Source: a virus
DNA length: 64,000 nucleotides
Virus record (IMG/VR): IMGVR_UViG_3300045988_101135
Coordinates: 66,762-130,761 of that record
Strand: one strand, 5' to 3'
In this document: in pieces, positions 1-64,000 of the stretch
Layout of the letters: each line of letters opens with the position of its first letter
How positions within the stretch are numbered: position 1 is the first letter of the stretch
The notes under the pieces: generated by a model
What the model was told of the DNA's origin: nothing
What the model saw: the letters and a program-made list of their open reading frames with translations, nothing else
The model's database searches: none
Translations under genes and position numbers: made by a program

Positions 1-8
1 CTAATGCT

Positions 9-3000
9 GTGTTTAAGGGGTTGGATGCAGAGGATATAGCAATGCAAGCATCAAATGATATTGCTGATTATGTAAATGACAATAATTTGTTTGATGATAT
101 AAATACGTTTTATTCATTATCAAGTCAAGCTTTTGATACAGCTAATCAGTTAAGGGAATTGCGTAATGAGATTAATGATCTGAATGCTGAAATAGAGAGG
201 TTGGCTACAACTCCGAGAAGAGTAGAGGATGGCAATGATACCGAAGCAGAGGCTATAAAACAAAAAACTATTAAATACGATAATCTTAATAAGGAATATA
301 GAAGGTTGTCAGAAGATCTTCTTAGTAGTTATAAAGAAGTATTTTATTCTTTTGATCCTGGAGTATTAGCTCTTGAGTTGTTTAAATCCGAAACAATAAC
401 TGCTGAAGATATATTGAAGGCTTATGACTCTGTAGCTTCTTTAAGTACTTATATTGAGAATAATAAAGGAAAGAAAGAAGCAGAGGATTTAAGAAATATG
501 GTGGTGAAATACCAGCAAGCCATTACCCAATATAAGGTTTTACGGTCATTTATGAACTCCATACAGGATAAGAAATTCATGAGACATGATTTTTCTTTAT
601 TTTCTAAGTTCTTAAATGATATGGTATCTTCTAATACTAAATCTATAGAAAGTGATCGTTTTTACCAGACAGAGGATAATAATATCAGTTTGGATGAAAA
701 AATAGATGAGCTTCTGAATAATGGAGAAATAAATTCAGATGAAGCATTTACCATGAAAGTATTTGGTCATCTAAACGATGGTATAACTCAGAAGCCGAAA
801 GAAGATATATTGTCTGATTTTGATTATGAGTCGGCAATGGAAGATCTTTTGTCTGCACCTATAGAGGTTAAAGAACGTATCGTAGATAAGATATATACAG
901 GTAATCAAGATCTTTTATCTCCAAGGGAGAAGGAGATATATGAAAAGTATAAACAGGATATTGATGATTATATATCAAATCTTGGTGATAGTCCGGCTAA
1001 GATGATAAAAGATTTATCAGATAAAGTTAGGAGACTTACTGAACCTCGATCTGTGTATGAGGATAATAAAGCTATTATTGATATGGCTAAATCCAATTTA
1101 GAACCAGATCAAAGGAAGGAACTTGATGATGCTATTTCTTCGTATGTTGATATAATGAACAGACGGGATAAAGGGGAGAAGGTTGACGAAGATAAGCTTG
1201 CTGATTCGGTATTTACCATAGAAGATCTTGGTCAGGTTGGAAACATCACAGATCTCCTTCCTTATATTGAACAAAACAGGATTATTGACAAAGGTCGTAT
1301 TTCCGAATCTACGTTAAGTAATTTTGGGGAGGATGATGCTAATATAGATTCTCTTGTAAATGAATTAGACGAATCTGATAATACACCTGGAGCTAACATA
1401 GATAGTGCCCAGAATCCAGAGACGTTGATGGTAAGAAGAATCTCCAATGATGGCAACGAAAGGTATGAAATTGCGGGTCTTAGAGCTGATAAATTTATAT
1501 CTTCTATAAAATCATTGGTTCCTATTCAAATAAGCTCTGAAACGAACGCTAATGGTACTAAAAGGTATTCTCTTAACATAGGTGGAGAAACGGCTACTAT
1601 AATTGAACTGCCTTATCATGCGAGATGGTCTATAGACAAAGAATCGGCTCGTGTTCTTAACCGTTACACAGACGTGTCTATTCAGGACGTGGGTAATTCC
1701 TATTCTTTGGTTTATAAGCGTCTTGATTCAGATGAGTTGGTTCCGTACAGAACGGGTGTTGGATTCGGAGAGAATGAGGTAGATAAAATAGATCAGGAAG
1801 CATTATCTTCTTTGAAAAAAGGAGATAAGGTTAATCTCGAAATAGATGTAAATGATACTTATAATCAGTCTCTTTTTACCGAATACAATGACGCTGTTCA
1901 GTCCGGCGATAAAAAAAGAATAGAATCTGCTGAGAATAAACTGGTGTCCAATATGGTTATCAAGGTCATGAGTGGGAACAGATTCGTTTCTGTTGTAAAA
2001 GCTGATACAGGAGGCATAGATGGTATAAGTAAAATAAGAAGAACGGCTTTTAACAAGTGGAAGAAGGACGCCGGCCGGTCGGCTACCATCGGCGTCGGCA
2101 CGCATGTTGTTGCCCAGACCCTTCCTGGAAGACCGGTGTTTAACATGAGAGTAAACGGTCAAGGATATGGTCAGGTAGAAAATCTCCCTATTACCGAAAA
2201 AGGTGCTGAAAAAGTATCTGATGTTGGATATGTATTAAATGGCAAAGTCGTGCTTAAGAACGGATCTAAATACACAGGCTTCCCATTTGCTTATTCTATA
2301 TTAAATGACAAGGGGAATAATTACAAAAATGTAAGAGTTCCGGTAGTCGTCATCAAAGGTAAAAACGGTCTTAATTATCTTTTCCCAGTTAGCCTACGTT
2401 CTGTAGAATCAGAGGAAGGGCAGAAATGGATGTCTTTTATAGATACGCTGCTTGAATCTGGTGATTCTGAATTGCTACAGATGGGTCAAGATGACATACA
2501 AGATCTTAATGCGTATCTAACCAAGTTAGGTCTTGATCCGGCTTCGTATCAAGTATCGTATTTGAATCCTATTTCAGGGCTTAGAAAAGCTCGTGAGGCT
2601 ATAGAAAAATTATCTACGGTTCCTGATGTTGTTAAGTGGGTAGAAGATGGAAGTAGGAGCGTGAAAGACATTGTGACGTCTGAAGTAGAATCTGGAATAG
2701 ATTTCGAAGGTGAGATGTTTGTCGCTCCTAAGATCAGGATTCAGTTTGGCAAATCATCTTCCAGGCCTAAATCGCTTATAGAGGATGATCTTCCTTTCTC
2801 TGATGAGGGTAAGACCGTTACTTCTAAGGTAGAAGATGTGGAAGTTTATGAAGAGGAAATGCCAGAGGAAGGGGCTGCCCGGGAGACTCAGCCGGCGCCA
2901 TTAGCTCAGCCGGCTCCTGCGGCACAAGCTACGCAGTCTTTACCTGGCAAGAAGCGTACCTCCAGGAAAAACTTCTCTCTTATGTTAAACGAAATAGAAT

Positions 3001-4580
3001 CTCATATAGAAAAAGAAGGATTGCCGTCTTATGCTAATATTTTTGATTTTATAGCAAGGAAGATTGTAGGAGGTGATTTGAGGTTTCTTCGTGAGAGAGG
3101 TAATCCTAAAAGCCTTAAGGAAGAAATGGGATTAGAACCTAAAGGAACAGTAGGTGATAAAATATCCACTCCTTCCAGTAAAGGTGGTAAGACCTTAGAA
3201 GAATACGTTTCTTGGCTTCGTTCTCAAACAGATCAGGTGGTGGTTGATTATGTTGGGCCAAGATCTGACGAACAAATTATATCAGAGTTGAAAAACTTTT
3301 TGAAATATATTAATTTTGTTCCAAGCAAGGCTTTGAATTATTCTCTTAGAGTCAATGGCATGGATACCCTAAAAGAATATGGCACAAAAGAGGAAGTAGA
3401 AAAAATGGAATCTGATATCAATAGTTTGGTTTCTAAAGTTTTGCCTACGGTGGACAACCAAACTATAGAAGATGTTTCTACTGCAATAAAATCAAACAAC
3501 TTGCCTGCCATATGGGAGCCCGTGGAAAGCCTTGATATGACAAACGAGGAAAAAATAGAGTTTTTGAATAACGTAGCAGATTTCCTTAGCGGCATACCAG
3601 AGTATGATGCTGTCGTGGAGTCTATAGAGTCAGAATCAGATAATATTTTAAATGATGGAAAAGAAGGAAGTGCAGAAGGCGGTGCAGTACGCACTGAGGA
3701 AGATGGCGATAAAAAGGGAGATGGAGAAGGCAAAGGACAATCCAGAACAAATGTCGAAGTTAAAGGAAATATCGAATTACCTGGATATGAAGAAGGAAGA
3801 GTAGATAACTATAGGAAGAACGGAGATAAGTTCTCTGACATTGCTGAAGTCACTTTATGGCTACTTAGAAGGGCTGCCGGCATAACCTCTATCCCGGAAG
3901 GAGAAGAGGTTTATGTAGAGGGAGATGAGGTTAATAGTATTATGACCGATATGGAATCAAGGTATGGTATAGACACCATCAATCACTCGCATACGACTAA
4001 GGTTATAAGGGATCTTAACGGCGTATCAGGTTATAAAGTAGAATACGGCTTAACCTTTTTGACATACGATCCTTTTATTAGGATATCCAATCCAAGGGAA
4101 GAATATAAGGCTGCGAAAGACGAGCCTCGTATATCCGAAGAACCTCTTACTCACATATCAAGGGTGACAACCCCTTATTTCCTGTACGGCGGTGATGAAG
4201 CATATACATCTGTTCCGGCTAAGGTAGAACCTATACCGGAGAAGATAATGGGTCGTAATGGCATTAAATTTGGTATGAGTGTAGTCGAGTTAACCAAATT
4301 AGGGTACAAAAAAGCTGGTGGAAACTGGATATATAAATTCTATATGAACTCAGGTGTGTATGATTTGTATAATATCAGTACCGGTGAAGCGTTTAGGGCA
4401 AAACCGGATCTTGGAGTTAAGATAAGTTCCAGTGCATTCATCCGCTCTTTATCTCAATCTGGTAGAAAAATACAAAATATGATGAGTAATATGAGCCAGG
4501 AAGAGATAGATAGGAATAAGAATCTCGTAGAAGGTTCTGATAATTCGGATTCGATAAATGAGTTAAATAAGGAGTGTTGA
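9..4580 (+). CDS. giant hypothetical protein, N-terminally truncated by window edge (>=1523 aa)
   Basis: Uninterrupted ORF; frame is open upstream to position 3 so the true start lies outside the window. Pro/Ala-rich linker (PAPLAQPAPAAQ). No catalytic motif recognised. Confidence 0.7.
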   Translation: MFKGLDAEDIAMQASNDIADYVNDNNLFDDINTFYSLSSQAFDTANQLRELRNEINDLNAEIERLATTPRRVEDGNDTEAEAIKQKTIKYDNLNKEYRRLSEDLLSSYKEVFYSFDPGVLALELFKSETITAEDILKAYDSVASLSTYIENNKGKKEAEDLRNMVVKYQQAITQYKVLRSFMNSIQDKKFMRHDFSLFSKFLNDMVSSNTKSIESDRFYQTEDNNISLDEKIDELLNNGEINSDEAFTMKVFGHLNDGITQKPKEDILSDFDYESAMEDLLSAPIEVKERIVDKIYTGNQDLLSPREKEIYEKYKQDIDDYISNLGDSPAKMIKDLSDKVRRLTEPRSVYEDNKAIIDMAKSNLEPDQRKELDDAISSYVDIMNRRDKGEKVDEDKLADSVFTIEDLGQVGNITDLLPYIEQNRIIDKGRISESTLSNFGEDDANIDSLVNELDESDNTPGANIDSAQNPETLMVRRISNDGNERYEIAGLRADKFISSIKSLVPIQISSETNANGTKRYSLNIGGETATIIELPYHARWSIDKESARVLNRYTDVSIQDVGNSYSLVYKRLDSDELVPYRTGVGFGENEVDKIDQEALSSLKKGDKVNLEIDVNDTYNQSLFTEYNDAVQSGDKKRIESAENKLVSNMVIKVMSGNRFVSVVKADTGGIDGISKIRRTAFNKWKKDAGRSATIGVGTHVVAQTLPGRPVFNMRVNGQGYGQVENLPITEKGAEKVSDVGYVLNGKVVLKNGSKYTGFPFAYSILNDKGNNYKNVRVPVVVIKGKNGLNYLFPVSLRSVESEEGQKWMSFIDTLLESGDSELLQMGQDDIQDLNAYLTKLGLDPASYQVSYLNPISGLRKAREAIEKLSTVPDVVKWVEDGSRSVKDIVTSEVESGIDFEGEMFVAPKIRIQFGKSSSRPKSLIEDDLPFSDEGKTVTSKVEDVEVYEEEMPEEGAARETQPAPLAQPAPAAQATQSLPGKKRTSRKNFSLMLNEIESHIEKEGLPSYANIFDFIARKIVGGDLRFLRERGNPKSLKEEMGLEPKGTVGDKISTPSSKGGKTLEEYVSWLRSQTDQVVVDYVGPRSDEQIISELKNFLKYINFVPSKALNYSLRVNGMDTLKEYGTKEEVEKMESDINSLVSKVLPTVDNQTIEDVSTAIKSNNLPAIWEPVESLDMTNEEKIEFLNNVADFLSGIPEYDAVVESIESESDNILNDGKEGSAEGGAVRTEEDGDKKGDGEGKGQSRTNVEVKGNIELPGYEEGRVDNYRKNGDKFSDIAEVTLWLLRRAAGITSIPEGEEVYVEGDEVNSIMTDMESRYGIDTINHSHTTKVIRDLNGVSGYKVEYGLTFLTYDPFIRISNPREEYKAAKDEPRISEEPLTHISRVTTPYFLYGGDEAYTSVPAKVEPIPEKIMGRNGIKFGMSVVELTKLGYKKAGGNWIYKFYMNSGVYDLYNISTGEAFRAKPDLGVKISSSAFIRSLSQSGRKIQNMMSNMSQEEIDRNKNLVEGSDNSDSINELNKEC

Positions 4581-4582
4581 GT

Positions 4583-5113
4583 ATGAGAAGGAGATTTTTT
4601 AATGCTGCGGATAATTTCGTGGGAGGATGTTATAATAAGTTATCCAATGAAGATATAAAAAGGCTTGGAGGAAAAAGACCTTATGTATGTCAGTTTAATA
4701 AAATTCATATACATATAGGACCTGTATTAAAAGATCATGATTCTGATGTTAGTTACATAATGTTTAATAGTAATTGGAATTATGGTGGTTATGAATCTAT
4801 GGTTTATAATCATAGCAATAATGGTATTTTTATATTAGGTGAAAACAAAATTGGTAACATAGAAGATCATATACAAGATCTAACATATTGGTACGAATAT
4901 GATCCAAGCATTAATGAAAATTATTGTTATTTTTATTATGAGGCTAATAACAGCGGAAATGCTATCAAGTTGAATGGTGAGTTTGGTGATACCAGTACTG
5001 TTTTCAACATTCCCAGCTTGGAAGTCACCACTCTTCGTGATGGCAGTTTGAGTTTTCCGGAGATTTATATAGAAGGAATTTGGGATCCGTCATTGTATAA
5101 GTCGGTTTTATAA
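4583..5113 (+). CDS. MRRRF-family small protein A (176 aa)
   Basis: ATG at 4583 preceded by aaggag; the track ORF starts at GTG 4574. N-terminus is MRRRFF. A C-terminal block EYDPSINENY...NG..G is shared with the ORF at 21329. Confidence 0.6.
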   Translation: MRRRFFNAADNFVGGCYNKLSNEDIKRLGGKRPYVCQFNKIHIHIGPVLKDHDSDVSYIMFNSNWNYGGYESMVYNHSNNGIFILGENKIGNIEDHIQDLTYWYEYDPSINENYCYFYYEANNSGNAIKLNGEFGDTSTVFNIPSLEVTTLRDGSLSFPEIYIEGIWDPSLYKSVL

Positions 5114-5139
5114 TTAACTTTGCAAAAAAGTTAATTACA

Positions 5140-7398
5140 ATGGGTGTCAAATGTCAGATAGAAAAAAAGGAAAATGAAATAAAACGGGTTAAGGCTCCTA
5201 ACGGGGAGCCTTCCGTTCTTTACGAAAGTGCTTTAAAAGTATTAGGAAACAGCGAGCGGGCCCTTCAGGTATGGGCTAAGGCTTACACTCCTGGTTTTTT
5301 GTCGTATTACGGTCATTGGAACAACCCGGCTCCAGGGGAGATGTTTAACACCGATCCCAATGGCGAACCTCTTTTAGAAGACGTGCTGTCGTATATGAAG
5401 CGTCAGACTTATTTTGCTGATCCTTTAACGGCTCAGGATGTTAAGGATGTAAGGGATTTCCTTTTGTCTACTCATTATTTTTTCAATGCGTCTTCATTGT
5501 CTAATGCTATTCTCTTCGATTTTTATGTAGATGGCAGTTTGATACTGAATGAGCAGAAATTAAGGAGATCCGGTTTGTATGATGAAACAGAAATAAGTCG
5601 TATTTTATCCGATCCTTCTGTTTTAAACGAGGTTTCGACTTCCATGAGAAAGTTAATAGATTCTTCTATTAACGAACATGATAGGGAAAAAGATAATTAT
5701 TTTATGTCTATTGACTATCAGTATGGTCCTATTGTTTACAAGGAGGGAGTGTTTAACCAATTTGGTAAAAAAGTACCATATAATCCTTCTGAGCTTTATT
5801 ATGCTATGCGTAAAACAGTAGCCGGCATAAAAAACTTTTCTGAATTTTCATCTGCTTTTGAATCGTTGAGAAATTCATATCCTGAACTGGTTGAGAAATT
5901 CGTTTCTGATAAAGAATTTGCCGAATCTATGTTTGATGAGTTCTCATCTACGAATAAGATTCCGGTAATAAACATAGAAGGGGATGATGTGGTGGAAGGC
6001 AAGAGAAGATCTTTGTCTAAGCTACAAGATCTTTCTTATTACAATTCCGGCAAAATAGAGTTCCTAAGAGCTCGTATATCAGCTTATTTACATAGGGCTA
6101 ATGCCGACACCGAATCCGATTTAAGAAGCATGATATGGGATATAGAAGAGGCTTGTACGTGGTTTGGCATAGATATAATAGGGACATCGGAAACTTATGA
6201 TGGCACAGAAGAATCTTTGAATAAGATAGATAATTTGATGCTGGATCTTGATATTTATGTGGCCAGGCATAATGATGTAAATTATGCTCCAGCGCTGGCA
6301 TCTTCTATAGATGATGTTCTTGGTGATAGTACAGACTATTATTTTGGATTATTGCCGGAGTATATGGATAATTTGAATATCGTTTATTCTGAATCCGATA
6401 TAGACCCAGTAGAGGCATTTGAGAAACATTCATTGCTCAAGGTAGGAGATAATCTATATCAAAGGATCAGCAAAGATGATCTTAACGAGATGTATCAAAT
6501 ATCAACAGTATTAGCCAAGCACAACCTAACTCATTTTTCTACTAAAATATATCCTGAATCTTGTTTTAAGAACGGCGTTTTGGATAAAGAGAAAGTACGG
6601 AACGTAGATAATAATACGCTCATGGCTTCCATTAAAAAATACGTCAGATCGTTCATGGATTCTCAGAACACAGAGGACATGATAATGACCAGGATGGCGT
6701 TTGGGCACCCTGCGGTACTTGACGTTCCTTACGTGGATGTGGATCGGGAGTATAGTCGATACATGAACAAAAAACAAGATAGCGAAAACCCATTATCCTT
6801 ATTCGATTTATACCAATCTTACCTTGACAACAAACTCCATAAAACAAAATTATATGATAATGCCTATAAGTATCTTGACTTCAAACCTGGTCCATCTTTG
6901 GGTCTTATTTCTGATGATCCTGATATTTTGAAATCAATAGAATTATCTTTATCTGGAAAAGACAGGTTGATGTTGTTTGATTATAGCATGACCAGTACCG
7001 ACCCTTCTTTATCAGAATTGTTTTATTTGGAGAGGTATGACCCTTCGTATGCTGGGAATGATTTTGAACACTATTTTTACACCAGGCACCCGTATTTGTT
7101 AAAAGAAAAATCGGGTTCTAATATCGTAGAGCAAGATGGTGTTATAACAGCAGAAGGTATTTATGATAATTTTATAAGAGTAGGTAATAAGATATGGTCT
7201 AAAGTAAGCGAGAGTAGTTCCGGCTCTATCTACCAAAATCTAACAGGAACCGAATCGGAGGTGAAATACGATTCTACTCAGAAGGCTAAGACGGTAGAAA
7301 CCGATTACGCTCCATACCAAAACAGATCTGGCTTGACGCAAGATATGACCGTAAGCAAGTCTGAATTGGATGATCTTAATAAATTGGAATGCAAATAA
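5140..7398 (+). CDS. hypothetical protein (752 aa)
   Basis: Long ORF co-oriented with the giant ORFs; no recognisable domain. Confidence 0.65.
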   Translation: MGVKCQIEKKENEIKRVKAPNGEPSVLYESALKVLGNSERALQVWAKAYTPGFLSYYGHWNNPAPGEMFNTDPNGEPLLEDVLSYMKRQTYFADPLTAQDVKDVRDFLLSTHYFFNASSLSNAILFDFYVDGSLILNEQKLRRSGLYDETEISRILSDPSVLNEVSTSMRKLIDSSINEHDREKDNYFMSIDYQYGPIVYKEGVFNQFGKKVPYNPSELYYAMRKTVAGIKNFSEFSSAFESLRNSYPELVEKFVSDKEFAESMFDEFSSTNKIPVINIEGDDVVEGKRRSLSKLQDLSYYNSGKIEFLRARISAYLHRANADTESDLRSMIWDIEEACTWFGIDIIGTSETYDGTEESLNKIDNLMLDLDIYVARHNDVNYAPALASSIDDVLGDSTDYYFGLLPEYMDNLNIVYSESDIDPVEAFEKHSLLKVGDNLYQRISKDDLNEMYQISTVLAKHNLTHFSTKIYPESCFKNGVLDKEKVRNVDNNTLMASIKKYVRSFMDSQNTEDMIMTRMAFGHPAVLDVPYVDVDREYSRYMNKKQDSENPLSLFDLYQSYLDNKLHKTKLYDNAYKYLDFKPGPSLGLISDDPDILKSIELSLSGKDRLMLFDYSMTSTDPSLSELFYLERYDPSYAGNDFEHYFYTRHPYLLKEKSGSNIVEQDGVITAEGIYDNFIRVGNKIWSKVSESSSGSIYQNLTGTESEVKYDSTQKAKTVETDYAPYQNRSGLTQDMTVSKSELDDLNKLECK

Positions 7399-7442
7399 TT
7401 TTTGTATATATATAATATATTTTTTCATAATTACGATTTGGG

Positions 7443-7472
7443 AAGTGAGGCTTGTGAAAGTCTCACTTTTCT
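7443..7472 (+). terminator. hairpin (7-8 bp stem aagtgagg/tctcactt) followed by ttctc
   Basis: Inverted repeat 45 nt downstream of the 752-aa ORF stop; weak T tract. Confidence 0.35.
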
Positions 7473-7987
7473 CATATATGTACGTATATCAATAACATAC
7501 AAGAAAAGTTAGATTTTCATTGTTTATGAATTATTTTTGTTAAATTTGCGATATTAGTTTCAGGAAGGGATTATAGAAATAGGAAAAAGTAAGAACCGGA
7601 CGTAACTAATAACAGTAGGAAATGAGAATCAGTACCATCAAACGTAACAACAGCATTCATATTATGTATAAAAACATTATGAATGATTTAGGTCAATTAA
7701 GAACTGTAGTTTCAAAATCCTATATTTATAATCTGATACAAAATCAAACCGGATTAAGTATCAAAACTATATCCCATGTACTTAACCATACCAAAGAATA
7801 GGATACGGATTCTTTGTGAAAAGCATATATTTTCATACATTTGTTCGTTCTTTAGTTTTAGTAGGGAAAAGTTTTTCATGGTATTTTAGTTTAGATTAGT
7901 TGAGGCAGGATTCGCAGTGATGCGGATCCTGTTTTGATTTACAGCGCTTTACCCAAAAAAGAAAAGCGAAAGTTGCTGATTATCAAT

Positions 7988-8009
7988 TTTTCCCCATAAA
8001 TGGGGAAAA
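7988..8009. promoter_or_regulatory. perfect palindrome ttttcccca-taaa-tggggaaaa in a 750-nt leader
   Basis: 9-bp perfect inverted repeat with a 4-nt loop and no flanking U-run; lies in the long non-coding stretch 7399-8153. Confidence 0.3.
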
Positions 8010-8153
8010 CTACTCGTTGTATATTATATTTCCGTTTTTACTGAAAATCCTTCCATTTTATCGGAAACAAACTCAGCCTTGTTCCACCCTGCAATCATGA
8101 TCTTTGTTACGTGCTTCATGCACGTATGTTTAACAATTAAATACTATAAAATT

Positions 8154-9161
8154 ATGGGTGGTGATAAAATCGTCCTTTTAGATGGAGCCGGGGCTAACGG
8201 TGGTGGTGCAGCCACTAACGGTCTTCTTTCAATGATTCCCGGCATGTTTGCTAATTTGATAGGTGGTAATAAAATGGATCCGAATCTGGTGGCGGCTTTG
8301 ATGAACGGTCGTAACAACCAGGACGGTTTCGGTGGGGCTAACGGTTGGTGGCTCTGGATAATTGTTTTGTTCTGGCTGTGGGGTGGACGCGGCTTCGGTA
8401 ACGGTTTTGGAAATGGCGGTGATTGTTGTGCCAATGGTTTGCCGGCTCAGTTGAATAACGATTACGGTCGTGAACTTTTGATGCAGGCAATTCAAGGTAA
8501 TCGTAGCGCCATAGATCAGATTGCTTCTGCTTTGAACTGTTCTACTACTCAACTTCAGAACGCTATCTGCAACGTACAGGGTGCTATTGATAAAGTAGCT
8601 GGTCAGGTAGGTATGACTTCTCAGGCTGTTATCAACGCAGTTCAACAACAAGGTTGTGAAATAGGAAATCAAATCAGCTCTTGCTGCTGCAATCTGAGTT
8701 CGTTGATCAATCAAAGCACTTGCCAGACTCAGGGAATGATTACTCAGCAAGGTTTTGATAACCAGCTTCGCATGTTGGAACAAACCAATGTCTTGCAGAA
8801 CGGTCTCAACCAAGGTCTGGCTAACAATCGTGAGCAAGCTACAAGCCAATTCAATATCTTGTCTGCGAAACTTGACGCCCAAACCGTTATGATCAACGAC
8901 AAATTCTGTCAGTTGGAAATGAGGGAAATGCAGAACACTATTGCTCAACTTCGTGAAGAAAAAGCGGCTTTGACAGCTTCGGCATTATCTCAGCAACAAA
9001 CCCAGAATATCGTTGGTCAATTACGCCCGACGGCCGTCCCGGCCTACCCCTCTTGTTCTCCTTACCAGGCTTATACTTGGGGACAGGTATTCGGAGGAGG
9101 TTGCTGTAATAACGGATGCGGATGTAACAACGGATGTTGCAATAACAACGCTGCTGTCTGA
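8154..9161 (+). CDS. Gly/Gln/Asn/Cys-rich low-complexity protein with one hydrophobic segment
   Basis: ATG at 8154 (track ORF starts at TTG 8079). Contains GGGAATNG, WWLWIIVLFWLWGG, Q/N-rich heptad-like stretches, and the C-terminus GGGCCNNGCGCNNGCCNNNAAV. Confidence 0.5.
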   Translation: MGGDKIVLLDGAGANGGGAATNGLLSMIPGMFANLIGGNKMDPNLVAALMNGRNNQDGFGGANGWWLWIIVLFWLWGGRGFGNGFGNGGDCCANGLPAQLNNDYGRELLMQAIQGNRSAIDQIASALNCSTTQLQNAICNVQGAIDKVAGQVGMTSQAVINAVQQQGCEIGNQISSCCCNLSSLINQSTCQTQGMITQQGFDNQLRMLEQTNVLQNGLNQGLANNREQATSQFNILSAKLDAQTVMINDKFCQLEMREMQNTIAQLREEKAALTASALSQQQTQNIVGQLRPTAVPAYPSCSPYQAYTWGQVFGGGCCNNGCGCNNGCCNNNAAV

Positions 9162-9184
9162 TTTTATTAAGAAAGGAGGCTAAT

Positions 9185-9598
9185 ATGGCTTGTGTTTCTA
9201 AAATAGGATCGTTGTATGAGATGGTTACGAAGAATGTTATTGTCAGTACGACAAATACAGTCTTCGGTATTAACCCACGGGCTTGGATCGCCCTTCCGTG
9301 TGAGGGTCTTATCCTTCTTAAGATAAGGCAAGTAGTCCCCACAGCCGGAAGTGCTCTACCGGTACAGATTGCGGTCCCGGCAAACAGCACAGTTTCAACA
9401 GTAGGAGCCGACACCTGTTGCCCGGTTACGGGAGTGAATGTCGTGAACCCTATTAACGTAGCTGTCACGGGTGCTGCTATGGTAAATGGCACAGAACGCC
9501 TTCTGTACTTCAATAAAGTTCGTGGCGTGTTAAGATTAATGGATTGTTGTGTTCCGACAACAACAGCCCAGGCGTCTGAAGTTAAAGCAGGTAAATGA
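9185..9598 (+). CDS. hypothetical protein (137 aa)
   Basis: ORF preceded by gaaaggagg (SD-like); Thr/Val-rich. Confidence 0.55.
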   Translation: MACVSKIGSLYEMVTKNVIVSTTNTVFGINPRAWIALPCEGLILLKIRQVVPTAGSALPVQIAVPANSTVSTVGADTCCPVTGVNVVNPINVAVTGAAMVNGTERLLYFNKVRGVLRLMDCCVPTTTAQASEVKAGK

Positions 9599-9605
9599 TT
9601 TCAGT

Positions 9606-9634
9606 AGGGTGATGAAGATCATCACCCTATTTTC
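9606..9634 (+). terminator. hairpin agggtgatg-aagat-catcaccct followed by atttt
   Basis: 9-bp perfect stem just after the 9598 stop. Confidence 0.35.
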
Positions 9635-9648
9635 ACCTAACTAATATT

Positions 9649-10143
9649 TTGATCATGTTTTCAGATTTGAAGAAAGGGTTTCAGGTACATACCCTTGATA
9701 CTAATACAGTACCTAAATACGAATTGGGAAAGGTAGTAGCCGTATCCGAACCCAGGTATCTTCCTCCTCAGCCAGGTCAGTATCAGGCGATGCAGACCCG
9801 CGTGGTGGATCTGACGGTAGAGCTCACTGGCGAAACCAAGACCTATACGGTCCCGGAATCCCAGAATGTGGCTAAGGCTATGGGCATAACATTATCTACC
9901 AGCATAGATCCGATTATGAACGAACTGAATGCTATAAAAAACACCAGTCAAGACATAATAAACAGCGTAGATGCCCATCGTGCCAAGATAGAGGCTTGTG
10001 AATCTATATTAGAAGACATCAATCCGGCATTCAAACAAACGAGAGAGCAGGATCGTAAAATAGCTGGTATAGAAAATAAGGTGAATGACCTTACTGATTC
10101 ATTCGAAGATTTAAAGAAGTTAATTGTAGAACGTTTGAAATAA
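9649..10143 (+). CDS. hypothetical protein (164 aa)
   Basis: ORF in the co-oriented array; C-terminal half predicted helical. Confidence 0.5.
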   Translation: MIMFSDLKKGFQVHTLDTNTVPKYELGKVVAVSEPRYLPPQPGQYQAMQTRVVDLTVELTGETKTYTVPESQNVAKAMGITLSTSIDPIMNELNAIKNTSQDIINSVDAHRAKIEACESILEDINPAFKQTREQDRKIAGIENKVNDLTDSFEDLKKLIVERLK

Positions 10144-10150
10144 GTGTAAT

Positions 10151-10519
10151 ATGATAGTATATGATTTAAATTCAGGACACAGAGAATATCCTGGATATGA
10201 CGAGATAGAAGACAGACGAGGTGGAGGCAGAGGCAGAAGCCGGCGTTCTGATGGGACGTACATGGGGTACGGTGGTGGTATTTACGACCATTACGGTATG
10301 CATGAGAAGATGAAGGAAATGGAAGAACGCGAAAACGAGCTGGAAGAAAGGGAAAGAAGGCTTGAAGAGCGCGAACGTCGTCATGAAATGGAGGACCGGG
10401 AATACCGGAGGATGGGTTACGAATCCTACCCGACCGATTACTATGGAGACGACAGATACTACGGTGACGGACCTCAGATGCGTAGAGGTCGCGGACGTGG
10501 CAGAGGTCGTTCTTATTGA
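10151..10519 (+). CDS. RG/RGG- and Glu/Arg-repeat protein (122 aa)
   Basis: GGGRGRSRR at the N-terminus, an EERENELEERERRLEERERRHE repeat, and RRGRGRGRGRSY at the C-terminus; resembles disordered nucleic-acid-binding proteins. Confidence 0.45.
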   Translation: MIVYDLNSGHREYPGYDEIEDRRGGGRGRSRRSDGTYMGYGGGIYDHYGMHEKMKEMEERENELEERERRLEERERRHEMEDREYRRMGYESYPTDYYGDDRYYGDGPQMRRGRGRGRGRSY

Positions 10520-10612
10520 GGAGCAGACGCAGAGGATCCAGCTTATCAGAAATATGTAGATACTTACGGCTACCATTTTTCTAATGCTCTCGCTGATGAG
10601 GCGGTAAAGAAG

Positions 10613-10906
10613 ATGGTCAACGTCGATGGATCCAAGAGGATCTGGAAGCAGCCGGAAATAAAAGATATTTTTGAAAAGTGCGGAGCGAAGAAGCCGGATA
10701 AAGCGACATGGGGCGATGTCCAATATGTCTTTGCAATGTACTATTCGGATGGTTTTCCGAAGGTCTTCAAATGTGAGAACGAGTTGGTGAAAGCTACGTT
10801 AATGTATTTGGATGATCCGGATGCTCCCGAAGGAGTAGCCTTTATAAGATGGCTTGCCGTGCAAGATTACCTCGGCGAAAAAATAAACTGGAAGGATCTG
10901 ACCTGA
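10613..10906 (+). CDS. hypothetical protein (97 aa)
   Basis: ORF in the array. Confidence 0.45.
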   Translation: MVNVDGSKRIWKQPEIKDIFEKCGAKKPDKATWGDVQYVFAMYYSDGFPKVFKCENELVKATLMYLDDPDAPEGVAFIRWLAVQDYLGEKINWKDLT

Positions 10907-11270
10907 GATCCAGATCCAGGTCCTTCCGGTGGTGCGGGAGCCATAGTAAAAAATATGATTCCCGCATTCCCGTTTTTCCCGTTTGGAAAAAAAGGAATAA
11001 AAATATTATACCGGTCGGCGGGCAATAGAATACCCGTGGCCGGTTTGTTTCACATAACTTTTTTTGGGATATGAATATAGCACACGAATCTAAATCGAAT
11101 AAAACCCCATTGTATTTAATAGGAGAGTTGATTGGCGTACCGAATACGGTTATGGACTCAGCATTGCATGAACTGAAAGATAGAATAGACAAAGACCCTA
11201 AATATAAAGATGTTAAAAATTGGCTCGAATCTTTACCCAAGATCTGAACCTATTTTTTTTCAATACCAGG

Positions 11271-11305
11271 CCCGATGCGATTTTAACGTATCGGGTTTTT
11301 ATTTT
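11271..11305 (+). terminator. hairpin cccgat-13nt-atcggg followed by tttttatttt
   Basis: 6-bp GC-rich stem plus T tract in the intergenic region 10907-11375. Confidence 0.4.
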
Positions 11306-11375
11306 AATTCATATTGTTTTATTTTAAATCTAATTAATTCATGAATGTCGTACTTTTGTTGAAAAAGTATTCTAT

Positions 11376-11603
11376 ATGGAAAATAAGGAAGATTACGTTG
11401 GTTACGAGGATCAAGAACTGTGTAACCGGTATTACAAAGAGGCTGAAGCCATGAGGCAAAAGCAGGACTGGTCTCGGCTTAGGGCTGTCCCTGCTCCGGC
11501 CAAGGGAACGCCATCGCCCGGCTGGGGTCAGCTTGGACGTGGAAATGATGTCCGTGTTAAGTATGTTAGCATCAATTCAGGATTAGGAGGAGATAGGTTA
11601 TGA
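11376..11603 (+). CDS. hypothetical small protein (75 aa)
   Basis: ORF overlapping the next ORF by 4 nt (ATGA-type coupling). Confidence 0.35.
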   Translation: MENKEDYVGYEDQELCNRYYKEAEAMRQKQDWSRLRAVPAPAKGTPSPGWGQLGRGNDVRVKYVSINSGLGGDRL

Positions 11604-11815
11604 CTGTAGAAGAATTGGCTAATAAAAGATACGGTGGCGAATTTGTTTTCATGTTTGGTCATCTTGAAGGTAGAACAAGATTCGTTTTTGAATGCTTTGA
11701 TCCCAGACCTGATCACGAAGGTAAAAACACTTATATGGTTTCCTATTTTGATAAGGGACTTCGTAGAAGAGATGTGGTAGATGTGCCGTGTTATATGAAT
11801 ATTTTGCCAAAATAA
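11600..11815 (+). CDS. hypothetical small protein (71 aa)
   Basis: Translationally coupled small ORF. Confidence 0.35.
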   Translation: MTVEELANKRYGGEFVFMFGHLEGRTRFVFECFDPRPDHEGKNTYMVSYFDKGLRRRDVVDVPCYMNILPK

Positions 11816-12018
11816 TGGAAACATTAATCTTAGATGTACCTGTATTTTCCGGTAAGATTATTTCTCCTATCTGGATTAAAGCCGTAAGAGATTTTCAATC
11901 CAAATCGAAGACAGAAAGAGACTCGTATTGTTTGATTTGTGGATGTACAGGAGGGTGTAACTTGTGCGATGATATAAGTAAATATAGGATTTCAGAACAA
12001 TTAAAATATTACAAATAA
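11788..12018 (+). CDS. hypothetical Cys-containing small protein (76 aa)
   Basis: ORF with CLICGCTGGCNLC. Confidence 0.35.
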   Translation: MLYEYFAKIMETLILDVPVFSGKIISPIWIKAVRDFQSKSKTERDSYCLICGCTGGCNLCDDISKYRISEQLKYYK

Positions 12019-12749
12019 TGGAATTAAAAGATTCAGTCAGGGTAATGACTAAAGAAGAGTTCGAATCAGCAATCAACGAAGATATTAAATTCGTTGAAGG
12101 AATTAAGCATTTTTTTAAACATGATGATGCTACGAGGGTAATGGAACACGTAAAGTCCGTGTTAGAGGCATCAGTAGACTACCACTACCCGAATCATCCT
12201 GAACCTGAAGCAGAACCTGGAGACATGGGAGAGGTTTCTGATGGATACCATACTTTCAATGAATTGTATCGGTACCGCATGTTGTATAATGCCGCCTTCT
12301 TTAATCTATTAGCCAGAAACGGACAGGTTGAAGTTTGCAAATCAAGGAGACACAGCGATGGAGAAAAATGCTTCGGTTCTGATGATTGGTTTATTGTGAT
12401 GGCGATCCTACCTACCGGTCAGGTATCTAATCACTATGAAAGCAAATACTGGGATTTGTTTGATGTTCCTGAAAGAGAAACCGCTTTCGAATACGATGGC
12501 CATACACCAAATGAAGCCTCCGACAGACTTGAAAAGTATCTCAAACTGCCTCGTCATGGCATGACATTCGAACAGGCTTTAGAACGGCTTAAATTAGGTC
12601 GTAAGATAAAAAGAATCGATTGGGGTAAAAAGTATATCTGTATGTTTGACGTAAATATATTGATGATAGATACAGGTCAAAAAGTAGCATCAAATTGGAA
12701 TCCAACCGAACATGATATTATGTCTAATGACTGGGAGATTGCGGGATGA
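12018..12749 (+). CDS. protein with C-terminal DUF2829 (Tad2-like) domain
   Basis: The last ~60 aa read MTFEQALERLKLGRKIKRIDWGKKY...NWNPTEHDIMSNDWEI. This matches the F-x-EAL-x2-LK-x-G-KK-V-R-x-x-W ... D-W-E signature of the DUF2829/Tad2 family. The N-terminal 180 aa are unassigned. Confidence 0.5.
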   Translation: MELKDSVRVMTKEEFESAINEDIKFVEGIKHFFKHDDATRVMEHVKSVLEASVDYHYPNHPEPEAEPGDMGEVSDGYHTFNELYRYRMLYNAAFFNLLARNGQVEVCKSRRHSDGEKCFGSDDWFIVMAILPTGQVSNHYESKYWDLFDVPERETAFEYDGHTPNEASDRLEKYLKLPRHGMTFEQALERLKLGRKIKRIDWGKKYICMFDVNILMIDTGQKVASNWNPTEHDIMSNDWEIAG

Positions 12750-13021
12750 GTTTGTTTGTTTGTTCAAAATGTGGCTGTATAGATAATACAGCCACATCCT
12801 GTTATTGGGCTCTTATAAGACCTTGTAAGAATCGTATTTACGATAAGTCGCTAAAGGGATATGAAGGCAAGCCTCTTTGTTCTGAATGTGCCGCTATTGA
12901 ATATAGTAAGGGAGACGAAGTGGTGGTAGTTCCTGGAACGTGGCATGGTAAGTTCAAGAAAGAATGGCCTACTGAAGAAGAGAAGAAGCATATTGGTAAA
13001 AACGGTATTTTAAATATGTAA
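12746..13021 (+). CDS. Cys-rich zinc-ribbon-like small protein (91 aa)
   Basis: CSKCGC...C...C...CSEC pattern. Confidence 0.4.
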   Translation: MSLFVCSKCGCIDNTATSCYWALIRPCKNRIYDKSLKGYEGKPLCSECAAIEYSKGDEVVVVPGTWHGKFKKEWPTEEEKKHIGKNGILNM

Positions 13022-13024
13022 ATT

Positions 13025-13330
13025 ATGTGTGATAAGGAAATTGTTGTATGCGCAGCTATATGGGTTCAAGATCACAAGAACAAGCCTCACGGTCCAGTAA
13101 ACATACCATCCGGAACCGTATTTTGTGGATTGAGACATTGTTCTATCATTTCTCAGTTTGCAGCTTATGGTATTGCTCATAAAAACCGCAGTGTTCAAGG
13201 ATTTTTGACAAGCAAGAATCGGTTTCTAACAAGAGAGGAGGCATCTGCTCTTGTTAAGAGCAATAATCAGGAAATGGTAGTAGATAGGAGTGCCATTAGA
13301 GAACAATTGTATTCAGAAGATCTATATTAA
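13025..13330 (+). CDS. hypothetical protein (101 aa)
   Basis: ORF; contains conserved-looking VFCGLRH and GFLTSKNRFLTREEA motifs of unknown family. Confidence 0.45.
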   Translation: MCDKEIVVCAAIWVQDHKNKPHGPVNIPSGTVFCGLRHCSIISQFAAYGIAHKNRSVQGFLTSKNRFLTREEASALVKSNNQEMVVDRSAIREQLYSEDLY

Positions 13331-13347
13331 CTAAAAAACAAAACAAC

Positions 13348-13701
13348 ATGGGGTTTAAAATCAAAAAGTCAATCACTTATGATATGATGGACGACAGTCG
13401 GGTAGAGTACGAATTTGATAATACCAATGATTTAAATCATATCATATTTAAAGGTAATTGTAGAGAACCTTTTTCATTCAGCAGAGTACTTGTTGAAGAA
13501 TTAATTAAGACATTTGAAACCATACGGGATAGATACTCTGATAATTATGAACTTAAGGTCTATCTTTACAATTGTATAATTCAACTGAGCGTAAATCCAA
13601 AGGATCCCAGTGAATCCTTTTTTGGCGTATATGATAGAGATGAGATGAAATTGATATACGGAATAAAGATCAGTATTCTGAAAGGAATGTTTGGCATATG
13701 A
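13348..13701 (+). CDS. hypothetical protein (117 aa)
   Basis: ORF in the array. Confidence 0.45.
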   Translation: MGFKIKKSITYDMMDDSRVEYEFDNTNDLNHIIFKGNCREPFSFSRVLVEELIKTFETIRDRYSDNYELKVYLYNCIIQLSVNPKDPSESFFGVYDRDEMKLIYGIKISILKGMFGI

Positions 13702-14015
13702 TGACTAAACAAGATATACAAGCAGCAGCATCGTATGTTTTCCGAAGCAGTTTTGTCTCGGAGGACCAGACAAGGAAAACAATGGTAAAAGCCGGCAATA
13801 ACGCTACCAAGATCCTCGTCAAGACCTTTAGAGGCAAATTGTTCAAGAAAGCTTTTGAAAGAGCCCGTAGAGGAAAGGATATCAGTTCTTTTGAAAGACA
13901 GGAAAAAGAAAGTGGTTTCAATTTTCTTTACAATCCTAATAATGGTCGTATGCAAAGCGGTCATATTATAATAGATGGAATTGGTCTGTTTAAACAAATA
14001 ATTCATGAAAGGTAA
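13698..14015 (+). CDS. hypothetical basic protein (105 aa)
   Basis: ORF overlapping the previous ORF by 4 nt. Confidence 0.4.
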   Translation: MMTKQDIQAAASYVFRSSFVSEDQTRKTMVKAGNNATKILVKTFRGKLFKKAFERARRGKDISSFERQEKESGFNFLYNPNNGRMQSGHIIIDGIGLFKQIIHER

Positions 14016-14180
14016 AAAAGTTGATATTCGTTTAGGCAGAGGTCTGGCGAATCAGATTAAGATAAACAAAACCATTCCAGTGTCTCATAAACCAAAAGAA
14101 GAACGTCGAATGATGTTTATTTGTGGTGATGATATTGCTTCTCTTATAAAGCGGTTTGAAAACGAATCAAAGTAATATAA

Positions 14181-14212
14181 AGTCGGACATGTGTCTTGTC
14201 CGACTTTTTTTT
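14181..14212 (+). terminator. rho-independent terminator agtcggaca-tgtgtct-tgtccgact + T8
   Basis: Perfect 9-bp stem, 7-nt loop, followed by tttttttt. Confidence 0.7.
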
Positions 14213-14225
14213 ATATATTTGTGGC

Positions 14226-14549
14226 ATGGCAAGAGGTTATTATTGGATACCACAAACAGATGAAACGTTAAATGGCAGAAGCTATTACGTGGCTAAGATA
14301 GTAGGAGATATCACGTTTGATACTAAACGAAAAAGAATCGTATTTCAAGCTGATAGGTATTTCCCTGTAGGATCTGTTTTCCATTTTACGCACAATTGCT
14401 TCAATTATATCATAACTTGCCGACTTCGTAAGCCGGGGCTTTGGTTTGAAGCCAGGAGAGAGGATTCGGGCCCTATTTGCCCTGAAGATATTGAGCGCTT
14501 TGAATCGGGAAGGTTTATACACCGAGATGGGTACATGCATTACATATAA
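14226..14549 (+). CDS. hypothetical protein (107 aa; start moved to the second Met)
   Basis: The track ORF starts at 14196 inside the terminator hairpin; ATG at 14226 (MARGYYW) is the more plausible start. Confidence 0.4.
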   Translation: MARGYYWIPQTDETLNGRSYYVAKIVGDITFDTKRKRIVFQADRYFPVGSVFHFTHNCFNYIITCRLRKPGLWFEARREDSGPICPEDIERFESGRFIHRDGYMHYI

Positions 14550-14602
14550 GCTGAACTTGACGATTTTTCGTCAGATTATAATTTTTTTTTCATATTATTT
14601 TT

Positions 14603-14640
14603 AAGCCATCAGACTGAGAAGTTAGGTGGCTTTATTTTTT
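14603..14640 (+). terminator. hairpin aagccatc-14nt-ggtggctt + tatttttt
   Basis: 8-bp stem (one G-U pair) followed by a T tract, 50 nt upstream of the 2140-aa ORF. Confidence 0.55.
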
Positions 14641-14692
14641 ATGATATGCTTTATTTTTAACTACCTTTGTCTCATAACAAAAATGTTTTATC

Positions 14693-17600
14693 ATGGTATC
14701 AACGTGTATTATTAAAAGAGATAATAAAAAGAAAGTTGTTTCTGTCTCTACCAGATCAGGGGACAGGTCTATGTTGTTTGATAAGATAGCATCTATTCCT
14801 CTTATGGAGAACAGGGAACGGGCTACTACTGTTTTTAAAACCGTATTTTCTAATAAGTTCTTAAAGGATTTTGGCGACTGGAGAAAGAGAGTGCCTATCA
14901 ACAAACCGGCTTATAATAAGGTTAAATCCAACATTGATCTTATTCCGGAAGCTTATAGAGAAAGGGTACTGGATAAGGCTTCTAAGATGAGCAACCCTAT
15001 TCTTGTGTCAAAATCAGATGCACCTTATGGAATCCGAGAATCGGGCTTTGGATTCTACAGCCAAGATCTGGGTGATAATATTATGTTGGTGGATGCTATG
15101 GTTCCGTCAAGTATTTCCGTACCGGAAGGACCTGGAATAGACGCCGGGCAGTATTTACAAGATGCTATATCTTCGGACTTCACTCCCGTATCTATGGTAC
15201 AGGATAAGGGTGTTAATTATATGGTTATAAAAGACGGTCTTAAGATATTTAGCCCAGAAGAGTTACCACAGACAGATTCTAATCCTGTGGGTGTAACGTA
15301 TCATACTGGAGAGCCTCGTTTGTTTTTCATGAACGATCGTAGTCAATTATTTGAAGATTACGGAGAAGCTCTTCGCTCTGGAGGGAATGATATTAGAATA
15401 GGATTCTTATCCGGCACCGTTCAAGAATCTGCCGTGGATGGCGTGGCAGACATTACTTACAAGGCTGGAAAGTATGTTCTTAATAATCCCAAGTCTTTTA
15501 TACCGGTCATGACCGCTTCTGCTTCTACTTCTTTATCAACAAAAGGTGGTATAATTAACTACCTTATAAAGAAAGGTCTTTTGTCCGGATCCAAGATATT
15601 CGATCCGGAAACAAGAAGCTATTATATTACAGGAGAAGGACATACAGGACAAATTAGACTTTTCAATTCAGCCTTATCCTACACTGAGCTCCGTAATCAT
15701 TTTGGTTCCGATGTTTCCATGAACGACCAGGGTATGATAACCATAAATTCATTGGATAATAGTAAGGTAACTATGAGACTCGCCACCGGAGGAACAGAAA
15801 GAGTTAGCAAGGAGCAGATAAAGAGCGATCTTAAGTCTGGAAGATACAATGAATTGGATGCTAAATACGATCACTTTGATGCGCTTGTAGTTTCATTTAT
15901 ATTAGAAGACAATGATCTTTATGCTGATACTAAAGCTAAGATAGTATCGGATTATAGCCAAGAGGAACGTAATCAACGAAATTCTATTGTTGAGATACTG
16001 AAAACGCTGGGCGTTAGTGTCGTTGGCATGACCGATTATATAGAGAAGTACCAAACCAAATACGGGCACGAACCTTCTGCTAAGGCATTGGCGGATATTG
16101 CCAATAACGTAATAGCAGTTGGTGAAGATGCTACTTTATCTGATTTAGTAGAAGAAACAGCCCACTTCCTTGTAGAGGCATACAGAGATCAGAATGCTGT
16201 TGAGGCTGTTCTGCAAGATGTGGAAGGTACGGAAGAGTGGAACCAATATGCAGGTCAGTATTATAATACATACGGTAAAGTATATGAAGGCTCTGAACTT
16301 GATAATGCTGTTAGGAGAGAAATTCTTGGAAAGATCCTCGCCAGGGAGATGCAGACCGGCACAGCACAGGCGCCGGTAGAGCCCACCTCCTTCCTGGGGC
16401 GCGTCCGGCAGCTTTTCTCTGGAATCGTAAGCTGGCTTAAATCAGCTTTATCAACTCAAAGACAAGATTTGAATAACGTTATTAAAAACATTCGTGATCT
16501 TGCCATTACTGACATAGATAAAGGATTTGACACCTCTCTGTTAAAGGATAATGACTTTACATTATACTCCCTTTCTTCTATGAACAAGAACAAGTTTCTT
16601 GAGTCTAAGATCCTGGCATTAAGGAAAACATTAAGAGACTTACGTCAGATAAGCTCTGATAGGGCTGTAACTACGTCTATGACCCTTGCTCAGCTTAAGA
16701 CCATAGAAGATAAGATAAATAAGGTAGAGACCGAAATAGACAAGAATGAGATGGCGGCTGCCATGAACAGCATGATCTCTACAGCCGAAGCTCAGGTCAG
16801 ATACTTAAGCAATGTGGTGAACACCATCCTTCATGGTGATACCAAAGACGGTAAGCTTCACTTCAATACCAATGATCGAAAGAACGTAGATATTATCAAC
16901 AATCAGGTTCTTCCGATCATGAACGATCTTCGAGGATATATCCGTAACAGAAGTACCGAATTTGATGAACGTGAAAAGCAGGATTATACAAATAGGATCA
17001 ATACCGTCATTGCCGACATCAATGGTATTCAGTCTGATATTAAATCAGTACAAGACCTTGATGAAAGTACGTTGCTTGATAAGTTAATGAACGAACTTCA
17101 TGTGCCGGCAGATAAGGTAAAGAGAGTAAAAGAATTTTTCGACAAGGTTCAACACGATGTTTCTTGGATAAGTAGGTGGTTCGGTATATTAGAGCATTCT
17201 TCCAGTCCGTTCAATAACGCTCTTGGAGCTATGATTGCCAAAGACAATTACAATGCGATGGTGAATGCCCAGCCCGCCATATCCGATTTCCTGGCATATG
17301 CGAAAAAGCATGGTTTTAACAAATCTGAATTTGAAAAACTGCTTCAGAAAGTAGACGGCAAAACTTCTAATTACCTTCGTAGTGCTCTTGATATGGCTAA
17401 ATACGATCGTAATAAGAAGCTGGCGCAGATGCGAGCGTTTGCGACTGCCATGAACATAGAGATATCAGAAGAAGAAATTGGTGATGTGGTTGACAATAAC
17501 CGTAATTACGTATTTAAAAGAGAAGTAGTTGACAAGGATGGAAATACGGTTACTGAAAACGCTAAATTCAAACCATCGTCTGATAGGGTTAATACCGATA

Positions 17601-20600
17601 TTTTTACCATCGAGCAGGAAAAGATCTATACAGAGCAGATGGAAAAGTGGGATGCTGAAAATTCGGAACTGGAATTTAGCGAAAGTTATGCCACAAGAAT
17701 GGAATCCATATACAAAAAGGCTGAAGAAGAATTAGGGTATCCGGTTTCTCAAACAACCAAAGAATATCTTAATGCCCTATCCCGGCAAAAACGGATATTG
17801 AGGCAGCCTTTTATTGATAGCGGTGGTAATTTTGATGAGGTTGCCTATTTTAAAAGCAGCAATTACGAAGAAGAAGGACTGCTTCGTAAACAACGTAAGG
17901 AAGCAGCTTCAGAATACATATATGTAGGAACCAGGAGAGTGGAAAAAACCGGCGACCAACTTAAGATGGCCAAAGAAATACAAGCTATAAATGAAGTTTG
18001 GAGAAAGGAATCAAATAATGCCACTAATGCCGTATCAGAATCGTTTTTGCAAAAATTAAGAACGATTCAGAGCGAGTCTGGAGGAGAAGCTGCGCTGAAG
18101 ACACTTATGTTGGGAGGTCACCTGTCATTCAACGATCGGTTTTGGAATGATGTAGAATCAGAACAGTCGGCACGTACCGAATCAAATAACAAGGCTTCGT
18201 ATCTTAAAATGGCGCATGATATCATTAGTTCTACGACAAGTGATAGAGATGCGACTGACGTGGATTCTATTGTGAAAGATATAGAAAAAAATAAGGCTAT
18301 TATCAAGGAAATAATCGGAAACAATCGCGATGTGGCTGATATCGGAGAAATTAACGAAGCGACATTTACCTCATCCGAAAGAGATGCTTTTAGGGCCGCA
18401 TCTGAAGCTATTGAAGCCGATTACGCTATTTTGATAGATTATGCTAAGATGGTGGGTCTTGAAGATATTGATAAGTACCTTACTAAAAGCAGTAAGGCTG
18501 AAAACGAAGTAAATCAGTCTTATTTAAATGCTCTTGCTGACTCCAAGGAAGTGGAATGGAAGTTCGTACAACGTCATACTACGGCGAAGAAAGCAAAAAG
18601 GATTCAGGCTTTAAGGGATAAGCTGTTTAAGGCTGCTGATAACCGATATCTGTTTACCGTATCTGAAACCAACTACCTGTCAGAAAAGCTTGGTATAAGC
18701 AAAGAATTAGACGGTAGAGATTTCAGGAATGCTGTTAATGCTAAGATGGCCAGCTTATTTTTAAATAATACAAGAGAAGAGGGCGTAGAAGAAGCTAATG
18801 CTATTGTTAATGAATTTGCCAGAAGCCAGGTTTTTTCGTACTATAAACGCATGGCGCCTACCGGATATGCAGCTATGATCGACAAAATCGGTCGAGGTGA
18901 GATAGATGTGGCGCAAATGGTTAAGGACGTACAAAACGGTACATCCACCCAAGATTATGGCATGGACATATCGTACTTGTCTTTCGACCCTGCAAGGGCA
19001 TGGGTGGCTGAATCTGAAGCCGAAAATAGCGGTCGTAATCCTGATTATGTAAAAGATCATGGGTATGGTCATCGAATGCCTAAGAAAAGCCTGTATCGTG
19101 ACGAATCGTATTTCAATGACTTTGGTATCAAGTATGATGCTGACGGTAATGAGGTTGCTACTAAAAACGTAGAGCAGTGGAATATGATTCAAAAACTCAA
19201 GGAAATAAAAAGACAATCCCTTGATCTATACAAAGAGCAGAGCCCGAACCTGTATGCTATTCCACAGATATCCAAACAAGATATAGAACGTGTAGAAGGA
19301 TTGGGTATTAACTTCAAAAATACGGTTCGTAATTTTGTATCAGATCTGTGCCTGGACAGAGTAGACGATTCTCTATATGGTAAGACCAGGCAAGGAGAAG
19401 TGTATGATCCAGAAGACAGGCTTAGGTCTATACCTAAATACTACATATATGAATTGGAGAACCAAGATGATGTATCTCACGATTTTGGCTACTCTTATTC
19501 GATGCTTATGATGCAATCATCGTTATACAACGAAAAGCAGAAGTCTATAGAGCTTGCCCAAGGACTGGAGCAGATGTTACTAAATAAACAATTTGAAGGT
19601 GGTAAAAAGGCTGAAGCAACCCAAGCATATCAGATGTTCAGGGACTTCTTCAACGATCATTATTATGGCATTAGGATGAACACCAAAAAACTTACGGTGA
19701 ACATCGGAGGATATACGGTAGACCTTACAAGAATTATGATGGCTGTTGAAAGATTTATGTCGGTTATGAACTTGGCACTGTCTCCGTTTGTGGCAGCTAC
19801 CGGCGCCCTGACAGGCCATATCAACCTCATCATGGAATCAGCCGTAGGACAGTATATAAGCAAAGATTCCCTTAAATACGCATCGGCTGAGTTTTCCCGT
19901 CTTGCGCCATCTTGTATAGCAGAAACCGGAGACATAGATAGGAAAAGCAAATTATATGTCATAGGTGAGAGAATGGGGATATTCAATATCCGAAATCGTA
20001 TGTATGGTGCCGGATACAATAGAGCGGCCAGGACCTTAATGCGTTCGCCTATGTATGCTTTTATGGAAATCCTGAACTACCCTCTTGATCCGCAGGTTAT
20101 GATTGCTACTATGGACAATGTTCGTTATTACAAAGGCCGGTTCTACACGTTCCAAGATTTCAAGATGGAAAAAGAACGCAATAAAGAACAGAGTACCATA
20201 AAAAGAGAATGGAACGCATTAAAAGATCGTACTTTATGGAGTATGGTAGACGTCGTGGATGGAAAGGTGGTTGTAAAGCCGGGATCGGGTGTTACTGTTG
20301 AGGAAGTTGAAACCCAGATGGCTATAACCAGGAATCAAGTCCGTAGCTTGTCGCAGATATGTAACGGATCTTTGAATGAAGAAAACCGAACTGCCGCATC
20401 GCGCAACTGGATAGCCAGGTTCATGACCGCCCACCGAGGATGGTTGGTGCTGGCGGCTCAACGTCTGTGGAAAAGACGTGGCTTCAATTTCCAGACAATG
20501 CAAGAAGAGGAAGGGTTGTCAATTACGTTAAAGAATATGATAGCCAAAACATTTAGCTTAGCTTCCGAGTCTGGTATGAAAAACATCATAGATGCCTGGA

Positions 20601-21115
20601 ACGAAAATAAAGACAATATGAATGAGGTAGAGAAAACCAATATAAAACGTCTCAGTGTCTATGCCGGCACGTTCCTTATCATGCAAGCCGTATCCATGCT
20701 TCTTGCCGGATGGCGTGATGATGATGAAAACGAAGAAAGTTGGCTTACTCAATTTGGATCCTATGTCGGATTCAGAACCATAAACGAAATAGCTTCACAG
20801 ATGCCGTTTATTATGGAGCTTAACGTGGTAGATATCATTAACGATCCGTTTGTTATGGGGCGAAAACTGAAGGATCTTACCGATCTTAGGAATTATTCAC
20901 TTGATAAAGTAACATCCGGTACATACAAGGGAGAGTCTAAGTTATTTAGGCAACTCGCCAAACAGACGTTTATCAAACAATGGTATAATATCAAGACGCC
21001 GGAAGACGTAGCGCGTGCCTATAACTGGTGGCAGCAGACGAACAACAAGTCAATGATGTTTTTCATCGGTGCCACTCCTGATTCAGAAGGAGACGATGAT
21101 GTGAGCTACAAGTAG
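14693..21115 (+). CDS. giant hypothetical protein (2140 aa)
   Basis: 6.4-kb uninterrupted ORF bracketed by terminators. No DxDGD, Walker or other catalytic motif recognised by eye. An alternative start at 14771 (MLFDK) is possible. Confidence 0.8.
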   Translation: MVSTCIIKRDNKKKVVSVSTRSGDRSMLFDKIASIPLMENRERATTVFKTVFSNKFLKDFGDWRKRVPINKPAYNKVKSNIDLIPEAYRERVLDKASKMSNPILVSKSDAPYGIRESGFGFYSQDLGDNIMLVDAMVPSSISVPEGPGIDAGQYLQDAISSDFTPVSMVQDKGVNYMVIKDGLKIFSPEELPQTDSNPVGVTYHTGEPRLFFMNDRSQLFEDYGEALRSGGNDIRIGFLSGTVQESAVDGVADITYKAGKYVLNNPKSFIPVMTASASTSLSTKGGIINYLIKKGLLSGSKIFDPETRSYYITGEGHTGQIRLFNSALSYTELRNHFGSDVSMNDQGMITINSLDNSKVTMRLATGGTERVSKEQIKSDLKSGRYNELDAKYDHFDALVVSFILEDNDLYADTKAKIVSDYSQEERNQRNSIVEILKTLGVSVVGMTDYIEKYQTKYGHEPSAKALADIANNVIAVGEDATLSDLVEETAHFLVEAYRDQNAVEAVLQDVEGTEEWNQYAGQYYNTYGKVYEGSELDNAVRREILGKILAREMQTGTAQAPVEPTSFLGRVRQLFSGIVSWLKSALSTQRQDLNNVIKNIRDLAITDIDKGFDTSLLKDNDFTLYSLSSMNKNKFLESKILALRKTLRDLRQISSDRAVTTSMTLAQLKTIEDKINKVETEIDKNEMAAAMNSMISTAEAQVRYLSNVVNTILHGDTKDGKLHFNTNDRKNVDIINNQVLPIMNDLRGYIRNRSTEFDEREKQDYTNRINTVIADINGIQSDIKSVQDLDESTLLDKLMNELHVPADKVKRVKEFFDKVQHDVSWISRWFGILEHSSSPFNNALGAMIAKDNYNAMVNAQPAISDFLAYAKKHGFNKSEFEKLLQKVDGKTSNYLRSALDMAKYDRNKKLAQMRAFATAMNIEISEEEIGDVVDNNRNYVFKREVVDKDGNTVTENAKFKPSSDRVNTDIFTIEQEKIYTEQMEKWDAENSELEFSESYATRMESIYKKAEEELGYPVSQTTKEYLNALSRQKRILRQPFIDSGGNFDEVAYFKSSNYEEEGLLRKQRKEAASEYIYVGTRRVEKTGDQLKMAKEIQAINEVWRKESNNATNAVSESFLQKLRTIQSESGGEAALKTLMLGGHLSFNDRFWNDVESEQSARTESNNKASYLKMAHDIISSTTSDRDATDVDSIVKDIEKNKAIIKEIIGNNRDVADIGEINEATFTSSERDAFRAASEAIEADYAILIDYAKMVGLEDIDKYLTKSSKAENEVNQSYLNALADSKEVEWKFVQRHTTAKKAKRIQALRDKLFKAADNRYLFTVSETNYLSEKLGISKELDGRDFRNAVNAKMASLFLNNTREEGVEEANAIVNEFARSQVFSYYKRMAPTGYAAMIDKIGRGEIDVAQMVKDVQNGTSTQDYGMDISYLSFDPARAWVAESEAENSGRNPDYVKDHGYGHRMPKKSLYRDESYFNDFGIKYDADGNEVATKNVEQWNMIQKLKEIKRQSLDLYKEQSPNLYAIPQISKQDIERVEGLGINFKNTVRNFVSDLCLDRVDDSLYGKTRQGEVYDPEDRLRSIPKYYIYELENQDDVSHDFGYSYSMLMMQSSLYNEKQKSIELAQGLEQMLLNKQFEGGKKAEATQAYQMFRDFFNDHYYGIRMNTKKLTVNIGGYTVDLTRIMMAVERFMSVMNLALSPFVAATGALTGHINLIMESAVGQYISKDSLKYASAEFSRLAPSCIAETGDIDRKSKLYVIGERMGIFNIRNRMYGAGYNRAARTLMRSPMYAFMEILNYPLDPQVMIATMDNVRYYKGRFYTFQDFKMEKERNKEQSTIKREWNALKDRTLWSMVDVVDGKVVVKPGSGVTVEEVETQMAITRNQVRSLSQICNGSLNEENRTAASRNWIARFMTAHRGWLVLAAQRLWKRRGFNFQTMQEEEGLSITLKNMIAKTFSLASESGMKNIIDAWNENKDNMNEVEKTNIKRLSVYAGTFLIMQAVSMLLAGWRDDDENEESWLTQFGSYVGFRTINEIASQMPFIMELNVVDIINDPFVMGRKLKDLTDLRNYSLDKVTSGTYKGESKLFRQLAKQTFIKQWYNIKTPEDVARAYNWWQQTNNKSMMFFIGATPDSEGDDDVSYK

Positions 21116-21251
21116 ACGAAGAATATCGGACTTGCATTGTTTTTGTATGATTCCAATATGTTATATTAGTATCGTCAAAGAGTAGATTGTACGTTTTTTG
21201 TTCTTACTTGAAAGATTATGTAGGTTAAATTTTTTCTGAAATTGTTTTCTT

Positions 21252-21293
21252 ACCGGTTCTCAGTCAGAGATGATAGGGAACCGGTTTCTTTTA
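21252..21293 (+). terminator. hairpin accggttc-18nt-gaaccggt + ttctttt
   Basis: Perfect 8-bp stem and T tract 137 nt after the giant ORF stop. Confidence 0.5.
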
Positions 21294-21328
21294 TGTTGTC
21301 AATTATTGCTATCTTGCAAACAAAAATC

Positions 21329-21742
21329 ATGAGACGAAGATTTCAAATAGGGATGGGGGTAAATCCCTCGCTTATAATCAATAAAGGCATATACATCCAA
21401 CATGTAGATGGAGGATTATATACAAAAGAAAATTGGTCTAATAAAGGATATTCCAATGATCTATGCAATGGAATAGCTCTTGTAGATAAAGTGTGTTTTG
21501 TTATAGCCACCGAATATATTGGCACATTTAGTTGGGGTAAGGATGGAAGAGTAGACAATGTATTTGCACAAAATAGTTCTTATATGGAGACCGTTAAAAA
21601 GGATTATTGGGGGCGTGAAAATCAGAATGCGTATCTTGAATATGATACCAGTAATGAAAATTACGCTTTTAATAAAGCTAATAGCTATTTATTTAAAAAT
21701 GGTCAAAATGGATATGTAGGTGGCGCCGGAGAGTTTTTTTGA
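21329..21742 (+). CDS. MRRRF-family small protein B (137 aa)
   Basis: ATG at 21329 (MRRRFQ); the track ORF starts inside the terminator. C-terminal block LEYDTSNENYAFNKAN...NGQNGYVGGAGEFF is paralogous to protein A at 4583. Confidence 0.55.
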   Translation: MRRRFQIGMGVNPSLIINKGIYIQHVDGGLYTKENWSNKGYSNDLCNGIALVDKVCFVIATEYIGTFSWGKDGRVDNVFAQNSSYMETVKKDYWGRENQNAYLEYDTSNENYAFNKANSYLFKNGQNGYVGGAGEFF

Positions 21743-21945
21743 TATCATTGTATGCGAATGAAATAAACGAATGCCTTTTAATGGTAGGAGGTACGATAAT
21801 GAGTAATAAAATGTGGACATCCACTCAATCTACACAATTTACCTATTCGTGGTATTATGATATAAACATCCAAGGAGATCATTTGGATACAAGTACAAGG
21901 AGTAATCCACGTTATGTCCGCCCCTTTACCGAATTAATTTTATGA
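21739..21945 (+). CDS. hypothetical small protein (68 aa)
   Basis: Small ORF bridging two MRRRF genes. Confidence 0.3.
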   Translation: MISLYANEINECLLMVGGTIMSNKMWTSTQSTQFTYSWYYDINIQGDHLDTSTRSNPRYVRPFTELIL

Positions 21946-21949
21946 AATT

Positions 21950-22687
21950 ATGAGAAGAAGATTTGAAAATAATGCTAAACTATATGAGTATAAGATAGTT
22001 AGCAATTGTATAGGGGGGAGGGTAATCGTAGAAGGAAAGAAAGTAGGCACCATTCCACAGGGCGGGCAATTTATCTTTCTGTCTAAAAAAGAACGGCTGG
22101 ATTCCATAAGTGTCCAAGGCGGTGTTCCAATGGAAGATAGGCAAGAGATCGATAGTCAGGTTGATACGACAGAGGAATTGCTTGAACAGGATTCGGTGGT
22201 TCTTGCTATTGCTTTAACAACCTCTCCTTATTATGGATTTAGAGTAAGTGTGATAGCACCTGATGAGTTTACGCTAAGAACAACCAATAGGATTAATAGA
22301 ACCTTTTTAATAACAAGCTTTACTCCACCTGCTGCTATATACGGTGTAAACTTTGGTGATCCTATTGTCCTTAATTATGATAGTTACCAATATGAGATGC
22401 CAGATCTTGTAATTGATGGACCTCATGATAGAATAGTTAGGGCAGATCCTAATCTTACTTGGGTTGTAAGATGTACAGACGCCGACTTTAAACCTTTGCC
22501 ATATCCAGAATCATGGTCTGGCCAAGGTTTAAATTCTATGTTCTTATCAGATATGAAACGTCTTGCTCCTGGTGATCATCATGTATCATATACAGCTTAT
22601 ATTAATTTGGACTTGATAAATGATGGCGGAAGTAAAGTTCATACTGAATATCTGATATTAGAAGAAACACTTAATTTTACGATATGA
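21950..22687 (+). CDS. MRRRF-family protein C (245 aa)
   Basis: Starts MRRRFEN; last gene of the plus-strand block. Confidence 0.55.
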   Translation: MRRRFENNAKLYEYKIVSNCIGGRVIVEGKKVGTIPQGGQFIFLSKKERLDSISVQGGVPMEDRQEIDSQVDTTEELLEQDSVVLAIALTTSPYYGFRVSVIAPDEFTLRTTNRINRTFLITSFTPPAAIYGVNFGDPIVLNYDSYQYEMPDLVIDGPHDRIVRADPNLTWVVRCTDADFKPLPYPESWSGQGLNSMFLSDMKRLAPGDHHVSYTAYINLDLINDGGSKVHTEYLILEETLNFTI

Positions 22688-22690
22688 CAA

Positions 22691-22729
22691 CAATCCCCAA
22701 CCGTACGCCTATTGTATGGTTGGGGATTG
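22691..22729. terminator. 12-bp perfect hairpin at the convergent junction (caatccccaacc / ggttggggattg)
   Basis: Inverted repeat with a 15-nt loop exactly between the last plus-strand gene and the last minus-strand gene; the U tracts are weak. Confidence 0.45.
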
Positions 22730-22776
22730 TTGTAGTTACCATCTTTTCTTGTATAAGCAGAACATGAAATAAGTTT

Positions 22777-23265
22777 CTAAGCATTAACTTCATGACCTCC
22801 CCTATCTGTGAAAACTAAACCAATACCTTCTATGATATGTCCTACTACAGGAGCTTTGTCAAATTCCTCCTTCGTAGCCCAAGTAGCATTATCAGGCATA
22901 AGATCCTTGAATGCGTCCGAAACATCACCTTGACACCAGCAGTTATTTGATGTAACAATGCCTTTCCCTTCGATATTGATATACATTTTTCTTCCACCAC
23001 ATCCAAGGCTGTTCCATCCGCTCGGTACGTTTTCCACCATAGGCTTAAGCACCCAGCTTTCACCGTCTATCCTAACCCATCCTGGATCGTCTTTGTGCTT
23101 GTCGTACAAGTTTTGCCAAAAAGAGCATTCGTAGCACCACCCCCTGTCTTCCATGACAGTTCTTATCTCACACCTTTCAAATCCATCTGCATCCATCGTG
23201 TGCGGAGAATGAGGCTGGTGAGGAGTGCCACATTTTGGACATATGAGTTTTAAATTCTTTTCCAT
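22777..23265 (-). CDS. Cys-rich zinc-ribbon protein, paralog of 42630..43073
   Basis: Shares ICPKCG, DGESW and FKDLxPDNAxW blocks with the 147-aa ORF at 42630. Confidence 0.55.
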   Translation of the reverse strand: MEKNLKLICPKCGTPHQPHSPHTMDADGFERCEIRTVMEDRGWCYECSFWQNLYDKHKDDPGWVRIDGESWVLKPMVENVPSGWNSLGCGGRKMYINIEGKGIVTSNNCWCQGDVSDAFKDLMPDNATWATKEEFDKAPVVGHIIEGIGLVFTDRGGHEVNA

Positions 23266-23266
23266 A

Positions 23267-23503
23267 TTATTTAACTTTTACGATCTTAATAGAATCTCCG
23301 ATATTGTATTCCCCTTGGTATCCAACGAATTTTATAAGCCTATTATTATAAAATATTGAAATTCTTTCGTCTTTACCATAATACATTATACATCCATCTT
23401 CTAAAGGACGTAAATCATATATAACCCATCCGTTATTAACCTGACTATCATCATGCGAACATGATGATAACACAAGTGCCATCAATAAAATAAAATACCT
23501 CAT
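23267..23503 (-). CDS. small putative lipoprotein (78 aa)
   Basis: N-terminus MRYFILLMALVLSSC resembles a signal peptide with an LSSC lipobox. Confidence 0.5.
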   Translation of the reverse strand: MRYFILLMALVLSSCSHDDSQVNNGWVIYDLRPLEDGCIMYYGKDERISIFYNNRLIKFVGYQGEYNIGDSIKIVKVK

Positions 23504-23510
23504 ATTATTT

Positions 23511-23702
23511 TCAACATAAAAATTTATAACCTGTTTTTACAGCTTCCGCTTCTTCTCTCGTATCAAACATTAAGATAGTAGTTGATTCTGTACCTTCACA
23601 AATGTAAGATACTTCCACCCACCACCTAAAAATTCCAGAGCCATAATCATCATAGTACGGCTCAGAAAGAATCTCTTCTACATACCCATCCAAATAATTC
23701 AC
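23511..23702 (-). CDS. hypothetical small protein (63 aa)
   Basis: ORF in the minus array. Confidence 0.35.
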   Translation of the reverse strand: MNYLDGYVEEILSEPYYDDYGSGIFRWWVEVSYICEGTESTTILMFDTREEAEAVKTGYKFLC

Positions 23703-24421
23703 GATCGCTCCTCCTTATTTTTAGATTCTGCCTCTTCGAGTATGCTGATCACCTTATCAACAATATCCGAATCAGACATTTTCTCAATAAAAACATCCAT
23801 TGCCTTAGTTATATCATTGGCTTCTTTTTCTTCAAGAGCTATTTCCCCACCGGTAATAGCATCAGATAATGATGTAGATAAGTGTCTTATCTTATCAATG
23901 CTCATAAACGTAAATGGATTACCACCCCAGCCACCACCCATTTCTTTCATGATCTGATATCCACCTGAGATAAGTCTGCCTGATGTCGTGGCCAAGGAGG
24001 ATACGATTAGGGACAGTACCGCCGCTTCCGTCCGCTCCTCGGACACACCCCTCGACCACACGGCTGCCCTTATAGCGCCGGCCAGGTCGTCTATGTATGG
24101 CATGAGGCAATCCTCCATCGCTTGTGTTATATCAGCTATAACCTCACTACGCTCTTTATTTATGTAGTAGATAGAAGCATTGTACCTCTTTATCTCTTTG
24201 TCCATATCATTTAAAAGACGCTTGATATTGTGCTTATACATAGGACTGGTTTTAATTATTTCCTTTAGTTTAAGAATGTAATTATAAGCCTGGTCGTTTA
24301 CGAATAACGTCATGGTCTCAACCGTTGAATGAAGCGTGTTAAGACTGTTAAGAATCTTATCGAAATTGTTTATCAAATAAGCTTTTCTGGCTTTTGCTGC
24401 ATAGTTAATCATCGCATTCAA
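23699..24421 (-). CDS. hypothetical protein (240 aa)
   Basis: ORF in the minus array. Confidence 0.55.
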   Translation of the reverse strand: MNAMINYAAKARKAYLINNFDKILNSLNTLHSTVETMTLFVNDQAYNYILKLKEIIKTSPMYKHNIKRLLNDMDKEIKRYNASIYYINKERSEVIADITQAMEDCLMPYIDDLAGAIRAAVWSRGVSEERTEAAVLSLIVSSLATTSGRLISGGYQIMKEMGGGWGGNPFTFMSIDKIRHLSTSLSDAITGGEIALEEKEANDITKAMDVFIEKMSDSDIVDKVISILEEAESKNKEERS

Positions 24422-24935
24422 ATTTTAGATTTTCAAGTTCATTCAATTTTTTCTTAATAAATTCGATCAGGTGCGCTCTCCGTTCCTCTGCATGTTTTAA
24501 AGCTTCTTCTTTGCTCTCAAAAGCATCCATTCCTATTTCATAAGGAGTGAACCTATCAGGGATGTCGGCTAACAAAAGACCACCATACTCTTCTATTTTA
24601 GCTTTTACTTTTCTTATTATACCGTTTCTCAGGCACGCATCCGTAACCCATATAAATCTATCACATTCTTCTAATTCCCTTTCGTACAATTCATACCATT
24701 CCGGCTTAGGGAATCTTAATGTGAATCTAATTTCGGTATCTTTCTCTAAGACATTAATATCATATGCCTCCGGCCACAGTTCTTTTATGCTGTCTTCATC
24801 TTCAGCATACGCTACCAATACAAATGAATTATCGGATTCTGCACTACACCAATATGGATATTTTATAGGCCATTTGACTGGACGGTAGTCGTTGTCGCAG
24901 TCGGATTTTTTAATGTAAAATCTTGCTCTAATCAT
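24405..24935 (-). CDS. hypothetical protein (176 aa)
   Basis: ORF in the minus array. Confidence 0.5.
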   Translation of the reverse strand: MIRARFYIKKSDCDNDYRPVKWPIKYPYWCSAESDNSFVLVAYAEDEDSIKELWPEAYDINVLEKDTEIRFTLRFPKPEWYELYERELEECDRFIWVTDACLRNGIIRKVKAKIEEYGGLLLADIPDRFTPYEIGMDAFESKEEALKHAEERRAHLIEFIKKKLNELENLKFECDD

Positions 24936-24942
24936 ATCGTTG

Positions 24943-25254
24943 CTAATCTAATAATTTTTCTATTTTAATTAATTTTGATGATAGATACATATTCCATTTT
25001 CCTCTGCCTCTGTCACCTTTTTCGTTTTGTTTTTGGATTGTCAAGTACAGATCTCCGTCTTCACATACTTCAACTTTTTTCAAGAAGCCTATCATTTCAT
25101 CTCCTGTTTCGTGTAAAATACGGATCTTATCTCCTTCTTTTAACCCATAATTGGAATCAAAGTATTCTTTTTTGATTCTATCAATATTGTCTTTATGGTT
25201 TTTTATAGCATAAAGCTCTTTTCTTAATAAATAATTTAGTTGTTCTATTGTCAT
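24943..25254 (-). CDS. hypothetical protein (103 aa)
   Basis: ORF in the minus array. Confidence 0.45.
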   Translation of the reverse strand: MTIEQLNYLLRKELYAIKNHKDNIDRIKKEYFDSNYGLKEGDKIRILHETGDEMIGFLKKVEVCEDGDLYLTIQKQNEKGDRGRGKWNMYLSSKLIKIEKLLD

Positions 25255-25808
25255 TTCTTTTCCTCCTTGTTTAATGGTATCAACCCTTTTCCATGCTTAT
25301 CATACCACAGCATAGCTATACAGTTCCATGCACATTGTGCAAGATGAAAACATCCTGTATCGGAATCCACTCTTTCCCCTTTCATGTATTCCATTAGGTG
25401 TCTGGCAGCCGCAGCACGATACCGTTCAAACCCGTTGTCAAGGTTCTGCCATTTATTGGGTCCGTACTTCTTTGCACCAGCATGATAGACTCTTACAATA
25501 TCCTCAATCTCTTTCATTGGAAGCAAATCCCATCGTAGTTTGTCGTCAATGATGTCATTTTTCACCGATTTGTTTTCTATGGGGTCTTTGGTAAGAATAA
25601 TATCCATAATATCCGTTTCTATGACGAACGTCTCCCCATTGCAACAAACCTCAGCATATTTATCATTTACTTCTATGTCTGATACTGCCTCCGCTATAGC
25701 TCCTTTGACGATTTTAAATTCGGCACTGATTATATCATCTTTTAATATGCGAAAAATAGATCCTTTTGGATAAAGGATATTTTTAGTATTATCATCCATC
25801 TTTTCCAT
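25251..25808 (-). CDS. dATP/dGTP pyrophosphohydrolase-like protein (DUF5664-type domain)
   Basis: RWDLLP...YGPNKW...RHLMEYMKGERVDSDTGCFHLAQCAWNCIAML matches the conserved R-D-L-P / YG-x-NW / RH...GE-x-D-x-ESG-x-HLA signature of the phage dATP/dGTP diphosphohydrolase N-terminal domain family. Confidence 0.6.
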   Translation of the reverse strand: MEKMDDNTKNILYPKGSIFRILKDDIISAEFKIVKGAIAEAVSDIEVNDKYAEVCCNGETFVIETDIMDIILTKDPIENKSVKNDIIDDKLRWDLLPMKEIEDIVRVYHAGAKKYGPNKWQNLDNGFERYRAAAARHLMEYMKGERVDSDTGCFHLAQCAWNCIAMLWYDKHGKGLIPLNKEEKK

Positions 25809-25860
25809 TGCTTTATCGTTGTTTTACCTCATTTCGATAGCAATATAATCCATCTTCGTC

Positions 25861-26148
25861 TTATACCCTATCATTTCTGTTTTTCTCAAAATACTGTTTT
25901 ACGGCTTCAATCGCCTTATCGTCATCAAAAGCCTCTACAAACCCCTCATAGAATCTATTTCGCTCCATAGAGAACGTATTGCTTCCATCCGGAATGGTTC
26001 TGAACACAACTACCTTCTCTCCATCTACGTTCGTTCCTATGATGTTGTTATGGAGAATAATAGAATACCGCCCAGAGTTTTTGTTCTGGACGACACTATG
26101 TTCGAGATTGTAGAGTCTAAGTAGTTCTCTTATTTCTTTTACTCCCAT
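25861..26148 (-). CDS. hypothetical protein (95 aa)
   Basis: ORF in the minus array. Confidence 0.45.
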   Translation of the reverse strand: MGVKEIRELLRLYNLEHSVVQNKNSGRYSIILHNNIIGTNVDGEKVVVFRTIPDGSNTFSMERNRFYEGFVEAFDDDKAIEAVKQYFEKNRNDRV

Positions 26149-26149
26149 A

Positions 26150-26917
26150 TTATTTTACGTTTTTAGAAGTTACAGCCTCTTCTCCCCATTTCTTTACATA
26201 TATAGATCTCATCATGTTCATTAAATTAGAGAAAGAAGAGATGGTTCCCATCTCTATGCAGAATGCAAGATTAGACTGTAGGGTTTCAAGTTCTTTCAAC
26301 TGCTCCTGTGTAGCCCTATTTCTTATCATGCTTTCATGCTCATTAAATACAATCCAATTTAAGCCTTTAGCCATCTTGGAGTAATCGGCATCCGGAAATC
26401 TTGATATAGCTCTTGATAGGACATTGTATTTATCACCTGCCTCTATTCGGTTTAAGATAAGCTTATCTGTTAACCACGTAACAACCTCAGCATACAACAT
26501 AGGGTTTAGTTCCATAGCTACAAGCACCCATATATATGGATTACACATAGTTCTCCTATTCTCTCCTCTACCCATTGTCTTATAAGCTCCCATTTTTTTC
26601 ATCACTTTTATAAGTGACTCTTTTTCAACAGATTGTATAAAACCAGGAAATCCTGATTCTATCTTATATCCTTGTTTTTCAAGGATATAGTAAACACGTT
26701 CCGCACTCTCCTTATTAGATAGGATATTCTCTATTCTCTTTTCATTCCACCCCATCTCAACCCTCTTCTTCGTATAGGCTTCCTGAAGGTCTGTTAAGGA
26801 CATAAACGAAGTTTTAGTGTCCTGCTTAATTATTACGCCAAATAATTCTCGGTCTTTTGATACCATTGTAACATTTGTTTTCATAAAATATAACACATAA
26901 AAAATAATACGATACAA
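26150..26917 (-). CDS. KilA-N/Bro-N-like DNA-binding domain protein (tentative)
   Basis: The segment NPYIWVLVAMELNPMLYAEVVTWL resembles the C-terminal KilA-N signature. The true start is probably the internal Met at 26884 or 26866, because the track start sits inside a terminator hairpin. Confidence 0.4.
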   Translation of the reverse strand: MYRIIFYVLYFMKTNVTMVSKDRELFGVIIKQDTKTSFMSLTDLQEAYTKKRVEMGWNEKRIENILSNKESAERVYYILEKQGYKIESGFPGFIQSVEKESLIKVMKKMGAYKTMGRGENRRTMCNPYIWVLVAMELNPMLYAEVVTWLTDKLILNRIEAGDKYNVLSRAISRFPDADYSKMAKGLNWIVFNEHESMIRNRATQEQLKELETLQSNLAFCIEMGTISSFSNLMNMMRSIYVKKWGEEAVTSKNVK

Positions 26918-26933
26918 AAATATGTATCGTATT
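26896..26933 (-). terminator. hairpin aatacgatac-8nt-gtatcgtatt followed (on the minus strand) by attttttat
   Basis: Perfect 10-bp stem; the A-run on the plus strand at 26898-26904 gives a T-run on the minus strand, downstream of the 26983..27345 gene. Confidence 0.5.
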
Positions 26934-26982
26934 ATACTTATACAAATATACTGTGTTAAATTTTATTATTGTATTTTTTATA

Positions 26983-27345
26983 CTATGCGCCTATCGCTGC
27001 CTCTAAATTCCCTATAATACCAGTTTCTATGTCATCGATTTTATCATCAATGGTTGAAACCGCATTCTCTAAATCCCCTACAATACTTTCCATATCATCA
27101 ACAACCGCCTCCATATTAGCTACAGCCTCATCTGATTGATAATATCTTTCTGTATCTTGTAATGACTCCGGCATATTGTCTCTTGCTTCTGTCTCCTCGT
27201 CTAAAATCATATCAACATCATCCTTGGCTGAATCCAAATTATGCCTGACCTCTAACAGCTTTGATTTGATAAACTCAAGATCTGTTTTATGCTTTTCCAA
27301 ATTGGAAATAATATCCTCTATTTTCTTACGTCTTTTGCTGTTCAT
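26983..27345 (-). CDS. acidic coiled-coil protein (120 aa)
   Basis: ORF; Asp/Glu-rich and helical. Confidence 0.5.
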   Translation of the reverse strand: MNSKRRKKIEDIISNLEKHKTDLEFIKSKLLEVRHNLDSAKDDVDMILDEETEARDNMPESLQDTERYYQSDEAVANMEAVVDDMESIVGDLENAVSTIDDKIDDIETGIIGNLEAAIGA

Positions 27346-28763
27346 GCTTTTATCCTATTATAATATTCGATAATCTTTTCTTTCCTATCTCCCGGTTTTA
27401 CCGCCATATTCTCAGCCAAGAACCTAAAATACGACACCGGTATGTCCTTGAATCTAATTCCTTCATATTTTCCAAACCACATTATTATACTGTCAAGATC
27501 GTCTTCTCTCCTACCATCTCCATTCACAGATTTAATCGAGGCTGCCCGACGAAGGATCTCGTCTTTGGTAATAATATCACCCATCCTTATATTAGACAGA
27601 AGTTGATCGCCGGCAAACATACACCAGCCCTTAGAAGGGAATTGCTCGATTGTCAGGTCTTCTATCCGACCAAAGCGCCTCATGTTGTCGCAGCAGTCAA
27701 CTATCAGCGCCTCTTTCTTGTCAGGATGGATGCGGACGCACCTGCCGAGCACCTGGTAATATGTTGAATATGAGAATGTTGGTCGTCCAAACATCACACA
27801 ATCAAGTTCGGGAAAATCAAATCCGGTAGCAAGCGTTGAATAATTAAAAACCACCTTCAACTTACCTTCTTTGAAATCGGATATGATTTGCTCTCTTTTC
27901 TTTTTGGTTGTTAGCGATGTTACGACACCGGTTATGGCTCCCATCCTGGCATTCATGAACTCTGATATTCTATTACATGATTCGATAGAATCCATGCAAA
28001 CCAAAATAGCTTTACGCTCGTTCATAAGTTGAAGAAGGCGCTTGTAGATAGAGTTGTTTAAGCCGTTTCGTACGATGCTTTCTTTAATAGATTCGTTGGT
28101 ATATTCGGCTCCGGTACTGTTTAATATCAGAGCCGATTCATCAAACGACCATCGTTCGTACTTAAGAGGGCACCAAAATCCCTGAGAAGTTAGCTCTTGT
28201 ATTTGAGTCACATGAACTATCTTCTTAAAGAAATTATGCTCGTCTTTCGTCAGCATATTAAGTTTGCTGTAGTTTCCTTCCAGCATGGAGCTGTAGGTCC
28301 GGAGGCGGCAGGGCGTGGCGGTGAAGCCCAGCACCTTCGCCTCTGGGAACCTGTTCATAAACTCCATAAATTCAGAACCTTCTTCAGGAGAATACCCGCT
28401 ATGCACCTCATCTATCAATAATGTGTCTATCCCTATATCTTTCAACCTTGCTACGTCTTTCTTTATGCTTTTAAGTGTAGCATAAGTCATAGCCGATAAC
28501 TCTTTTTTTTTACATGAAGCAGAATATATGGTAGGTTTAGAACCGAATGATACAGCCTTCGCATAATTCTGCTCCAGAATCTCTTTAGATGGCTGTAATA
28601 CAAGGATAGGTCTTTTTAATTCATGAGCTATCTTGCTAATTATCAAAGACTTCCCCGCTGCACACGGCAAGACTTCTATGCCAGGCTTCTTAGATCTTCC
28701 TGTAAGGAACTTAAGCCCGGCATCTACTGCCTCTTTTTGGTAAGGTCTAAGTTCAAAGCCCAT
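27342..28763 (-). CDS. superfamily-2 DEAD/DEAH-box helicase with C-terminal DUF3820-like tail
   Basis: LRPYQ (Q motif), PCAAGKS (Walker A), LLIDEVH (DEVH box), GFTATP (motif III), QVLGRCVR (motif VI). The C-terminal MWFGKYEGIRFKDIPVSYFRFLAEN resembles the DUF3820 motif. Confidence 0.8.
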   Translation of the reverse strand: MGFELRPYQKEAVDAGLKFLTGRSKKPGIEVLPCAAGKSLIISKIAHELKRPILVLQPSKEILEQNYAKAVSFGSKPTIYSASCKKKELSAMTYATLKSIKKDVARLKDIGIDTLLIDEVHSGYSPEEGSEFMEFMNRFPEAKVLGFTATPCRLRTYSSMLEGNYSKLNMLTKDEHNFFKKIVHVTQIQELTSQGFWCPLKYERWSFDESALILNSTGAEYTNESIKESIVRNGLNNSIYKRLLQLMNERKAILVCMDSIESCNRISEFMNARMGAITGVVTSLTTKKKREQIISDFKEGKLKVVFNYSTLATGFDFPELDCVMFGRPTFSYSTYYQVLGRCVRIHPDKKEALIVDCCDNMRRFGRIEDLTIEQFPSKGWCMFAGDQLLSNIRMGDIITKDEILRRAASIKSVNGDGRREDDLDSIIMWFGKYEGIRFKDIPVSYFRFLAENMAVKPGDRKEKIIEYYNRIKA

Positions 28764-29130
28764 CGCAATCTATTTTACTGTTTTTTGAAAGTTCTATTAT
28801 CGCCTCTTTCAACATCTCCCTTGCTTTATCTTCGTTATCTTCAAGCAAGCATACACTGCACGATATGCCCATACGATCCCCATAAGCCTCGGCATTACCT
28901 AATGTGAATGCGCAGCAGTAATCATAATCCATGTTTTTTGCTACGGCAATAAACTGATTATCTTCTATCAGTACAGCATATTCAGCATCAGTTTCACACA
29001 TGATAATGGCTTTATCTTTTTTTATAGACAACACCTTGTTTCTGAAAAGTCCGTTATAAATCCATAGTTCTTTTCCTGTATTTTTATAAAACACAGCCAT
29101 ATCTTCCTTGATTGTGACTTCTTTTTTCAT
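28753..29130 (-). CDS. hypothetical protein (125 aa)
   Basis: ORF in the minus array. Confidence 0.5.
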   Translation of the reverse strand: MKKEVTIKEDMAVFYKNTGKELWIYNGLFRNKVLSIKKDKAIIMCETDAEYAVLIEDNQFIAVAKNMDYDYCCAFTLGNAEAYGDRMGISCSVCLLEDNEDKAREMLKEAIIELSKNSKIDCDGL

Positions 29131-29133
29131 GAC

Positions 29134-29463
29134 TTACTTGTGTTTAACATCAGTAATTAAAATGTATTTTTTAACAATATCTTCAAGACTCACAGAAGAA
29201 CGTATATATGGTTTTTCTTCGTACTCATATAGAACGTACCCTTCTTTTATGTCTAATATCTTAATCACATGCTTGCCTCTTTCAAATGGATCCTCAAAGT
29301 AGTTCTTATGTTCGTATCTTTGACCTACTTTGATTTTGTCAGTTTTCTTCTTCATCTTATAACGATCTACTGCTCTACCTGTTTTTATGAAAGCTGTCGT
29401 GAGCAAGTATAATAAAACTAAATACAAAAGGATCGCTACTCCACATATTAGATCTTCTTTCAT
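29134..29463 (-). CDS. membrane-anchored small protein (109 aa)
   Basis: N-terminal hydrophobic helix ICGVAILLYLVLLYLLTTAFI. Confidence 0.5.
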   Translation of the reverse strand: MKEDLICGVAILLYLVLLYLLTTAFIKTGRAVDRYKMKKKTDKIKVGQRYEHKNYFEDPFERGKHVIKILDIKEGYVLYEYEEKPYIRSSVSLEDIVKKYILITDVKHK

Positions 29464-29633
29464 TGGACTCCCTTTAAGTAGTTAAACCATATATCCTCCA
29501 GCTTCTCCTGAAGTTCAAATGCTTTCTTGAAATTCCCACATCTTACAGCAACGTCTCTCATGTATTCTACGTTTATAACTTCCGGATCTTGCCGGTATTT
29601 TGTTCTTAACTTTTGAACGTCCTCGTATTTCAT
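29460..29633 (-). CDS. unlisted 57-aa ORF (MKYEDVQKLRTKYRQDPEVINVEYMRDVAVRCGNFKKAFELQEKLEDIWFNYLKGVQ)
   Basis: Hand translation shows that it fills the 166-nt gap exactly. ATGA overlaps both the upstream stop (29630) and the downstream start (29463). It is below the 60-aa cutoff of the supplied track. Confidence 0.45.
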   Translation of the reverse strand: MKYEDVQKLRTKYRQDPEVINVEYMRDVAVRCGNFKKAFELQEKLEDIWFNYLKGVQ

Positions 29634-30649
29634 CGTTTTATCTTTTTAGACGGATCCCAATCCGAAGAGAAAGGGCATTCGTTTTTGTTATGTAATCCAA
29701 AGTCACAATAGTAACACAGTGCTGACGGGCAGGGTAGCTTGTTTTGCGGAACAGGCTGGCTTAGGGTGGCACGCCGCTTGCTATACCTGGCTCCTTCTGC
29801 TCCCTGGATGTATGCCTGAAATGTTTTTACACTATTATCTTCAAAATCATACATTTTAGACAAAGTGTCATTTAGCATCTCTATAGATTTTGTTTTACGT
29901 TCCTCATCCACCTTAACCTTTTGGTATTGTCTGGTCCTGGTAAAGAAATAGATGTTCATATCTGGCAGAACTCCACCATATTTTCTATAGATGTAAAACG
30001 AATATATAGGATGCTGTAAATTCGTTTCCAACTTCTTAGAATCAAAAACCTTATTACCTGATTTCCAATCTATGACATAATGGTGAACTACGTTCTTGCT
30101 TTTTATAGCCAGATGAAGGTCTACCGATCCTACTATGTACACATGAGTATGAATTACTCCATTTATGTTAACAGGCTTAGGAAGACGGTACGGCAGCACA
30201 AAATCTTCTTCGACTCCAACTATAGCGCCGTGTCTGATAAGTTTCTCGCAGGGATTAAGATCACTATCAGCTATCATAAACCTATTGCCGTCTTTTTTGA
30301 ACAGATCCACAATCCAAGCAAGAAGCTCTCCAGATTGCTTCATGGCTATCATCATATTTTCCGGTGATTGCCAAGGTATGTCTTCTTGGTAAGCATAGTA
30401 ACTTATAGCTTCCCCCAGGTCTTTGCCAGAAGGCTGTCTTCCGTTCTTGAAGAAGTATTCCAGTGTCTTATGAATAACCGTACCATAAGACGTAGCTTCT
30501 TGTTTTTCCGTAGACCTTTTGCCCTCCACGTAAGTTTTATACCATTTCATTGGACAAGTAAGAAACGTATCTATCTGGGAATAAGATATGGCAAGACGTT
30601 TCACACCATTAAACTCCTTATATAGCAAATGCGTTTCCGGGACCATCAT
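29630..30649 (-). CDS. Cas4/RecB-like PD-(D/E)XK exonuclease with C-terminal 4-Cys cluster
   Basis: N-terminal YSQIDTFLTCPMKWY...GTVIHKTLE; core VGSVDLHLAI...IDWKSGN (D...D-x-K); C-terminal CPSALCYYCDFGLHNKNEC typical of Fe-S Cas4-family nucleases. Confidence 0.6.
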   Translation of the reverse strand: MMVPETHLLYKEFNGVKRLAISYSQIDTFLTCPMKWYKTYVEGKRSTEKQEATSYGTVIHKTLEYFFKNGRQPSGKDLGEAISYYAYQEDIPWQSPENMMIAMKQSGELLAWIVDLFKKDGNRFMIADSDLNPCEKLIRHGAIVGVEEDFVLPYRLPKPVNINGVIHTHVYIVGSVDLHLAIKSKNVVHHYVIDWKSGNKVFDSKKLETNLQHPIYSFYIYRKYGGVLPDMNIYFFTRTRQYQKVKVDEERKTKSIEMLNDTLSKMYDFEDNSVKTFQAYIQGAEGARYSKRRATLSQPVPQNKLPCPSALCYYCDFGLHNKNECPFSSDWDPSKKIKR

Positions 30650-31005
30650 AAGTCATTGTCTTTAAATCCTTCCGGGTAATATACGACATACTTCTTACCG
30701 TCTTCTGGTGTCATGGCAAACTGCATGTAGTTATTACGATTACGATGCTTGCCATCCAATCCTCGTTTCCAATACAGGATACCGTCTATATCCACATAAG
30801 ATCGGCCGCGGTCGGCTCTAACCACGTCCGTGTGTAGCAGATACCCGTCGGAAGACACAATCCACACTTTATCCCCTTTGCTTAAATAAGATATTCTTTT
30901 TCTTACAACAACCCTTTTCTTATTATCCAATACAAATTCCTCGTCAGTCATACTCTTCATCCTCCTCTTCTTCTGTTTCAAAATCAATTCCATAATACTG
31001 ATCAT
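30646..31005 (-). CDS. hypothetical protein (119 aa)
   Basis: ORF; the true start may be the internal Met (MKSMTDEEF). Confidence 0.45.
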   Translation of the reverse strand: MISIMELILKQKKRRMKSMTDEEFVLDNKKRVVVRKRISYLSKGDKVWIVSSDGYLLHTDVVRADRGRSYVDIDGILYWKRGLDGKHRNRNNYMQFAMTPEDGKKYVVYYPEGFKDNDL

Positions 31006-31126
31006 AATGCTTGGTCAGTTCTTCTGGTTCTAAATCTTGTCCAAAATCCATGTTAAAAATATCGTAATTAGTAAAGCACTGTTCCTGCCGGCAGGAAATC
31101 TATGAATGCTGCTTTTATTTCTTCAA

Positions 31127-32860
31127 TTAGGCCCAAGTGTAACCCTGGGCCATTGTATTTATTTTTTTGTCATCTCCTTTTAGCTTCTTTAAAGTATCTG
31201 CAATCGGAAGCTGATCAATGACTCCCAATGCCGGAGCGACGGTCTTAACAACATTGTTAAGGAAATTACCGGTACTGTTCTGACCGCCGTCAAATACCGT
31301 GATATTTCCGAGGTTAATGTGCTCAAATGCCTTAACCTGTTCTCCGGCAATTTCTTTCCACTGATTAACCATCTTGTACTGGATGGCGATCTGAGGATTG
31401 GATTCTGCTGCTTCCACCATAGCCTTAAATCCGTCGGCTTCTGCCATCAACGACTTTTTCTTACCTTCGGCTTCCGCTTCCAGCTTCATCTGAATAGCTT
31501 TTGCTTCCGCCTCTGCTTTTGCCAAATGTGCTGCTGCTTCAGCATCGGCCCGGCGTTTGATCTTCTCGGCCTCGGCATCAGCTTGCAACATAGCCTCCTG
31601 CTTCTGAATTTCAGCCGGCACAATCTTTTCAGCTTTAAGCGCAGCTTGAACCTTCTTAGCTTTAGCTTCTTCCACTTCTTTATCAGCAAGCTCTTTTGCC
31701 GTTTTCACAGCCGCTTCCGATTTAACTTTCTCTTCTCCGGCTTTCTTTTCTGATTGAGCTTTGATAACCTGCAATTCTGATTCTGATACAGCAACCTCTT
31801 TCTGGGCATTGTTGTAGCCTACAGAAGCATTTTTCTCAGCCTCAGCTTTCTTAATCTGAGCTTCAGAGTCTTGTATTGCTATAGCTGCTTGTTTGTCAGC
31901 TTCAGCTTTATTCTTTCCAACTTCTTCCATTCTTTCGGCTTCAGCTTTGTTTACTTCAAGTTCCGCCTTAGATCTTGCAATCGCTGATTCCTTGTCAGCC
32001 AAAGTCTTTGCTATAGCCGCAGCCCTATCTCTATCGGCTTGAGCTACACCGATCTGTTTTTCTTTATCGGTTAAAGCCAAAGCTACTTCTTTTTCTTTCT
32101 TTGTTTCAGCTACTACCGTTTCTTTTTCTTTTTCAGTATAGGCAATTTGAATCTCTTGCTCTTTTTGGGTATTAGCTACAGCCGTTTCTTTTTCCTTCTG
32201 TTGTACAGCAATCTTAATAGCACCCAGCTTTTCCTGTTCTTCGATATTAGCCTGTGCTTCGTTCAGAGCCTTGCTTTCAGCCTCTTTACCAAGATTCATG
32301 ATGTAGCCGGCTTCATCTCTGATGTCACTGATGTTAATGTTCAAAAGATAAAGACCCAATTTATTAAGTTCGTTATCAATGTTTTTTCTTGCCTTATCCA
32401 AAAACTCATCCCTATCAGAATTAAGTTTTTCGATTGTCATTTCGGCAATAATCAAACGCATCTGACCGTAAACGATGTCTGTAATAAGATTTTCAGTAGA
32501 TTCGGTATCCATCCCCAAAAGTCTTTCTGCTGCATTTTGCATGATTTCAGGATTTGTACTGATAGCTACTGTAATAGTTGTAGGCACATCTACTCTAATA
32601 TTCTGAGATGACAAAGCACCGGTAAGCCTACAATCTATTTGCATAGGCTCCATAGACAAAACATCATAGCTTTGAATAATAGGCAAGACAAATGCCGCTC
32701 CACCATGATATAATTTTGCCGACTTCTTTTCCCCACCTGTCTTACCGTAAACGACCAAGACCTGATTAGGCTTACATCTACGATACCTTGATAAGACTCC
32801 GATGATTGTCAAAATAATCACTACAGCTAAGATGGCTGACACGTACATAATTGTTGTCAT
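31127..32860 (-). CDS. flotillin-like SPFH/band-7 membrane scaffold protein (577 aa)
   Basis: N-terminal TM helix (VSAILAVVIILTIIGVL), an SPFH core (PNQVLVVYGKTG...), and a long Ala/Glu/Lys coiled-coil with EAEA repeats; architecture of FloT/YqiK. Confidence 0.75.
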   Translation of the reverse strand: MTTIMYVSAILAVVIILTIIGVLSRYRRCKPNQVLVVYGKTGGEKKSAKLYHGGAAFVLPIIQSYDVLSMEPMQIDCRLTGALSSQNIRVDVPTTITVAISTNPEIMQNAAERLLGMDTESTENLITDIVYGQMRLIIAEMTIEKLNSDRDEFLDKARKNIDNELNKLGLYLLNINISDIRDEAGYIMNLGKEAESKALNEAQANIEEQEKLGAIKIAVQQKEKETAVANTQKEQEIQIAYTEKEKETVVAETKKEKEVALALTDKEKQIGVAQADRDRAAAIAKTLADKESAIARSKAELEVNKAEAERMEEVGKNKAEADKQAAIAIQDSEAQIKKAEAEKNASVGYNNAQKEVAVSESELQVIKAQSEKKAGEEKVKSEAAVKTAKELADKEVEEAKAKKVQAALKAEKIVPAEIQKQEAMLQADAEAEKIKRRADAEAAAHLAKAEAEAKAIQMKLEAEAEGKKKSLMAEADGFKAMVEAAESNPQIAIQYKMVNQWKEIAGEQVKAFEHINLGNITVFDGGQNSTGNFLNNVVKTVAPALGVIDQLPIADTLKKLKGDDKKINTMAQGYTWA

Positions 32861-32891
32861 AACTTTTAAAATTTAATTGTTGATAAAAAAA

Positions 32892-33386
32892 TTAGATAAT
32901 TAATTCTCCTTCTTCGTATTTTATATTCACCTTGTCACCGTTTTTGTAAGTTTTTCCAGACAAGCATCTTACTCTCATTTGCTCCTGTCTTCCATTTTTC
33001 GAAATATTTACCATATAATGATTCTTCCCTGATCTAAACACTATCTCCACCTCTCTGCCATTTAAATCTTCCGGACATTCGTACACCATTTCTTGCTTTA
33101 ACTTAAGAAGTAACTTATATACGTAAAACAAAACGATAAAGAAAAACGACCCTATCACAACCCCTACTAAATGGGAACCCGAAAAGTAGGTAGTCCAGCT
33201 ATATCCAAGAATAAAATGTGTTATGCCCTTGAATGATATGATGTCCGACAAAGACATACTTAAATCAGAAGCATCATCAATATCAATATCCGTATCCAGA
33301 TCAGATCCTAATATCGACAACAAAAACTGTATAACAAAAGCAAATGACGCTATTAAAGCCATGCATAAAATTATGTCACTTCCCAT
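32892..33386 (-). CDS. NfeD-like membrane protein (short YuaF-type), partner of flotillin
   Basis: Three N-terminal hydrophobic helices plus a C-terminal soluble beta domain (EVEIVFRSGKNHYMVNI...GDKVNIKYEEGELII). It sits immediately upstream of the flotillin gene, as in yuaF-floT operons. Confidence 0.6.
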   Translation of the reverse strand: MGSDIILCMALIASFAFVIQFLLSILGSDLDTDIDIDDASDLSMSLSDIISFKGITHFILGYSWTTYFSGSHLVGVVIGSFFFIVLFYVYKLLLKLKQEMVYECPEDLNGREVEIVFRSGKNHYMVNISKNGRQEQMRVRCLSGKTYKNGDKVNIKYEEGELII

Positions 33387-33627
33387 ATCCTTCTGTTATT
33401 ATTTTGTAAACAAGATCAGTCATATCTTTGATGGTCTCCATATCATAATCATTAATAACAATATTGAATTTTTGTTCCACCATCACTTCCAGTTCAATTT
33501 GATCGATAGAATCTAATCCAAGTTCTTTAAACGTCACATCTTCTTCATGAACTATATCTATTTCCGAATTAAGAAACTGAGTAATAATTATATCCTCTAT
33601 TATCTTTCTGATTCTTACTTTTTCCAT
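33376..33627 (-). CDS. acyl carrier protein-like (83 aa)
   Basis: FKELGLDSIDQIELEVMVEQKFNIVI matches the ACP helix II DSL phosphopantetheine-attachment motif. Confidence 0.7.
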   Translation of the reverse strand: MEKVRIRKIIEDIIITQFLNSEIDIVHEEDVTFKELGLDSIDQIELEVMVEQKFNIVINDYDMETIKDMTDLVYKIITEGYGK

Positions 33628-34328
33628 TGCTTTCTAATTTTGTTAAATAAATACGTTTTTATGTTTTTCAATCGCTCTTTGTCTGTTTCAGAACTTCCGG
33701 TAAACAAATAATCCGGATTGCCTTTAGCCGGCGGCGTAGGCAATTTAGATACGGCAAACAACCAATCCATTTCCTTATTCTTCTTAGACTCCAAATAAGG
33801 CTCGGTAGCGATCTTAAATTTTTCAGCTATTAAGTCAAAGAGCTTTGAATTTTTAAGGTTCATATGGACCGAAAAGGCCTGAGAAGGCGGTTTCCATATG
33901 AAGTTACATAAGCTCATTGTATAATCTCCTGACTCTGCTATATAAGATTCCGTTACCTGAAGTATGACCTCTTTCTTGAATGAGGTGTTACCCATAAACC
34001 AACACAACCTGGATTCCGCTTCTTTTCTGCTGACACCTATGTCTTTTGAATACGATTCGTACATTCCTATCATAATCTTCAACGTTTCCAGAACCTCGTC
34101 TGTCATCTCCGGTGTCTCTATATAATTCACAAAAGACGTTCCTTTGTTGGTCAATCTCATCACGCCTGATTTTAATTTCTCAACCAGGCCAAGCTCTATA
34201 TACCTCCCAGCATCTTTTTCCAGCATGGCTTCGATCATAACCGTATCCTTCTGTCTTATAGCAAGAAGATTAGCCAGATCATTAGGAGTCATGTCTGATG
34301 CTGCAAGTTGTCTGAAATTGATGTACAT
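33615..34328 (-). CDS. hypothetical protein (237 aa)
   Basis: ORF overlapping the ACP gene start by 13 nt. Confidence 0.5.
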   Translation of the reverse strand: MYINFRQLAASDMTPNDLANLLAIRQKDTVMIEAMLEKDAGRYIELGLVEKLKSGVMRLTNKGTSFVNYIETPEMTDEVLETLKIMIGMYESYSKDIGVSRKEAESRLCWFMGNTSFKKEVILQVTESYIAESGDYTMSLCNFIWKPPSQAFSVHMNLKNSKLFDLIAEKFKIATEPYLESKKNKEMDWLFAVSKLPTPPAKGNPDYLFTGSSETDKERLKNIKTYLFNKIRKQWKK

Positions 34329-34330
34329 GC

Positions 34331-34540
34331 CTAATCAGCTTTAATAAAAATAACATCCTTACCATCCTCCCTCTCTACGTGATTACACGGGCCTGCGACT
34401 ACATCTACCGACCCGCATGTAATGTGGTCATTAAATATACATCCTTCACATCCTAAGTCTGGCTCTGGAGCATCCACACATTTTAATCTCACAAGTCCGG
34501 CATCAAACACTTCTCCTACTTTAAATTCCTTCTTTTCCAT
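34331..34540 (-). CDS. hypothetical Cys-containing small protein (69 aa)
   Basis: ORF with CxxC...C...C. Confidence 0.4.
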   Translation of the reverse strand: MEKKEFKVGEVFDAGLVRLKCVDAPEPDLGCEGCIFNDHITCGSVDVVAGPCNHVEREDGKDVIFIKAD

Positions 34541-34555
34541 ATTTCCTCCTTGTTT

Positions 34556-35158
34556 TTAACTGTTGTACCCTTCTTTGATAATCGAATTTCTACCGGTAGA
34601 TACCGACTGTCGAAGATCGTCATGTACAGAATCTACCGTAGAATACTTGTTTCTGGTTGTAAAAATCACTTCCAGCATCTCCTTGTAATCACCTAAAGCT
34701 ACTTCATATCTCGGATCTACTTTGGCTTTTCTTTCGGCCTCGGCATTACTCTTAGCCAGCTCTCGGTCAAGAAGATCTTCTTTGATTCGGTCAGCAATCA
34801 TATCAAGTTCTTTTTTTATGACTTCTCCTGCTGCCCGAAGTTGACCTTCTACGTCGCCAAGCTGATCTTGGACGGTTCCTATTTCTTTCTTTAGGCGATC
34901 GTATTCGTTAATCATACCCATATCACCTGCATAGCCGGAAAAGTCCTTGATTATTCTGGTTCCTTCTTTAAGGAGTTCAATAACTCGTCTTTTACGTTCT
35001 CTGCTTATTAAAGACGGAAGACGATAATTCATATCCGCCACCGCCTTATCATGTATGGAGTTGATTAAAAACATCTCTCTTTCATCCCCTGCAAACTCAG
35101 TAAGAACCAAAAGGAACTTACTTATCAGGTATTCGTTTTCTTCTACTGTTAGTCTCAT
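34556..35158 (-). CDS. hypothetical coiled-coil protein (start trimmed to Met 35158)
   Basis: The track ORF (to 35311) would overlap the helicase gene by 139 nt; the internal ATG lies right after the helicase stop. Confidence 0.5.
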   Translation of the reverse strand: MRLTVEENEYLISKFLLVLTEFAGDEREMFLINSIHDKAVADMNYRLPSLISRERKRRVIELLKEGTRIIKDFSGYAGDMGMINEYDRLKKEIGTVQDQLGDVEGQLRAAGEVIKKELDMIADRIKEDLLDRELAKSNAEAERKAKVDPRYEVALGDYKEMLEVIFTTRNKYSTVDSVHDDLRQSVSTGRNSIIKEGYNS

Positions 35159-35172
35159 GGTTCTTATTTTTT

Positions 35173-36306
35173 TTAATACAATGACTGTTCTTCCTTTGTC
35201 TCTTGTTCTTGATCTTGATTGTTCGTAACGTCTTCCACAGTATAGAGCTTGGGCGGCGTCGGCGGCTGGTTGGGGTTCACGAACTTCGTCCCGCCCTCCC
35301 CGTACATCCATCCATGTCCCGGCAGTATCTCTGGGTGGATTGTATTAGTAAGCTCTTCCATACTAACTTGCCTTACCTTCAGTATATGATGAAACACCAG
35401 TCCGGCTGTCCTGAATGATGTTTTGTTTTCAGTTTTAAACCTATCAAGAGTCTGATACCAATCTTTCCCAAATATCATATACTTATCCAGCCCGTACCTA
35501 CGAGGATTGTGCAAGCCTATCATTAACGTACATAACTGACCCAGCGTATCAGACTGGTAAAAATCAGAAAGACGCGGAGGCTGCTCTTGTGGGCTTTTTA
35601 TCCTTCCTTCTATTTCTCTGTTGAATTGGGATATGATGAGGAAAAATATGTTTTTATATACTAATTTAGCTTCGTTCATAACCGCCACCAAATCATCTAT
35701 AGCCGACTTAGGATCTAATCCCATTCTTTTTATCAAAGCAATATGATCGACTTTAAATATTATAAGACGTTTGTCTTTATGTTTGGTAGCTATATGATAC
35801 ACAGCCGCCTCAAACTCTTTTACCGTACACGGAGCATCGATGTATATTATATTATTTCTGATTTCACCTTGAAGGATTTCAAACATCCTCATCTCTTCTA
35901 CTGTATTAGAATCTTGCCTTCTTAATATTTCAGGAGCCCGCTTTTTCATATCCTGGCTCATTCTACGAAGAAGAAGATCTTGAGGATTCATTTCGAACTC
36001 GCAATTAACAAGAAAATAATCTTCTGCTTGCGGGTTGATCATCGGATTCATCACATTTTCCAATATCTTTTGGGCCACATACGATTTACCTACAGATGGC
36101 CGGGCTCCTATGGCAATAGCATGCTGAGGGAAAATACCTCCAAGCAAAGCCTCATCAATATAATCGTATCCGGTTTTAGCGGGGATAAGCTCTCCCCGCC
36201 TGTATTTCAAGATATTCTCATACGCCTCTTCCATAACTTGTTTAGAGGTCTTGAATATCCTTCTTATATCTATCCTATTTGCTATCTCCTCTTGCATTTT
36301 TGTCAC
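35173..36306 (-). CDS. DnaB-family replicative helicase (C-terminal RecA-like domain)
   Basis: GARPSVGKS Walker A, FEMNPQDLLLRRMS, IFKVDHIALI, ISQFNREIEGR match the DnaB C-terminal domain motifs. The ATG at 36297 is the likely start (GTG at 36306). Confidence 0.7.
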   Translation of the reverse strand: MTKMQEEIANRIDIRRIFKTSKQVMEEAYENILKYRRGELIPAKTGYDYIDEALLGGIFPQHAIAIGARPSVGKSYVAQKILENVMNPMINPQAEDYFLVNCEFEMNPQDLLLRRMSQDMKKRAPEILRRQDSNTVEEMRMFEILQGEIRNNIIYIDAPCTVKEFEAAVYHIATKHKDKRLIIFKVDHIALIKRMGLDPKSAIDDLVAVMNEAKLVYKNIFFLIISQFNREIEGRIKSPQEQPPRLSDFYQSDTLGQLCTLMIGLHNPRRYGLDKYMIFGKDWYQTLDRFKTENKTSFRTAGLVFHHILKVRQVSMEELTNTIHPEILPGHGWMYGEGGTKFVNPNQPPTPPKLYTVEDVTNNQDQEQETKEEQSLY

Positions 36307-36553
36307 CTTTCGTATCCGACTTGGATCCCCTATTAGCTTTTACTGATTTATACCTAAGACCGTTCTTGGTATGAGAACAATCCTTGCCTTTCCTCCAGCC
36401 CTTGCCCTTCTTCTTGTCCGTTTCGTAGTTTTTACGACCAAGCTCCCGGCGTTTGGCTTTCTGTTCCGGTCTGGCATTTATCTCCTTGTCCTTTTTAGCC
36501 TTTTTCTTCCTGGCTTCTGGATGAGTCCTGTAGTACTCTGTTGATCTGCCCAT
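36275..36553 (-). CDS. highly basic Lys/Arg-rich small protein (92 aa)
   Basis: ORF overlapping the helicase start by 32 nt; about 40% K/R. Confidence 0.35.
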   Translation of the reverse strand: MGRSTEYYRTHPEARKKKAKKDKEINARPEQKAKRRELGRKNYETDKKKGKGWRKGKDCSHTKNGLRYKSVKANRGSKSDTKGDKNARGDSK

Positions 36554-36605
36554 GTGCTTATATTTTTTTTGATTAATAATAGCACAAAGATAGGCAATTC
36601 GCGCC

Positions 36606-37172
36606 CTATTTCAACCTGCCGTAGCTCATATCAGGATCACACCAGACATACCCATCTTTCTCATCATGGAGATACTCAGGACATCCTCTACATGCGCTAC
36701 TTCCTGACACTATTTGATTGTTCTTATTAGGGCACTTATCTCCAGGCTTATGCCATTCTATTCTCGAACCTGATCGTTCTTTGTTTACATGACAGAACTG
36801 AAAGACTTTTCCCATCGTCTTCTCGCCAAACATACCTATATGTGTGTACTCTTCCGGTATAGATAGAAATTCAGATAAATCTTTATACATCCTTTCCCGT
36901 TCCTCCGGCGTAGACCATAATCTGTCAAGTTCGGCATGGACTCTTATCTTAAGAGACCTCAGTGATGGCCCCGCAAGCCGGCCTTTAGCTTTTCCCTTAT
37001 TCGGCCCTGATTCATGAACACCGACATAAGCGTTGCATGGTTTGCACATCATAACCATCCCTAAGCCTTTTCTGCTATATATTTTATCGGCATTTACCAG
37101 CTCAGTTTCTCTTCCGCAATAAGGACAAATTTCGCCTCTTAAAACCCGTTGTTGGCGCTCATTAAGTTCCAT
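36606..37172 (-). CDS. zinc-ribbon protein (188 aa)
   Basis: CPYCG...CKPC plus a second CRGC cluster. Confidence 0.5.
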   Translation of the reverse strand: MELNERQQRVLRGEICPYCGRETELVNADKIYSRKGLGMVMMCKPCNAYVGVHESGPNKGKAKGRLAGPSLRSLKIRVHAELDRLWSTPEERERMYKDLSEFLSIPEEYTHIGMFGEKTMGKVFQFCHVNKERSGSRIEWHKPGDKCPNKNNQIVSGSSACRGCPEYLHDEKDGYVWCDPDMSYGRLK

Positions 37173-37414
37173 ACCCTATTCTTTTGTTTTTCTTTAAACT
37201 TTTCATACAAACTGCTTTCAGTTTCCATTTCTGAGATCTCTACCTCTACGTCCTCTCTTTTGAAAATTACTTTCTTGGCTGTCGGATACGCACATTTAGA
37301 GATACGAATAGCATTACGAATAGCGTAAACAAAATACGTTTCTGGTGACGATTCGATCACCACTACCTCATTTAAAGTATTTTTATAATTTTCCATATTA
37401 TCTGCTTGCTTCAA
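37139..37414 (-). CDS. hypothetical protein (91 aa)
   Basis: ORF in the minus array. Confidence 0.4.
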   Translation of the reverse strand: MKQADNMENYKNTLNEVVVIESSPETYFVYAIRNAIRISKCAYPTAKKVIFKREDVEVEISEMETESSLYEKFKEKQKNRVWNLMSANNGF

Positions 37415-37751
37415 TTATATAACCCGGATGATCTTCACACGCCTCTTTGTATTTGATAAGAAACTTAAGAAATGAATCATAAGACCCCCATCCGTTTTCT
37501 GGTTCGTATCTCAAAAGACTCTTTCTCTTGGAGATCATAATATATATACCTTTTGTGAGTATCTTCACCATCTCCTTAGTATCTATTTCCCTGCCCAATT
37601 CTTCCGGTCTCCAAACATAATCGTATAGTGTTTCTTTGTTTTCTGATACGAATATTTTTTGTGCCATCTTGTTCATGTTGTGGGTGATGTTTGCAACCCA
37701 TTTACGATCCTCTTCTTTCTTCTTGCTCTTAATATAAACGTCCAGGCTCAT
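37398..37751 (-). CDS. hypothetical protein (117 aa)
   Basis: ORF in the minus array. Confidence 0.45.
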   Translation of the reverse strand: MSLDVYIKSKKKEEDRKWVANITHNMNKMAQKIFVSENKETLYDYVWRPEELGREIDTKEMVKILTKGIYIMISKRKSLLRYEPENGWGSYDSFLKFLIKYKEACEDHPGYIIEASR

Positions 37752-38742
37752 AATATTTCTCTTTTACTTTGTTATTAATTATCAAATCTGCCACATCATC
37801 TCCGTCCCCTACATTCTCAACACTCTGAAGATAGTCCGATACTTTTATCCTTGACTTCATCATCATCCCATCTATCTTTTTACTCCATGTGTCAAATGCT
37901 TGTCCTTTGTCCGGAAAAGCTACAGTCTTTCTATCTTTTAAAACATCTATCACTTCCGGTCTTAAGTTCTGCAACCCACCGGTAGCTACAAACAACTCAT
38001 CTGGTTTATTCACGGCGCATATAATAGCCGTCTTTTCTGACTCCACCAAATTAACTACCTTATCTGGATACTGGCTTAGAAGATGTTCTCCAAACAGGCA
38101 TTGTCTAAACAAGAAGTCTCTTGCATGCAACGAGTGATAAAACATGACATGAGGTCGCTCATTGTCACCGTCTTTTTCCTTCACTCTTTTTACATCAATC
38201 TCATTCCCCTGGCTGTCGGTCTTTATATAAAAATCCATAATCTTGCCGGTTCTGCATACAAAGTCCTTATCTATCTGCCAGAATATACAACACCCTTTCC
38301 ATCCCCATAAGTCCATTGTTCCAACATGATACCTTCTAAATACGTCAGATACCCTTTCTTTTCCCCATAGAGACGATAAAAATCTAAATACGGTGTTTCT
38401 ATCGTCTGGAACTACAGTCCTCTCAAACTCGCTAAAAGGTATGTAATTTACAACGTCAGGATTTACAGGAGGACGATAAGCTCTTATGCACTTATTTCCC
38501 GAAATCCAAAGATCTTTGTCACCTACATCCTTGCCGGTAGGTCGTTTATCATAACCGCAAGTTCGTTCATGATCGCATCTTCCAAACTCATTGCCAACGA
38601 CCTGACCGGTCGCCACATCAATATAAGGGGTAAGGCACCGGCTTTTCCCGCAAGCCGGGCAGGTTAGCTTCAGTCGGCTCCTGCCCGGCCTGCGGTCAAG
38701 TTGAAACCGAGGTACGTTTTCGTATTTTCTAAAATCAAGCAT
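37729..38742 (-). CDS. primase-like protein (N-terminal zinc ribbon + Toprim-like segment)
   Basis: CPACGKSRC...C.HERTC near the N-terminus; LVESEKTAI ... VAFPDKGQA resembles Toprim E / DxD elements. It lies three genes from the DnaB-like helicase. Confidence 0.4.
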   Translation of the reverse strand: MLDFRKYENVPRFQLDRRPGRSRLKLTCPACGKSRCLTPYIDVATGQVVGNEFGRCDHERTCGYDKRPTGKDVGDKDLWISGNKCIRAYRPPVNPDVVNYIPFSEFERTVVPDDRNTVFRFLSSLWGKERVSDVFRRYHVGTMDLWGWKGCCIFWQIDKDFVCRTGKIMDFYIKTDSQGNEIDVKRVKEKDGDNERPHVMFYHSLHARDFLFRQCLFGEHLLSQYPDKVVNLVESEKTAIICAVNKPDELFVATGGLQNLRPEVIDVLKDRKTVAFPDKGQAFDTWSKKIDGMMMKSRIKVSDYLQSVENVGDGDDVADLIINNKVKEKYYEPGRLY

Positions 38743-38764
38743 TTTTAACTCCTCTCATTGCTTT

Positions 38765-40081
38765 TTATATCATGAACCTTTTAGATATTTCCTCTGCAAT
38801 ATCATATACAACCGTATGATCCTCTTCATTGTATGGTTTATTGATATTCAACACTCCTTTTCTCACTTTGAATTTCTTATCTTTTCTAAGGTGATTCAAC
38901 ATACCTTGTTGGAACACACAGTCCGCCTTTTCAAGTGCTACACTGTCTTCTGTCCATTCTTTCAGCGTATATCCTTTACTGCTCGTGCTTTTTGGAGAAA
39001 AGTTCATAATACGTGCATCAATGCCATACCATGCTTTAACCATTCTTCTTTCAGCTTCCAATTGGAATGCATATGATTCCCATATTCCTCCCGATTTAAA
39101 GTCAAGAATGACCACTTCTTCTTTTTCCACTTCTCTTACTTCCTTCTTCGGATCACCTTTTTTGAACTGTCCGGTAGCCCTTTGATACACGGCTCCAAAA
39201 TAACCTTCTTCTTTGTATTTGAATGTCATTTTAACCATCGCATCTATCGGCGTAGCTACTAAATAGTCTTCTAATGACAATATTCTTTCAATCATCATCG
39301 GCTTAACCTTATACTCTGAACAAAATTTGGCAAACTTCATAATTCTGACAATCATATCATCAAGATCATCAATACTGTTAAAAAACCGATCAAGATTTTT
39401 CTTAGATATTTTCAGCTTGCCTTCTTGCACTGTCTTAACTACAAAGCTTCGATTTAAGACCATATCTCTACCTGTTAGGTACAATCCGTACAGATAGTGC
39501 ATGATCGTTCCCCTGTCGGCTTCATACTGTGCCACCTCTTCCGGATTGCGACCAAGCATCTTCATCTCTTGCTTCCATTCCTGAAGTGCGGTCTTATCAT
39601 CTACATACCCATCTTTGATTAAAGTTGTTACCGAAGCATATATCTTGGCCGTTCCATCATCCATCTTCCTTACATAAAAACGATTGTCGTCTAATGTCAA
39701 TCTTACGAATTTGGGAGTCTCAATCTTCTTTAACTCATCACAGATATAAAACGGTTCTAACGTTTCCTGATTTTCTGTAAACGGATTCGAATCCTCTTCT
39801 CCAGGGTTAGGAGCGGCTTCCTCCGCCGGAGCTTCCGGTTCCTCCTTCTGGGCCTGCTCTGTCTCAGGCGCCGGCTCTTCAACTACTGGAACCTGTCCGC
39901 CTCTTTCTGCTATGTCTCTGTTCTTTATTAAAGACATAACCTCCTTCTTCAACTGCTCTGGTGTTTGGTTAGGATCTGACACCGACATCACAACATCGTT
40001 CATTCTAAACAACGTATTTCCTTCTCCTTCCACCATAGGGACAAATCCTAAATCTGTCAATATTTTTATTTTCTCTTTCAT
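38765..40081 (-). CDS. PD-(D/E)XK nuclease-like protein with acidic N-terminal linker (438 aa)
   Basis: GTIMHYLYG ... PIDAMVKM ... VVILDFKSGG (D ... D-x-K) pattern; Glu/Pro/Ala-rich low-complexity region at aa 60-100. Confidence 0.4.
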   Translation of the reverse strand: MKEKIKILTDLGFVPMVEGEGNTLFRMNDVVMSVSDPNQTPEQLKKEVMSLIKNRDIAERGGQVPVVEEPAPETEQAQKEEPEAPAEEAAPNPGEEDSNPFTENQETLEPFYICDELKKIETPKFVRLTLDDNRFYVRKMDDGTAKIYASVTTLIKDGYVDDKTALQEWKQEMKMLGRNPEEVAQYEADRGTIMHYLYGLYLTGRDMVLNRSFVVKTVQEGKLKISKKNLDRFFNSIDDLDDMIVRIMKFAKFCSEYKVKPMMIERILSLEDYLVATPIDAMVKMTFKYKEEGYFGAVYQRATGQFKKGDPKKEVREVEKEEVVILDFKSGGIWESYAFQLEAERRMVKAWYGIDARIMNFSPKSTSSKGYTLKEWTEDSVALEKADCVFQQGMLNHLRKDKKFKVRKGVLNINKPYNEEDHTVVYDIAEEISKRFMI

Positions 40082-40263
40082 GATCTTCCTCTAATCAATT
40101 CTTCTTTAATACAATGTAACACTGTTTCCACTTCATCTTTATCTCTATCTTTCACTGCGATAGCTATATCCTTACCATAACTTTCTCTCTGTATGTGAGC
40201 ATAAAAGATAGTTTCATCGTCAGCTTCTATTCTTATTTTATAAAGTTTTCTCATATCTGTCAA
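40078..40263 (-). CDS. hypothetical small protein (61 aa)
   Basis: ORF in the minus array. Confidence 0.35.
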   Translation of the reverse strand: MTDMRKLYKIRIEADDETIFYAHIQRESYGKDIAIAVKDRDKDEVETVLHCIKEELIRGRS

Positions 40264-40753
40264 TTATTTCAATAATTAATCTACCTCTTTCTTTAATCAT
40301 TCCCCTGCTTTCCATATCCAGCACCTTCTTTACCGCATACTTCCACACAAAAGGAAATTCTGTTTCAAGTTTATCAAATTCCATCCGGTCAAGATACATG
40401 TCGAATACCGTATGCTCTGATTCATGAAGGAAAACTATATTATCCCTGCAAGTGGCAACCGACTTATATAACCTTTTCGGAAGTATGTGACAGACGTTAC
40501 ATACTGTAGGAAAATGAATAGCTTTACCAGTCATAGACATTCGAATAGTACTCAACTCCTCCAACATAAGACGAAAAAACCCGGATAAATCCGGGTTCTC
40601 TAACTTTTTCTTCTTGCTGCTGTTTTTAATGGATGTAATTCTGTCTTTTTTCTTCGGAGTCAACTCTTTACTCCTGCAAGCCTGGCATAAGCCATGACTT
40701 CTTATCATCACTTTTCGTCCGCATCTTTCGCAGACGTACAATTTCTTTTCCAC
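40238..40753 (-). CDS. zinc-ribbon protein (171 aa)
   Basis: N-terminal CERCG...CQAC. Confidence 0.5.
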   Translation of the reverse strand: MEKKLYVCERCGRKVMIRSHGLCQACRSKELTPKKKDRITSIKNSSKKKKLENPDLSGFFRLMLEELSTIRMSMTGKAIHFPTVCNVCHILPKRLYKSVATCRDNIVFLHESEHTVFDMYLDRMEFDKLETEFPFVWKYAVKKVLDMESRGMIKERGRLIIEIIDRYEKTL

Positions 40754-40938
40754 TCTCTATATTTCAATACAAGTGATATAATTGAAAAGGATACTGCCGT
40801 TAAAGATAACGTATATGGTAAGTTCATTAACCATCTCGGTACTTCTTCGGTCTTAATCACTATCAACAAAGTAGCACCTGCTACTACCAATAATACAATT
40901 GCCGTCGCAAGTGCTACACGGGAAACAACATCACTCAT
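40708..40938 (-). CDS. small two-TM membrane protein (76 aa)
   Basis: Two hydrophobic helices (ALATAIVLLVVAGATLLIVI; LSLTAVSFSIISLVL); fills the gap between neighbours. Confidence 0.35.
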   Translation of the reverse strand: MSDVVSRVALATAIVLLVVAGATLLIVIKTEEVPRWLMNLPYTLSLTAVSFSIISLVLKYREWKRNCTSAKDADEK

Positions 40939-41401
40939 CAGTTTTCTTTTCTCCCAATTTTTCTACACCTTTTTGCAGATCGTATTTAAACACTTCAATG
41001 ATCTTTGTTTCAGCAATAGACTCGCAATTCCAGTCTCCCAACGTACCCTGCATACCTTTAGTCAACACAGCTTCGGCGTCTTTAGGATTGCCGGCTTGGA
41101 CATACATATAGCATGGCGTTTTCTTTTCTTTACCTTTCTTTTCATCCAGTGTAATGTAATTCACCTTGCACTTATACCAGTACTCAGCTTCTCCGTTGAA
41201 AAAGATTTCTGACACTTTAATAGGGTTAATTTTTACAACCTCGAAAGAATTGTACAAATCCTTAAAGATCTCCAACGATCTTGATTCTGCCTCTGTATAA
41301 GACAAGGCATCCACCAAATACTTTTCAGTTACTTTCTTTTTTTTGCCGTTCTCGATATTATCAATCTCGGCTTTTACCGTAATTTCAAACCAGCGATTCA
41401 T
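40931..41401 (-). CDS. hypothetical protein (156 aa)
   Basis: ORF in the minus array. Confidence 0.5.
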   Translation of the reverse strand: MNRWFEITVKAEIDNIENGKKKKVTEKYLVDALSYTEAESRSLEIFKDLYNSFEVVKINPIKVSEIFFNGEAEYWYKCKVNYITLDEKKGKEKKTPCYMYVQAGNPKDAEAVLTKGMQGTLGDWNCESIAETKIIEVFKYDLQKGVEKLGEKKTDE

Positions 41402-41412
41402 TGTATTAATAT

Positions 41413-41721
41413 TTAATTAGTTGATTTCTTTCCTTTCTCTATACTATTTTTAAATCTTTCAGAACACCACTGCAAAACGTCCATCATCATCATCTCATTA
41501 TTAGATAAGATACCTTTTATAACTAACGCCAATTGATGCTGTGACATTCTTTGGCTCATATCAAATCTTCTTTCCTCTTCATTTACTATCGTAGCCACGA
41601 AATACTTACACCCCTCTAAGTGCGTCAGGGCTTCAATCATAGCTTCTTTTATCTCTTTTTCTTCCATTATGTTTGTTTTTTTTGGGCAAAGATATGTCTT
41701 TTGATAATAAAAAAGATTCAA
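41413..41721 (-). CDS. hypothetical protein (102 aa)
   Basis: ORF in the minus array. Confidence 0.45.
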   Translation of the reverse strand: MNLFYYQKTYLCPKKTNIMEEKEIKEAMIEALTHLEGCKYFVATIVNEEERRFDMSQRMSQHQLALVIKGILSNNEMMMMDVLQWCSERFKNSIEKGKKSTN

Positions 41722-41741
41722 AATGATTTAATTTAGCTTAA

Positions 41742-42410
41742 TTACTGCTCTTTTGATTCGTCCGGTATAGGCATGTCAAACTTTTTTCTGATAAACGACT
41801 CTGTTTCTTCATTGAATGGATAGGCTTCCTTAATAAAATTCATAGCTACCTCCATATCACCGTCTGCTATATCTTTATACCTTTCAAAGATACCAACCAG
41901 GTCATTGTTATATGAACGCTCTTGTTTTATGTTGTACACGTATTTCAACACCCTGTCTTTAATTTCATTGGCTTTTTTCACGGTGTCATTGAAGGTATTT
42001 ATACTTGTCAATTCAGGGTTTTTATTTTTCTCATCTATCTTATCAAACTCTTCCTTGCTATATCCTGTTTCTCCTTTAACAGCCGGGCAAACACCCTCCT
42101 TCATGATCCAAAACTGTTCATACGATCCTGCCAGATATCTCGATTCTGTTTTAAATGCATTATACTTGACAAGCAAATTAGCCACCTCAGTTGCACCTTC
42201 TATGGTTCTAAAACCGATGCCGATATCTTTTAACATAAATACCGGAACTCCAGTTCTTGGATACACGACTTCTTTTTTGTTCTTTATATTCCAGTTTTTA
42301 GCTTCAATTGGAATACCTTTATTAGCAAGCTCTTTGTCTATATACAGACTTATGTCTTCGTCTGTCAATGCCACAATCTCATCTCTGCTTAAATCAAAAA
42401 CTGTTTTCAT
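41742..42410 (-). CDS. hypothetical protein (222 aa)
   Basis: ORF in the minus array. Confidence 0.5.
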   Translation of the reverse strand: MKTVFDLSRDEIVALTDEDISLYIDKELANKGIPIEAKNWNIKNKKEVVYPRTGVPVFMLKDIGIGFRTIEGATEVANLLVKYNAFKTESRYLAGSYEQFWIMKEGVCPAVKGETGYSKEEFDKIDEKNKNPELTSINTFNDTVKKANEIKDRVLKYVYNIKQERSYNNDLVGIFERYKDIADGDMEVAMNFIKEAYPFNEETESFIRKKFDMPIPDESKEQ

Positions 42411-42610
42411 TTTTCTTTATTTATTAAATTAAACAACTTACTTCTTTGTTCAGGCTCCGTATATTCTACCCATATATCGGCCGCCACATTTCTAAGAAAT
42501 TCCATAAAGTCTTGATGATCCCTGTATTCAGCAGAATCAACTTTTCTCACAAAACTTAGAATTTCCTTTAACATCTTATTGTTTTCTTCAAGAAGTTCTC
42601 TGTCGGTCAT
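42407..42610 (-). CDS. hypothetical small protein (67 aa)
   Basis: ORF in the minus array. Confidence 0.4.
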   Translation of the reverse strand: MTDRELLEENNKMLKEILSFVRKVDSAEYRDHQDFMEFLRNVAADIWVEYTEPEQRSKLFNLINKEK

Positions 42611-42629
42611 AACCTTTCATATTTTCTTC

Positions 42630-43073
42630 TTAACTCATTTTTACCCATTTGGCATTATCAGGTATTAAATCCTTAAATTCTTCTGGGATTTTCCCTTGAT
42701 GCCACCAATCATTGGAAATGATTTTTCTCCCATCATTTGAAATAGCCTCCATCATTCTTCCTCCCATACCCATGAATCTTCGTGTTTTGTTGTTTGTATT
42801 GGGAACAAACGGATTAGCTATCCATGATTCTCCATCTATAATCAACCAATTGGGATTATTCTTATTCTCTTCATATAGTCTGATCCAAAACGCACAAGAA
42901 TAGCAAACTCCATCTCGTTCCATAATAGACCGTATAGGACATTTACAAAAATGTTCTGGATTCATGCTATGTATATTATTTTGCCCCGACCCATCTTCGC
43001 AGCCGCATTTGGGACATATTTTCTTCTTTTCGCTTTCCATATTGCTTATGCTGTTTTTAAGGTAATAGATCAT
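42630..43073 (-). CDS. Cys-rich zinc-ribbon protein, paralog of 22777..23265
   Basis: KICPKCG...DGESWIANP...FKDLIPDNAKW blocks shared with the ORF at 22777. Confidence 0.55.
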   Translation of the reverse strand: MIYYLKNSISNMESEKKKICPKCGCEDGSGQNNIHSMNPEHFCKCPIRSIMERDGVCYSCAFWIRLYEENKNNPNWLIIDGESWIANPFVPNTNNKTRRFMGMGGRMMEAISNDGRKIISNDWWHQGKIPEEFKDLIPDNAKWVKMS

Positions 43074-43317
43074 CTAAATAAGCCCATGATTCCATTTCAT
43101 CTAATCTGTATAAAATACATCCTGGACGGCTGGATATAAAAGTTTTGTTCTCTTCCAATATACCCATAATTGGACTCTTTGATCCTATTGTTGATTTCTT
43201 GGGGAGAAACACAATAAAACGGTGGCAATCTGGAATTACTGTTATAGAATGCCACACGCTGTTAATGCGCCACTCTGCACCAGCTTTAAAAAGAGGAATA
43301 GCATATTCTTGTTCCAT
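43057..43317 (-). CDS. hypothetical protein (86 aa)
   Basis: ORF in the minus array. Confidence 0.4.
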   Translation of the reverse strand: MEQEYAIPLFKAGAEWRINSVWHSITVIPDCHRFIVFLPKKSTIGSKSPIMGILEENKTFISSRPGCILYRLDEMESWAYLDDLLP

Positions 43318-43323
43318 GTCTAT

Positions 43324-43779
43324 TTAGTTTTGAATTAATGTGAAAAGAGCAATTATAGCCGCAACTGATATAATAGATAAAATAACGTTTGCCAATGCAT
43401 GCTTTAAGAGGCGCCTTTCGAGATTTGCGATATGCTTTCTTAGTCCTTCGCAATGTTTTTTTGTAGATCTGGATTCTTTGAGTTCTTTGTTGTATTTTAC
43501 CATATTTTTGTCGCACCATTTCATTATATCAGCACTTGCTTTGTTAAGCATATCTCTGATTTTTTCATCATCATAGAATGGTATTTCAACATCAACACAA
43601 GTATTTGGCCTGTATAATAATCCGTATGTATCAAAGCACACTTTCAATGTGACAACTTCAGGCTTAGCCATTTCTTCGGCTTGTTTCTTTATCTGCTCAT
43701 CTGTTGCTTCGGCTTTAGCTTTAAGCTCATTGTAGTCTTCTATATTCAGCAAAGCCATGTTTTCAAATTCTGTATTCAT
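43324..43779 (-). CDS. tail-anchored membrane protein (151 aa)
   Basis: Helical/coiled N-terminus and a C-terminal hydrophobic helix VILSIISVAAIIALFTLI. Confidence 0.5.
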   Translation of the reverse strand: MNTEFENMALLNIEDYNELKAKAEATDEQIKKQAEEMAKPEVVTLKVCFDTYGLLYRPNTCVDVEIPFYDDEKIRDMLNKASADIMKWCDKNMVKYNKELKESRSTKKHCEGLRKHIANLERRLLKHALANVILSIISVAAIIALFTLIQN

Positions 43780-43965
43780 ATCTACTATTTCTTATTTAGA
43801 GTGAATGTTTGCCAAATGCTTTATCCCAACGCCTGCTTGCTATCTGTACACATACTACCAACGCATCACGATATTTACGGGATTAGATGGTTCTTATGTG
43901 GCGGATGTTGATAATCCTAACAACGCATTCGTACTGATTTTTGCAAACTGTTCACTCAATTATTT

Positions 43966-44217
43966 TTAATTTTTAATTAATTCAACTCCTATAATATCTT
44001 CGTAATCAATATAGTGCATCATTGAAACACCGTTGTCATCATCGGCCATTATTTCAACACAAGCAGAACAGCCATTGAATGCACCTTCGATTGTTATACC
44101 TGTTAATTGCCTAAAGAATCCTAAAAATTTCTTTGGTTTGATAACCCTAATGCGGACAAGATCATTCCAAGTTATTCCTTTCTCTTCGCAAATAGATTTA
44201 AACTTCTCGGCTGTCAT
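43966..44217 (-). CDS. hypothetical protein (83 aa)
   Basis: ORF in the minus array. Confidence 0.4.
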   Translation of the reverse strand: MTAEKFKSICEEKGITWNDLVRIRVIKPKKFLGFFRQLTGITIEGAFNGCSACVEIMADDDNGVSMMHYIDYEDIIGVELIKN

Positions 44218-44224
44218 AGTTCAC

Positions 44225-44422
44225 TTATTTTTTACGATTACGTTTATTCATTTTCTTCTTCTTACGATCTTTCTTGATCTGTTTTTCGCTTCTTCCGGAT
44301 TTGTAAGAAGAACCTTTATATGCCGGTGGTTTATTTTCCCACATCGGAAGGCTGACTTCTATTTCATCCATAACATTCTGGACATTGGTCAGCTCCACGT
44401 GGAAGAAGCATTTGTACTCCAC
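44225..44422 (-). CDS. Lys-rich small protein (65 aa)
   Basis: C-terminus KKDRKKKKMNKRNRKK. Confidence 0.35.
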   Translation of the reverse strand: MEYKCFFHVELTNVQNVMDEIEVSLPMWENKPPAYKGSSYKSGRSEKQIKKDRKKKKMNKRNRKK

Positions 44423-44482
44423 ATTGAGTACATCTCACCCAGTCTCCATGCTGCACCCCTTCGTATGTTCTTGTTTTCATAT

Positions 44483-44677
44483 TTATTGTTTATCATTTAT
44501 AACATTTACTTCTTCGCTCCACAAATGTCTCTTATATATCGGAGTGATGCCGATCAGAATACCACTATCTTCGCCCCAATACTGAAGTGTTTTAGGCTCA
44601 ATTTTATGATGCAATTCTTGTATTCCTCCTTTGTTTCTGTCATAAGGAGAAAAATCAGATAATTTTACCGTTTTCAT
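44483..44677 (-). CDS. hypothetical small protein (64 aa)
   Basis: ORF in the minus array. Confidence 0.35.
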   Translation of the reverse strand: MKTVKLSDFSPYDRNKGGIQELHHKIEPKTLQYWGEDSGILIGITPIYKRHLWSEEVNVINDKQ

Positions 44678-45408
44678 TTTTCTGGATTTTCAGCAGTTCC
44701 TAAAAGATATTCATTGCCCTCAAAAGGAATGCAATAAACATACACTGTTCCATTCAAGCATTCATATTTAATCTCCCCATCCTGATCGTCTGTAATTGTT
44801 CTTATGAATAAACTGGCCTCCCAATTATCGTCCTCATAATATTTTGCTAACACTTTGTCAAACGGCTTAAACTCATATTTCGTCCTTTCTTCAATTCCGA
44901 AGAAGCGTTTTAGATATTCTTTTGCTTTAGGATTTTTGCTTTTCTTTAACGCTTTAATCATCTTCTGTTTTTCCGAATCTGTTGCAAGTCTATAACATTC
45001 TATGTGGTTTTCGTGTGCAGCCAAATTATCCGATATATTAAGACTTTTTCCCGCTGCAAGACTCGCATAAAAAGATGTTAAATATTTCCCATGCGTATTT
45101 AAAATAAAAATATAACTTCCATCTTTGCTGCTTAACACATCTCCATCTTTAAATGTAGTATATTCCGGGACTTCAAGAAGGAGGCGATTTTCGCTGCTAA
45201 ATGCTTTTCCTGTAGCAGAAAACCAATCTGCCGATACAGAAATAGAATGAATTACAACCAATAACGGACAAATTGACGAATTGTCTTCATATACTATTTC
45301 TGCTCTATTTCGTCCTTTCTCTGTCACAATCTGACCTACTCTTTCCCCTATGTTTATTTTTTTCGCCGTTTCTAAATCAAACGGGATTGTTACCATTTTA
45401 TATTCCAT
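44674..45408 (-). CDS. hypothetical protein, tandem paralog 1 (244 aa)
   Basis: Shares IPFDLxTAxKI...FKPFxxVLxxxxxxxxWxxxLF...YECLxG...CIPxEGNExLLGT with the adjacent ORF at 45413. Confidence 0.55.
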   Translation of the reverse strand: MEYKMVTIPFDLETAKKINIGERVGQIVTEKGRNRAEIVYEDNSSICPLLVVIHSISVSADWFSATGKAFSSENRLLLEVPEYTTFKDGDVLSSKDGSYIFILNTHGKYLTSFYASLAAGKSLNISDNLAAHENHIECYRLATDSEKQKMIKALKKSKNPKAKEYLKRFFGIEERTKYEFKPFDKVLAKYYEDDNWEASLFIRTITDDQDGEIKYECLNGTVYVYCIPFEGNEYLLGTAENPEK

Positions 45409-45412
45409 AATC

Positions 45413-46204
45413 TTATTTGTTTTTATTGGTTCCTAAAAGATGTTCGTTCCCTTCGTATGGGATACACTGACTAAATCCTACCCCTCCTAAGCATTCGTAT
45501 TTATTATCTCCTACTGATTCTCTGGAAAATAGATGCAATTTCCACCTCTCTTGGTTAGTTCTTCTCACCAGCACTCGTTCAAATGGTTTGAAGTCACGTT
45601 TCGGCATCTCATCTAATAGATACTCATATTCACTTAAATATCGTTTTATTATATCTATTTTTCTACTGTCTTCGGCTTTTATAATCTTTTCTGCTAAAAA
45701 TTTCTTCTCTTCTTCTATAGCCTTTCTTACATGCCGTTTTTTATCTTCATCATACACATCAGTCCATAATCCGCTATGATCAAACTTAATATCTCCAGAT
45801 GTTACCATTCCACATATACTTCCCATTACCCCTTTGGTAATAAGTCCATCATATATAAATTGACATCCTTTAGTGTTTGTTAATACATCTCCTTTCTTAA
45901 AATACGCTCCAGCCTCTACCCTCAATTCCAGAGTGGTGCCGCCAATAATACAACCTTCCGTGTTGGCATATATAGCACTTATCCCATATCCATCTTTTTT
46001 TACAAAAAGCAAATTATAAGGACCTGCACAGTCTTTCGACTCATATACAAATTCTATTTCAATATTATCAATTAATACCGAACCTTCTATTTCTCCGCTT
46101 TTAATTTTTCTCGCCGTATTTAAATCAAACGGAATAATAATTGCATTTTCCATATTTTTCTTGTTTTTAGTTGTTATAAAATAAGATGGGTTACTTACGC
46201 CCAT
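45413..46204 (-). CDS. hypothetical protein, tandem paralog 2 (263 aa)
   Basis: See 44674..45408. Confidence 0.55.
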   Translation of the reverse strand: MGVSNPSYFITTKNKKNMENAIIIPFDLNTARKIKSGEIEGSVLIDNIEIEFVYESKDCAGPYNLLFVKKDGYGISAIYANTEGCIIGGTTLELRVEAGAYFKKGDVLTNTKGCQFIYDGLITKGVMGSICGMVTSGDIKFDHSGLWTDVYDEDKKRHVRKAIEEEKKFLAEKIIKAEDSRKIDIIKRYLSEYEYLLDEMPKRDFKPFERVLVRRTNQERWKLHLFSRESVGDNKYECLGGVGFSQCIPYEGNEHLLGTNKNK

Positions 46205-47133
46205 CCCAGTTGCTTTGCAATACTTTCCATCTCACTATACGCAATACGATGACATCCGGCTGTCAGTATATCGTTTTCATACCGGTTTATGCTCCACTTA
46301 TTGCCACCCACGTCCTCTACCAGGCCATGCCGGAACTGGCCTCCCCGGTGCAACAGTGACACCATCTGCCACATCCTTCTGGCTTCTTCTATCCCGATTT
46401 TTATTTGTTTGCTCGTTTCAATAATTCCCCCTTTTATGCGCATCCAAGCATTTACGTCAGCACAATCAATAAAATAATATGAATGCAAGAAATTAAGTTC
46501 TCCCGACTTCCATTTTTCTAATTTTTCATAAAAATCCTTACGAAATTTGTCTAATTCTTCTTCCCTTGCCCTTCGCTTTTTTTCCTGTTTTGCTTCTATA
46601 TTTATTCTATATTTTTCAACTCTTTCCCGATATTTCAACCAAGTTCCTTCACCACAAACTTCATCTACAATCACAATAACGGTTCCAAGGACTTCCAGTG
46701 CTTGATGATTCAATAATATCTGGAAAACACGTTTCAACTCACGGACATGTTCACGTTTAATCTTATCTGATTTCCATGATAATTCATGGTTAGTTCCAAG
46801 CCATTCGTTTGCGCTCTTTTTAAGAAGACGCCGGGGAGTCCCCATATCGAAGAACTCAATATAATCCATCAGATTTTTAAAATTCCCCCAAACATCCCGA
46901 TAAGACAATTCGGTTCTGGCTTTCTTGTATTTTTCAATAGCATCTTTAATACATTCCAACATATTGGTAACAAAGAGCATGTTACCGATACAATATGATA
47001 TATTACATTCAACATAGAACACCTTTGAGCCAGTTGGTATTGCTTCACGAACATAATATTGATGCTTGCTTGTAGTAGAAGAATAGTATGTATCATTAAT
47101 CAAATACGCCTTTTCTCCACGCTTGTTTCGCAC
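46195..47133 (-). CDS. hypothetical protein (312 aa)
   Basis: ORF in the minus array. Confidence 0.55.
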   Translation of the reverse strand: MRNKRGEKAYLINDTYYSSTTSKHQYYVREAIPTGSKVFYVECNISYCIGNMLFVTNMLECIKDAIEKYKKARTELSYRDVWGNFKNLMDYIEFFDMGTPRRLLKKSANEWLGTNHELSWKSDKIKREHVRELKRVFQILLNHQALEVLGTVIVIVDEVCGEGTWLKYRERVEKYRINIEAKQEKKRRAREEELDKFRKDFYEKLEKWKSGELNFLHSYYFIDCADVNAWMRIKGGIIETSKQIKIGIEEARRMWQMVSLLHRGGQFRHGLVEDVGGNKWSINRYENDILTAGCHRIAYSEMESIAKQLGWA

Positions 47134-47271
47134 GATTCTTCCGACCTCAAAATGTCTTCCATAGGAGTAAATACTTTCACCTTCAAAATAGAAATTACTA
47201 CCATTTGCAGATTCTTACTTTTCGTTTGCCCACAAGTGAGCGACCATTGAATTGTTCATATAAATATCTTT

Positions 47272-47562
47272 TTAATTGTTTAACTTACCTTTATCATATG
47301 ACATTCTTTTTTCGTATTTTTCAATACGTTCGATTATCATATCGCAGAAGACTTGCCCATCTTTTTCGGAACCTCTGAAGTAACCGATCATCTTCAGGAT
47401 ATTCCCGTTAAACTCATGGACAAACTTGTTGTAATAATGTTCTCCCATAACTTTCCCGTATTTTTCTATGAACAAATCCTTGTCCAACGATTCATCTTTA
47501 AAACAACGGTTGTAATCCCATATTACGACACGAAGTAACGTTTCAAAATCCAACCTTTCCAT
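47272..47562 (-). CDS. hypothetical protein (96 aa)
   Basis: ORF in the minus array. Confidence 0.45.
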   Translation of the reverse strand: MERLDFETLLRVVIWDYNRCFKDESLDKDLFIEKYGKVMGEHYYNKFVHEFNGNILKMIGYFRGSEKDGQVFCDMIIERIEKYEKRMSYDKGKLNN

Positions 47563-47570
47563 ATCCTGTA

Positions 47571-48467
47571 TTATTTAAGTTCAAACTTGATGCCTTCCGG
47601 CAACTGAGAGCGGTCTACGTTATTCACAAAATCATCAAACTCTTCCTGTGTGATTTTTCCTCCATAATCGTTCCAGTTGAAAGATAAAGTGTTCGTGTGA
47701 GGATAATATATAACATTATTAATTGGCAATCCATAATCAAACACACAGAGTATTATCTTCTTTTCTGCTTCTGCTTGTCTGATTTTTTTATCGTATCGCT
47801 CACAAATTTCAGCACGTTTTGCCGCCATCTTTGCTTTATGGGCTTCCACTCTGCGTTTCTCTATATTTTCTGAGGAATAATGCCCGGCTTTAATACGCTC
47901 TTCAATAAGAGATCGTTCCTCGTCCGTTAGTGTTAAAACAAATCTTTCTTCTTCCGGCTTATATGGATTAACCCACTTCTTTCCACACAATTTTTCAAGT
48001 TCCGCAATAAGCTCTTCTGATTCTCTTTTCCATCTATCCACAATCCCAAGATTGAAAAGCTGATACTTGAAATACAACTCATCCTCAGAGGCTTTATATA
48101 ATTCTGCGCATTCTTGTTCTGATATACGCAAATACTCCATTGCTACAGACATGCCACTTCTTCTAACGTGATATATGCCATTTTCCACCGGATACATAGG
48201 AGCACCATAATGGTTACAAAGATGCAACGATATGAATTTTGCCAATTCCGGAAAATGTTTTGCAACTTCATCGTGACAGCAGCCTCCCATATACTCCTTG
48301 TATTGTCCACGTTGATTTTTCCATCTAACATCGGCTGTTACGCTCCAGTCACACATATTGCTACGACAATCATCATCTAAAGATACTGTGACTGTTATTC
48401 TGTATTCTTCTTTGTTTTCTGTAAAGAATTTTGTACTTAAATAAGTTAGTTTGTTTGCAGTTTCCAT
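47571..48467 (-). CDS. hypothetical protein (298 aa)
   Basis: ORF; central coiled-coil. Confidence 0.55.
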   Translation of the reverse strand: METANKLTYLSTKFFTENKEEYRITVTVSLDDDCRSNMCDWSVTADVRWKNQRGQYKEYMGGCCHDEVAKHFPELAKFISLHLCNHYGAPMYPVENGIYHVRRSGMSVAMEYLRISEQECAELYKASEDELYFKYQLFNLGIVDRWKRESEELIAELEKLCGKKWVNPYKPEEERFVLTLTDEERSLIEERIKAGHYSSENIEKRRVEAHKAKMAAKRAEICERYDKKIRQAEAEKKIILCVFDYGLPINNVIYYPHTNTLSFNWNDYGGKITQEEFDDFVNNVDRSQLPEGIKFELK

Positions 48468-48478
48468 ATTATTTTAGT

Positions 48479-48733
48479 TTAATCATTACACTTATGAAAA
48501 ATAAAATCTGCACACTCTCCGGGAAGTGTTCCTGCGTCATTACAACGGTAAAACCCTTGTGTTTCCAAATCTACATCTACCGGATAACCTTCTGCTTTTT
48601 TCAAAAAAGCATCTATTTCCTGTATTTCTTCTTCAGACAGTCCTGAATAATCACCGTTTATCAGAGCGCAAGCCCAATAAATCGGAAGCCTGTATCTTAT
48701 TATTTCTATCATACCACCTTCGTTTATACGCAT
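48479..48733 (-). CDS. hypothetical protein (84 aa)
   Basis: ORF in the minus array. Confidence 0.4.
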   Translation of the reverse strand: MRINEGGMIEIIRYRLPIYWACALINGDYSGLSEEEIQEIDAFLKKAEGYPVDVDLETQGFYRCNDAGTLPGECADFIFHKCND

Positions 48734-49029
48734 TCTATTATATCCACATCATCAATTTGAGCAACCTGTACACCTTCGTCGTTTTCTATGATATATACAT
48801 TAACTGCAAAAGGCGAACAGAAACCATTTTTTGATTCTCCTCCAGTGATGGGATTATTATCCTCATCTAACCCGCCCCATACCTCAAAATGATATTTTCC
48901 GAAATCAAAATAAGAGAACCAGACATTATTGTCTTCATGTATTTCAATCTCTTTTTTATCTATTTTGTAATTATGTTTACACCCACCATATTTAAATGAT
49001 ATGGTTATATATTTATCAAATTCTTTCAT
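48724..49029 (-). CDS. hypothetical protein (101 aa)
   Basis: ORF in the minus array. Confidence 0.45.
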   Translation of the reverse strand: MKEFDKYITISFKYGGCKHNYKIDKKEIEIHEDNNVWFSYFDFGKYHFEVWGGLDEDNNPITGGESKNGFCSPFAVNVYIIENDEGVQVAQIDDVDIIECV

Positions 49030-49030
49030 T

Positions 49031-49423
49031 TTATATCTTCATTAGTCTGCAATTTGCATCTTCAAATACCGGAATCATCCCTTGTTCTCTAAAATAAGCA
49101 GTGGCCACTTTAAAAGCATACAGCGGATTTACTTTCTGGATTTCCCGCTGTGATTTGTAGAAAGATAACGGTTGACATACATAGAAGTTTTCATTGCCAA
49201 GACTCCCAAAAAGCCAATCCATACTACCTTCATCACAATTAGTGCCACCCAGTATTATTAAATCACATCCGGTCTTTCTGGTTCCAAGAATAAATATCTT
49301 ATTCTTGTTTTTCGGTTGCATAAATATCTCCTTGTCGATTTTAAACCAGTCACTCTGGCAACTCTCCACATCCCGACGAACGATTTCGTCAATTTCACGG
49401 GCATATTCTTCTTGTGTTTTCAT
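49031..49423 (-). CDS. hypothetical protein (130 aa)
   Basis: ORF in the minus array. Confidence 0.5.
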   Translation of the reverse strand: MKTQEEYAREIDEIVRRDVESCQSDWFKIDKEIFMQPKNKNKIFILGTRKTGCDLIILGGTNCDEGSMDWLFGSLGNENFYVCQPLSFYKSQREIQKVNPLYAFKVATAYFREQGMIPVFEDANCRLMKI

Positions 49424-49460
49424 AAGATATGTTATTAAAAATGATAACTAAATATGTTTC

Positions 49461-49874
49461 TTAAAAGAAACTCCAACAAAATGTTACGATAAATTCTCCC
49501 ATTCCGTATTCAGCAAGTTGCTTAAACGATTCTATCCCATTGCAGTAACAAAAAACATCATCATTGTCATCATCGTTGATGTTCAATGATAGTTTCATTG
49601 TCTTTCTTTGTTCATCTCCTGTCTCTTTCCGTACAATCTGACATTCTACGTATTCAGGCTCCTTCCCTGTTCTTTCTACAAATTCATGAAACCTTAAATC
49701 AATTTCATGTTTGACTTCTTCAATGTTGGATATTATCACCTCGTTTTCACAATTCGAGCAAATAGCATGCATAAAAGATCCATCAAAATAATCTATTATT
49801 TTTCCGGTATTCGGATTTACTATGGCTTCACAAGCAACATTTGTTCCACCACATCTTGTACATATATATCCCAT
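49461..49874 (-). CDS. Cys-rich protein (137 aa)
   Basis: CTRCG...C...CSNC zinc-ribbon-like pattern. Confidence 0.5.
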   Translation of the reverse strand: MGYICTRCGGTNVACEAIVNPNTGKIIDYFDGSFMHAICSNCENEVIISNIEEVKHEIDLRFHEFVERTGKEPEYVECQIVRKETGDEQRKTMKLSLNINDDDNDDVFCYCNGIESFKQLAEYGMGEFIVTFCWSFF

Positions 49875-49920
49875 AATTATCTGTTTTTAAAATGTTCAAC
49901 AATTTCATCTACTGTAGCCT

Positions 49921-49990
49921 TACGTCACGCAAAGCAGGCCCCGTCTCCCCTGAACCGGAGCTCTTCGCACTTTCCCACCTGTCTCCTGTG
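49921..49990. other. GC/polypyrimidine-rich intergenic island
   Basis: About 65% GC and CT-rich on the plus strand (ctcccctg, cctgtctcctgtgg) within a roughly 33% GC genome. Confidence 0.3.
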
Positions 49991-50017
49991 GCGTCCGTCA
50001 CTATCAGCCATTATAAC

Positions 50018-50827
50018 CTATTCTTCTAAATCATTCTCTATCATAACTTCCTTTATCAATTCATCTGTCTCCTCGTAACATCCCCAGCAAGAATCAACCT
50101 CTTCCCATTCTTCACAATCTTCATCCTCTCTTGATTCGTCTTTGTATCTCTTGGTAAATGCTACCTTCTTTTCAAGAACGTACCCTTTTACATCTCCCCA
50201 CATCCACATACCTATGGACTTTACTTCATTATCTATAATTTTGGCACAATCTTCTTTCCAGTCTCCTTCTTTATCGCAGACTTCATTATCATATTTTTCT
50301 TTTGTAACGTATGCTATCCCTTTTATATAATCACCTTGATTATAACCCCTTGTTGACCACTCTATAGCCACCACATCTTTTCCATATTTGGATATGATAT
50401 CTAACAAATCTTCGTCATCCAGATCCTCTATTAATTCTCCTCTGCAATCAAAGTCCGTCAAATCACTTGGTGAAAACTCTTGATCTATATATGGACTTGT
50501 CTTATGCTTCAACTCCCATACATTGCTACCTCTGTTGTATGTGAATGAGATCCCATTCGCTTCCCCTTTCTTTAAATATTTTACAATGTCTTTCTGTTCT
50601 ATATGCTTCATTACAATAGCATCAATAACATCTCTAAGATTATGCTTGTTATCGTAGAAGAAAGTTTTCCAATTGCATTCATCATGTAATCGATGTGTAT
50701 CTGAGTATTCAAAAAAGAATGACCCAAACAAACCCCAATTAGTTATAGGGCATTCTGAATCACGGCAATAATACACTTTAATGCGATAATCACCTACTTC
50801 TTTTGTTGTAATAAGATCGTCTTCCAT
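50018..50827 (-). CDS. acidic hypothetical protein (269 aa)
   Basis: ORF; Asp/Glu-rich with an EDEDCEEWEEVDSCWGCYEETDE tail. Confidence 0.55.
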   Translation of the reverse strand: MEDDLITTKEVGDYRIKVYYCRDSECPITNWGLFGSFFFEYSDTHRLHDECNWKTFFYDNKHNLRDVIDAIVMKHIEQKDIVKYLKKGEANGISFTYNRGSNVWELKHKTSPYIDQEFSPSDLTDFDCRGELIEDLDDEDLLDIISKYGKDVVAIEWSTRGYNQGDYIKGIAYVTKEKYDNEVCDKEGDWKEDCAKIIDNEVKSIGMWMWGDVKGYVLEKKVAFTKRYKDESREDEDCEEWEEVDSCWGCYEETDELIKEVMIENDLEE

Positions 50828-50875
50828 GTCTTTATATTTTAAATAGTTCTTAATTTTTCTGCTGCTGTCATAATA

Positions 50876-51190
50876 TTAATCTGTTATTCTGTAATAATAA
50901 TCAAGTTCTTCTCCCTTAAAGTTGTTCATGGCATACTCGTCAGCTTCTCGCCACAACCGGTCATACAGTGCAGCCAGTTTACGATTGCTTTCATGATGTT
51001 GCCAGATTTTATGATTCAATACAAGCGTTAATTCCGTGAAGAACTTATAATCGTCTTTCCATTCATTGAACGCACGTCTGTAGGTATCTTTGACACCTAC
51101 TATACCATACTTGTCGGCTATACTAAAATCTTCCCAAAAGGTAGTCAGTAGGTTATAGCCCACTTCTTTCATAAATTCTTTGAATGTCAT
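50876..51190 (-). CDS. hypothetical protein (104 aa)
   Basis: ORF in the minus array. Confidence 0.45.
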   Translation of the reverse strand: MTFKEFMKEVGYNLLTTFWEDFSIADKYGIVGVKDTYRRAFNEWKDDYKFFTELTLVLNHKIWQHHESNRKLAALYDRLWREADEYAMNNFKGEELDYYYRITD

Positions 51191-51378
51191 AAACTATTAT
51201 TTTAGGTATATAATTATCTTATCTTATCAATGACCTCTCTCTTGAACTCGTAATATTCATATATGCGACCTTTATAATCAGCCACCATTTCTTAAAATTA
51301 CTTCTGCTTCTTCTGCGCTGTTAAGTTTTAATTCGTTTCCCATTTTATGTATTGTTTTCGCCGTTCACTATCTGATTA

Positions 51379-51470
51379 ATGTATGGCCCTGGCCACGAAC
51401 AGCCAGGCTGGCCTCATGGCAGGACGGGCGCCTCCTTACCCTGGCTGCTCTGCCCACTCCCTGTATCCTA
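51379..51470. other. GC-rich structured island (cagccagg ... cctggctg 8-bp stem)
   Basis: About 68% GC stretch with nested inverted repeats, partly overlapping a weak 62-aa ORF. Confidence 0.3.
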
Positions 51471-51624
51471 CGTTAAAACCAATAGGATCATACCTTTTGA
51501 TCATAGTACCATAATTCTCTCTACCGCAATATCTGTTCCTTCCTCCAATAATCCATGCTTCATCGTCTCTATCTGGAGATATGGAGTTAAGATATTTTTC
51601 ATAATCCTTTCTACTCTTTCCCAT
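51436..51624 (-). CDS. hypothetical small protein (62 aa)
   Basis: ORF overlapping the GC-rich island; uncertain. Confidence 0.3.
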   Translation of the reverse strand: MGKSRKDYEKYLNSISPDRDDEAWIIGGRNRYCGRENYGTMIKRYDPIGFNVGYREWAEQPG

Positions 51625-51710
51625 CTTTGTCTTGATTTAAGCAATAGTTAATAAAATAAGCAACCTGTTCATTTTCCCCTGTATTATCAAAATCACCTAA
51701 AGTCATATCA

Positions 51711-51971
51711 TCATAGTCCAGCAGAACCATACGAAAATCGTTTTTTTTTGACATACACCTCCGTTAAAAACATAGGAATCCCAGCAATTTCTATTATCAC
51801 CGGAAACTGATCATCAAAGTCAAACGCATTATTATCTTCTCCCCATTTTTTAAATTTTAGCTTTATACTTCCACCATTCTCCACTAATGCCTCTTTGATG
51901 TACTTTAATCTTTTTGCATTCAGATCAATCTCTGCTTTTTCTATTTCTTTGTACAATTCATTCAGATCCAT
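51711..51971 (-). CDS. hypothetical protein (86 aa)
   Basis: ORF in the minus array. Confidence 0.4.
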   Translation of the reverse strand: MDLNELYKEIEKAEIDLNAKRLKYIKEALVENGGSIKLKFKKWGEDNNAFDFDDQFPVIIEIAGIPMFLTEVYVKKKRFSYGSAGL

Positions 51972-52058
51972 ATTCCACTATATTTATATTGTCAAATTTT
52001 TCTTTTATAATATCCAAAGCACCGCACTCGTTTGTTACCATAACATACTTTCCCGGCT

Positions 52059-52382
52059 TCATTCCTTTATTCTCCTTATCTTTAAATTGTTATTCCCACA
52101 GTATTCCTTCAGCCAACTATCCGTTAGATAACGATTAACTCTATCGTATTTCTTTTTCGGACCCTTGCTCCAGAATTTCCATTCGTTTGTGATATTGTAC
52201 CCATATTTATCAAACCAATAGATATAATACACTACGTTACCGTATAAATCCACTCTTTTTCTTTCCTGTATGACTACCTCATAAGGTATCTCCTTGTCTC
52301 TTTTTCCCATCTTTGTCCTCCTTTCTTGAATAAAAAAAACGGCACCTATCTTCACAGACCAGTGCCGGCAACTAACTCGCAT
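52059..52382 (-). CDS. hypothetical protein (107 aa)
   Basis: ORF in the minus array. Confidence 0.45.
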   Translation of the reverse strand: MRVSCRHWSVKIGAVFFIQERRTKMGKRDKEIPYEVVIQERKRVDLYGNVVYYIYWFDKYGYNITNEWKFWSKGPKKKYDRVNRYLTDSWLKEYCGNNNLKIRRIKE

Positions 52383-52388
52383 GGAAAA

Positions 52389-52799
52389 CTACTTAACCTC
52401 AACTAATTCTACAGAGCTGTAGAATTTAGTGAAGCTACCAACAAATTCTCTTATATTTTTATATTCTTCTGGTCGTTTTCTGTTACCATCTTTTATACAA
52501 TTCACCCACAGTCTATCCTCTATGTTCTTAATCGCATTCTCTATCGTAAATTCGTCGCTGACGCTCATTAAACACGAAGACCCGGTTTTCTTATGTGGTT
52601 TATATATCCTTGAAAAAGACCACATTTTTATTCTATCATATATATATCCGTTGTTGGGATAAACGAATCCTATCCGGCTGTCACCTTCTTTAGCGTAAAA
52701 CACACCTGGCTCCTTCCCGCCCTTTCTATATACTACAAATCCTTTTTCTTTTAGGATATTAACCACTTTATCTAATTTATTTTCTACGTTCATTTTCAT
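52389..52799 (-). CDS. hypothetical protein (136 aa)
   Basis: ORF in the minus array. Confidence 0.5.
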   Translation of the reverse strand: MKMNVENKLDKVVNILKEKGFVVYRKGGKEPGVFYAKEGDSRIGFVYPNNGYIYDRIKMWSFSRIYKPHKKTGSSCLMSVSDEFTIENAIKNIEDRLWVNCIKDGNRKRPEEYKNIREFVGSFTKFYSSVELVEVK

Positions 52800-53250
52800 G
52801 CAAAAATTTAAAAACGACCCTCATTACAGTTGCGAAGTTCTCTACCTTAACCCACTCATGAGCTACTGCTCTAAGTACAGACGTTTCATATGTTGGGACA
52901 TTGTCTTCTTTAACCACCTTACAAGAAGCCAGAACTCCTTCAGTCGGCTTTAGTCCACGGTCATGCAGCTCGCATAGACCGTCCGGCCGGCGGAATGCGC
53001 ACCACCCGTCTTTCTCTGTTGGCTGGATCATCGCTATTGGTTTTTCTTTCACTGCAAGATACCCTACCATCCACATTGTTTCTTTTAACCTGTCAGCGTA
53101 TCCGGCATCTATGATAGCCTCTATGTCTTTTGGCGTACCAATACAAGGAACCTTACACATGTTCTTGCATTTATCACATGTACAAGGTTGCTCCCATCTG
53201 TTATGATCTATGCCTACCAACTTCTTTATCCGTTCTACTTCTTCTTTCAT
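52777..53250 (-). CDS. Cys-rich protein (157 aa)
   Basis: CTCDKCKNMCKVPC cluster. Confidence 0.5.
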   Translation of the reverse strand: MKEEVERIKKLVGIDHNRWEQPCTCDKCKNMCKVPCIGTPKDIEAIIDAGYADRLKETMWMVGYLAVKEKPIAMIQPTEKDGWCAFRRPDGLCELHDRGLKPTEGVLASCKVVKEDNVPTYETSVLRAVAHEWVKVENFATVMRVVFKFLHENERRK

Positions 53251-53251
53251 A

Positions 53252-53533
53252 TTATACTATCTCTGTTAGTTTTTCATAATACAACTTCATTTCCGGTGAA
53301 GCATATTCCATGAATGCTTCGAATAAGTGGGGTACCTCTATTATCATATTCACATTACAACCTTCTGCCTGTGAAAGAGATTCAAGATCATTACTGTATG
53401 AACACGTTACATAAGCTCCTACATTAAACACATGTAAATCTAATCTTACATATTCCATACATAAATCTAACGCTTTAAACAAGTTCTCTACCTCAATCTC
53501 CTGAAATAGGTCTATAAACATCCTTAAATCCAT
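53252..53533 (-). CDS. hypothetical protein (93 aa)
   Basis: ORF in the minus array. Confidence 0.4.
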   Translation of the reverse strand: MDLRMFIDLFQEIEVENLFKALDLCMEYVRLDLHVFNVGAYVTCSYSNDLESLSQAEGCNVNMIIEVPHLFEAFMEYASPEMKLYYEKLTEIV

Positions 53534-53916
53534 TATTTTACCACCCTTTCTACATGTTTAATTAATACTACTGCTATTCCATTGCCGGTTTTTATCGCAC
53601 ATTCCGATCCCCTTATCCATTCTACACACCCTACATACTTTTCCGTAGCATGAAATCCGGGATTGTATTTTCCAGATGTACTGAACTCTACCGTATCCCC
53701 TACCCTCAGATCATCAAAAGCAATAGACCATGTGGTCCAAATTCTGTCATGTCTCCCAGGCTGAATGGCCCCGATTACGCCTTTTTTACGACCGTTTTTT
53801 ATTGCCCTTAGTATTATCTTCCTATCACCTTCGATAAGGCTGCAAAAGCGCCCGTAAAAGGTCAAATCAACCTGTTTTCCTCCTATTTCTTCTCTTATTT
53901 TTGTTATTCTGTTCAT
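53533..53916 (-). CDS. hypothetical protein (127 aa)
   Basis: ORF in the minus array. Confidence 0.5.
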   Translation of the reverse strand: MNRITKIREEIGGKQVDLTFYGRFCSLIEGDRKIILRAIKNGRKKGVIGAIQPGRHDRIWTTWSIAFDDLRVGDTVEFSTSGKYNPGFHATEKYVGCVEWIRGSECAIKTGNGIAVVLIKHVERVVK

Positions 53917-54160
53917 TTTCTGATTTTGTTTTATTTTTTTCTTTGTTTTTTCTATCTTCTATAGAAGATGATAATAACATTATCTTTTCTATGTTACTTT
54001 TTGACTGTAAAAAAGAATCGCATTTCATTACTACTACCACCTTCTTAAGTTCCCCATTATCGTATAGCGATACACGCATCATGTTTTGCACCTCGTCCAC
54101 TATCAGACCTGGAGTAGTCTTAGCCATTTTGCGTAGCTTATTATACTCCGGTCTTTCCAT
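53867..54160 (-). CDS. hypothetical protein with basic tail (97 aa)
   Basis: C-terminus KNKEKNKTKSENEQNNKNKRRNRRK. Confidence 0.4.
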   Translation of the reverse strand: MERPEYNKLRKMAKTTPGLIVDEVQNMMRVSLYDNGELKKVVVVMKCDSFLQSKSNIEKIMLLSSSIEDRKNKEKNKTKSENEQNNKNKRRNRRKTG

Positions 54161-54425
54161 TTCCTCTGTTTATTACTCTATAGTATTTATCCTTATCCCC
54201 TTCTTTCAACTTCTCCAGATAGAAAATTCCATCATGTAAATGAGACAAACAAAACCTGTATCCGTATTTCTGTACTCTTCTTACATGATCCCGCAGTCTT
54301 ATCTCTTCACTTTTGTCTTGTACTTTGATTTTAATACTGTCTCCTTCTTTGATTGTGTATAAAATAGTTTGAATCTCTTCTTTTTTCATCTTATAAAATA
54401 TTTTAACGGCAGCACCTATACTCAC
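54141..54425 (-). CDS. hypothetical protein (94 aa)
   Basis: ORF in the minus array. Confidence 0.4.
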   Translation of the reverse strand: MSIGAAVKIFYKMKKEEIQTILYTIKEGDSIKIKVQDKSEEIRLRDHVRRVQKYGYRFCLSHLHDGIFYLEKLKEGDKDKYYRVINRGNGKTGV

Positions 54426-54452
54426 GCACCACTACTGCCTTATGTTTAACAA

Positions 54453-55262
54453 TTAAATACTTAACTCTTCAATGGTCAAGCCTTTTTCTTTTGCCCACTT
54501 TAGCATCGCGCATAATTCTGTTTCTGACTTATATTTCGGATCACGCCACGCCCATCCGAATTTATCCAGGACATGATGATATAATTCGTCGGCCTTTGCC
54601 GTGTAAATGTCTTTGAATAAATGCTCCGAACCTTCCGGTATAAGCATCTCTGTTGTTGCAAAATCGGAATACGATAAACATCCGTAAGCATATTCTGTTA
54701 TTTCACTCCATGCTTCTCCGGCTTTAAATCCAAATTCTTTTACAAAAGCCAAAGTTAGATACATATTTAATAATATTGTTACATCATATCCGGAATCCGA
54801 CTTTCTTTCTATTATTTCCTTTTCAAATTCCTTTAAATCTTCAGGTCCTAAAAAGATGTATCCTGATACCGACCGGTAATTAGTCTCCGCATACTTCTTG
54901 CATTTATCATCATTGACAATCTTACTAATGTTAGATAACATCTTTTGCCTCCATTCATCACAAAACTCTACCTCTACGTTCATCCAATCAGTACCATAAT
55001 TATATTCTTTCGGATATCCGACCGATGTTACCTTTATACTATTCACGCCATATCCGTAAAGGCGTTCACTTACCTCATTCGCCCATTCCTGTACAAAAGG
55101 AATAAACTTATTGTAATAAGAATCAAAATCAAAATCCGATTCCTCCTCATATTCTGGCATCTCTTCATAATCCTGTTCAAAGAAATGACGAGGATCTGCT
55201 ATTGTTTCGTAGAAACTTACGTTAATGAAACAAAACTCGTTGGTTGTCGTTTTTAATATCAT
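54453..55262 (-). CDS. acidic hypothetical protein (269 aa)
   Basis: N-terminal EQDYEEMPEYEEESDFDFD acidic patch. Confidence 0.55.
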   Translation of the reverse strand: MILKTTTNEFCFINVSFYETIADPRHFFEQDYEEMPEYEEESDFDFDSYYNKFIPFVQEWANEVSERLYGYGVNSIKVTSVGYPKEYNYGTDWMNVEVEFCDEWRQKMLSNISKIVNDDKCKKYAETNYRSVSGYIFLGPEDLKEFEKEIIERKSDSGYDVTILLNMYLTLAFVKEFGFKAGEAWSEITEYAYGCLSYSDFATTEMLIPEGSEHLFKDIYTAKADELYHHVLDKFGWAWRDPKYKSETELCAMLKWAKEKGLTIEELSI

Positions 55263-55513
55263 AACTTTTTGTATTTACGTACATTTTTCTTGCCATAGAA
55301 TCTACACATGGCACGAATCTGACTATAAAATACTTTTGTCCTCCTGGCCTCAAAGTATTTAAACATTTCTTCATTCTTTGTTTCCCAAACGTAATCCGTT
55401 TGGGAACTCATGCGATCTTTCTCCTTGCGTGAATAATGGTAATATGATACCACAACACGTTTCATACCATTCTTTACAGGTACGATATTTACGTCTATAC
55501 TATTCTCTGTCAT
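55259..55513 (-). CDS. hypothetical protein (84 aa)
   Basis: ORF in the minus array. Confidence 0.4.
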   Translation of the reverse strand: MTENSIDVNIVPVKNGMKRVVVSYYHYSRKEKDRMSSQTDYVWETKNEEMFKYFEARRTKVFYSQIRAMCRFYGKKNVRKYKKL

Positions 55514-55632
55514 ATTATTATTGTTTTATGCATTATACAAATACAAAGAGCGCATACCTTCACAGGCCGGCGCTCCTTTCAATAAAAATGAAAAAACTAA
55601 TATTACATAAACATATTGTTTTCTACTCTTTA

Positions 55633-55866
55633 TTACAATACTTTTGTTCCGCAATTATTATATCTTCCGTACTCTTTTTTCGTATCATTCAAGATTTCAA
55701 AAACCATCTTCTTGTGATCTTCGTTTGGTAACCTATCCTTAACAGCCGATATTACGCCCGCTATAGACGTAAAGCCTGAATCTGTTATTGAACACAGCAA
55801 CACGCCTCTGTCGGCTCCGGTGCTTATTGCTGACGCCTTTATAATATCATTCTTATATATTCTCAT
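55633..55866 (-). CDS. hypothetical protein (77 aa)
   Basis: ORF in the minus array. Confidence 0.4.
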   Translation of the reverse strand: MRIYKNDIIKASAISTGADRGVLLCSITDSGFTSIAGVISAVKDRLPNEDHKKMVFEILNDTKKEYGRYNNCGTKVL

Positions 55867-55879
55867 AACTTTTTTGTTT

Positions 55880-55975
55880 TATTGTTTGTGAGATGCCCAG
55901 AATCGAACCAGGACCGGCACATACGCACCGGCACGCCGCGTCATCCCCTCTATGATGCAGAAATAGGCATGCCTA
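55880..55975 (-). tRNA. tRNA-like element 1 (canonical T-arm; ~95 nt; atypical body)
   Basis: The minus strand reads ...cctgg-TTCGATT-ctggg-catctcac. This is a T-stem/loop with G53, T54, T55, C56 and C61, followed by a 7-nt acceptor 3' strand. A complementary 5' strand (gtgagga) lies about 95 nt upstream. An internal 7-8 bp hairpin (ccggtgc-gtat-gtgccgg) could be a long variable arm. D and anticodon arms could not be folded by eye. Confidence 0.45.
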
Positions 55976-56041
55976 TCCTCACGAACCGACATGCCAAAAC
56001 CCAAAACTTAATTTGATGAATAAAATAGATTAACAAAAATA

Positions 56042-56356
56042 CTATTCTAATTCTTTTATAATATCTTTCACAATATTCAGCCTTACCTCCTTCGTTTCTG
56101 GACTAAGACAACCAAACCACCCATAAAACGTTCTTGTTTCCTCTGGTTCTGTGGCCATACTTATCTTCTCTTCCAATTCCGGGAAATATATTCTCACCAT
56201 TTCGTCTGAACGAAACTCATAGATATTTTTATGTGTTTTGAAATACATAAACACTACATTTCTTAACGCAACACATATGTATTCCCCATCCTCTAACCTA
56301 TCAATCATCTCATATACCTTTTTCCATATGAATAATCGCTCTTCTTTTGCAAACAT
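56042..56356 (-). CDS. hypothetical protein (104 aa)
   Basis: ORF in the minus array. Confidence 0.45.
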   Translation of the reverse strand: MFAKEERLFIWKKVYEMIDRLEDGEYICVALRNVVFMYFKTHKNIYEFRSDEMVRIYFPELEEKISMATEPEETRTFYGWFGCLSPETKEVRLNIVKDIIKELE

Positions 56357-56378
56357 ATCTTTCTTTATTTTTGTGGTA

Positions 56379-56708
56379 TTATTTGACTGTACGCAGACTT
56401 TTCCATGTACACAATACTATGTGTCCAAGTATTTTCTTTGCTGCTTCTTTCTTTATCGCGCAATATCTCCCTGTACGATACGGATTCTTTTGATCTGATC
56501 CATCCTCAACTTCGATAATAAAACAACCTCCGTCATCTATTATCTTTTTGCAATTGTCACATATTTCTCCCGTGCATATATGATGCGGCGCCTGCCCTTT
56601 GATGTTATTCCCTAATAAAGCAATCCCCATCTCTTCACCGCATACTATGCATAGTTCTATGGATGGATTCAACCCATGCTCTGGATGCAATACAATACCG
56701 TCTTTCAT
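56379..56708 (-). CDS. Cys/His-rich protein (109 aa)
   Basis: CIVCG...HHICTGEICDNC pattern. Confidence 0.45.
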   Translation of the reverse strand: MKDGIVLHPEHGLNPSIELCIVCGEEMGIALLGNNIKGQAPHHICTGEICDNCKKIIDDGGCFIIEVEDGSDQKNPYRTGRYCAIKKEAAKKILGHIVLCTWKSLRTVK

Positions 56709-57109
56709 TTTCTATCCTCCTTTATTAATTCTATTATAAACTTTTTATCTTGTTCCCACAATGGCAGCCCTTCTTTTACTGTGTATGCCACTGTTTCCCT
56801 CTCTCCTATTAATCGCACGGCAATCTCTCTTGCTTTCAAGTCATCCTCCTCATGCGATTTGTTTATTAAATCATAGGCACATGATTCCACCTTTTGCCTT
56901 TCGATTATTATCGAACCCATTAACTCGCTTATATGCGATCCTAAAAACGATAAGACATTAATAGCTTTCCCAATATCATTTGAAATAGCACTTGCTAAAT
57001 ACATCTTATCCATATACTCCGGCAAAGCCTCGTATGCCGTTTCTATGTTTTTATACTGATTTTCGTTTACCTCCCTTTTAATCAGTTCTTCAAATTCTTC
57101 TTTTAACAT
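56705..57109 (-). CDS. hypothetical protein (start trimmed to Met 57109; 134 aa)
   Basis: The track ORF (to 57256) would run through the tRNA-like element; the internal ATG (MLKEEFEEL) avoids this. Confidence 0.5.
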   Translation of the reverse strand: MLKEEFEELIKREVNENQYKNIETAYEALPEYMDKMYLASAISNDIGKAINVLSFLGSHISELMGSIIIERQKVESCAYDLINKSHEEDDLKAREIAVRLIGERETVAYTVKEGLPLWEQDKKFIIELIKEDRK

Positions 57110-57132
57110 GTTCTTCCCTATTTTAATGTTGT

Positions 57133-57199
57133 GTGAGATCGCCGGAATCGAACCGACTTGCTGCACCATGAATCCCATAAAGCAAATGCTCCGATCTTC
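57133..57199 (-). tRNA. tRNA-like element 2 (T-arm gtcgg-TTCGATT-ccggc + acceptor 3' gatctca)
   Basis: Same T-arm core (ccggaatcgaaccg on the plus strand) as elements 1 and 3. The candidate 5' acceptor strand gaagatc pairs 5 of 7. The 67-nt span is short for a canonical tRNA. Confidence 0.4.
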
Positions 57200-57256
57200 G
57201 CAGATGGGAGCATTCTGTCTAAAGCATAAGAAAATTAATGAAGAAATTTTTCTCAC

Positions 57257-57337
57257 TTACGCCATAGCATCTAAAATAGCTATCAGCACTATTTCTATGA
57301 CAAACATAATAGAAAATATCTTAAATGCCTTTTTCAT
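57257..57337 (-). CDS. unlisted 26-aa hydrophobic peptide MKKAFKIFSIMFVIEIVLIAILDAMA
   Basis: ATG preceded at 9 nt by ggagg (strong SD); the peptide is a single predicted TM helix; below the track cutoff. Confidence 0.3.
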   Translation of the reverse strand: MKKAFKIFSIMFVIEIVLIAILDAMA

Positions 57338-57444
57338 ATCGCTATCTCCTCCTTTTTATTTTTTTTAGTTCCACAATAAACTGTTCCGGCTCTGCTCCGA
57401 CCTACGTTCCACCTACAACCGCAGGCCTTAGCCCAAGGCGCCGC

Positions 57445-57714
57445 CTACTCCCCCTCTATGGCAGCCTGTTCGTACCTACAAATCCAATCTCCATCTATAC
57501 AACTATCACTACGCGATAATAAACATTTATCCTTATAACAATCATAAAAAATACACCTATCACAACTGTAATCCTTAACGTCTACACAGCTAACTACCTT
57601 AGCATATACTATTCCATCACTGCCTTCTATTCCTTTTACCCCGAAAATAGAACCTTCTACCTCCTTACTCAAATCTAAGTCAGGCGCAAAGTCATATACG
57701 TTCATACCATCCAT
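57445..57714 (-). CDS. Cys-rich small protein (89 aa)
   Basis: CVDVKDYSCDRCIFYDCYKDKC...C...C. Confidence 0.4.
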   Translation of the reverse strand: MDGMNVYDFAPDLDLSKEVEGSIFGVKGIEGSDGIVYAKVVSCVDVKDYSCDRCIFYDCYKDKCLLSRSDSCIDGDWICRYEQAAIEGE

Positions 57715-57803
57715 ATTTTAATTGTTAAACATCCCGCTTAAAAAAAAATACTCACATAATGCAGTCCTCAACCCTTAATCTGTTGGAAGGAACCTATATA
57801 ATG

Positions 57804-57889
57804 CTGTTTTAAACCCTTATCATATTGAATTTTGTGGAAATGATCTACAGAACACTGTTTTAAAACGCTTATCTATTGAATTTTGTTGG
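57804..57889. repeat. imperfect direct repeat (2 x ~34 nt): ctgttttaaa(a)c(g)cttatc(a/t)tattgaattttgt(t)gg
   Basis: Two copies at 57804-57837 and 57855-57889. Confidence 0.5.
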
Positions 57890-58000
57890 TAGGGAGTGCC
57901 CTCCCTCTCCCCCTCTCCAACCCCGGCTAATCCTCCGGCTTTCCGCATAGAACCTGCGCTCTCGGCCTCACTACCGGCATACGGAGAGCGCTACAAGCTT
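57889..58000. other. GC/CT-rich structured island (possible small RNA)
   Basis: ccctccctctccccctctcc tract followed by nested hairpins: agggag-tgcc-ctccct, ccgg-ctaatcct-ccgg, and gcgctctc-20nt-gagagcgc. Confidence 0.3.
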
Positions 58001-58420
58001 ATACTCTGGCATGAAGTATGGGGTATTTAGAGATAATATCATTCCATAGAGAGAATAGAGAGCCTTCAGCCCACGCCCTACCGCCTGCTCCTCCTATCAA
58101 GATAGATATTTAAGCCTATAATCAAAGCCAATAAAGAAAAGCAAAAGACCATTACAATATTATACTGATCCGGTCCGTACTCCAACATAGAGCGAATACC
58201 AACCGACAGAAAATACAAGTCAGCTACTAATAAAAACCACCACATAAAATAAAAAAAAAATACAATAAGTATGTCCGAAAATACGGGGATTATAAAACCT
58301 AACTAATTGATAATCAAGCATACATAATTTTTAAGAAAAGTACAATAAGCCTAATTTTCAATCCATAGAGACGAAAAAGGCGGAATCCGGAACCCTATTT
58401 TGGGCCAGAAAACCGCATAA

Positions 58421-58514
58421 AGTTTCGTTTTAGACCAATTTTAACGACATGATATAGACAAAATACCGGCATTATATCCAAACTATCCTATTTTAGTTTC
58501 GTTTTAGACCAATA
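58421..58514. repeat. 19-nt direct repeat agtttcgttttagaccaat x2, spaced 75 nt
   Basis: Exact copies at 58421-58439 and 58496-58514. Confidence 0.5.
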
Positions 58515-58618
58515 TAGCTTACATCCGCCGTTCACTCTCAGAATATCCTACCCGTAAATAGAAAGAGTAGGATACAAAAATAGGGCTGCTCCGATATTCG
58601 AAACAACCCTACTCCTGT

Positions 58619-58825
58619 TTAAATACTGTTTATGTTTTCCTTCACGTAAGTTCGTGATGTATGGACTTTACGTTTGCATTTGTCCTTTCCCGTATCGGCA
58701 TGATACGCTTCTTTGAGATCACGATACAACATAAATTCCCGATACGCTCTTTTCCGCTTTTCTTTAGCTTCTTTCCTGGACAGACCGCGGACGTCTACCA
58801 TATGAGATTTAAATTTCCTTTCCAT
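58619..58825 (-). CDS. basic small protein (68 aa)
   Basis: Isolated ORF in the non-coding hub; Lys/Arg-rich. Confidence 0.35.
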   Translation of the reverse strand: MERKFKSHMVDVRGLSRKEAKEKRKRAYREFMLYRDLKEAYHADTGKDKCKRKVHTSRTYVKENINSI

Positions 58826-59043
58826 TTTCTTTATGCTTTAATTATGATTAACTCCAGCGGTTAAGAGCTTCGATATAGAAACCCTCCGCCTCTTTATACT
58901 CATTTTCACTGAGTGTTTCCACCGTCTCGATATAGTTACGCAATGTTATTTTTACGCAGATGTTTTTAGATTTATTGAACGCTTCAGTTAAAGCGTTGAT
59001 CATTTCTTTCTTTTCCATGTTATTATATTGTTTATAATTTAGA

Positions 59044-59110
59044 GGTTGCTCCGGAATCGAACCGAACGCGCATTCCTATCCTGTACGAATTTTATGCTAC
59101 AACCAACAGC
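59044..59110 (-). tRNA. tRNA-like element 3 (T-arm ttcgg-TTCGATT-ccgga; D-arm-like gctg-ttggttg-tagc)
   Basis: Shares ccggaatcgaaccga with element 2. The ggttgt / gcaacc acceptor pairing is possible, but the spacing is non-canonical. Confidence 0.35.
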
Positions 59111-59577
59111 CCGTAATTAGTACGTAGTTCTTGTGTACAGGCCCGTACTATGTTGTTATTATATTTTCCGTCTGCTACACAACTTAGCCACAAATAAAGG
59201 CGATTGTGTCCTTGCGTTTTGATACAACATGTTCCTACATGTTAGGCTACATGTTTATACCCTGTAATTTAATCTACAGCCTTGTCCTATTTTACGTGCA
59301 GGCAAGTAAGGCACGTTTCGGTCTAGAGATAAACCGCGTACAACGGTATGTTTTCCAAACTGTACTAACATACCTAACATAACTACATTTATCCAATGTA
59401 GTACATGCAGTAATACCAGCCCTTTAATTGCCAACGGCAAGGGCAAAGGTATATCTATCTCCAATATGTAAAATAACTCTCTGTTTTGTCAGCTTCAGTC
59501 TAAAGCATACGCGGGACATGCACCCACTGACAACGGCGTACAAGCGCGTTTAAAGGTACGCGCCCAACCTTGTTTTT

Positions 59578-60117
59578 TCACTGTTGATTGCTTTCGTGTG
59601 CTAAATACTCAGATACACACTTTGCAACGGTACGAAGCGAATAAGATTTGATCTTAACGGCCACATAAGTAGATTTATACTCGTCCGTCTCTTTAACGAT
59701 CCATTTTGCACTACTTTTCGTTTCCAACGTTTCCGCGGTCGCAAATCCGAAAGGCTTGTACTCTTCGCCATAAACTACATTATCAGCGCACCAATCAGCC
59801 GTTTTAGCCTCAACGCCTTTCTCTTTGTCTGCATTGGTATCCTTATACACTTTAGAGTATAAAGCAAATTTAACAAATGTATCGTCAACTTTCGGTAACA
59901 TTTGGCTACACACAGCTACCAGGCGTTTTTTATCCTTGGCGAGGGCTGCAACCTTTACGGCGTATTCTGCCGGTATTTCTAAGGCCTTGCAAATAGACTT
60001 AAGATCAGCTCCATTAGCAAATAAAGCGTTGTATAACTTTACGGCACCTACCAAATTTGCAGCATTTTCTTTGATAACAGCATTCTGTAGTTTGTTTACA
60101 TTTTTTTTAGTAATCAT
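59578..60117 (-). CDS. Ala/Lys-rich hypothetical protein (179 aa)
   Basis: Clean ORF inside the otherwise non-coding hub; the direction matches the DHH/PNKP operon. Confidence 0.55.
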   Translation of the reverse strand: MITKKNVNKLQNAVIKENAANLVGAVKLYNALFANGADLKSICKALEIPAEYAVKVAALAKDKKRLVAVCSQMLPKVDDTFVKFALYSKVYKDTNADKEKGVEAKTADWCADNVVYGEEYKPFGFATAETLETKSSAKWIVKETDEYKSTYVAVKIKSYSLRTVAKCVSEYLAHESNQQ

Positions 60118-60344
60118 AACATTATGTATTTATTTGTTAAACAAGTGATATTCAATTCAATAGCCCACAACGCAAGCTATTAACAGATACAGATATAGCG
60201 TTATCCAACGGATACACTATATAGGTTCATCATGTCGGCATGTGTTATCGCTTTAACACATTGCAAATATACTACTTTTATTGTTACTACAAATATATAT
60301 ACTATATTTTTTTTGTTAACTTGTATTAATTTCGATTCTATTAT

Positions 60345-60496
60345 CTGATTATCAGCAAATTATAAAACACGCAAGAGCAGTATTATACGCGTACATTAAT
60401 ATGTAGGATATATGCTTATTTAAGTGGCTTATAATCAATATGTTACAATAACACATTGATTATCAATAATTTAAATAAGTGGTTGATAATCAGAGA
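60345..60496. repeat. cluster of TGAT(T/A)ATCA palindromic motifs plus a 20-nt direct repeat taagtgg(c)tt(g)ataatca
   Basis: ctgattatcag (60345), cttataatcaat (60428), attgattatcaat (60455), ttgataatcag (60483); iteron-like. Confidence 0.45.
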
Positions 60497-60595
60497 GTTT
60501 TTAAGTTTGAGGTAAAAACGCGTTTTCGGTTTTCCAGCGAAGGGGGTGTGGGGGAGAAAACGCGTTTCGGGGGCGGGAGGTTCGTGATAGGTACC

Positions 60596-60720
60596 CCCTC
60601 TCTCCCATCACATAAACATCTTTTACCCTCTCTCCCATCACATAAACCTCTTTCTCACATATCTCCCACATTACATAAACATCTTTTACCCTCTCTCCCA
60701 TCACATACCCACCTCACACA
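60596..60720. repeat. tandem ~30-bp polypyrimidine repeat ccctctctcccatcacataaacatctttta (about 4 degenerate copies)
   Basis: Periodic repeat visible directly in the sequence; generates the spurious plus-strand ORF 60479..60736 with a repeated LPSLPSHK. Confidence 0.6.
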
Positions 60721-60724
60721 CAAC

Positions 60725-60759
60725 AAAAAAAAATAGGATTGATAGAAACCAATCCTATT
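60725..60759 (-). terminator. rho-independent terminator (10-bp stem aataggattg/caatcctatt, then T9 on the minus strand)
   Basis: Perfect hairpin 20 nt after the DHH gene stop; the A9 on the plus strand at 60725-60733 reads as a U-run on the minus strand. Confidence 0.65.
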
Positions 60760-60779
60760 TAAAACACGACCTTATTAAT

Positions 60780-61766
60780 TTATTGAATTGAAGTAAGTTT
60801 ATGGTTTTCAAGGAAGTCCTTAAACTGGTCACTTGATACGTCTATAACGAATCCAGCAGCACCAGCATGTCCTCCACCACCGAATCTCTTACTTACCTCA
60901 CAGCAATCCGCGCTGTCTTCCACGCATTCATAAAGAGAGAACCTAACCTTACCACCTGGCATGATACAAAATGGCATAAGGGCTTTAATTTTTCTACCGT
61001 CTAACCAGTCTCGTGTAAGAGAATCAAATACTTTAGAACTAAATTCCGTAGTATTCATCGCCACGACCTTAACCTCGTCTACGTAAGCTTCGAACGAATA
61101 CGCACTTACCTCTTGTTCGTTTTTACCAGCCATGTAGTTAATTATAGCACGTCCTTCTTTAGCGAGATCATAAAAAATAAGATCAATTTCATTGTCCTTC
61201 ATATCTTCTTTAAAGTGATCATACAAATACGACAATGCTATTAATACATTGAGTCTTATTTTTGATCTCAAGGCATACTGGATAGCTACTACCGTATCCC
61301 ATCCTAATTCAGAATCTTTATTCCACACATCGTAGTCTGACAGGCACCGGACGATCGCCGGCACCTTCCCCATCAGCAGGTCCGAGGCCAGAGCGCACGC
61401 ACCGACACCGACTCTCCTCAACCCTGGAACTACGAACCCCCATGTCTTACTATCTTCGATAATCCCCTTATGATGATCTATCCACATCAGGCTCTTTCCT
61501 TCATCAAGCCATTTCTTGAAAACCGTTTTAGAATCGGCTCCGAAAGACACGTCAAGAACATAAACAACATCTAAGTCACGCACTTGGTCAACAACTTTCT
61601 TAACATCATCTTCATACGAATACGGGATATAAACAACATCCTTGTTTTTACTGTGTTCATACATAGTTGCGATGGCTGCCGACACAACGCCATCTAAATC
61701 CGATTTATGATAAACTATCGCTGTTTTCTTTACTTTCATGATACAAACTTGTATATTTGATACCAC
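60780..61766 (-). CDS. DHH-DHHA1 family phosphoesterase (NrnA/RecJ-like)
   Basis: YHKSDLDGVVSA (motif I), IDHHKG (DHH motif), C-terminal GGGHAGAAGF (DHHA1 GGGH motif). The true start is probably MKVKK at 61739. Confidence 0.7.
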   Translation of the reverse strand: MVSNIQVCIMKVKKTAIVYHKSDLDGVVSAAIATMYEHSKNKDVVYIPYSYEDDVKKVVDQVRDLDVVYVLDVSFGADSKTVFKKWLDEGKSLMWIDHHKGIIEDSKTWGFVVPGLRRVGVGACALASDLLMGKVPAIVRCLSDYDVWNKDSELGWDTVVAIQYALRSKIRLNVLIALSYLYDHFKEDMKDNEIDLIFYDLAKEGRAIINYMAGKNEQEVSAYSFEAYVDEVKVVAMNTTEFSSKVFDSLTRDWLDGRKIKALMPFCIMPGGKVRFSLYECVEDSADCCEVSKRFGGGGHAGAAGFVIDVSSDQFKDFLENHKLTSIQ

Positions 61767-62646
61767 CGTCTTTTAATGTTTCTATTTTTATAACATCACT
61801 ATATAAATTGAAATTCTGATCTTTATCAATCCTTATATTCAGCACATCATCTACGGTTGCAGTTTTTCCATCATCGGTTTCAATCTTATAAAAATCTTTT
61901 AAAGTGATTTTTATATTAAGACCAACACCATATGGATTTTCAAGGATATATATATGATCGTTGTTGAGAATAACTATTCCTTCACTTGTATGTTCTTTGG
62001 ACAATACATATTCTAAATCAAGATCTTTATCCAAAAATGTAGTAATATCCATATAGTTAATACCGGAATTATAGGCACATACCTTATCCGAATCAGAGAA
62101 CTGCCCTGGCAGACCACTGGCGTCCCCGACCATCAACGAACATCCCTTAAGTTGACTGAAGTTCATACCGCGCATTACCGTGTCTTTACACTTCATAAGA
62201 ATATCATCAATCATGCCCGTATTAGGCTTCCTCATCGGATTTTGTTCGTCATTTGAATAACACAACCTTTTTTCATATAGGACGCCTCTTATACCTCTCT
62301 TTACCGCCAGATCATGTACGGACCTCAGTACGTATTCTATCTTAGCTTCAATATCAGCTCCAGAAACAAACCCAGCTTCTACTCCTCCTTGATTGCTTAC
62401 GATAGCAAATACCTTAACACCGTTCTCCTGCATGAGGTCAAGAGCCTTATTCACCACATCCATCTTAATCCTCATATCTGTCAAGTCTGTAGCGAACGTA
62501 TTCCCAGAAGCGGTTTCTATAAGCGTTCCATCAAAATCAAACAATAATATTCGTTTGGATTTTATATCAATATCTTGTACCATATCATTCTCCTTTCTCA
62601 AACTTACTTTTCTTAATCTCTCTCGGAACCAGGCAGAACACACCAT
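61705..62646 (-). CDS. PNKP-type HAD-family polynucleotide 3'-phosphatase with unknown C-terminal domain
   Basis: FDFDGTLIETASGNTFAT (DxDGT motif I plus the PNKP-specific TxxSG), SNQGGV, RKPNTGM, MVGDASG...FSDSDKVCAYNSGINY parallel the T4 Pnk / mammalian PNKP phosphatase domain. No kinase P-loop is present. Confidence 0.65.
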   Translation of the reverse strand: MVCSAWFRERLRKVSLRKENDMVQDIDIKSKRILLFDFDGTLIETASGNTFATDLTDMRIKMDVVNKALDLMQENGVKVFAIVSNQGGVEAGFVSGADIEAKIEYVLRSVHDLAVKRGIRGVLYEKRLCYSNDEQNPMRKPNTGMIDDILMKCKDTVMRGMNFSQLKGCSLMVGDASGLPGQFSDSDKVCAYNSGINYMDITTFLDKDLDLEYVLSKEHTSEGIVILNNDHIYILENPYGVGLNIKITLKDFYKIETDDGKTATVDDVLNIRIDKDQNFNLYSDVIKIETLKDGGIKYTSLYHESKENSDSLS

Positions 62647-63007
62647 CTTCGTCCTTAACCTTCACAATATCATAAACCGCATACTGATTATCACCGATAT
62701 CCCAACCTAACGAAGACAGTACATCACGGAGGTAAATACGTCTATATTTCTCACCTTGTTTATTTAATAAAAACGATCTCTCGTCTTCTACCTTAGAAGG
62801 AGCTATATACAAATTAGAATCCAACACCCCTTTAAACTCAGCTCCTTCTTCCATACCAATAATAACCGCATCTTCGATACCCATCCATTTCAGATTGTCC
62901 ACCGATATGGTCATAATCCGATCTTTGCTAATAGAAAGCTTTCTGATTTTAGCTTCTTTTGTCTTAGAACCTACATAGGTTTTACTGCTTAAAAAGTTTA
63001 TCTTCAT
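62585..63007 (-). CDS. hypothetical protein (140 aa)
   Basis: ORF in the minus array. Confidence 0.45.
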   Translation of the reverse strand: MKINFLSSKTYVGSKTKEAKIRKLSISKDRIMTISVDNLKWMGIEDAVIIGMEEGAEFKGVLDSNLYIAPSKVEDERSFLLNKQGEKYRRIYLRDVLSSLGWDIGDNQYAVYDIVKVKDEDGVFCLVPREIKKSKFEKGE

Positions 63008-63086
63008 GATATAATGTTTTTAAATTGTATCGCAAATATACGCAATAATATAAACAATACAATTTAAAAACAATTAAAATATGATA

Positions 63087-64000
63087 TTATAATACAGGTA
63101 ATTTTTTGAACTGCTCTGGAGCCACCTCGGATATGATTCCACGGAAAGCAAGACGCGAACCGAAGTACGAACTCGCGCTCAACGCGTTGCGAGACGCATA
63201 CGCATACGCCACGCCACTACTCGTATCCGAGCCGCTATAGGAGCGCGCCAAAACAATGGAGTTGCTCGATGTCTGACTATAGTAATCTGAATAATGCATG
63301 GAATCGTTACCGCCAACATTTGTCGGCACCACATCGAAAAACGGACCGTTTTCCGCTGCGATATTCGTTATCCAGCCATTGGAAGTTCCGGCGTTCACAT
63401 TGCGAGTCGATCCGTCTGGGTCGGTGATTTTCCAAACTCGGTTGTTGATTTCTACACCTTCAACCCATTCATAGATACCACCAAAAACCCCTTCCAAACC
63501 TAAGCCGCAAACGTACTTTGAACTTTCGTTTTTGGTATCCGCACCGCCGGTTGCGTTGCTGCTTCCCGTTGTTGTAGCCGGATTATTATTTGCGCCACCT
63601 AATCCTAATACAGATTGAATATTACGTGTTTTGTACTTAGCATACAACATCATAGCAATCACGCAATGTTGTTGAAAATCTATCATCTGAAACCCGGTAC
63701 CACGCGCTTTCGCATAACCTTCAAAATCGTTGAATGATTTTGAAGTTGTAGGACTAACACCACTCCAGCTATATAATCCATTCAAAGATACATATCCTTT
63801 ATATGCTCCAACAAGAGATTCCGGGACATGGATGTAAGTGCCGTCAATATCATGATCAGCAAAATGATAAAGAAATCTATTATCATCCACCTTATACCAT
63901 TTATACCAAAATTCTAAGAAAACGACCATCACATCACCTTCTGGTCCGGTAAGATTAGCCTGACTACCATCAAGATACAAATTGCTGTTGTCTTCCTTCA
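63087..64000 (-). CDS. Gly/Ser/Thr/Asn-rich fibre-like protein, N-terminus beyond the window edge
   Basis: The frame stays open to the window end. Composition (GGANNNPATTTGSSNATGGADT; the C-terminus has many S/T/N/G) resembles receptor-binding or tail-fibre distal domains. Confidence 0.5.
   Translation of the reverse strand, partial: KEDNSNLYLDGSQANLTGPEGDVMVVFLEFWYKWYKVDDNRFLYHFADHDIDGTYIHVPESLVGAYKGYVSLNGLYSWSGVSPTTSKSFNDFEGYAKARGTGFQMIDFQQHCVIAMMLYAKYKTRNIQSVLGLGGANNNPATTTGSSNATGGADTKNESSKYVCGLGLEGVFGGIYEWVEGVEINNRVWKITDPDGSTRNVNAGTSNGWITNIAAENGPFFDVVPTNVGGNDSMHYSDYYSQTSSNSIVLARSYSGSDTSSGVAYAYASRNALSASSYFGSRLAFRGIISEVAPEQFKKLPVL

Follow-up and report, generated by a model that had tools for sequence, protein, structure and literature searches.

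A modular protein joining a WDGH domain to a minimal Tad2-fold domain at a crAss-like gut phage locus

Sponges are a main route by which phages blind signaling-based immunity (Thoeris, CBASS, and Pycsar), and the Tad2 family is functionally plastic, with members that inhibit CBASS, Pycsar, and Thoeris types I, II, and IV. In the founding Thoeris anti-defense 2 sponge, Tad2 of SPO1 (Gp34.65; PDB 8sme/8smf/8smg), a stand-alone 89-aa homotetramer, W25 and W73 sandwich gcADPR. Both this protein and ModTad2 contain a V-shaped dimer formed by an insertion between beta2 and beta3, which in SPO1 Tad2 is 24 residues long (residues 36 to 59) and carries alpha2. ModTad2 (PDB 9eib), a sponge for His-ADPR and cUMP/cCMP, is a stand-alone tetramer that gains extra pockets from its post-beta2 insertion. 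HgmTad2 (AcrIIA7; PDB 8kbi) comes from human-gut Bacteroides phages, whose hosts use cGG-based CBASS, and its 41-residue beta2-beta3 insertion forms a second, cyclic-dinucleotide pocket for cGG and cGAMP. Residues N22 and G23 of HgmTad2 bind diphosphate, and binding is reduced in a W21A/N22A mutant. According to Li et al., deviations at the gcADPR site are confined to ~1% of Tad2 proteins.

Fusions of Tad2 to other sponge families have been published and led to the discovery of Sequestin (PF21825); in these proteins, Acb4-Tad2 of Pasteurella phage Pm86 and Tad2-Sequestin, Tad2 is joined to a phage accessory domain, as it is in the protein described here (Tal et al., bioRxiv 10.1101/2025.07.12.664507). 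The partners in the published fusions were known, or were later shown, to be sponges, whereas the partner described here, a WDGH domain, is larger (~100 aa), has an alpha/beta fold, and bears enzyme-like invariant residues. The gene lies in a 64,000-nucleotide stretch of viral DNA (the window), and its product consists of a helical hairpin, a WDGH domain, and a Tad2-fold domain. We lean toward viewing it as a modular phage accessory protein for which counter-defense is the most likely role.

A three-part protein in an accessory-gene block

12018..12749, + strand: complete ORF of 243 aa plus stop (ORF list and translation), encoding a helical hairpin, a WDGH domain, and a minimal Tad2-like domain
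11788..12018, + strand: upstream 76-aa ORF, whose stop shares one base with the ATG of the 243-aa ORF (TAATG)
12746..13021, + strand: downstream 91-aa CxxC...CxxC ORF, whose start overlaps the TGA of the 243-aa ORF (ATGA)
12045..12188, + strand: two-helix hairpin, aa ~10-57 (AF2 helices 12-30 and 36-56, pLDDT 70-82)
12228..12536, + strand: WDGH domain (PF25311), aa 71-173 (Pfam E=4.5e-36, 123.5 bits against a gathering score of 27)
12561..12746, + strand: minimal Tad2-like domain (PF11195), aa 182-243, with alpha1, beta1-beta4, a short helix, and beta5, and without the beta2-beta3 insertion

The ORF runs from ATG to TGA among small ORFs without functional annotation, in an accessory-gene block. 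The 91-aa downstream ORF matches phrog_11861 and stands after the Tad2 module in all locus variants read. There is one WDGH domain and one Tad2-like domain in the window, with no second copy of either. A homolog in phage csAssE-Sib (OR575929.1) carries the annotation 'DUF2829'; a literature search on that phage returned nothing, and PADLOC-DB and NCBIfam profiles compared with the 243-aa protein gave zero families at E<=1.

The initial annotation had recognized the C-terminal module as part of a longer protein rather than a short stand-alone Tad2, and this holds for the 243-aa product. The 180-aa unknown domain that it placed at the N-terminus resolves instead into the two helices and the named WDGH family. 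The hairpin differs among relatives and has no Pfam match at E<=1. It is not a divergent Sequestin, given an hhalign probability of 0.2% against the Sequestin segments of P0111 and P0114-P0119, and its identity as a copy of the 'WSEEDE...WLKSLK' repeat seen beside WDGH elsewhere is unsupported (probability, 10%). Some relatives begin with 'MKKYIGTKQ...', considered as a possible Acb4 (PF13876); these N-termini also lack a Pfam match at E<=1, and the assignment was rejected.

The Tad2-fold module and its putative pocket

The module matches PF11195 with 43.3 bits against a gathering score of 25 (E=5.6e-11), its 60 aligned residues spanning positions 1 to 72 of a 73-position profile, and it is the smallest version seen. 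Pfam therefore agrees with the DUF2829 assignment made initially, and so does the predicted fold. Structure predictions were made as monomer models; that of the Tad2 module is confident, superposes on solved sponges at 1.2 Å, and has top structural matches that are all nucleotide sponges.

SPO1 Tad2, also a PF11195 member, has the same core fold and shares the aligned motifs F-x-x-A-L-x-x-L-K-x-G, R-x-x-W, W-x-P-[ST]-x-x-D, and D-W-x-I, although the sequence match is weak (E=0.003 at full length and 2.4e-5 for the domain alone). All of its pocket elements (the beta1-beta2 loop, the beta3-beta4 loop, beta4, and alpha3) are present in the window model. Unlike the stand-alone SPO1 protein, the module in the window forms the C-terminal 62 aa of a longer protein; its alpha2 insertion is missing and its beta2-beta3 gap consists of D211 and V212 alone. 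The Trp motifs are close together, at a spacing of 20 residues in the window versus 24 to 55 in other alleles; counted from published numbering, the spacing is ~43 in SPO1 Tad2 and ~61 in HgmTad2. Two segments carry the residues that can be compared with known ligand contacts.

12621..12632, + strand: beta1-beta2 loop W202-G-K-K, aligned to WNGK of SPO1 Tad2, ModTad2, and HgmTad2 (HMMER)
12696..12716, + strand: W227-N-P-T230-E-H232-D233, aligned to W87-L-A-S90-Q-T92-D93 of HgmTad2 and W73-V-P-S-Q-T-D of SPO1 Tad2

The ligand-stacking Trp pair is kept as W202 and W227 (W25 and W73 in SPO1 Tad2; W21 and W87 in HgmTad2), and the conserved Asp is kept as D233, so that, judged by aligned residues, the Tad2 part retains both the aromatic and the acidic residues at the core of the gcADPR pocket. 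Around this core the window departs from its relatives. The first loop reads WGKK rather than WNGK, and the S-x-[TS]-D motif becomes T230-E-H232-D233, with a conservative change of S to T, a nonconservative change of T to H just before the Asp, and the Asp itself kept; SPO1 Tad2 has WNGK and T at these places, and ModTad2, unlike the window module, keeps WNGK and P-S-x-S-D. Two of the six gcADPR-site mutant positions of HgmTad2 differ in the window (N22 to G and T92 to H). Across 26 fusion homologs, W202, P229, D233, D238, and W239 are invariant and W227 is found in at least 90%, while ligand-contact positions vary among alleles (GKK, KNE, GGK, NDK, or NGK; H, E, N, R, or S) on a constant scaffold. 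Diversifying specificity would be expected to produce such a pattern.

Because the beta2-beta3 insertion is missing and two positions at which HgmTad2 mutants bind gcADPR less well are changed, the sponge activity predicted for this C-terminus in the initial annotation cannot be assumed, even though the Pfam match, the predicted fold, and W202, W227, and D233 uphold the Tad2 likeness itself. The window allele also cannot have the cyclic-dinucleotide pocket, since the insertion that forms it is missing.

We suggest that the module may still work as a sponge, capturing a small-molecule immune signal that the host makes from nucleotides, most likely an ADP-ribose-type TIR product. The ligand would lie between W202 and W227 of neighboring protomers, its ribose and phosphate contacted by D233 and the basic WGKK loop. 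Specificity would be unlike that of canonical Tad2, with the second pocket absent. Every known sponge must oligomerize; here oligomerization would have to rely on either alpha1 and beta2 by themselves or the N-terminal parts of the protein. A natural 62-aa Tad2 core could reveal which elements of the fold oligomerization and ligand capture require.

Exchange, splitting, and loss of separable domains

Comparison of variants showed that WDGH and Tad2 are separable units: at a single syntenic locus in crAss-like gut phages they are fused in some variants and split, present alone, or exchanged in others. A clear exchange is with syntenic locus L011.

12500..12740, + strand: replaceable cassette of linker plus Tad2 module, 34-72% DNA identity to L011

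Sliding identity in a MAFFT alignment is 98-100% on the upstream flank (11780-12500) and 92-100% on the downstream flank (12740-12980), and the DNA breakpoints fall at the domain boundary. The L011 protein (P0013) is 100% identical to the window protein in the N-terminus, 98% in WDGH, and 39% in the Tad2 module. Tad2-only replacement of this kind, an in-place exchange of sponge alleles between near-identical human-gut crAss-like phages, is direct evidence that this gene takes part in an arms race.

The same minimal Tad2 allele also occurs at the locus as a stand-alone ORF of 62 to 66 aa (P0265, P0266, and L008), which arises by clean deletion of the N-terminus and WDGH, indicating that the module is kept without the rest of the protein. 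The reverse is seen in the lineage of P0028, where codon 185 has become a nonsense codon (GAA to TAA), the remaining Tad2 module has been lost, and the region is also rearranged, leaving a WDGH domain that is 99% identical. Retention of WDGH after this loss indicates that the Tad2 module is dispensable. Members of the crAss-like group are known for stop-codon reassignment of TAG and TGA. The short proteins of the P0028 type are not an artefact of such reassignment, as the stop is TAA and the downstream sequence diverges too.

Constraint also differs along the protein. WDGH has a dN/dS of 0.06, a much stronger constraint than in the Tad2 part, where comparison with csAssE-Sib shows 4 nonsynonymous changes, no synonymous change, and an indel of 4 codons; this provides no evidence of purifying selection, and the substitutions are too few for dN/dS to be interpreted.

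Such observations bear on whether the Tad2-like module is a remnant, decaying or put to another use (such as an oligomerization or protein-binding tail), that has ceased to sequester immune signals, with function residing in WDGH and not necessarily in immune signaling. The loss of the insertion and alpha2, the two altered contact residues, the P0028 lineage, and the skew in substitutions all point in this direction, as does the fact that 135 of 139 WDGH representatives do without a Tad2-like domain. A simple remnant, however, would not be expected to survive alone as a minimal ORF after the rest of the gene was deleted, or to be swapped as a cassette for other intact Tad2 alleles instead of being degraded. 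Alleles no more than ~35-40% identical also keep the Trp pair and Asp with little or no variation, and the model remains confident and close to solved sponges. We consider decay a doubtful explanation, if one to be taken seriously; were the module inactive, the locus would still be a useful case of domain decay in a sponge family. A protein that retains a sponge module for counter-defense is the reading we prefer.

The WDGH domain and its partners

WDGH is the constant core of this protein family. The window protein contains the motifs SDGYHTFNELYRYR and Y-D-G-H, with YDGH in place of WDGH, and the invariant set of four His, two Asp, two Glu, and two Arg is common to members from cultured phages. 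Its distribution spans 197 sequenced phage genomes and metagenomic protein clusters numbering in the thousands. PDB sequences searched by profile yielded no relative, structural matches in BFVD were restricted to WDGH family members, and a literature search found no papers on WDGH or PF25311. Judged by the folds, sizes, and phage distributions described for them, Lockin and Acb5 (Tal et al.) are unlikely to be identical with WDGH.

Most WDGH partners are unannotated, and some are 'WSEEDE...WLKSLK' repeats. A few give weak DNA-binding matches (sigma-70 region 4, Myb-like, FaeA-like, and YccV-like), and some WDGH proteins carry Bro-N. Together with a weak match of the window C-terminus to the PHROG family phrog_643, 'transcriptional regulator' (E=8e-5), and with 'repressor' and 'antirepressor' genes annotated in the csAssE-Sib neighborhood, these matches could suggest a phage DNA-binding or transcriptional regulator. 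The phrog_643 match, however, is limited to aa 210-242, which belong to the Tad2 fold with its sponge-only top structural matches. Pfam identifies no HTH or other DNA-binding domain in the 243-aa protein, and the DNA-binding partners are single cases, mostly with E near 1e-3. We judge a regulator improbable.

Links to sponges support the counter-defense reading. The initial annotation treated the fusion as unusual, but more than 100 protein clusters are listed with WDGH and a Tad2-like domain, in addition to the published fusions of Tad2 with other sponges. Counting against this reading, a Tad2-like domain occurs in just 4 of the 139 WDGH representatives. WDGH-Sequestin-Tad2 triple fusions, on the other side, exist as well, such as P0117, whose three domains match with E values of 1.4e-36, 8.9e-14, and 4.4e-19, respectively. 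As WDGH is fused to Tad2-like domains, and to Sequestin plus Tad2-like domains, in many gut phages, the same fusion reasoning that led to Sequestin makes it an anti-defense lead. WDGH would be an independent second activity, an enzyme or tight binder acting in a context of host takeover or immune evasion; either is favored because the invariant His/Asp/Glu/Arg set resembles a catalytic or metal site more than a scaffold. We tentatively raise the possibility that WDGH is a new and very widespread phage domain family that manipulates host immune signaling, with the invariant residues making an enzyme that cleaves or modifies a nucleotide signal or an NAD-derived metabolite likelier than a passive sponge. 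On this view the window protein would be a weapon with two activities, coupling an enzyme to a swappable minimal sponge cassette. The main lead from this locus is WDGH as a testable candidate for a new counter-defense domain.

WDGH also occurs alone, in phages of Listeria, Bacillus, Salmonella (P22-like), Lactococcus, Streptococcus, and Klebsiella. Three examples, gp21 of Listeria phage A511, Orf-186 of Salmonella phage ST64T, and gp134 of Bacillus phage Nate, are each annotated as hypothetical, are 37-43% identical to the window WDGH (Pfam E, 1e-40 to 1e-45), and have in common with it the S-D-G-x-H-T-F-x-E-L-Y-x-x-R and D-G-H motifs. A511 gp21 is a nearly bare WDGH without Tad2, a 115-aa stand-alone gene among small genes. 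Orf-186 and gp134 have 52 to 62 extra N-terminal residues without a Pfam domain and no Tad2 module; the gp134 gene overlaps a NADAR gene, and Orf-186 lies between the coat gene and gene 4, inside the head-gene operon.

This last position, and a 2140-aa virion structural protein (phrog_37651) encoded ~2 kb downstream of the window gene, could hint at a structural module of the virion. The initial annotation had itself named a routine module of a structural family as an alternative, but no structural family is matched, the close neighbors are functionally unannotated small ORFs, and near-identical phages freely delete, split, and swap the gene. The ST64T site is no core P22 head gene, and is probably an insertion (a 'moron'). 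A virion role is thus very improbable, and the positions of WDGH in cultured phages are typical of accessory genes.

Domain content and the putative gcADPR pocket

The reading frame at 12018-12749 (+) is intact and encodes a 243-aa protein. Its start shares one base with the upstream stop codon (TAATG) and its stop overlaps the start of a downstream 91-aa ORF (ATGA), which suggests that small genes here are packed closely into a single operon. A Pfam match to PF11195 above the gathering score established that the DUF2829 signature reported at the C terminus by the initial annotation is real, and the 180-aa unknown domain described in front of it dissolved into three recognizable parts.

Domain content of the window protein
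aa ~10-57: two-helix hairpin, N-terminal part
within the N-terminal ~180 aa: acidic, Pro-rich linker
aa 71-173: WDGH (PF25311), Pfam E=4.5e-36, 123.5 bits
aa 182-241: Tad2-like (PF11195), Pfam E=5.6e-11, 43.3 bits, gathering score 25

Profile searches of the protein against NCBIfam and PADLOC gave no match. The PHROGs matches were to families without a known function, apart from a short and weak one to a "transcriptional regulator" family, which lies inside the Tad2 fold. A role as a DNA-binding regulator has little support, and we consider it unlikely.

The proposed C-terminal fold was borne out by AlphaFold2, which from a 26-sequence alignment modeled residues 182-243 at pLDDT ~90, with four strands after an initial helix, then a short helix and a last strand. 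In HMMER alignments to solved Tad2 chains, W202 corresponds to SPO1 W25 and HgmTad2 W21, W227 to SPO1 W73 and HgmTad2 W87, and D233 to HgmTad2 D93, all kept, and T230 aligns with HgmTad2 S90. In SPO1 Tad2 both tryptophans, contributed by two protomers, hold gcADPR. Other positions differ: the beta1-beta2 loop reads W-G-K-K instead of the W-N-G-K of SPO1 Tad2, ModTad2, and HgmTad2, and H232 replaces HgmTad2 T92, an adenine contact. The HgmTad2 mutants W21A/N22A and S90A/T92A/D93A are impaired in gcADPR binding, and the authors of that work estimated that only ~1% of Tad2 proteins deviate at the gcADPR site.

Only two residues remain between beta2 and beta3. The corresponding segment of solved Tad2s holds alpha2 and builds the V-shaped dimer as well as, in long forms, a cyclic-dinucleotide or second pocket; we infer that the window module has no canonical cyclic-dinucleotide pocket. 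Every element ascribed to the gcADPR pocket is present (beta1-beta2 loop, beta3-beta4 loop, beta4, and alpha3). A gcADPR-type pocket is possible only on condition that the module still oligomerizes. The module is a genuine Tad2 domain, divergent and pared to a minimum, and this allele without the insertion is new.

Tad2 alleles and rearrangement at the locus

The region from 11000 to 14000 is 93.5% identical to the human gut phage csAssE-Sib (OR575929.1, 151 kb), and close homologs occur on metagenomic contigs of 90-165 kb; from name, size, and source, we call the phage crAss-like. The csAssE-Sib homolog already carries the GenBank annotation "protein of unknown function (DUF2829)," and BFVD lists A0A8S5MGG0 of Podoviridae sp. 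ct1h53, 97% identical, only as "Uncharacterized protein." Tad2 fusions are likewise a published theme. What is new is the documentation of in-place cassette swaps, splits, and losses in crAss-like phages, and the recognition that WDGH has recurrent fusions with two known families of sponges.

Searching 5.8 billion proteins gave 2125 matches, and most of the best 120 combine WDGH with Tad2-like; other architectures include WDGH alone, Bro-N+WDGH+Tad2, and WDGH+Tad2+PF21825. The last domain is the 3'cADPR sponge Sequestin, whose frequent fusion to Tad2 and Acb4 led to its discovery (bioRxiv 10.1101/2025.07.12.664507). In protein P0117, from a different phage contig set (the two contigs read are ~38-40 kb), an N-terminal region precedes WDGH (67-167), Sequestin (177-238, E=8.9e-14), and Tad2 (250-345, E=4.4e-19). 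Across the fusion family WDGH is almost constant and the Tad2 part occurs as distinct alleles, which differ at ligand-contact positions and share invariant W, P, D, and D-W. The window type is the shortest allele seen.

Tad2 alleles: beta1-beta2 loop; spacer between the two Trp motifs; C-terminal motif
Window type: WGKK; 20 aa; NWNPTEHD
csAssE-Sib type: WGKK; 24 aa; NWNPTEHD
P0013 type: WKNE; 31 aa; SWNPSIED
P0030 type: WGGK; 24 aa; EWIPSYND
P0069 type: WNDK; 26 aa; KWNPSLRD
Canonical HgmTad2-like: WNGK; 55 aa; SWVPSISD

Alleles are exchanged in place. P0013, encoded by the syntenic gene on a 157.7-kb contig (L011), is identical to the window protein over 100% of N-terminal positions, 98% of WDGH, and 39% of the Tad2 module. 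DNA identity is 98-100% over 11780-12500, falls to 34-72% across 12500-12740, and returns to 92-100% over 12740-12980; the linker and Tad2 module have been cleanly replaced. At locus L008 the N terminus and WDGH (~12018-12528 in the window) are precisely deleted between unchanged flanking genes, leaving Tad2 as a 66-aa stand-alone ORF beginning at M182, and at L007 a frameshift past DGHTP splits the gene, so that WDGH and Tad2 are encoded by overlapping ORFs. Elsewhere the hairpin is fused straight to Tad2 without WDGH (P0124), or the N terminus of the upstream 71-aa ORF (11600-11815) is joined to Tad2 (P0264 and P0267). The P0028 lineage has lost the Tad2 module through a GAA-to-TAA change at codon 185 together with a downstream rearrangement, and its WDGH is still 99% identical. 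From these exchanges, stand-alone and split forms, deletion joins, and losses, it follows that WDGH and Tad2 persist independently and that Tad2 behaves as a mobile cassette.

The rearrangement hotspot spans ~11600-12750 of the window and loci L005-L008 and L011; L005 has a nonsense codon with truncation. IS605-family TnpB genes (OrfB_IS605 plus Cas12f1-like TNB) are inserted nearby in relatives, at L006 (2894-4033) and L009 (9994-11041), and in the called protein P0106 a PF07282 segment is fused to WDGH. Transposon activity may be one source of the rearrangements.

Domain identities, a Tad2 fold with its Trp-Trp-Asp core, separable domains, cassette exchange, and Sequestin co-fusion in relatives were all observed here, and on this basis we lean toward a modular counter-defense protein. 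The minimal Tad2 module, working without a cyclic-dinucleotide pocket, would still sequester a nucleotide immune signal with altered specificity, oligomerizing through alpha1 and beta2 or through the N-terminal parts, and WDGH would add an independent, possibly enzymatic, activity. A change of specificity is plausible because the Tad2 family is functionally plastic, with members inhibiting CBASS, Pycsar, and Thoeris I, II, and IV. The gut setting also agrees with this reading: HgmTad2 is reported from Bacteroides phages, and the hosts of these phages use cGG-based CBASS. The main alternative, which we regard as possible and distinctly less probable, is that the Tad2 module is a decaying or repurposed remnant and that function resides in WDGH alone. 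Relative to csAssE-Sib, WDGH has a dN/dS of 0.06 and the hairpin one of 0.18; in the Tad2 part, 4 nonsynonymous differences, 0 synonymous ones, and a 4-codon indel are too few changes to interpret.

The WDGH domain

WDGH is a widespread, unstudied structural orphan. Scanning 1.84 billion representative proteins gave 3709 matches at E<=1e-3, of which 383 reach E<=1e-30, and nearly all of the best matches listed align over residues ~60-180 with 55-75% identity in proteins of 140-640 aa. Pfam found Tad2-like in 4 of 139 WDGH representatives and Sequestin in 1, and essentially no further domain in the rest. Many WDGH proteins among representatives P0130-P0262 have ~45-aa "WSEEDE...WLKSLK(D)R" repeats, singly or in multiples, on either side of the domain (a strict pattern detects them in 31 of 235 flanks), and one had a weak Myb-like Pfam match.

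By tblastn, WDGH occurs in 197 sequenced phage genomes (hosts Listeria, 54; Bacillus, 45; Salmonella, 34; Streptococcus, 13; Lactococcus, 13; Klebsiella, 8; and others), with every copy annotated hypothetical, and we found no paper mentioning the family (WDGH/PF25311). A511 gp21 is a nearly bare 115-aa WDGH among small genes, and ST64T Orf-186 lies between the coat gene and gene 4. In Bacillus phage vB_BanS_Nate (L004, 2848-4048), the WDGH gene gp134 overlaps the start of the NADAR gene gp135 (Pfam E=2.8e-39) by 56 nt. NADAR domains act on ADP-ribose adducts, and this one overlap hints that WDGH may work in a context related to ADP-ribose.

With a deeper alignment, AlphaFold2 modeled residues 71-170 at pLDDT 95-98, with a long helix followed by a sheet of three to four strands and then two helices. 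A sequence-profile search of the PDB found no relatives, and BFVD returned only family members. One of these, A0A8S5SHC1 (Myoviridae sp. ctuIn11), is named "DUF551 domain-containing protein," so DUF551, itself a small C-terminal domain in phages, may be a further fusion partner of WDGH. Residues invariant between gut- and cultured-phage WDGH are S74, D75, G76, H78, T79, F80, E82, L83, Y84, R87, S109, H112, G115, G134, H139, E152, D160, G161, H162, and R170. Because four His, two Asp, two Glu, and two Arg are conserved across distant members, the alignment suggests a candidate catalytic or metal/ligand site. That WDGH is a new domain manipulating immune signals is a tentative proposal, and we would sooner doubt it than adopt it.

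Gene neighborhood

The gene lies among small ORFs of unknown function (DUF7841, phrog_11861, and phrog_839 by Pfam and PHROGs), in a block flanked by very large ORFs of 2140 aa, 1523 aa (9-4580), and 752 aa (5140-7398); the latter two have no PHROG match.

Neighboring features
10151-10519, +: 122-aa ORF, RGG/RGR boxes at each terminus, Glu/Arg repeat run in the middle (EERERRLEERERRHEMEDREYRR)
12746-13021, +: 91-aa CxxC...CxxC ORF, zinc-ribbon-like, phrog_11861
13025-13330, +: 101-aa ORF, phrog_839 match
14693-21115, +: 2140-aa virion structural protein, phrog_37651, E=1e-76

The virion structural ORF begins ~2 kb downstream of the window gene; that the window protein is itself a structural module has little support and is very improbable. 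The 91-aa CxxC ORF comes after the Tad2 module in all locus variants read (L006-L008 and L011), and the two may be functionally coupled. A Pfam scan of the 101-aa ORF gave no match; the syntenic ORF of relatives is labeled PF26092, "T4_Y16D," in precomputed Pfam annotation. Since another T4 "Y16" ORF, Y16O, was recently demonstrated to be a Sequestin sponge, the small-gene block may be an anti-defense island. An ORF of 122 aa also lies at the position in L008 that corresponds to the 122-aa ORF of the window, which has no Pfam match and looks like an RNA-binding or low-complexity protein.

Follow-up and report, generated by a model that had tools for sequence, protein, structure and literature searches.

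What is a flotillin gene doing among the replication genes of a human gut phage, and do the NfeD-like and acyl carrier protein (ACP) genes beside it belong to the same function? In the window (the whole 64,000-nucleotide stretch of DNA that was analyzed), a first-pass annotation had described three adjacent minus-strand genes within a phage replication block and had read them as a single membrane or lipid module. The three ORFs are exactly where it had placed them, and family scans confirm the setting, with DnaB, a primase, and a PD-(D/E)XK exonuclease in the surrounding block. The stretch comes from an epsilon crAss-like phage that shares 95% identity with csAssE-Sib, and CRISPR spacers point to Bacteroides, Parabacteroides, and Porphyromonas as predicted hosts (PMC11054128). 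The phage genome also has anti-defense candidates, a Tad2-like domain among them. The features of the locus are as follows.

29630-30649: PD-(D/E)XK exonuclease, next after p119 (Pfam PDDEXK_1, 8.9e-21)
30646-31005, minus strand: p119, conserved downstream flank of a variable slot; its homolog in L090 is placed after a DNA methylase
31006-31126, minus strand: 121-nt spacer past the flotillin stop codon, serving as downstream cassette junction, with the sequence ...GATATTTTTAACATGGATTTTGG
31127-32860, minus strand: flotillin (SPFH2 type), 577 aa (Pfam Band_7 and Flot)
32861-32891, minus strand: 31-nt spacer that separates the NfeD-like gene from flotillin, serving as upstream cassette junction, with the sequence TAATTTTTTTATCAAC...
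32892-33386, minus strand: short NfeD-like partner (NfeD2/YuaF type), 164 aa (fold, remote profile, gene order)
33376-33627, minus strand: ACP-like protein, 83 aa (Pfam PP-binding, phrog_5934)
33615-34328, minus strand: p237, 237 aa (MarR-type winged helix at the N terminus, helical domain at the C terminus)

The p237 and ACP genes overlap by 13 nt and the ACP and NfeD-like genes by 11 nt. Because these overlaps are tight, p237, the ACP, the NfeD-like gene, and flotillin are probably co-transcribed in this lineage. Scans for sigma-70 promoters and for terminators returned background levels, and sigma-70 scans are uninformative for Bacteroidales promoters. All four genes are in this order in 80 of the 80 best close relatives, a set selected through flotillin.

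The identity of the flotillin is clear. Its domain layout is as first described: a hydrophobic membrane anchor at the N terminus (residues 1-28), an SPFH domain matched by Pfam Band_7 (PF01145; residues 30-211, E-value 3.1e-25, 89.7 bits against a cut-off of 23.6), a coiled coil (residues 212-449) in which A, E, K, and Q make up 63% of residues and EA/AE dipeptides number 21, and a C-terminal domain matched by Pfam Flot (PF15975; residues 450-559, 1.5e-9, 38.5 bits against a cut-off of 27). The NCBIfam FloT model (NF058507) also matches (7e-43), and its score of 147.4 bits is under the equivalog cut-off of 700, so the protein is a member of the flotillin family and not a FloT equivalog. Among phage copies, the coiled coil differs in length through in-frame indels. 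An NfeD-type gene is located immediately upstream, across a gap of 31 nt, as in an operon.

That upstream gene is harder to recognize by sequence. Pfam NfeD (PF01957) does not match the 164-aa protein at E<0.1 and directly matches only two of 79 family members (best E-value 6e-5); hence of the three domains that the first-pass annotation had expected profile searches to recover, Band_7 and PP-binding were recovered but NfeD was not. The AlphaFold2 model has three transmembrane helices (2-25, 52-69, and 72-100) followed by a six-stranded C-terminal beta domain, modeled as the soluble OB-fold beta barrel of NfeD type, and the protein carries an acidic DxDxDxD loop. Short NfeD proteins have N-terminal hydrophobic helices followed by a hydrophilic linker, a layout that the three modeled helices match (PMC2636767). 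When searched against PDB, a profile of four sequences had no match, and the best match of a 79-sequence profile was Bacillus subtilis YuaF (2k14), which spans the whole C-terminal domain at a marginal E-value of 0.017. Judged by predicted fold, remote profile match, and yuaF-floT gene order, the protein is a short NfeD, as had been proposed.

A phage-borne flotillin is unusual, and the suggestion that it is not a standard phage function holds: full-length flotillins are present in only 2 of 50,697 phage records, and PHROGs has no family that matches the flotillin or the NfeD-like protein. The flotillin is nevertheless repeatedly sampled, on ∼160 IMG/VR contigs, and the arrangement is also found in a complete GenBank genome. 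In a large protein collection, each of the NfeD-like, ACP, and p237 proteins occurs on about 800-1000 contigs or more. The claim of novelty fares less well in one respect, as csAssE-Sib, the closest GenBank relative, already annotates a "flotillin family protein" and an "acyl carrier protein", but a literature search for flotillin with crAss phages found no paper that discusses these genes.

The origin of the pair can be traced to the chromosomes of Bacteroidales. Across its full length, the phage flotillin shares 64-66% identity with its chromosomal counterparts in Bacteroides, Parabacteroides, and Prevotella, and the small partners are 30-41% identical. The order of NfeD followed by flotillin is the same in 79 of 80 Bacteroidales genomes, with the two genes 35-330 nt apart. 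The flotillin homolog P0109, for example, is in a bacterial chromosomal context with a small gene upstream and lacks an ACP, and an ACP is likewise missing from the Bacteroidales source operon. The flotillin tree agrees with the NfeD tree, and in both the phage sequences form a single clade outside the crown bacterial genera; among the 5.8 billion sequences of the database searched, no bacterial protein is closer to the phage flotillin. SPFH2-NfeD2 pairs are known to undergo joint lateral transfer (PMC2636767). By identity, gene order, and phylogeny, the NfeD-like and flotillin genes are a copy of a chromosomal Bacteroidales nfeD-flotillin operon. This operon would have been captured once, as a pair, by an ancestor of this epsilon crAss-like lineage and would have landed in a variable cargo slot within the block of replication genes. 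The origin of the flotillin independently supports a host in Bacteroidia for these uncultured phages.

Conversely, the evidence places the ACP outside of this pair. The protein is an ACP by Pfam PP-binding (PF00550; 9.1e-8, 32.7 bits against a cut-off of 20.8) and by phrog_5934, "acyl carrier protein" (3.4e-9), and it is acidic (20 D/E versus 9 K/R). It is under the cut-off of every NCBIfam ACP model (best score of 32.8 bits against cut-offs of 65-146) and is not an AcpP equivalog. The serine reported by the first-pass annotation is present (Ser40, in the context LGLDSID), but the motif is DSI and not the DSL described, within the pattern D-S-[LI] where helix II begins. Close relatives with a recognizable ACP motif keep the serine throughout. 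Across divergent relatives, residues at this position are S in 58, P in 38, D in 5, L in 3, and F in 2 (106 aligned sequences, comprising 102 ACP-like genes of divergent relatives and four seeds), and the ACP of L090 reads LGFDDLD at the site. In 72 of 80 divergent loci, p237 is followed by an ACP-like gene and none of these has flotillin or NfeD; the sister lineage L090/L091 has the p237-ACP pair as well. The supposed trio is two unrelated pairs.

A phosphopantetheinyl transferase (PPTase) or acyltransferase had been suspected at 33615-34328 or in other neighbors. The former is p237, whose N-terminal domain has a MarR-type winged helix instead of either fold, and whose helical C-terminal domain of ∼150 residues has no fold or family match. 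Scans of 79 window ORFs found no ACPS/Sfp PPTase, acyltransferase, Fab, AMP-binding, or acyl-ACP synthetase protein, and no PPTase or acyl-loading enzyme is annotated in OR575929. Host enzymes could still serve the ACP. Against PADLOC models, p237 has only a weak match to LmuC (0.002). A second 237-aa CDS in csAssE-Sib hinted at a p237 paralog in the genome; tblastn found none within the window. Judged by synteny, the ACP belongs with p237 and not with flotillin, in an older phage pair that would consist of a winged-helix DNA-binding protein and a small acidic partner with an ACP fold, rather than of a lipid supply line for flotillin.

Patterns of substitution indicate that the membrane pair is functional. 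Strong purifying selection acts on the flotillin-NfeD pair (dN/dS of flotillin, 0.03-0.06; of the NfeD-like gene, 0.07), at the same level as on DnaB and the exonuclease. The ACP has a dN/dS of 0.22-0.24. An abundant lineage of gut phages keeps a flotillin under selection as strong as that on its replicative helicase. Even so, the gene is variably present. Among informative loci of close relatives, flotillin is present in 56 of 78 and absent with the NfeD-like gene kept in 21 of 78 (27%); both genes are absent in two loci. The absences are real, as tblastn ruled out an artefact of ORF calling or HMM filtering behind the 25 loci without a flotillin ORF. Genomes that lack flotillin are scattered among carriers on the backbone tree, and in these close relatives the ACP is unchanged. 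A frame change affects flotillin in 4 of 56 loci, and rare products of fusion or deletion exist. Orphan NfeD-like genes, which have no phage flotillin beside them, have a pN/pS of 0.11, a value that includes substitutions older than the loss of flotillin.

In relatives without flotillin, TAATTTTT is joined directly to AATATGGATTTTGG, hence a short ATTTTT microhomology flanks the flotillin gene. In the same genomes, the sequence directly after the NfeD-like gene is ATGGATTTTGGACAAGATTTAGAACC, which is also part of the spacer downstream of flotillin. Other lineages have different contents in the slot, including a C5 DNA methylase, radical-SAM enzymes, a DPBB protein, and a HEARO RNA; in sister lineage L090/L091, DNA methylase and radical-SAM genes are at the position of flotillin. 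Because close relatives repeatedly lack flotillin, its benefit must be conditional. Its frequent loss marks it as dispensable and is equally compatible with a role in an arms race of defense and counter-defense. Variants with and without flotillin co-circulate and offer a natural comparison for the role of a scaffold in infection or carriage.

The explanation that we favor, and judge as a whole to be fairly probable, is that the locus consists of two abutting but independent two-gene units: unit A (31127-33386), a host-derived accessory membrane scaffold, and unit B (33376-34328), the p237-ACP pair. We are highly confident in the anatomy and evolutionary history of the two units. The function that we propose for unit A is tentative, as membrane assembly, interaction with host flotillin, and benefit to the phage are extrapolated from homologs in Firmicutes. 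Flotillins with NfeD partners occur almost universally in bacteria, but what they do is poorly understood; to our knowledge, almost nothing has been reported on either in Bacteroidales. In an infected Bacteroidales cell, the phage flotillin would most likely enter the cytoplasmic membrane via its N-terminal anchor and oligomerize through its coiled coil, and the OB domain of the NfeD-like partner would most likely bind it, as in FloA-NfeD and YuaF-FloT. The resulting assemblies would add to or mix with those of the 64%-identical flotillin of the host. The probable benefit would be a membrane and membrane proteins that are kept functional through infection or a long carrier state. In line with such a role, the FloA-NfeD clamp stabilizes unfolded membrane proteins without ATP (PMC11222466). 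A more ambitious version, unlikely in our estimation, is that the NfeD-like protein, which stays under purifying selection where phage flotillin has been lost, is the key effector and docks on host flotillin, with the optional phage flotillin co-assembling with or replacing the host scaffold; the SPFH microdomain of Bacteroidales would then be taken over for the stability of phage membrane proteins or for timing of lysis or persistence. If true, it would be the first case on record of a virus hijacking the flotillin system of a bacterium.

Two alternatives deny that the flotillin-NfeD pair is a unit in its own right with a function of its own. In one, flotillin, NfeD, and the ACP form one raft or lipid-remodeling module, in which the ACP delivers acyl chains for a specialized lipid or for protein acylation that builds a membrane compartment for replication or assembly. 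The genes are adjacent, overlapping, on one strand, and probably co-transcribed, the serine is kept here and in close relatives with a recognizable motif, and the best 80 of the flotillin-selected close relatives hold all four genes in order; that the ACP is functionally tied to the membrane pair in this lineage alone is conceivable. However, the ACP stays with p237 where flotillin and NfeD are missing (the 72 divergent loci and L090/L091), the bacterial donor operon is without an ACP, and the ACP persists unchanged in close relatives that have lost flotillin and has lost its serine in many others. Synteny already goes most of the way to refuting the lipid-module reading that the first-pass annotation had offered, and loss of the serine, the winged-helix fold of p237, and the lack of acyl enzymes among the 79 scanned ORFs also contradict it; we consider it very unlikely. 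The adjacent ACP thus invited a tempting over-reading, corrected here by its assignment to a separate, conserved phage pair with a winged-helix protein. Still less credible, to the point of being negligible, is that the genes are passengers without a function, stem from bacterial contamination, or reflect a chimeric assembly. Frame changes, rare fusions and deletions, and the missing flotillin in 27% of relatives are what such a reading could draw on, but the arrangement recurs across ∼160 independent contigs of viruses as well as in one complete genome from GenBank, dN/dS is 0.03-0.07, and the phage proteins form a distinct clade with a flotillin only 64% identical to that of any bacterium, with nothing closer among 5.8 billion sequences.

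The remaining alternatives accept the pair and differ on what it does. It could be a set of arms-race genes that provides superinfection exclusion or an abortive-infection-like defense, or that counters a membrane-based defense of the host; one route would be for the phage NfeD-like protein or flotillin to poison or rewire host flotillin assemblies. Presence/absence polymorphism in near-identical genomes, scattered on the tree, is typical of defense and counter-defense cargo, C5 DNA methylases, which are candidates for anti-restriction, occupy the slot elsewhere in the group of lineages compared, and the genome has further anti-defense candidates such as the Tad2-like domain. Retention of the NfeD-like gene under purifying selection without phage flotillin, at a pN/pS of 0.11, suggests that it can work with a host partner. 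On the other side, PADLOC models match neither the flotillin, the NfeD-like protein, nor the ACP, the libraries searched hold no known defense system based on NfeD and flotillin, and the low dN/dS of flotillin better fits a housekeeping-type scaffold than a fast-evolving protein; we regard an arms-race role as doubtful. Control of a host membrane protease is more improbable yet. SPFH proteins, including HflK/C and YbbK (with YbbJ), interact with FtsH (PMC2636767), and Epsilonunoviruses encode repressor and anti-repressor genes (PMC11054128), so a phage regulator such as this switch, or a membrane protein, could be what the pair stabilizes. The public label of the small-partner ortholog in Bacteroides, [quoted passage not shown], points the same way, but it is a generic COG name, the phage protein is of flotillin type (SPFH2) and not of HflK/C type (SPFH3), and a link to FtsH is without support in Bacteroidales.

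The two units of the favored explanation have different counterparts among known systems. For unit B, the nearest analogy is FabT with acyl-AcpB of Lactobacillales, a MarR-type repressor with a dedicated ACP as co-repressor, and the p237-ACP pair could likewise be a regulator that reads the acyl-ACP state of the host. The likeness is that of a generic winged-helix fold of ∼85 residues. Unlike FabT, p237 has an extra helical domain of 150 residues, and many of the phage ACPs lack the acyl-carrying serine; for these reasons, the analogy is a lead only.

For unit A, the only other near full-length match in the 50,697 phage records is the "flotillin family protein" of Vibrio phage KIT04 (LC487410; 91% coverage), a T5-like phage (Demerecviridae). 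As that flotillin is only 28% identical, it represents an independent acquisition. The gene just before it is hypothetical (82 aa) and not a recognizable 164-aa NfeD, and no ACP is nearby. The yuaF-floT (yuaG) operon of B. subtilis and nfeD-floA of Staphylococcus aureus share with the phage pair the order of NfeD then flotillin, the anchor, SPFH domain, EA-rich coiled coil, and C-terminal region of flotillin, and the transmembrane helices and OB fold of NfeD. The sequence relationship is remote, however, and the phage locus is without a third gene like yuaI. Functions in proteostasis and membrane fluidity have been demonstrated in these Firmicutes systems, and not in Bacteroidales or phages. 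The closest counterpart is the Bacteroidales operon itself (for example, in Phocaeicola massiliensis and Bacteroides xylanisolvens XB1A), which has the same gene order, short spacer, and flotillin domain layout, and a small partner with the same three transmembrane helices, acidic loop, and OB domain. Unlike the bacterial operon, the phage copy is encoded by a virus within a block of replication genes, adjoins a phage ACP, and forms a clade of its own; not every close relative has it, and the length of its coiled coil differs from copy to copy.

Three adjacent open reading frames on the minus strand, with coordinates exactly as proposed in the first-pass annotation, encode a flotillin, an NfeD-like protein, and an acyl carrier protein (ACP):

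31127-32860, minus strand: flotillin, 577 aa (Pfam Band_7 and Flot)
32892-33386, minus strand: NfeD-like protein, 164 aa (fold, remote profile, and gene order)
33376-33627, minus strand: ACP, 83 aa (Pfam PP-binding and PHROG)

Matches of the flotillin to Band_7 (3.1e-25) and to Flot, the flotillin C-terminal family (1.5e-9), both exceed Pfam gathering scores. With a hydrophobic N-terminal anchor (residues 1-28) and a central segment (residues 212-449) in which A, E, K, and Q account for 63% of residues and EA/AE dipeptides number 21, its description as a flotillin-like scaffold holds. The protein has an 11-aa C-terminal extension (577 aa vs. the usual 566), and its homologs (P0001-P0120, L172-L251) vary from 408 to 659 aa via in-frame indels in the coiled-coil region. 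Rare fusions of an NfeD-like N-terminus to a flotillin C-terminus (P0140, P0147, and P0151) indicate internal deletions. The ACP is acidic and matches Pfam PP-binding (9.1e-8) as well as the PHROG "acyl carrier protein" family; its carrier serine, Ser40, is present, but within LGLDSID, making the motif DSI rather than the DSL first reported.

The 164-aa protein does not match Pfam NfeD at E<0.1, and its identification as a short NfeD-type partner upstream of flotillin therefore needed further evidence. A word-indexed search found homologs inside the phage lineage only; an exhaustive profile search returned 444 representative clusters, mostly of 160-180 aa. In the AlphaFold model (pLDDT 75 overall and about 86 in the C-terminal part), three helices span the membrane, an acidic DxDxDxD loop is disordered, and six strands make up a beta domain. 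The best PDB match of the 79-sequence family profile, at a marginal E of 0.017 but over the whole C-terminal domain, is B. subtilis YuaF, the NfeD protein that partners FloT. Direct matches to Pfam NfeD come from two of the 79 members, and in UniRef the Phocaeicola ortholog is named "NfeD-like C-terminal domain-containing protein." These features match the published description of flotillin-associated NfeD2 proteins, which have three hydrophobic stretches, a short hydrophilic linker, and an all-beta domain, and whose sequence similarity to other NfeD proteins is very low (PMC2636767). We accept the protein as an NfeD on the basis of fold, remote profile, and gene order, not of a curated family match.

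The ACP belongs elsewhere. It overlaps the NfeD-like gene by 11 nt and, by 13 nt, the upstream gene for a 237-aa protein (p237; 33615-34328, minus strand), and all four genes keep their order in phage lineages with flotillins 83% and 70% identical. A sister epsilon-crAss lineage (L090/L091) also has p237 with an ACP overlapping it at the syntenic site between DnaB and a PD-(D/E)XK exonuclease; there, a C5 DNA methylase and two radical-SAM genes follow the ACP in place of the membrane pair of flotillin and NfeD-like genes. The gene p119 (30646-31005, minus strand) follows flotillin in the window and the methylase in that lineage. When p237 was used to select 80 divergent viral loci, flotillin and NfeD were missing from all of them, whereas in 72 an ACP-like gene, often a tandem pair, overlaps p237 or begins 2-6 nt beyond its end. 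Conservation does not extend to the carrier serine (S 58, P 38, D 5, L 3, and F 2 in an alignment that includes four seed sequences; LGFDDLD in the L090 ortholog), and most often a locus has either a single serine copy or a serine copy with a proline copy after it. The latter arrangement occurs in 25 divergent loci; two tandem ACP-like genes follow p237 at L263:4701-5256, L264:4703-5258, and L272:4701-5258, those of L272 being fused into one 185-aa ORF.

Nor were acyl enzymes found alongside the ACP. p237, suggested earlier as a possible phosphopantetheinyl transferase (PPTase) or acyltransferase, is instead predicted to fold as an N-terminal MarR-type winged helix plus a helical domain (pLDDT 86.8). 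It has no Pfam or PHROG family, and among viral structures it matches only one, an uncharacterised protein from Cellulophaga phage phi14:2. A scan of 79 window ORFs found no domain of a PPTase, acyltransferase, Fab enzyme, or acyl-ACP synthetase, and the annotation of the complete relative (OR575929) lists none. Given p237–ACP synteny without flotillin, a variable serine, and no acyl enzymes found, the ACP and p237, a DNA-binding protein as predicted from its fold, form an older phage pair. The first-pass annotation was right on gene identities and wrong in linking the ACP to the others as a single lipid module. Upstream, a 251-aa ORF (34556-35311, minus strand) overlaps the dnaB end by 139 nt; relatives call a 200-aa product, and translation probably begins beyond the first in-frame ATG.

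The membrane pair has bacterial counterparts. The most distant flotillin homolog returned by protein search (P0109) has neighbours that are plainly those of a bacterial chromosome (lysyl-tRNA synthetase, PGI, and chorismate synthase), with no ACP nearby and, directly upstream, a 165-aa gene whose product shares 39% identity with the 164-aa protein of the phage (E 9e-40). In P0109, a metagenomic copy (L085:8001-9980; Phocaeicola massiliensis-type), about 115 residues of the SPFH domain are duplicated internally; reference genomes lack this repeat, which may be a true tandem duplication or an artefact of assembly. When one genome per species was scanned, the same flotillin turned up in Bacteroides, Phocaeicola, Parabacteroides, Prevotella, and relatives. 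In 79 of 80 bacterial loci a small gene is 35-330 nt upstream of flotillin, the remaining locus ending with its contig, and none of the 80 has the ACP or p237. Phage and bacterial flotillins are 64-66% identical over their full length, their NfeD-like partners 30-41%. Distance trees of the two proteins are congruent, each placing the phage as one clade outside the crown of bacterial genera, whose flotillins share 84-94% identity, and a search of 5.8 billion sequences found no bacterial protein closer than about 65% to the phage flotillin. Read most simply, these sequences reflect one old event in which both genes of the operon were captured together from a Bacteroidia host, which fits the joint lateral transfer of SPFH2-NfeD2 pairs (PMC2636767) and CRISPR-based host predictions for epsilon crAss-like phages (PMC11054128). 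Among 2.9 million viral contigs, 165 of 166 matches to Bacteroidales-type flotillins are in the lineage of the window phage. The other (L333:981-2276), near the end of a 25-kb IMG/VR contig and 95% identical to a Phocaeicola-type bacterial gene, is probably a prophage host flank or a mis-called viral contig.

Since loci were selected through p237, a sample of 80 near-identical loci is unbiased with respect to flotillin. Flotillin is present in 56 (four with a frame change and one cut by a contig end), absent with the NfeD-like gene kept in 21, and absent along with the NfeD-like gene in two; one locus is uninformative. The membrane pair is accessory. Genomes without flotillin are interspersed with carriers on a tree built from the 3.7-kb flanking backbone, so flotillin has been repeatedly lost or exchanged; some plus/minus pairs differ by <1% in that backbone, and short ATTTTT microhomologies mark the cassette edges. 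In four flotillin-less genomes (L198, L201, L212, and L246), a HEARO RNA, the IscB-type omega RNA (RF02033; 117 bits, E 1.6e-25 at L198:5504-5743), fills the slot between the NfeD-like gene and p119. The insert, only about 360-430 nt, leaves no room for an IscB ORF, and the NfeD-like gene is truncated to 133 aa in L201 and L212. The same slot in L255 (4919-6826) holds a C5 cytosine DNA methylase split by an intein (Hint and intein-splicing domains), of which L254 has an uninterrupted 279-aa version.

Computed against relatives at two divergence levels, dN/dS is 0.03-0.06 for flotillin, 0.07 for the NfeD-like gene, 0.05-0.08 for p237, 0.05 for DnaB, 0.04 for the exonuclease, and 0.22-0.24 for the ACP. 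Judged by substitution patterns, the membrane pair is clearly functional in the phage. In flotillin-less loci, pN/pS of the NfeD-like gene is 0.11 vs. 0.07 in carriers, an estimate that includes pre-loss substitutions, and none of 12 full-length orphan copies tested has a premature stop.

The region is 95% identical in DNA to phage csAssE-Sib (OR575929), a 151-kb epsilon crAss-like phage of the human gut (Babkin et al. 2024; PMC11054128). Its GenBank record already annotates "flotillin family protein," "transmembrane protein," and "acyl carrier protein," so the trio is not new as annotation, but the genes are unstudied: the csAssE-Sib paper does not mention flotillin, ACP, or membranes, and our literature search found no paper linking flotillin with crAss-like phages. 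For each of the NfeD-like, ACP, and p237 proteins of the phage, public assemblies contain about 800-1000 or more contigs that encode it. Exact NfeD-like and ACP sequences (P0390 and P0404) are filed in NCBI/RefSeq under "uncultured Dialister sp." (WP_288877837 and WP_288877835), most likely through mis-binning of a phage contig with a bacterial MAG. Elsewhere in the window, a candidate anti-defence gene (12018-12749, plus strand) encodes a 243-aa protein in which a WDGH domain (4.5e-36) is combined with a Tad2-like Thoeris anti-defence domain (5.6e-11).

By homology, the flotillin would insert into the cytoplasmic membrane when a Bacteroidales cell is infected, its coiled coil would mediate oligomerisation, and the NfeD-like partner would bind the flotillin via its own OB domain. 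FloA-NfeD of S. aureus works in this manner, as clamp-shaped assemblies that need no ATP to stabilise unfolded membrane proteins (PMC11222466). We infer that the phage flotillin may supplement or mix with the 64%-identical flotillin of the host, and that the likely benefit, a conditional one, would be a membrane and membrane proteins kept working during infection or a prolonged carrier state. Presence/absence polymorphism and the other cargo in the slot suggest instead an arms-race role in defence or counter-defence; alternatively, the pair could control a membrane protease such as FtsH. Phage flotillins are rare and this phage is abundant, and its natural presence/absence variants make the role testable.

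The only other near full-length flotillin among 50,697 phage records, that of Vibrio phage KIT04, is 28% identical to the window flotillin and in a different context. The genes of the membrane pair are canonical and host-derived, and our claim is for the virus-borne copy, with its proposed mechanism drawn from homologs: an NfeD2-SPFH2 operon carried by a virus.

Follow-up and report, generated by a model that had tools for sequence, protein, structure and literature searches.

GC-rich intergenic islands of an epsilon crAss-like phage as possible gene-cassette junction spacers

Introduction

Among described systems, the locus studied here is most readily compared with the promoter-early stem-loop junctions (PeSLs) of T4-like phages (Arbiol et al. 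2010, PMC2839356; Comeau et al. 2014, PMC4122927). Likenesses are that short non-coding junctions lie between small function-unknown ORFs of hyperplastic regions, that indels and replacements between close relatives start and stop within these junctions, that conserved sequence remains on both sides of inserted genes, and that one gene ends, at its 3′ side, in a stem-loop, here a predicted one, with a short, here putative, signal ahead of the following gene. Unlike PeSLs, the sites described here have only a 13–16-nt motif in common, with GC-rich parts that are unique to each site. The spacers are also longer (about 100–190 nt), far more GC-rich than the genome and without a recognisable promoter or T-tract terminator, and they belong to a Crassvirales lineage with different transcription machinery.

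Other systems offer partial parallels. The pac/terminase sites of phages and the nick motifs of T5, phiKMV and tf are likewise short, asymmetric motifs on one strand, and here one motif copy lies exactly at the genome start that read pile-ups indicate for a close relative, although additional genome-internal copies, as found here, would be unusual for pac sites. The early operon of phage T7 carries intergenic RNase III hairpins that are long, irregular, on the sense strand and without a U-tract. A hairpin of this kind between consecutive, probably early, genes is predicted here as well, but it is significant only in unsplit relatives, and sequence is not conserved across the class. Integron attC sites and REP/BIME elements resemble the locus in having imperfect palindromes at cassette 3′ ends, common in size and not in sequence, and in an insertion point within the apical loop of the palindrome; unlike them, the sequences here form no multi-copy family. 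By eye we found no clean attC core site (RYYYAAC ... GTTRRRY), the nearest being GTTAAAA at 51473–51479 on the right edge of island 2, which misses the last base, and a domain scan of 18 neighbouring ORFs, which are part of the genome, gave no integrase.

Results

The window, a 64,000-nt stretch of DNA, comes from a human-gut epsilon crAss-like phage that is about 95% identical to crAssE-Sib by sequence comparison. Genes lie on the minus strand, with many small hypothetical ORFs, and the region of the islands is hyperplastic, with small, minus-strand and probably early genes. Three GC-rich stretches had been reported from the sequence, and all three are present where they were placed (GC of 0.61, 0.64 and 0.62 for islands 1, 2 and 3). 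They also lie, as described, in gaps between minus-strand ORFs, with the qualification that island 2 overlaps the final 12 codons of ORF 51436..51624; the block with island 3 extends to 58077. The features of the locus are as follows.

49915–49995, no strand: island 1, a GC-rich non-coding spacer (GC 0.57–0.61)
49996–50007, plus strand: motif copy beside island 1, 12-nt variant CGTCACTATCAG, left cassette boundary
50008–51358, minus strand: inserted gene cassette, absent from 'empty-site' relatives
51359–51374, plus strand: motif copy beside island 2, CGCCGTTCACTATCTG, right cassette boundary
51375–51470, no strand: island 2, a GC-rich spacer (GC 0.64) at and just past the 3′ end of ORF 51436..51624
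54094–54106, plus strand: third motif copy, CGTCCACTATCAG
57753–57888, plus strand: iteron-like tandem repeats, unit of ~51 nt with palindrome GTTTTAAAAC and box TTGAATTTTG, directly abutting island 3
57889–58077, no strand: island 3 and its continuation, a conserved non-coding block between ORF 58078..58245 and the iterons
58526–58541, plus strand: fourth motif copy, CGCCGTTCACT followed by CTCAG, also cited as the 58529 copy

The setting of the islands is less exceptional than had been proposed. GC content of the whole window is 0.38, higher than the background of roughly 33% assumed before, and 1.3%, 0.35% and 0.15% of same-length windows reach the GC of islands 1, 2 and 3, respectively. 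Across the window there are 39 islands with at least 58% GC per 60 nt, mostly within ORFs, so the three are not unique; one such ORF-internal spike (2837–2969) translates into a Pro/Ala/Gln-rich linker, and further intergenic islands at 55880–55988, 57375–57444 and 59504–59572 had been overlooked. The supposed strand-asymmetric polypyrimidine character did not hold up either. The islands are 59–64% pyrimidine versus 59% for the plus strand of 23–64 kb overall, and their C/T excess reflects a strand bias common to the entire minus-strand gene block; the sole genuine local polypyrimidine tract is the 20-nt CT run at 57899–57918. Nor are the islands related to each other, as they do not align pairwise, k-mers common to them are no commoner than chance, and a repeat search returned only 17-nt CT-rich chance matches and no terminal inverted repeats bounding any island. 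The claimed echo of the tandem array at 60596 reduces to CCCCCTC-type 7-mers that are, by our estimate, about as frequent as composition predicts.

Comparison with related contigs showed that a single intergenic spacer of ~190 nt has island 1 and island 2 as its two halves. They lie 46 nt apart around a single copy of the motif CGTYCACTMTCWG in four related contigs, and island 1 is joined straight to island 2 through one motif copy in L109 and L118, the junction of the latter having a 7-nt overlap within CACTATC. Of 80 contigs with an anchor in the neighbouring gene, 2 are likewise in this empty state. In this window, as in at least ten other variants, 1.3–4.5 kb of genes separate the islands, and in these filled states the arms are 1299–4507 nt apart and fall into at least ten length classes. 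The cassette of this window holds ORFs 50018..50827 (269 aa) and 50876..51190 (104 aa) and a ~23-codon ORF starting near 51343, and its proteins have no match in Pfam, PHROG, NCBIfam or PDB. Island 1 separates the stop of ORF 50018..50827 from the start of ORF 49461..49874 and travels as a unit with the downstream 137-aa gene; in three relatives (L070, L037 and L072) the segment 49440–50014 is missing together with that gene. Homology breakpoints cluster at 50005–50019 and 51348–51365, and indel endpoints between close relatives thus map, in the manner of PeSLs, into inter-ORF spacers of the hyperplastic region. Cassette behaviour at intergenic microhomology was likewise observed next to 55880 in crAssE-Sib.

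The motif CGTYCACTMTCWG borders islands 1 and 2 on their inner sides and occurs four times in total (three exact matches and one variant, all on the plus strand, versus 0.35 expected). The islands had been suggested to be recognition sites reiterated around the genome, which is untrue of them; what recurs is this separate 13-nt motif. On the sense strand, the 51359 copy stands ~17 nt upstream of the next start codon and the 54094 copy ~10 nt upstream of an ATG, while the 11-mer CGCCGTTCACT is restricted to 51359 and 58526. Among the 53 gene-anchored contigs with an island 2 anchor, nearly all keep GTTCACTATCTGA to the left of island 2. The motif stands on both insert borders wherever the search pattern could read it: both copies matched in 6 of 13 filled states, this window included, and L027 retains a diverged right-hand copy that the pattern overlooked. 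This imperfect motif of 12–14 nt is the only duplication, and it bounds the gene insert and not the island. No motif copy adjoins island 3, and homology breakpoint mapping gave no breakpoint peak at the 54094 or 58529 copies. The sequence common to the junctions is a 13-nt motif, far shorter than a PeSL, at four sites of which two lack such a peak.

The GenBank record of crAssE-Sib ends and restarts between positions equivalent to 58536 and 58537, inside the fourth motif copy. Its authors chose this start by means of PhageTerm (p = 1.5e-22; PMC11054128). The record therefore appears to open at the PhageTerm peak, and the link between terminus and motif rests on that other genome; from the position of this record start within the 58529 copy, the motif is a putative pac/terminase or nicking-enzyme site.

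Patterns of substitution bear on whether the islands lack a function and are remains of foreign DNA, of earlier coding sequence or of decayed tRNA-like genes. Such remains would be drifting toward an AT-rich composition and would occupy cassette borders only because non-coding DNA survives there. Polymorphic-site fractions of 0.33–0.37 in island 2 and 0.28 in island 3 are near that of synonymous sites (0.36 at third codon positions), GC-to-AT changes exceed AT-to-GC changes by ~2:1 in the islands and are balanced at neutral sites, and the GC of island 2 homologues varies from 0.47 to 0.58. Even the arms of the perfect hairpin of island 3 are polymorphic (7 of 16 sites), the islands have neither significant structure nor a family match, and degenerate tRNA-like elements occupy neighbouring gaps. 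Against such decay, island 1 has no polymorphic site over 76 nt (49942–50017) where local third-codon positions have 0.12–0.26. In every island, S>W changes per G/C site (0.07–0.38) are also below the neutral value of 0.50. The apparent conservation of the islands is inflated, since loci were chosen partly by exact matches inside them. Across 18 distinct sequences, the 7-bp core of the island 2 hairpin does not vary (polymorphic sites 2/16 in the arms vs 29/76 elsewhere in the island, p = 0.08), island 3 is kept in all 83 or more relatives, searches for a donor sequence found none, and the unsplit element described below outfolds 200 of 200 shuffles. We therefore regard decay without function as unlikely.

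Structural RNA genes classically stand out as GC-rich islands where the genome is AT-rich, and each island could be an independent small structured ncRNA or cis-regulatory RNA, transcribed from the minus strand with the genes. The strings quoted in the original prediction and its two 8-bp perfect inverted repeats do exist (51400–51407/51440–51447, CAGCCAGG/CCTGGCTG, in island 2 and 57956–57963/57984–57991 in island 3). Consensus folds are much more stable on the minus strand than on the plus strand, and nearly all common variants are G-U compatible on the minus strand (99.3% of cells paired in island 3), but this result is biased because the structure was picked to fit the variants. When structures were taken from the window sequence alone, an unbiased strand-specific pair-conservation test gave no excess over mutational bias: transitions in predicted stems were 54 sense-compatible versus 35 antisense-compatible, with ~0.58 sense expected, and the excess vanishes once the minus-strand C>T bias is counted. 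Shuffle and slide controls carried no information, since pairs with changes in both partners are almost absent (only one in island 3).

Folding z-scores against shuffled sequence are weak, at −0.4 to −1.3 for the islands on either strand and +0.2 for the whole island 3 block on both strands. ARAGORN found 0 tRNA or tmRNA genes in the window, and the Rfam scan that had been proposed as a check gave 0 hits at gathering thresholds and nothing on the islands at E ≤ 10. Scans did not find the islands bracketed by promoter or terminator: no intrinsic terminator (hairpin plus T/U run) was found on islands 1 or 2, the island 3 block has a single such site, with a 5-bp stem, at 58072–58060, the sequence after the main hairpins is not U-rich, and no sigma-70-type promoter was found on the islands by a scan that omits Bacteroidetes and phage-RNAP promoters. 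True compensatory pairs and T-arm-like hairpins are found in the neighbouring intergenic elements 57112–57256 and 59036–59110, which counts in favour of this reading, and three tRNA-like elements lie near the islands. Taken per island, independent RNAs are in our view distinctly improbable.

Significant folding relative to shuffles was confined to the unsplit island 2–motif–island 1 element of relatives (−74.6 kcal/mol, z = −2.82, 0 of 200 shuffles as good), which folds less well on the plus strand (z = −1.31) and as DNA (z = −1.92). In this window, pairing of island 1 with island 2 brings no gain in folding (z = −1.1), and therefore the long hairpin is seen only in empty-site relatives. The earlier proposal of small structured RNAs thus stays unproven, without an Rfam or tRNA match or an excess of pair conservation for the islands.

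Island 3 differs in its surroundings. Its block is found in crAssE-Sib and 83 IMG/VR contigs and varies without the 3-nt periodicity of the adjacent ORF, and its CT microsatellite (57899–57918) ranges from 11 to 33 nt across relatives. The adjoining iteron-like repeats number 1 to 8 copies among relatives, and many metagenomic contigs terminate at them. For this island only, the tandem boxes TTGAATTTTG/TAATTTTG could be the promoter of a plus-strand, CU-rich antisense or trans-acting sRNA starting at ~57889. The −7 promoter element of Bacteroidetes is TAnnTTTG, which the boxes resemble and which one crAssE-Sib box, TAATTTTG, fits; the boxes are present 1–8 times, the GC-rich block starts a few bases past the last of them, and the 5′ end would give a GGGAG/CUCCC hairpin and then a CU-rich tail. 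However, common variants of the 8-bp hairpin are A-C mismatches on the plus strand, where the consensus fold is poor (−9.6 kcal/mol) and the terminator scan negative, the length of the CT tract varies unlike a conserved seed, and a search found the box absent upstream of other genes, which makes such an sRNA very improbable.

Their inverted repeats and their position at gene 3′ ends and indel boundaries could suggest that the islands descend, as copies or as remnants, from a single GC-rich miniature mobile element (MITE-, REP- or attC-like), but the evidence already contradicts this. Each island occurs once per related contig at one orthologous position, and extra copies were found neither in the window nor among GenBank phages nor at other places within the loci of the relatives. 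The islands have no mutual similarity, terminal inverted repeats or family, no clean attC core was seen by eye, and the ORFs tested gave no integrase or transposase domain.

Discussion

The above analyses suggest, with a probability that we put at roughly 45%, that the islands are heterogeneous GC-rich intergenic spacers at cassette junctions, similar to PeSLs, in a hyperplastic region adjoining the packaged-genome terminus. Islands 1 and 2 would be the two arms of one ancestral spacer of ~190 nt, in the sense-strand order island 2, motif, island 1, and the unsplit spacer could fold as a single long, irregular hairpin whose apical loop holds the 13-nt motif. Gene cassettes would be gained, lost and swapped at the motif, the direction of individual events (insertion versus deletion) being a matter of interpretation, leaving a motif copy at either border of the insert and the GC-rich arms as conserved flanks. 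Cleavage at the motif may be involved, and the repeated motif would be a point of homologous or break-induced exchange.

By analogy with the terminator/promoter junctions of T4-like phages, each arm with its motif may constitute a composite junction. Its first part would be a sense-strand RNA hairpin at the 3′ end of a gene, possibly acting in stability or processing and not as a canonical terminator, and its second part a short signal just upstream of the following gene. Island 3 is a separate conserved spacer with a slippage-prone CT tract, beside iteron-like repeats that may serve as operators near the genome end.

The original prediction had named a lack of mutual similarity, a lack of conserved structure and GC content within the range of coding regions as observations that would speak against it, and this is largely what we found, with GC spikes occurring in coding regions as well. 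The islands are real, non-coding and mutually unrelated spacers in a fast-changing region of small genes. In two of them, islands 1 and 2, a single spacer has been split by genes inserted at a short repeated motif, and the locus therefore represents mostly ordinary phage mosaicism, with one curious detail.

Genome context and composition of the islands

The only GenBank phage matching the 9.5 kb around the three GC-rich non-coding islands was crAssE-Sib (OR575929, 151 kb, human gut; 95% identity over 75% of the length), which has been placed among the epsilon crAss-like phages (PMC11054128) and whose record starts as the continuation of the window's right end. The coding strand switches from plus to minus at ~22.7 kb and stays minus to 64 kb, and island 1 (~49915–49995), island 2 (51375–51470) and island 3 (in a block at 57889–58077) sit within a series of small ORFs on the minus strand, every one labelled hypothetical in crAssE-Sib. 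Pfam gave no significant match for 18 ORFs scanned in the island region and NCBIfam none for five, while PHROGs gave one match, of unknown function, among nine ORFs of the same set. To recover relatives, we used IMG/VR exact-word scans (83, 10 and 30 contigs with islands 3, 2 and 1, respectively) and two scans anchored on neighbouring proteins, which added 160 loci, all 88–99% identical, so the comparative evidence applies roughly at the species level only. A BLAST search for distant matches, run with each island on 50,697 phage records, returned crAssE-Sib as the sole match, for island 3 only.

The original prediction described islands of about 65% GC on a background of roughly 33%. The islands are present, with 61%, 64% and 62% GC for islands 1, 2 and 3 (values reached by 1.3%, 0.35% and 0.15% of windows of equal length), and the background is 38% for the window. 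All three do lie in gaps between ORFs, with island 2 overlapping the last 12 codons of ORF 51436..51624 and the non-coding block of island 3 reaching 58077, and they contain the strings quoted and the two perfect 8-bp inverted repeats. In ORF 58078..58245, the variation among relatives is at third codon positions, which marks the ORF as coding, and island 3 lacks such periodicity in its variation. GC spikes (at least 58% GC over 60 nt) form 39 segments in the window, mostly inside long ORFs (the one translated, 2837–2969, looks like a Pro/Ala/Gln-rich linker), and other intergenic GC islands had been overlooked at 55880–55988, 57375–57444 and 59504–59572. The second of these (minus strand; 66% GC over 50 nt) begins inside the 3' end of ORF 57445..57714 and is followed by a 26-codon hydrophobic ORF (MKKAFKIFSIMFVIEIVLIAILDAMA, ~57260–57337, minus strand).

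Islands 1 and 2 are one element with a proposed cassette slot

Our main positive result is that islands 1 and 2 are one element. In two related contigs (L109 and L118), island 1 passes directly into island 2 (...GGCGTCCGTCACTATC|TGACTAATGTACGGACCTGGCC...), and the same 46-nt spacing occurs in 2 of 80 contigs selected by the neighbouring gene alone. In the window, the two islands are separated by 1.35 kb with three ORFs.

Borders of the insert between islands 1 and 2
49990–50007: left border, CGTCCGT-CACTATCAG
51359–51374: right border, CGCCGTTCACTATCTG

Slot lengths in other relatives were 1299, 1550, 1825/1831, 1936, 2542, 2773, 2953, 3220, 3606 and 4507 nt. The empty state has a single copy of a 13-nt motif, CGTYCACTMTCWG; among filled states, our search pattern matched both motif copies in 6 of 13, window included, and one relative (L027) retains a diverged right-hand copy that the pattern overlooked. 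The L118 junction has a 7-nt overlap within CACTATC, and the motif beside island 2 (GTTCACTATCTGA) is kept in nearly all of 53 gene-anchored contigs with the island 2 anchor. Segment 49648–52057 is wholly missing from crAssE-Sib, and the region 49.4–52.3 kb is mosaic among relatives with breakpoints that recur at gene borders. None of the cassette proteins matched an entry in Pfam, PHROG, NCBIfam or PDB. On the sense (minus) strand, the unsplit element forms one long, irregular hairpin whose apical loop holds the motif (−74.6 kcal/mol, z = −2.82, 0/200 shuffles as good; plus strand z = −1.31; DNA parameters z = −1.92), and in the window's own sequence there is no gain from pairing the island 1 arm with the island 2 arm.

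More cassette-type variation was observed in the same region at 48700–49020, 56720–57120 and 58820–59000; these segments are bounded by sharp recurrent breakpoints and are present in only 40–75% of related contigs.

The motif coincides with a predicted genome end

The motif occurs at 51362, 54094 and 58529, on the plus strand every time (0.35 matches expected), with a 12-nt variant at 49996, and was not found in the 27 kb of crAssE-Sib beyond the window's end. The 11-mer CGCCGTTCACT has just two copies in the window, at the island 2 edge and at 58526. The crAssE-Sib record ends in ...CCGCCGTTCACT and starts with CTCAGAAT..., a point corresponding to 58536|58537, within the motif; its authors predicted this start with PhageTerm (p = 1.5e-22; PMC11054128). 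By our own arithmetic, the chance of a random start falling inside one of four motif copies is ~3e-4 (4 × 13 / 151,256). We infer that the motif may mark a DNA end or nick in virions. The copies at 54094 and 58529 have no breakpoint peak among relatives. Two locus ends lying 3 nt from motif copies were left unused, since at least one of them, in L088, is not a contig end (contig 106201 continues for ~1.8 kb).

One possible mechanism, which we consider unlikely, is that the motif is a recognition or cleavage site of a phage nuclease (terminase or nicking enzyme). A cut at 58536|58537 would produce the virion genome end, and occasional cuts or nicks at the three internal copies would turn them into hot spots for the capture of new gene cassettes; the GC-rich hairpin arms of islands 1 and 2 would display the site in a loop and persist as flanks.

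Two other features were observed near this end. A perfect 19-nt direct repeat (AGTTTCGTTTTAGACCAAT, 58421–58439 and 58495–58513, 74-nt spacing), shared with crAssE-Sib and just inside the putative genome end, could serve as an early promoter or binding site. Moving inward from that end, one first meets the gene for the 55-aa ORF at 58078–58245 (minus strand), which, read by eye, seemingly encodes two hydrophobic helices (MWWFLLVADLYFLSVG...FCFSLLALIIGLNIYL). In crAssE-Sib only, 15 nt that match the terminus motif exactly (GTTCACTCTCAGAAT, L001:5812-5826) occur in opposite orientation within CDS 5576..6001, a 141-aa gene inserted beside the 55880 element and missing from the window.

Comparison with junctions of T4-like phages

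The closest described behaviour to the slot is that of the PeSLs of T4-like phages, composite terminator/promoter junctions between small ORFs in hyperplastic regions, in which indels between close relatives start and stop (PMC2839356, PMC4122927). The slot resembles PeSLs in its setting, its breakpoints and its duplicated border sequence. Unlike PeSLs, its junctions have only a 13–16-nt motif in common, their GC-rich parts differ from site to site, and the islands showed no canonical promoter or terminator. Given this likeness with its differences, we read islands 1 and 2 as flanking a cassette slot centred on the motif, and island 3 as a distinct spacer, regulatory or structural, close to the genome end; we put the probability of this reading at roughly 0.45.

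Sequence conservation of the islands

The main competing explanation has the GC-rich parts as leftovers that are decaying or under weak constraint; we regard it as doubtful, if less so than the other alternatives. Counting a site as polymorphic when an alternative base occurred in at least two loci, the score was 0.16, 0.13 and 0.36 at codon positions 1, 2 and 3, compared to 0.33–0.37 in island 2, 0.28 in the island 3 block and 0.08 in island 1. Island 1 had zero variable sites at 49942–50017 versus 0.12–0.26 at neighbours' third positions, which is partly ascertainment as many loci were picked via a 20-mer inside island 1. Across all islands, G/C to A/T change per site was 0.07–0.38 versus 0.50 at neutral sites, and GC-to-AT changes exceeded AT-to-GC changes ~2:1, while neutral sites were balanced. 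The islands are thus under weak constraint, with GC declining on balance. Separately, the AT-rich gap 55993–56041 (1/49 sites polymorphic versus 0.36 at third codon positions) is far above its surroundings in conservation.

RNA structure and tRNA-like elements

The original prediction also proposed small structured RNAs. ARAGORN found no tRNA in the window, and Rfam gave no match on the islands at gathering or E ≤ 10 thresholds. Folding energies of the islands were ~1 SD or less from dinucleotide shuffles on both strands (whole island 3 block z = +0.2, both strands). Consensus folding of relatives (RNAalifold) was much better for the minus strand than for the plus strand, nearly every common variant keeping its pairing via G-U on the minus strand, the gcgctctc/gagagcgc hairpin included, and pair counts for the island 3 consensus fold had 99.3% of cells paired. 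We dropped this as evidence of structure after a test with structures fixed beforehand and a measured C>T bias: the consensus structure had been picked to suit the variants, and the shuffle control was uninformative since there were almost no pair changes on both sides. In the retest, with structures for eight elements predicted from the window sequence alone, 54 Watson-Crick pair transitions were sense-compatible versus 35 antisense-compatible (2:3, 9:7 and 16:9 for islands 1, 2 and 3), and minus-strand C/T polymorphism 1.5-fold over G/A gives an expectation of ~58% sense-compatible versus 61% observed. Pair-breaking transversions numbered 37; the perfect hairpin arms of island 3 are polymorphic at 7/16 sites, and the 7-bp core of the island 2 hairpin is invariant, a contrast with the rest of island 2 that reaches only p = 0.08. 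In our view, none of the three islands has a demonstrated conserved RNA structure, and it is improbable that they are independent sRNA genes. T-loop-like GTTC motifs in islands 1–3 were rejected as unconserved (e.g., island 2 loop TGTTCGTG versus TGTCTGTG among relatives). A plus-strand 45-codon ORF across island 1 was rejected too, its variation having no third-position pattern.

Three intergenic elements nearby have tRNA-like features.

tRNA-like intergenic elements
55878–55992, minus strand: T-arm beside an acceptor-like closing stem
57112–57256, minus strand: T-arm beside an acceptor-like closing stem
59036–59110, minus strand: T-arm beside an acceptor-like closing stem

All three end ~20–25 nt upstream of the next start codon and have the T-arm loop UUCGAUU; two share the 12-mer TCGGTTCGATTC, and two of the three have the closing stem GUGAG.../...CUCAC. 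Their interiors are long, unlike tRNA, and neither ARAGORN nor Rfam called any of them. Among relatives, two have true compensatory pair changes (A-U to G-C and U-A to C-G double changes in 57112–57256; G-C/A-U and U-A/C-G/A-U pair changes in 59036–59110). These elements deserve their own follow-up. Near them, genes for a DHH/DHHA1 phosphoesterase and a polynucleotide kinase 3'-phosphatase neighbour a tRNA cluster (Met, Gln, Arg, Cys), at 60780–63980 and just past the window (~65.8 kb; L024:7917-8279), in what looks like an RNA-repair gene set.

Island 3, its repeats and the proposed island family

Island 3 is kept in every relative, with a CT run of 11 to 33 nt (mode 19), and directly adjoins 51-nt tandem repeats that hold a palindrome (GTTTTAAAAC) and a box (TTGAATTTTG) and vary from 1 to 8 copies among relatives. 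A plus-strand RNA driven from these tandem boxes is very unlikely. Consensus promoter and terminator scans gave no enrichment, and literature searches turned up no published promoter motif of crAss-like phages. We rejected the idea that the repeats derive, by inversion and decay, from the 5' end of gene 59578..60117 (marginal similarity, E = 0.013 in a tiny search space). Metagenomic contigs frequently end in the 51-nt repeats and in the 60.6 kb array, which suggests assembly breaks at repeats. The segment 60515–60720, where many contigs end, is G-rich, with two palindromic boxes AAAACGCGTTT(T)CGG followed by four tandem 30–33 nt units (CCCTCTCTCCCATCACATAAACATCTTTTA), and is possibly an origin or operator region.

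Island 3 has only base composition in common with islands 1 and 2. The proposed strand asymmetry is not specific (59–64% pyrimidine on the plus strand versus 59% for the whole 23–64 kb block), no island aligns with another, and the words that they have in common, short and CT-rich, are about as frequent as chance predicts. A family of GC-rich polypyrimidine islands, as first framed, does not hold and would not matter. Each island is single-copy per contig at an orthologous position (genomes of ~150 kb, exact-word scans), and a mobile mini-element is extremely improbable.

Implications for cassette exchange in crAss-like phages

If the motif-bounded slot is truly an exchange point, it would offer a defined sequence by which to locate the variable genes that these phages carry, probably with host-takeover or anti-defence genes among them, as well as a way to test packaging or nicking sites as recombination hot spots. 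Should the nuclease mechanism be true, this would be a crAss-like phage with a self-made cassette-acquisition site.
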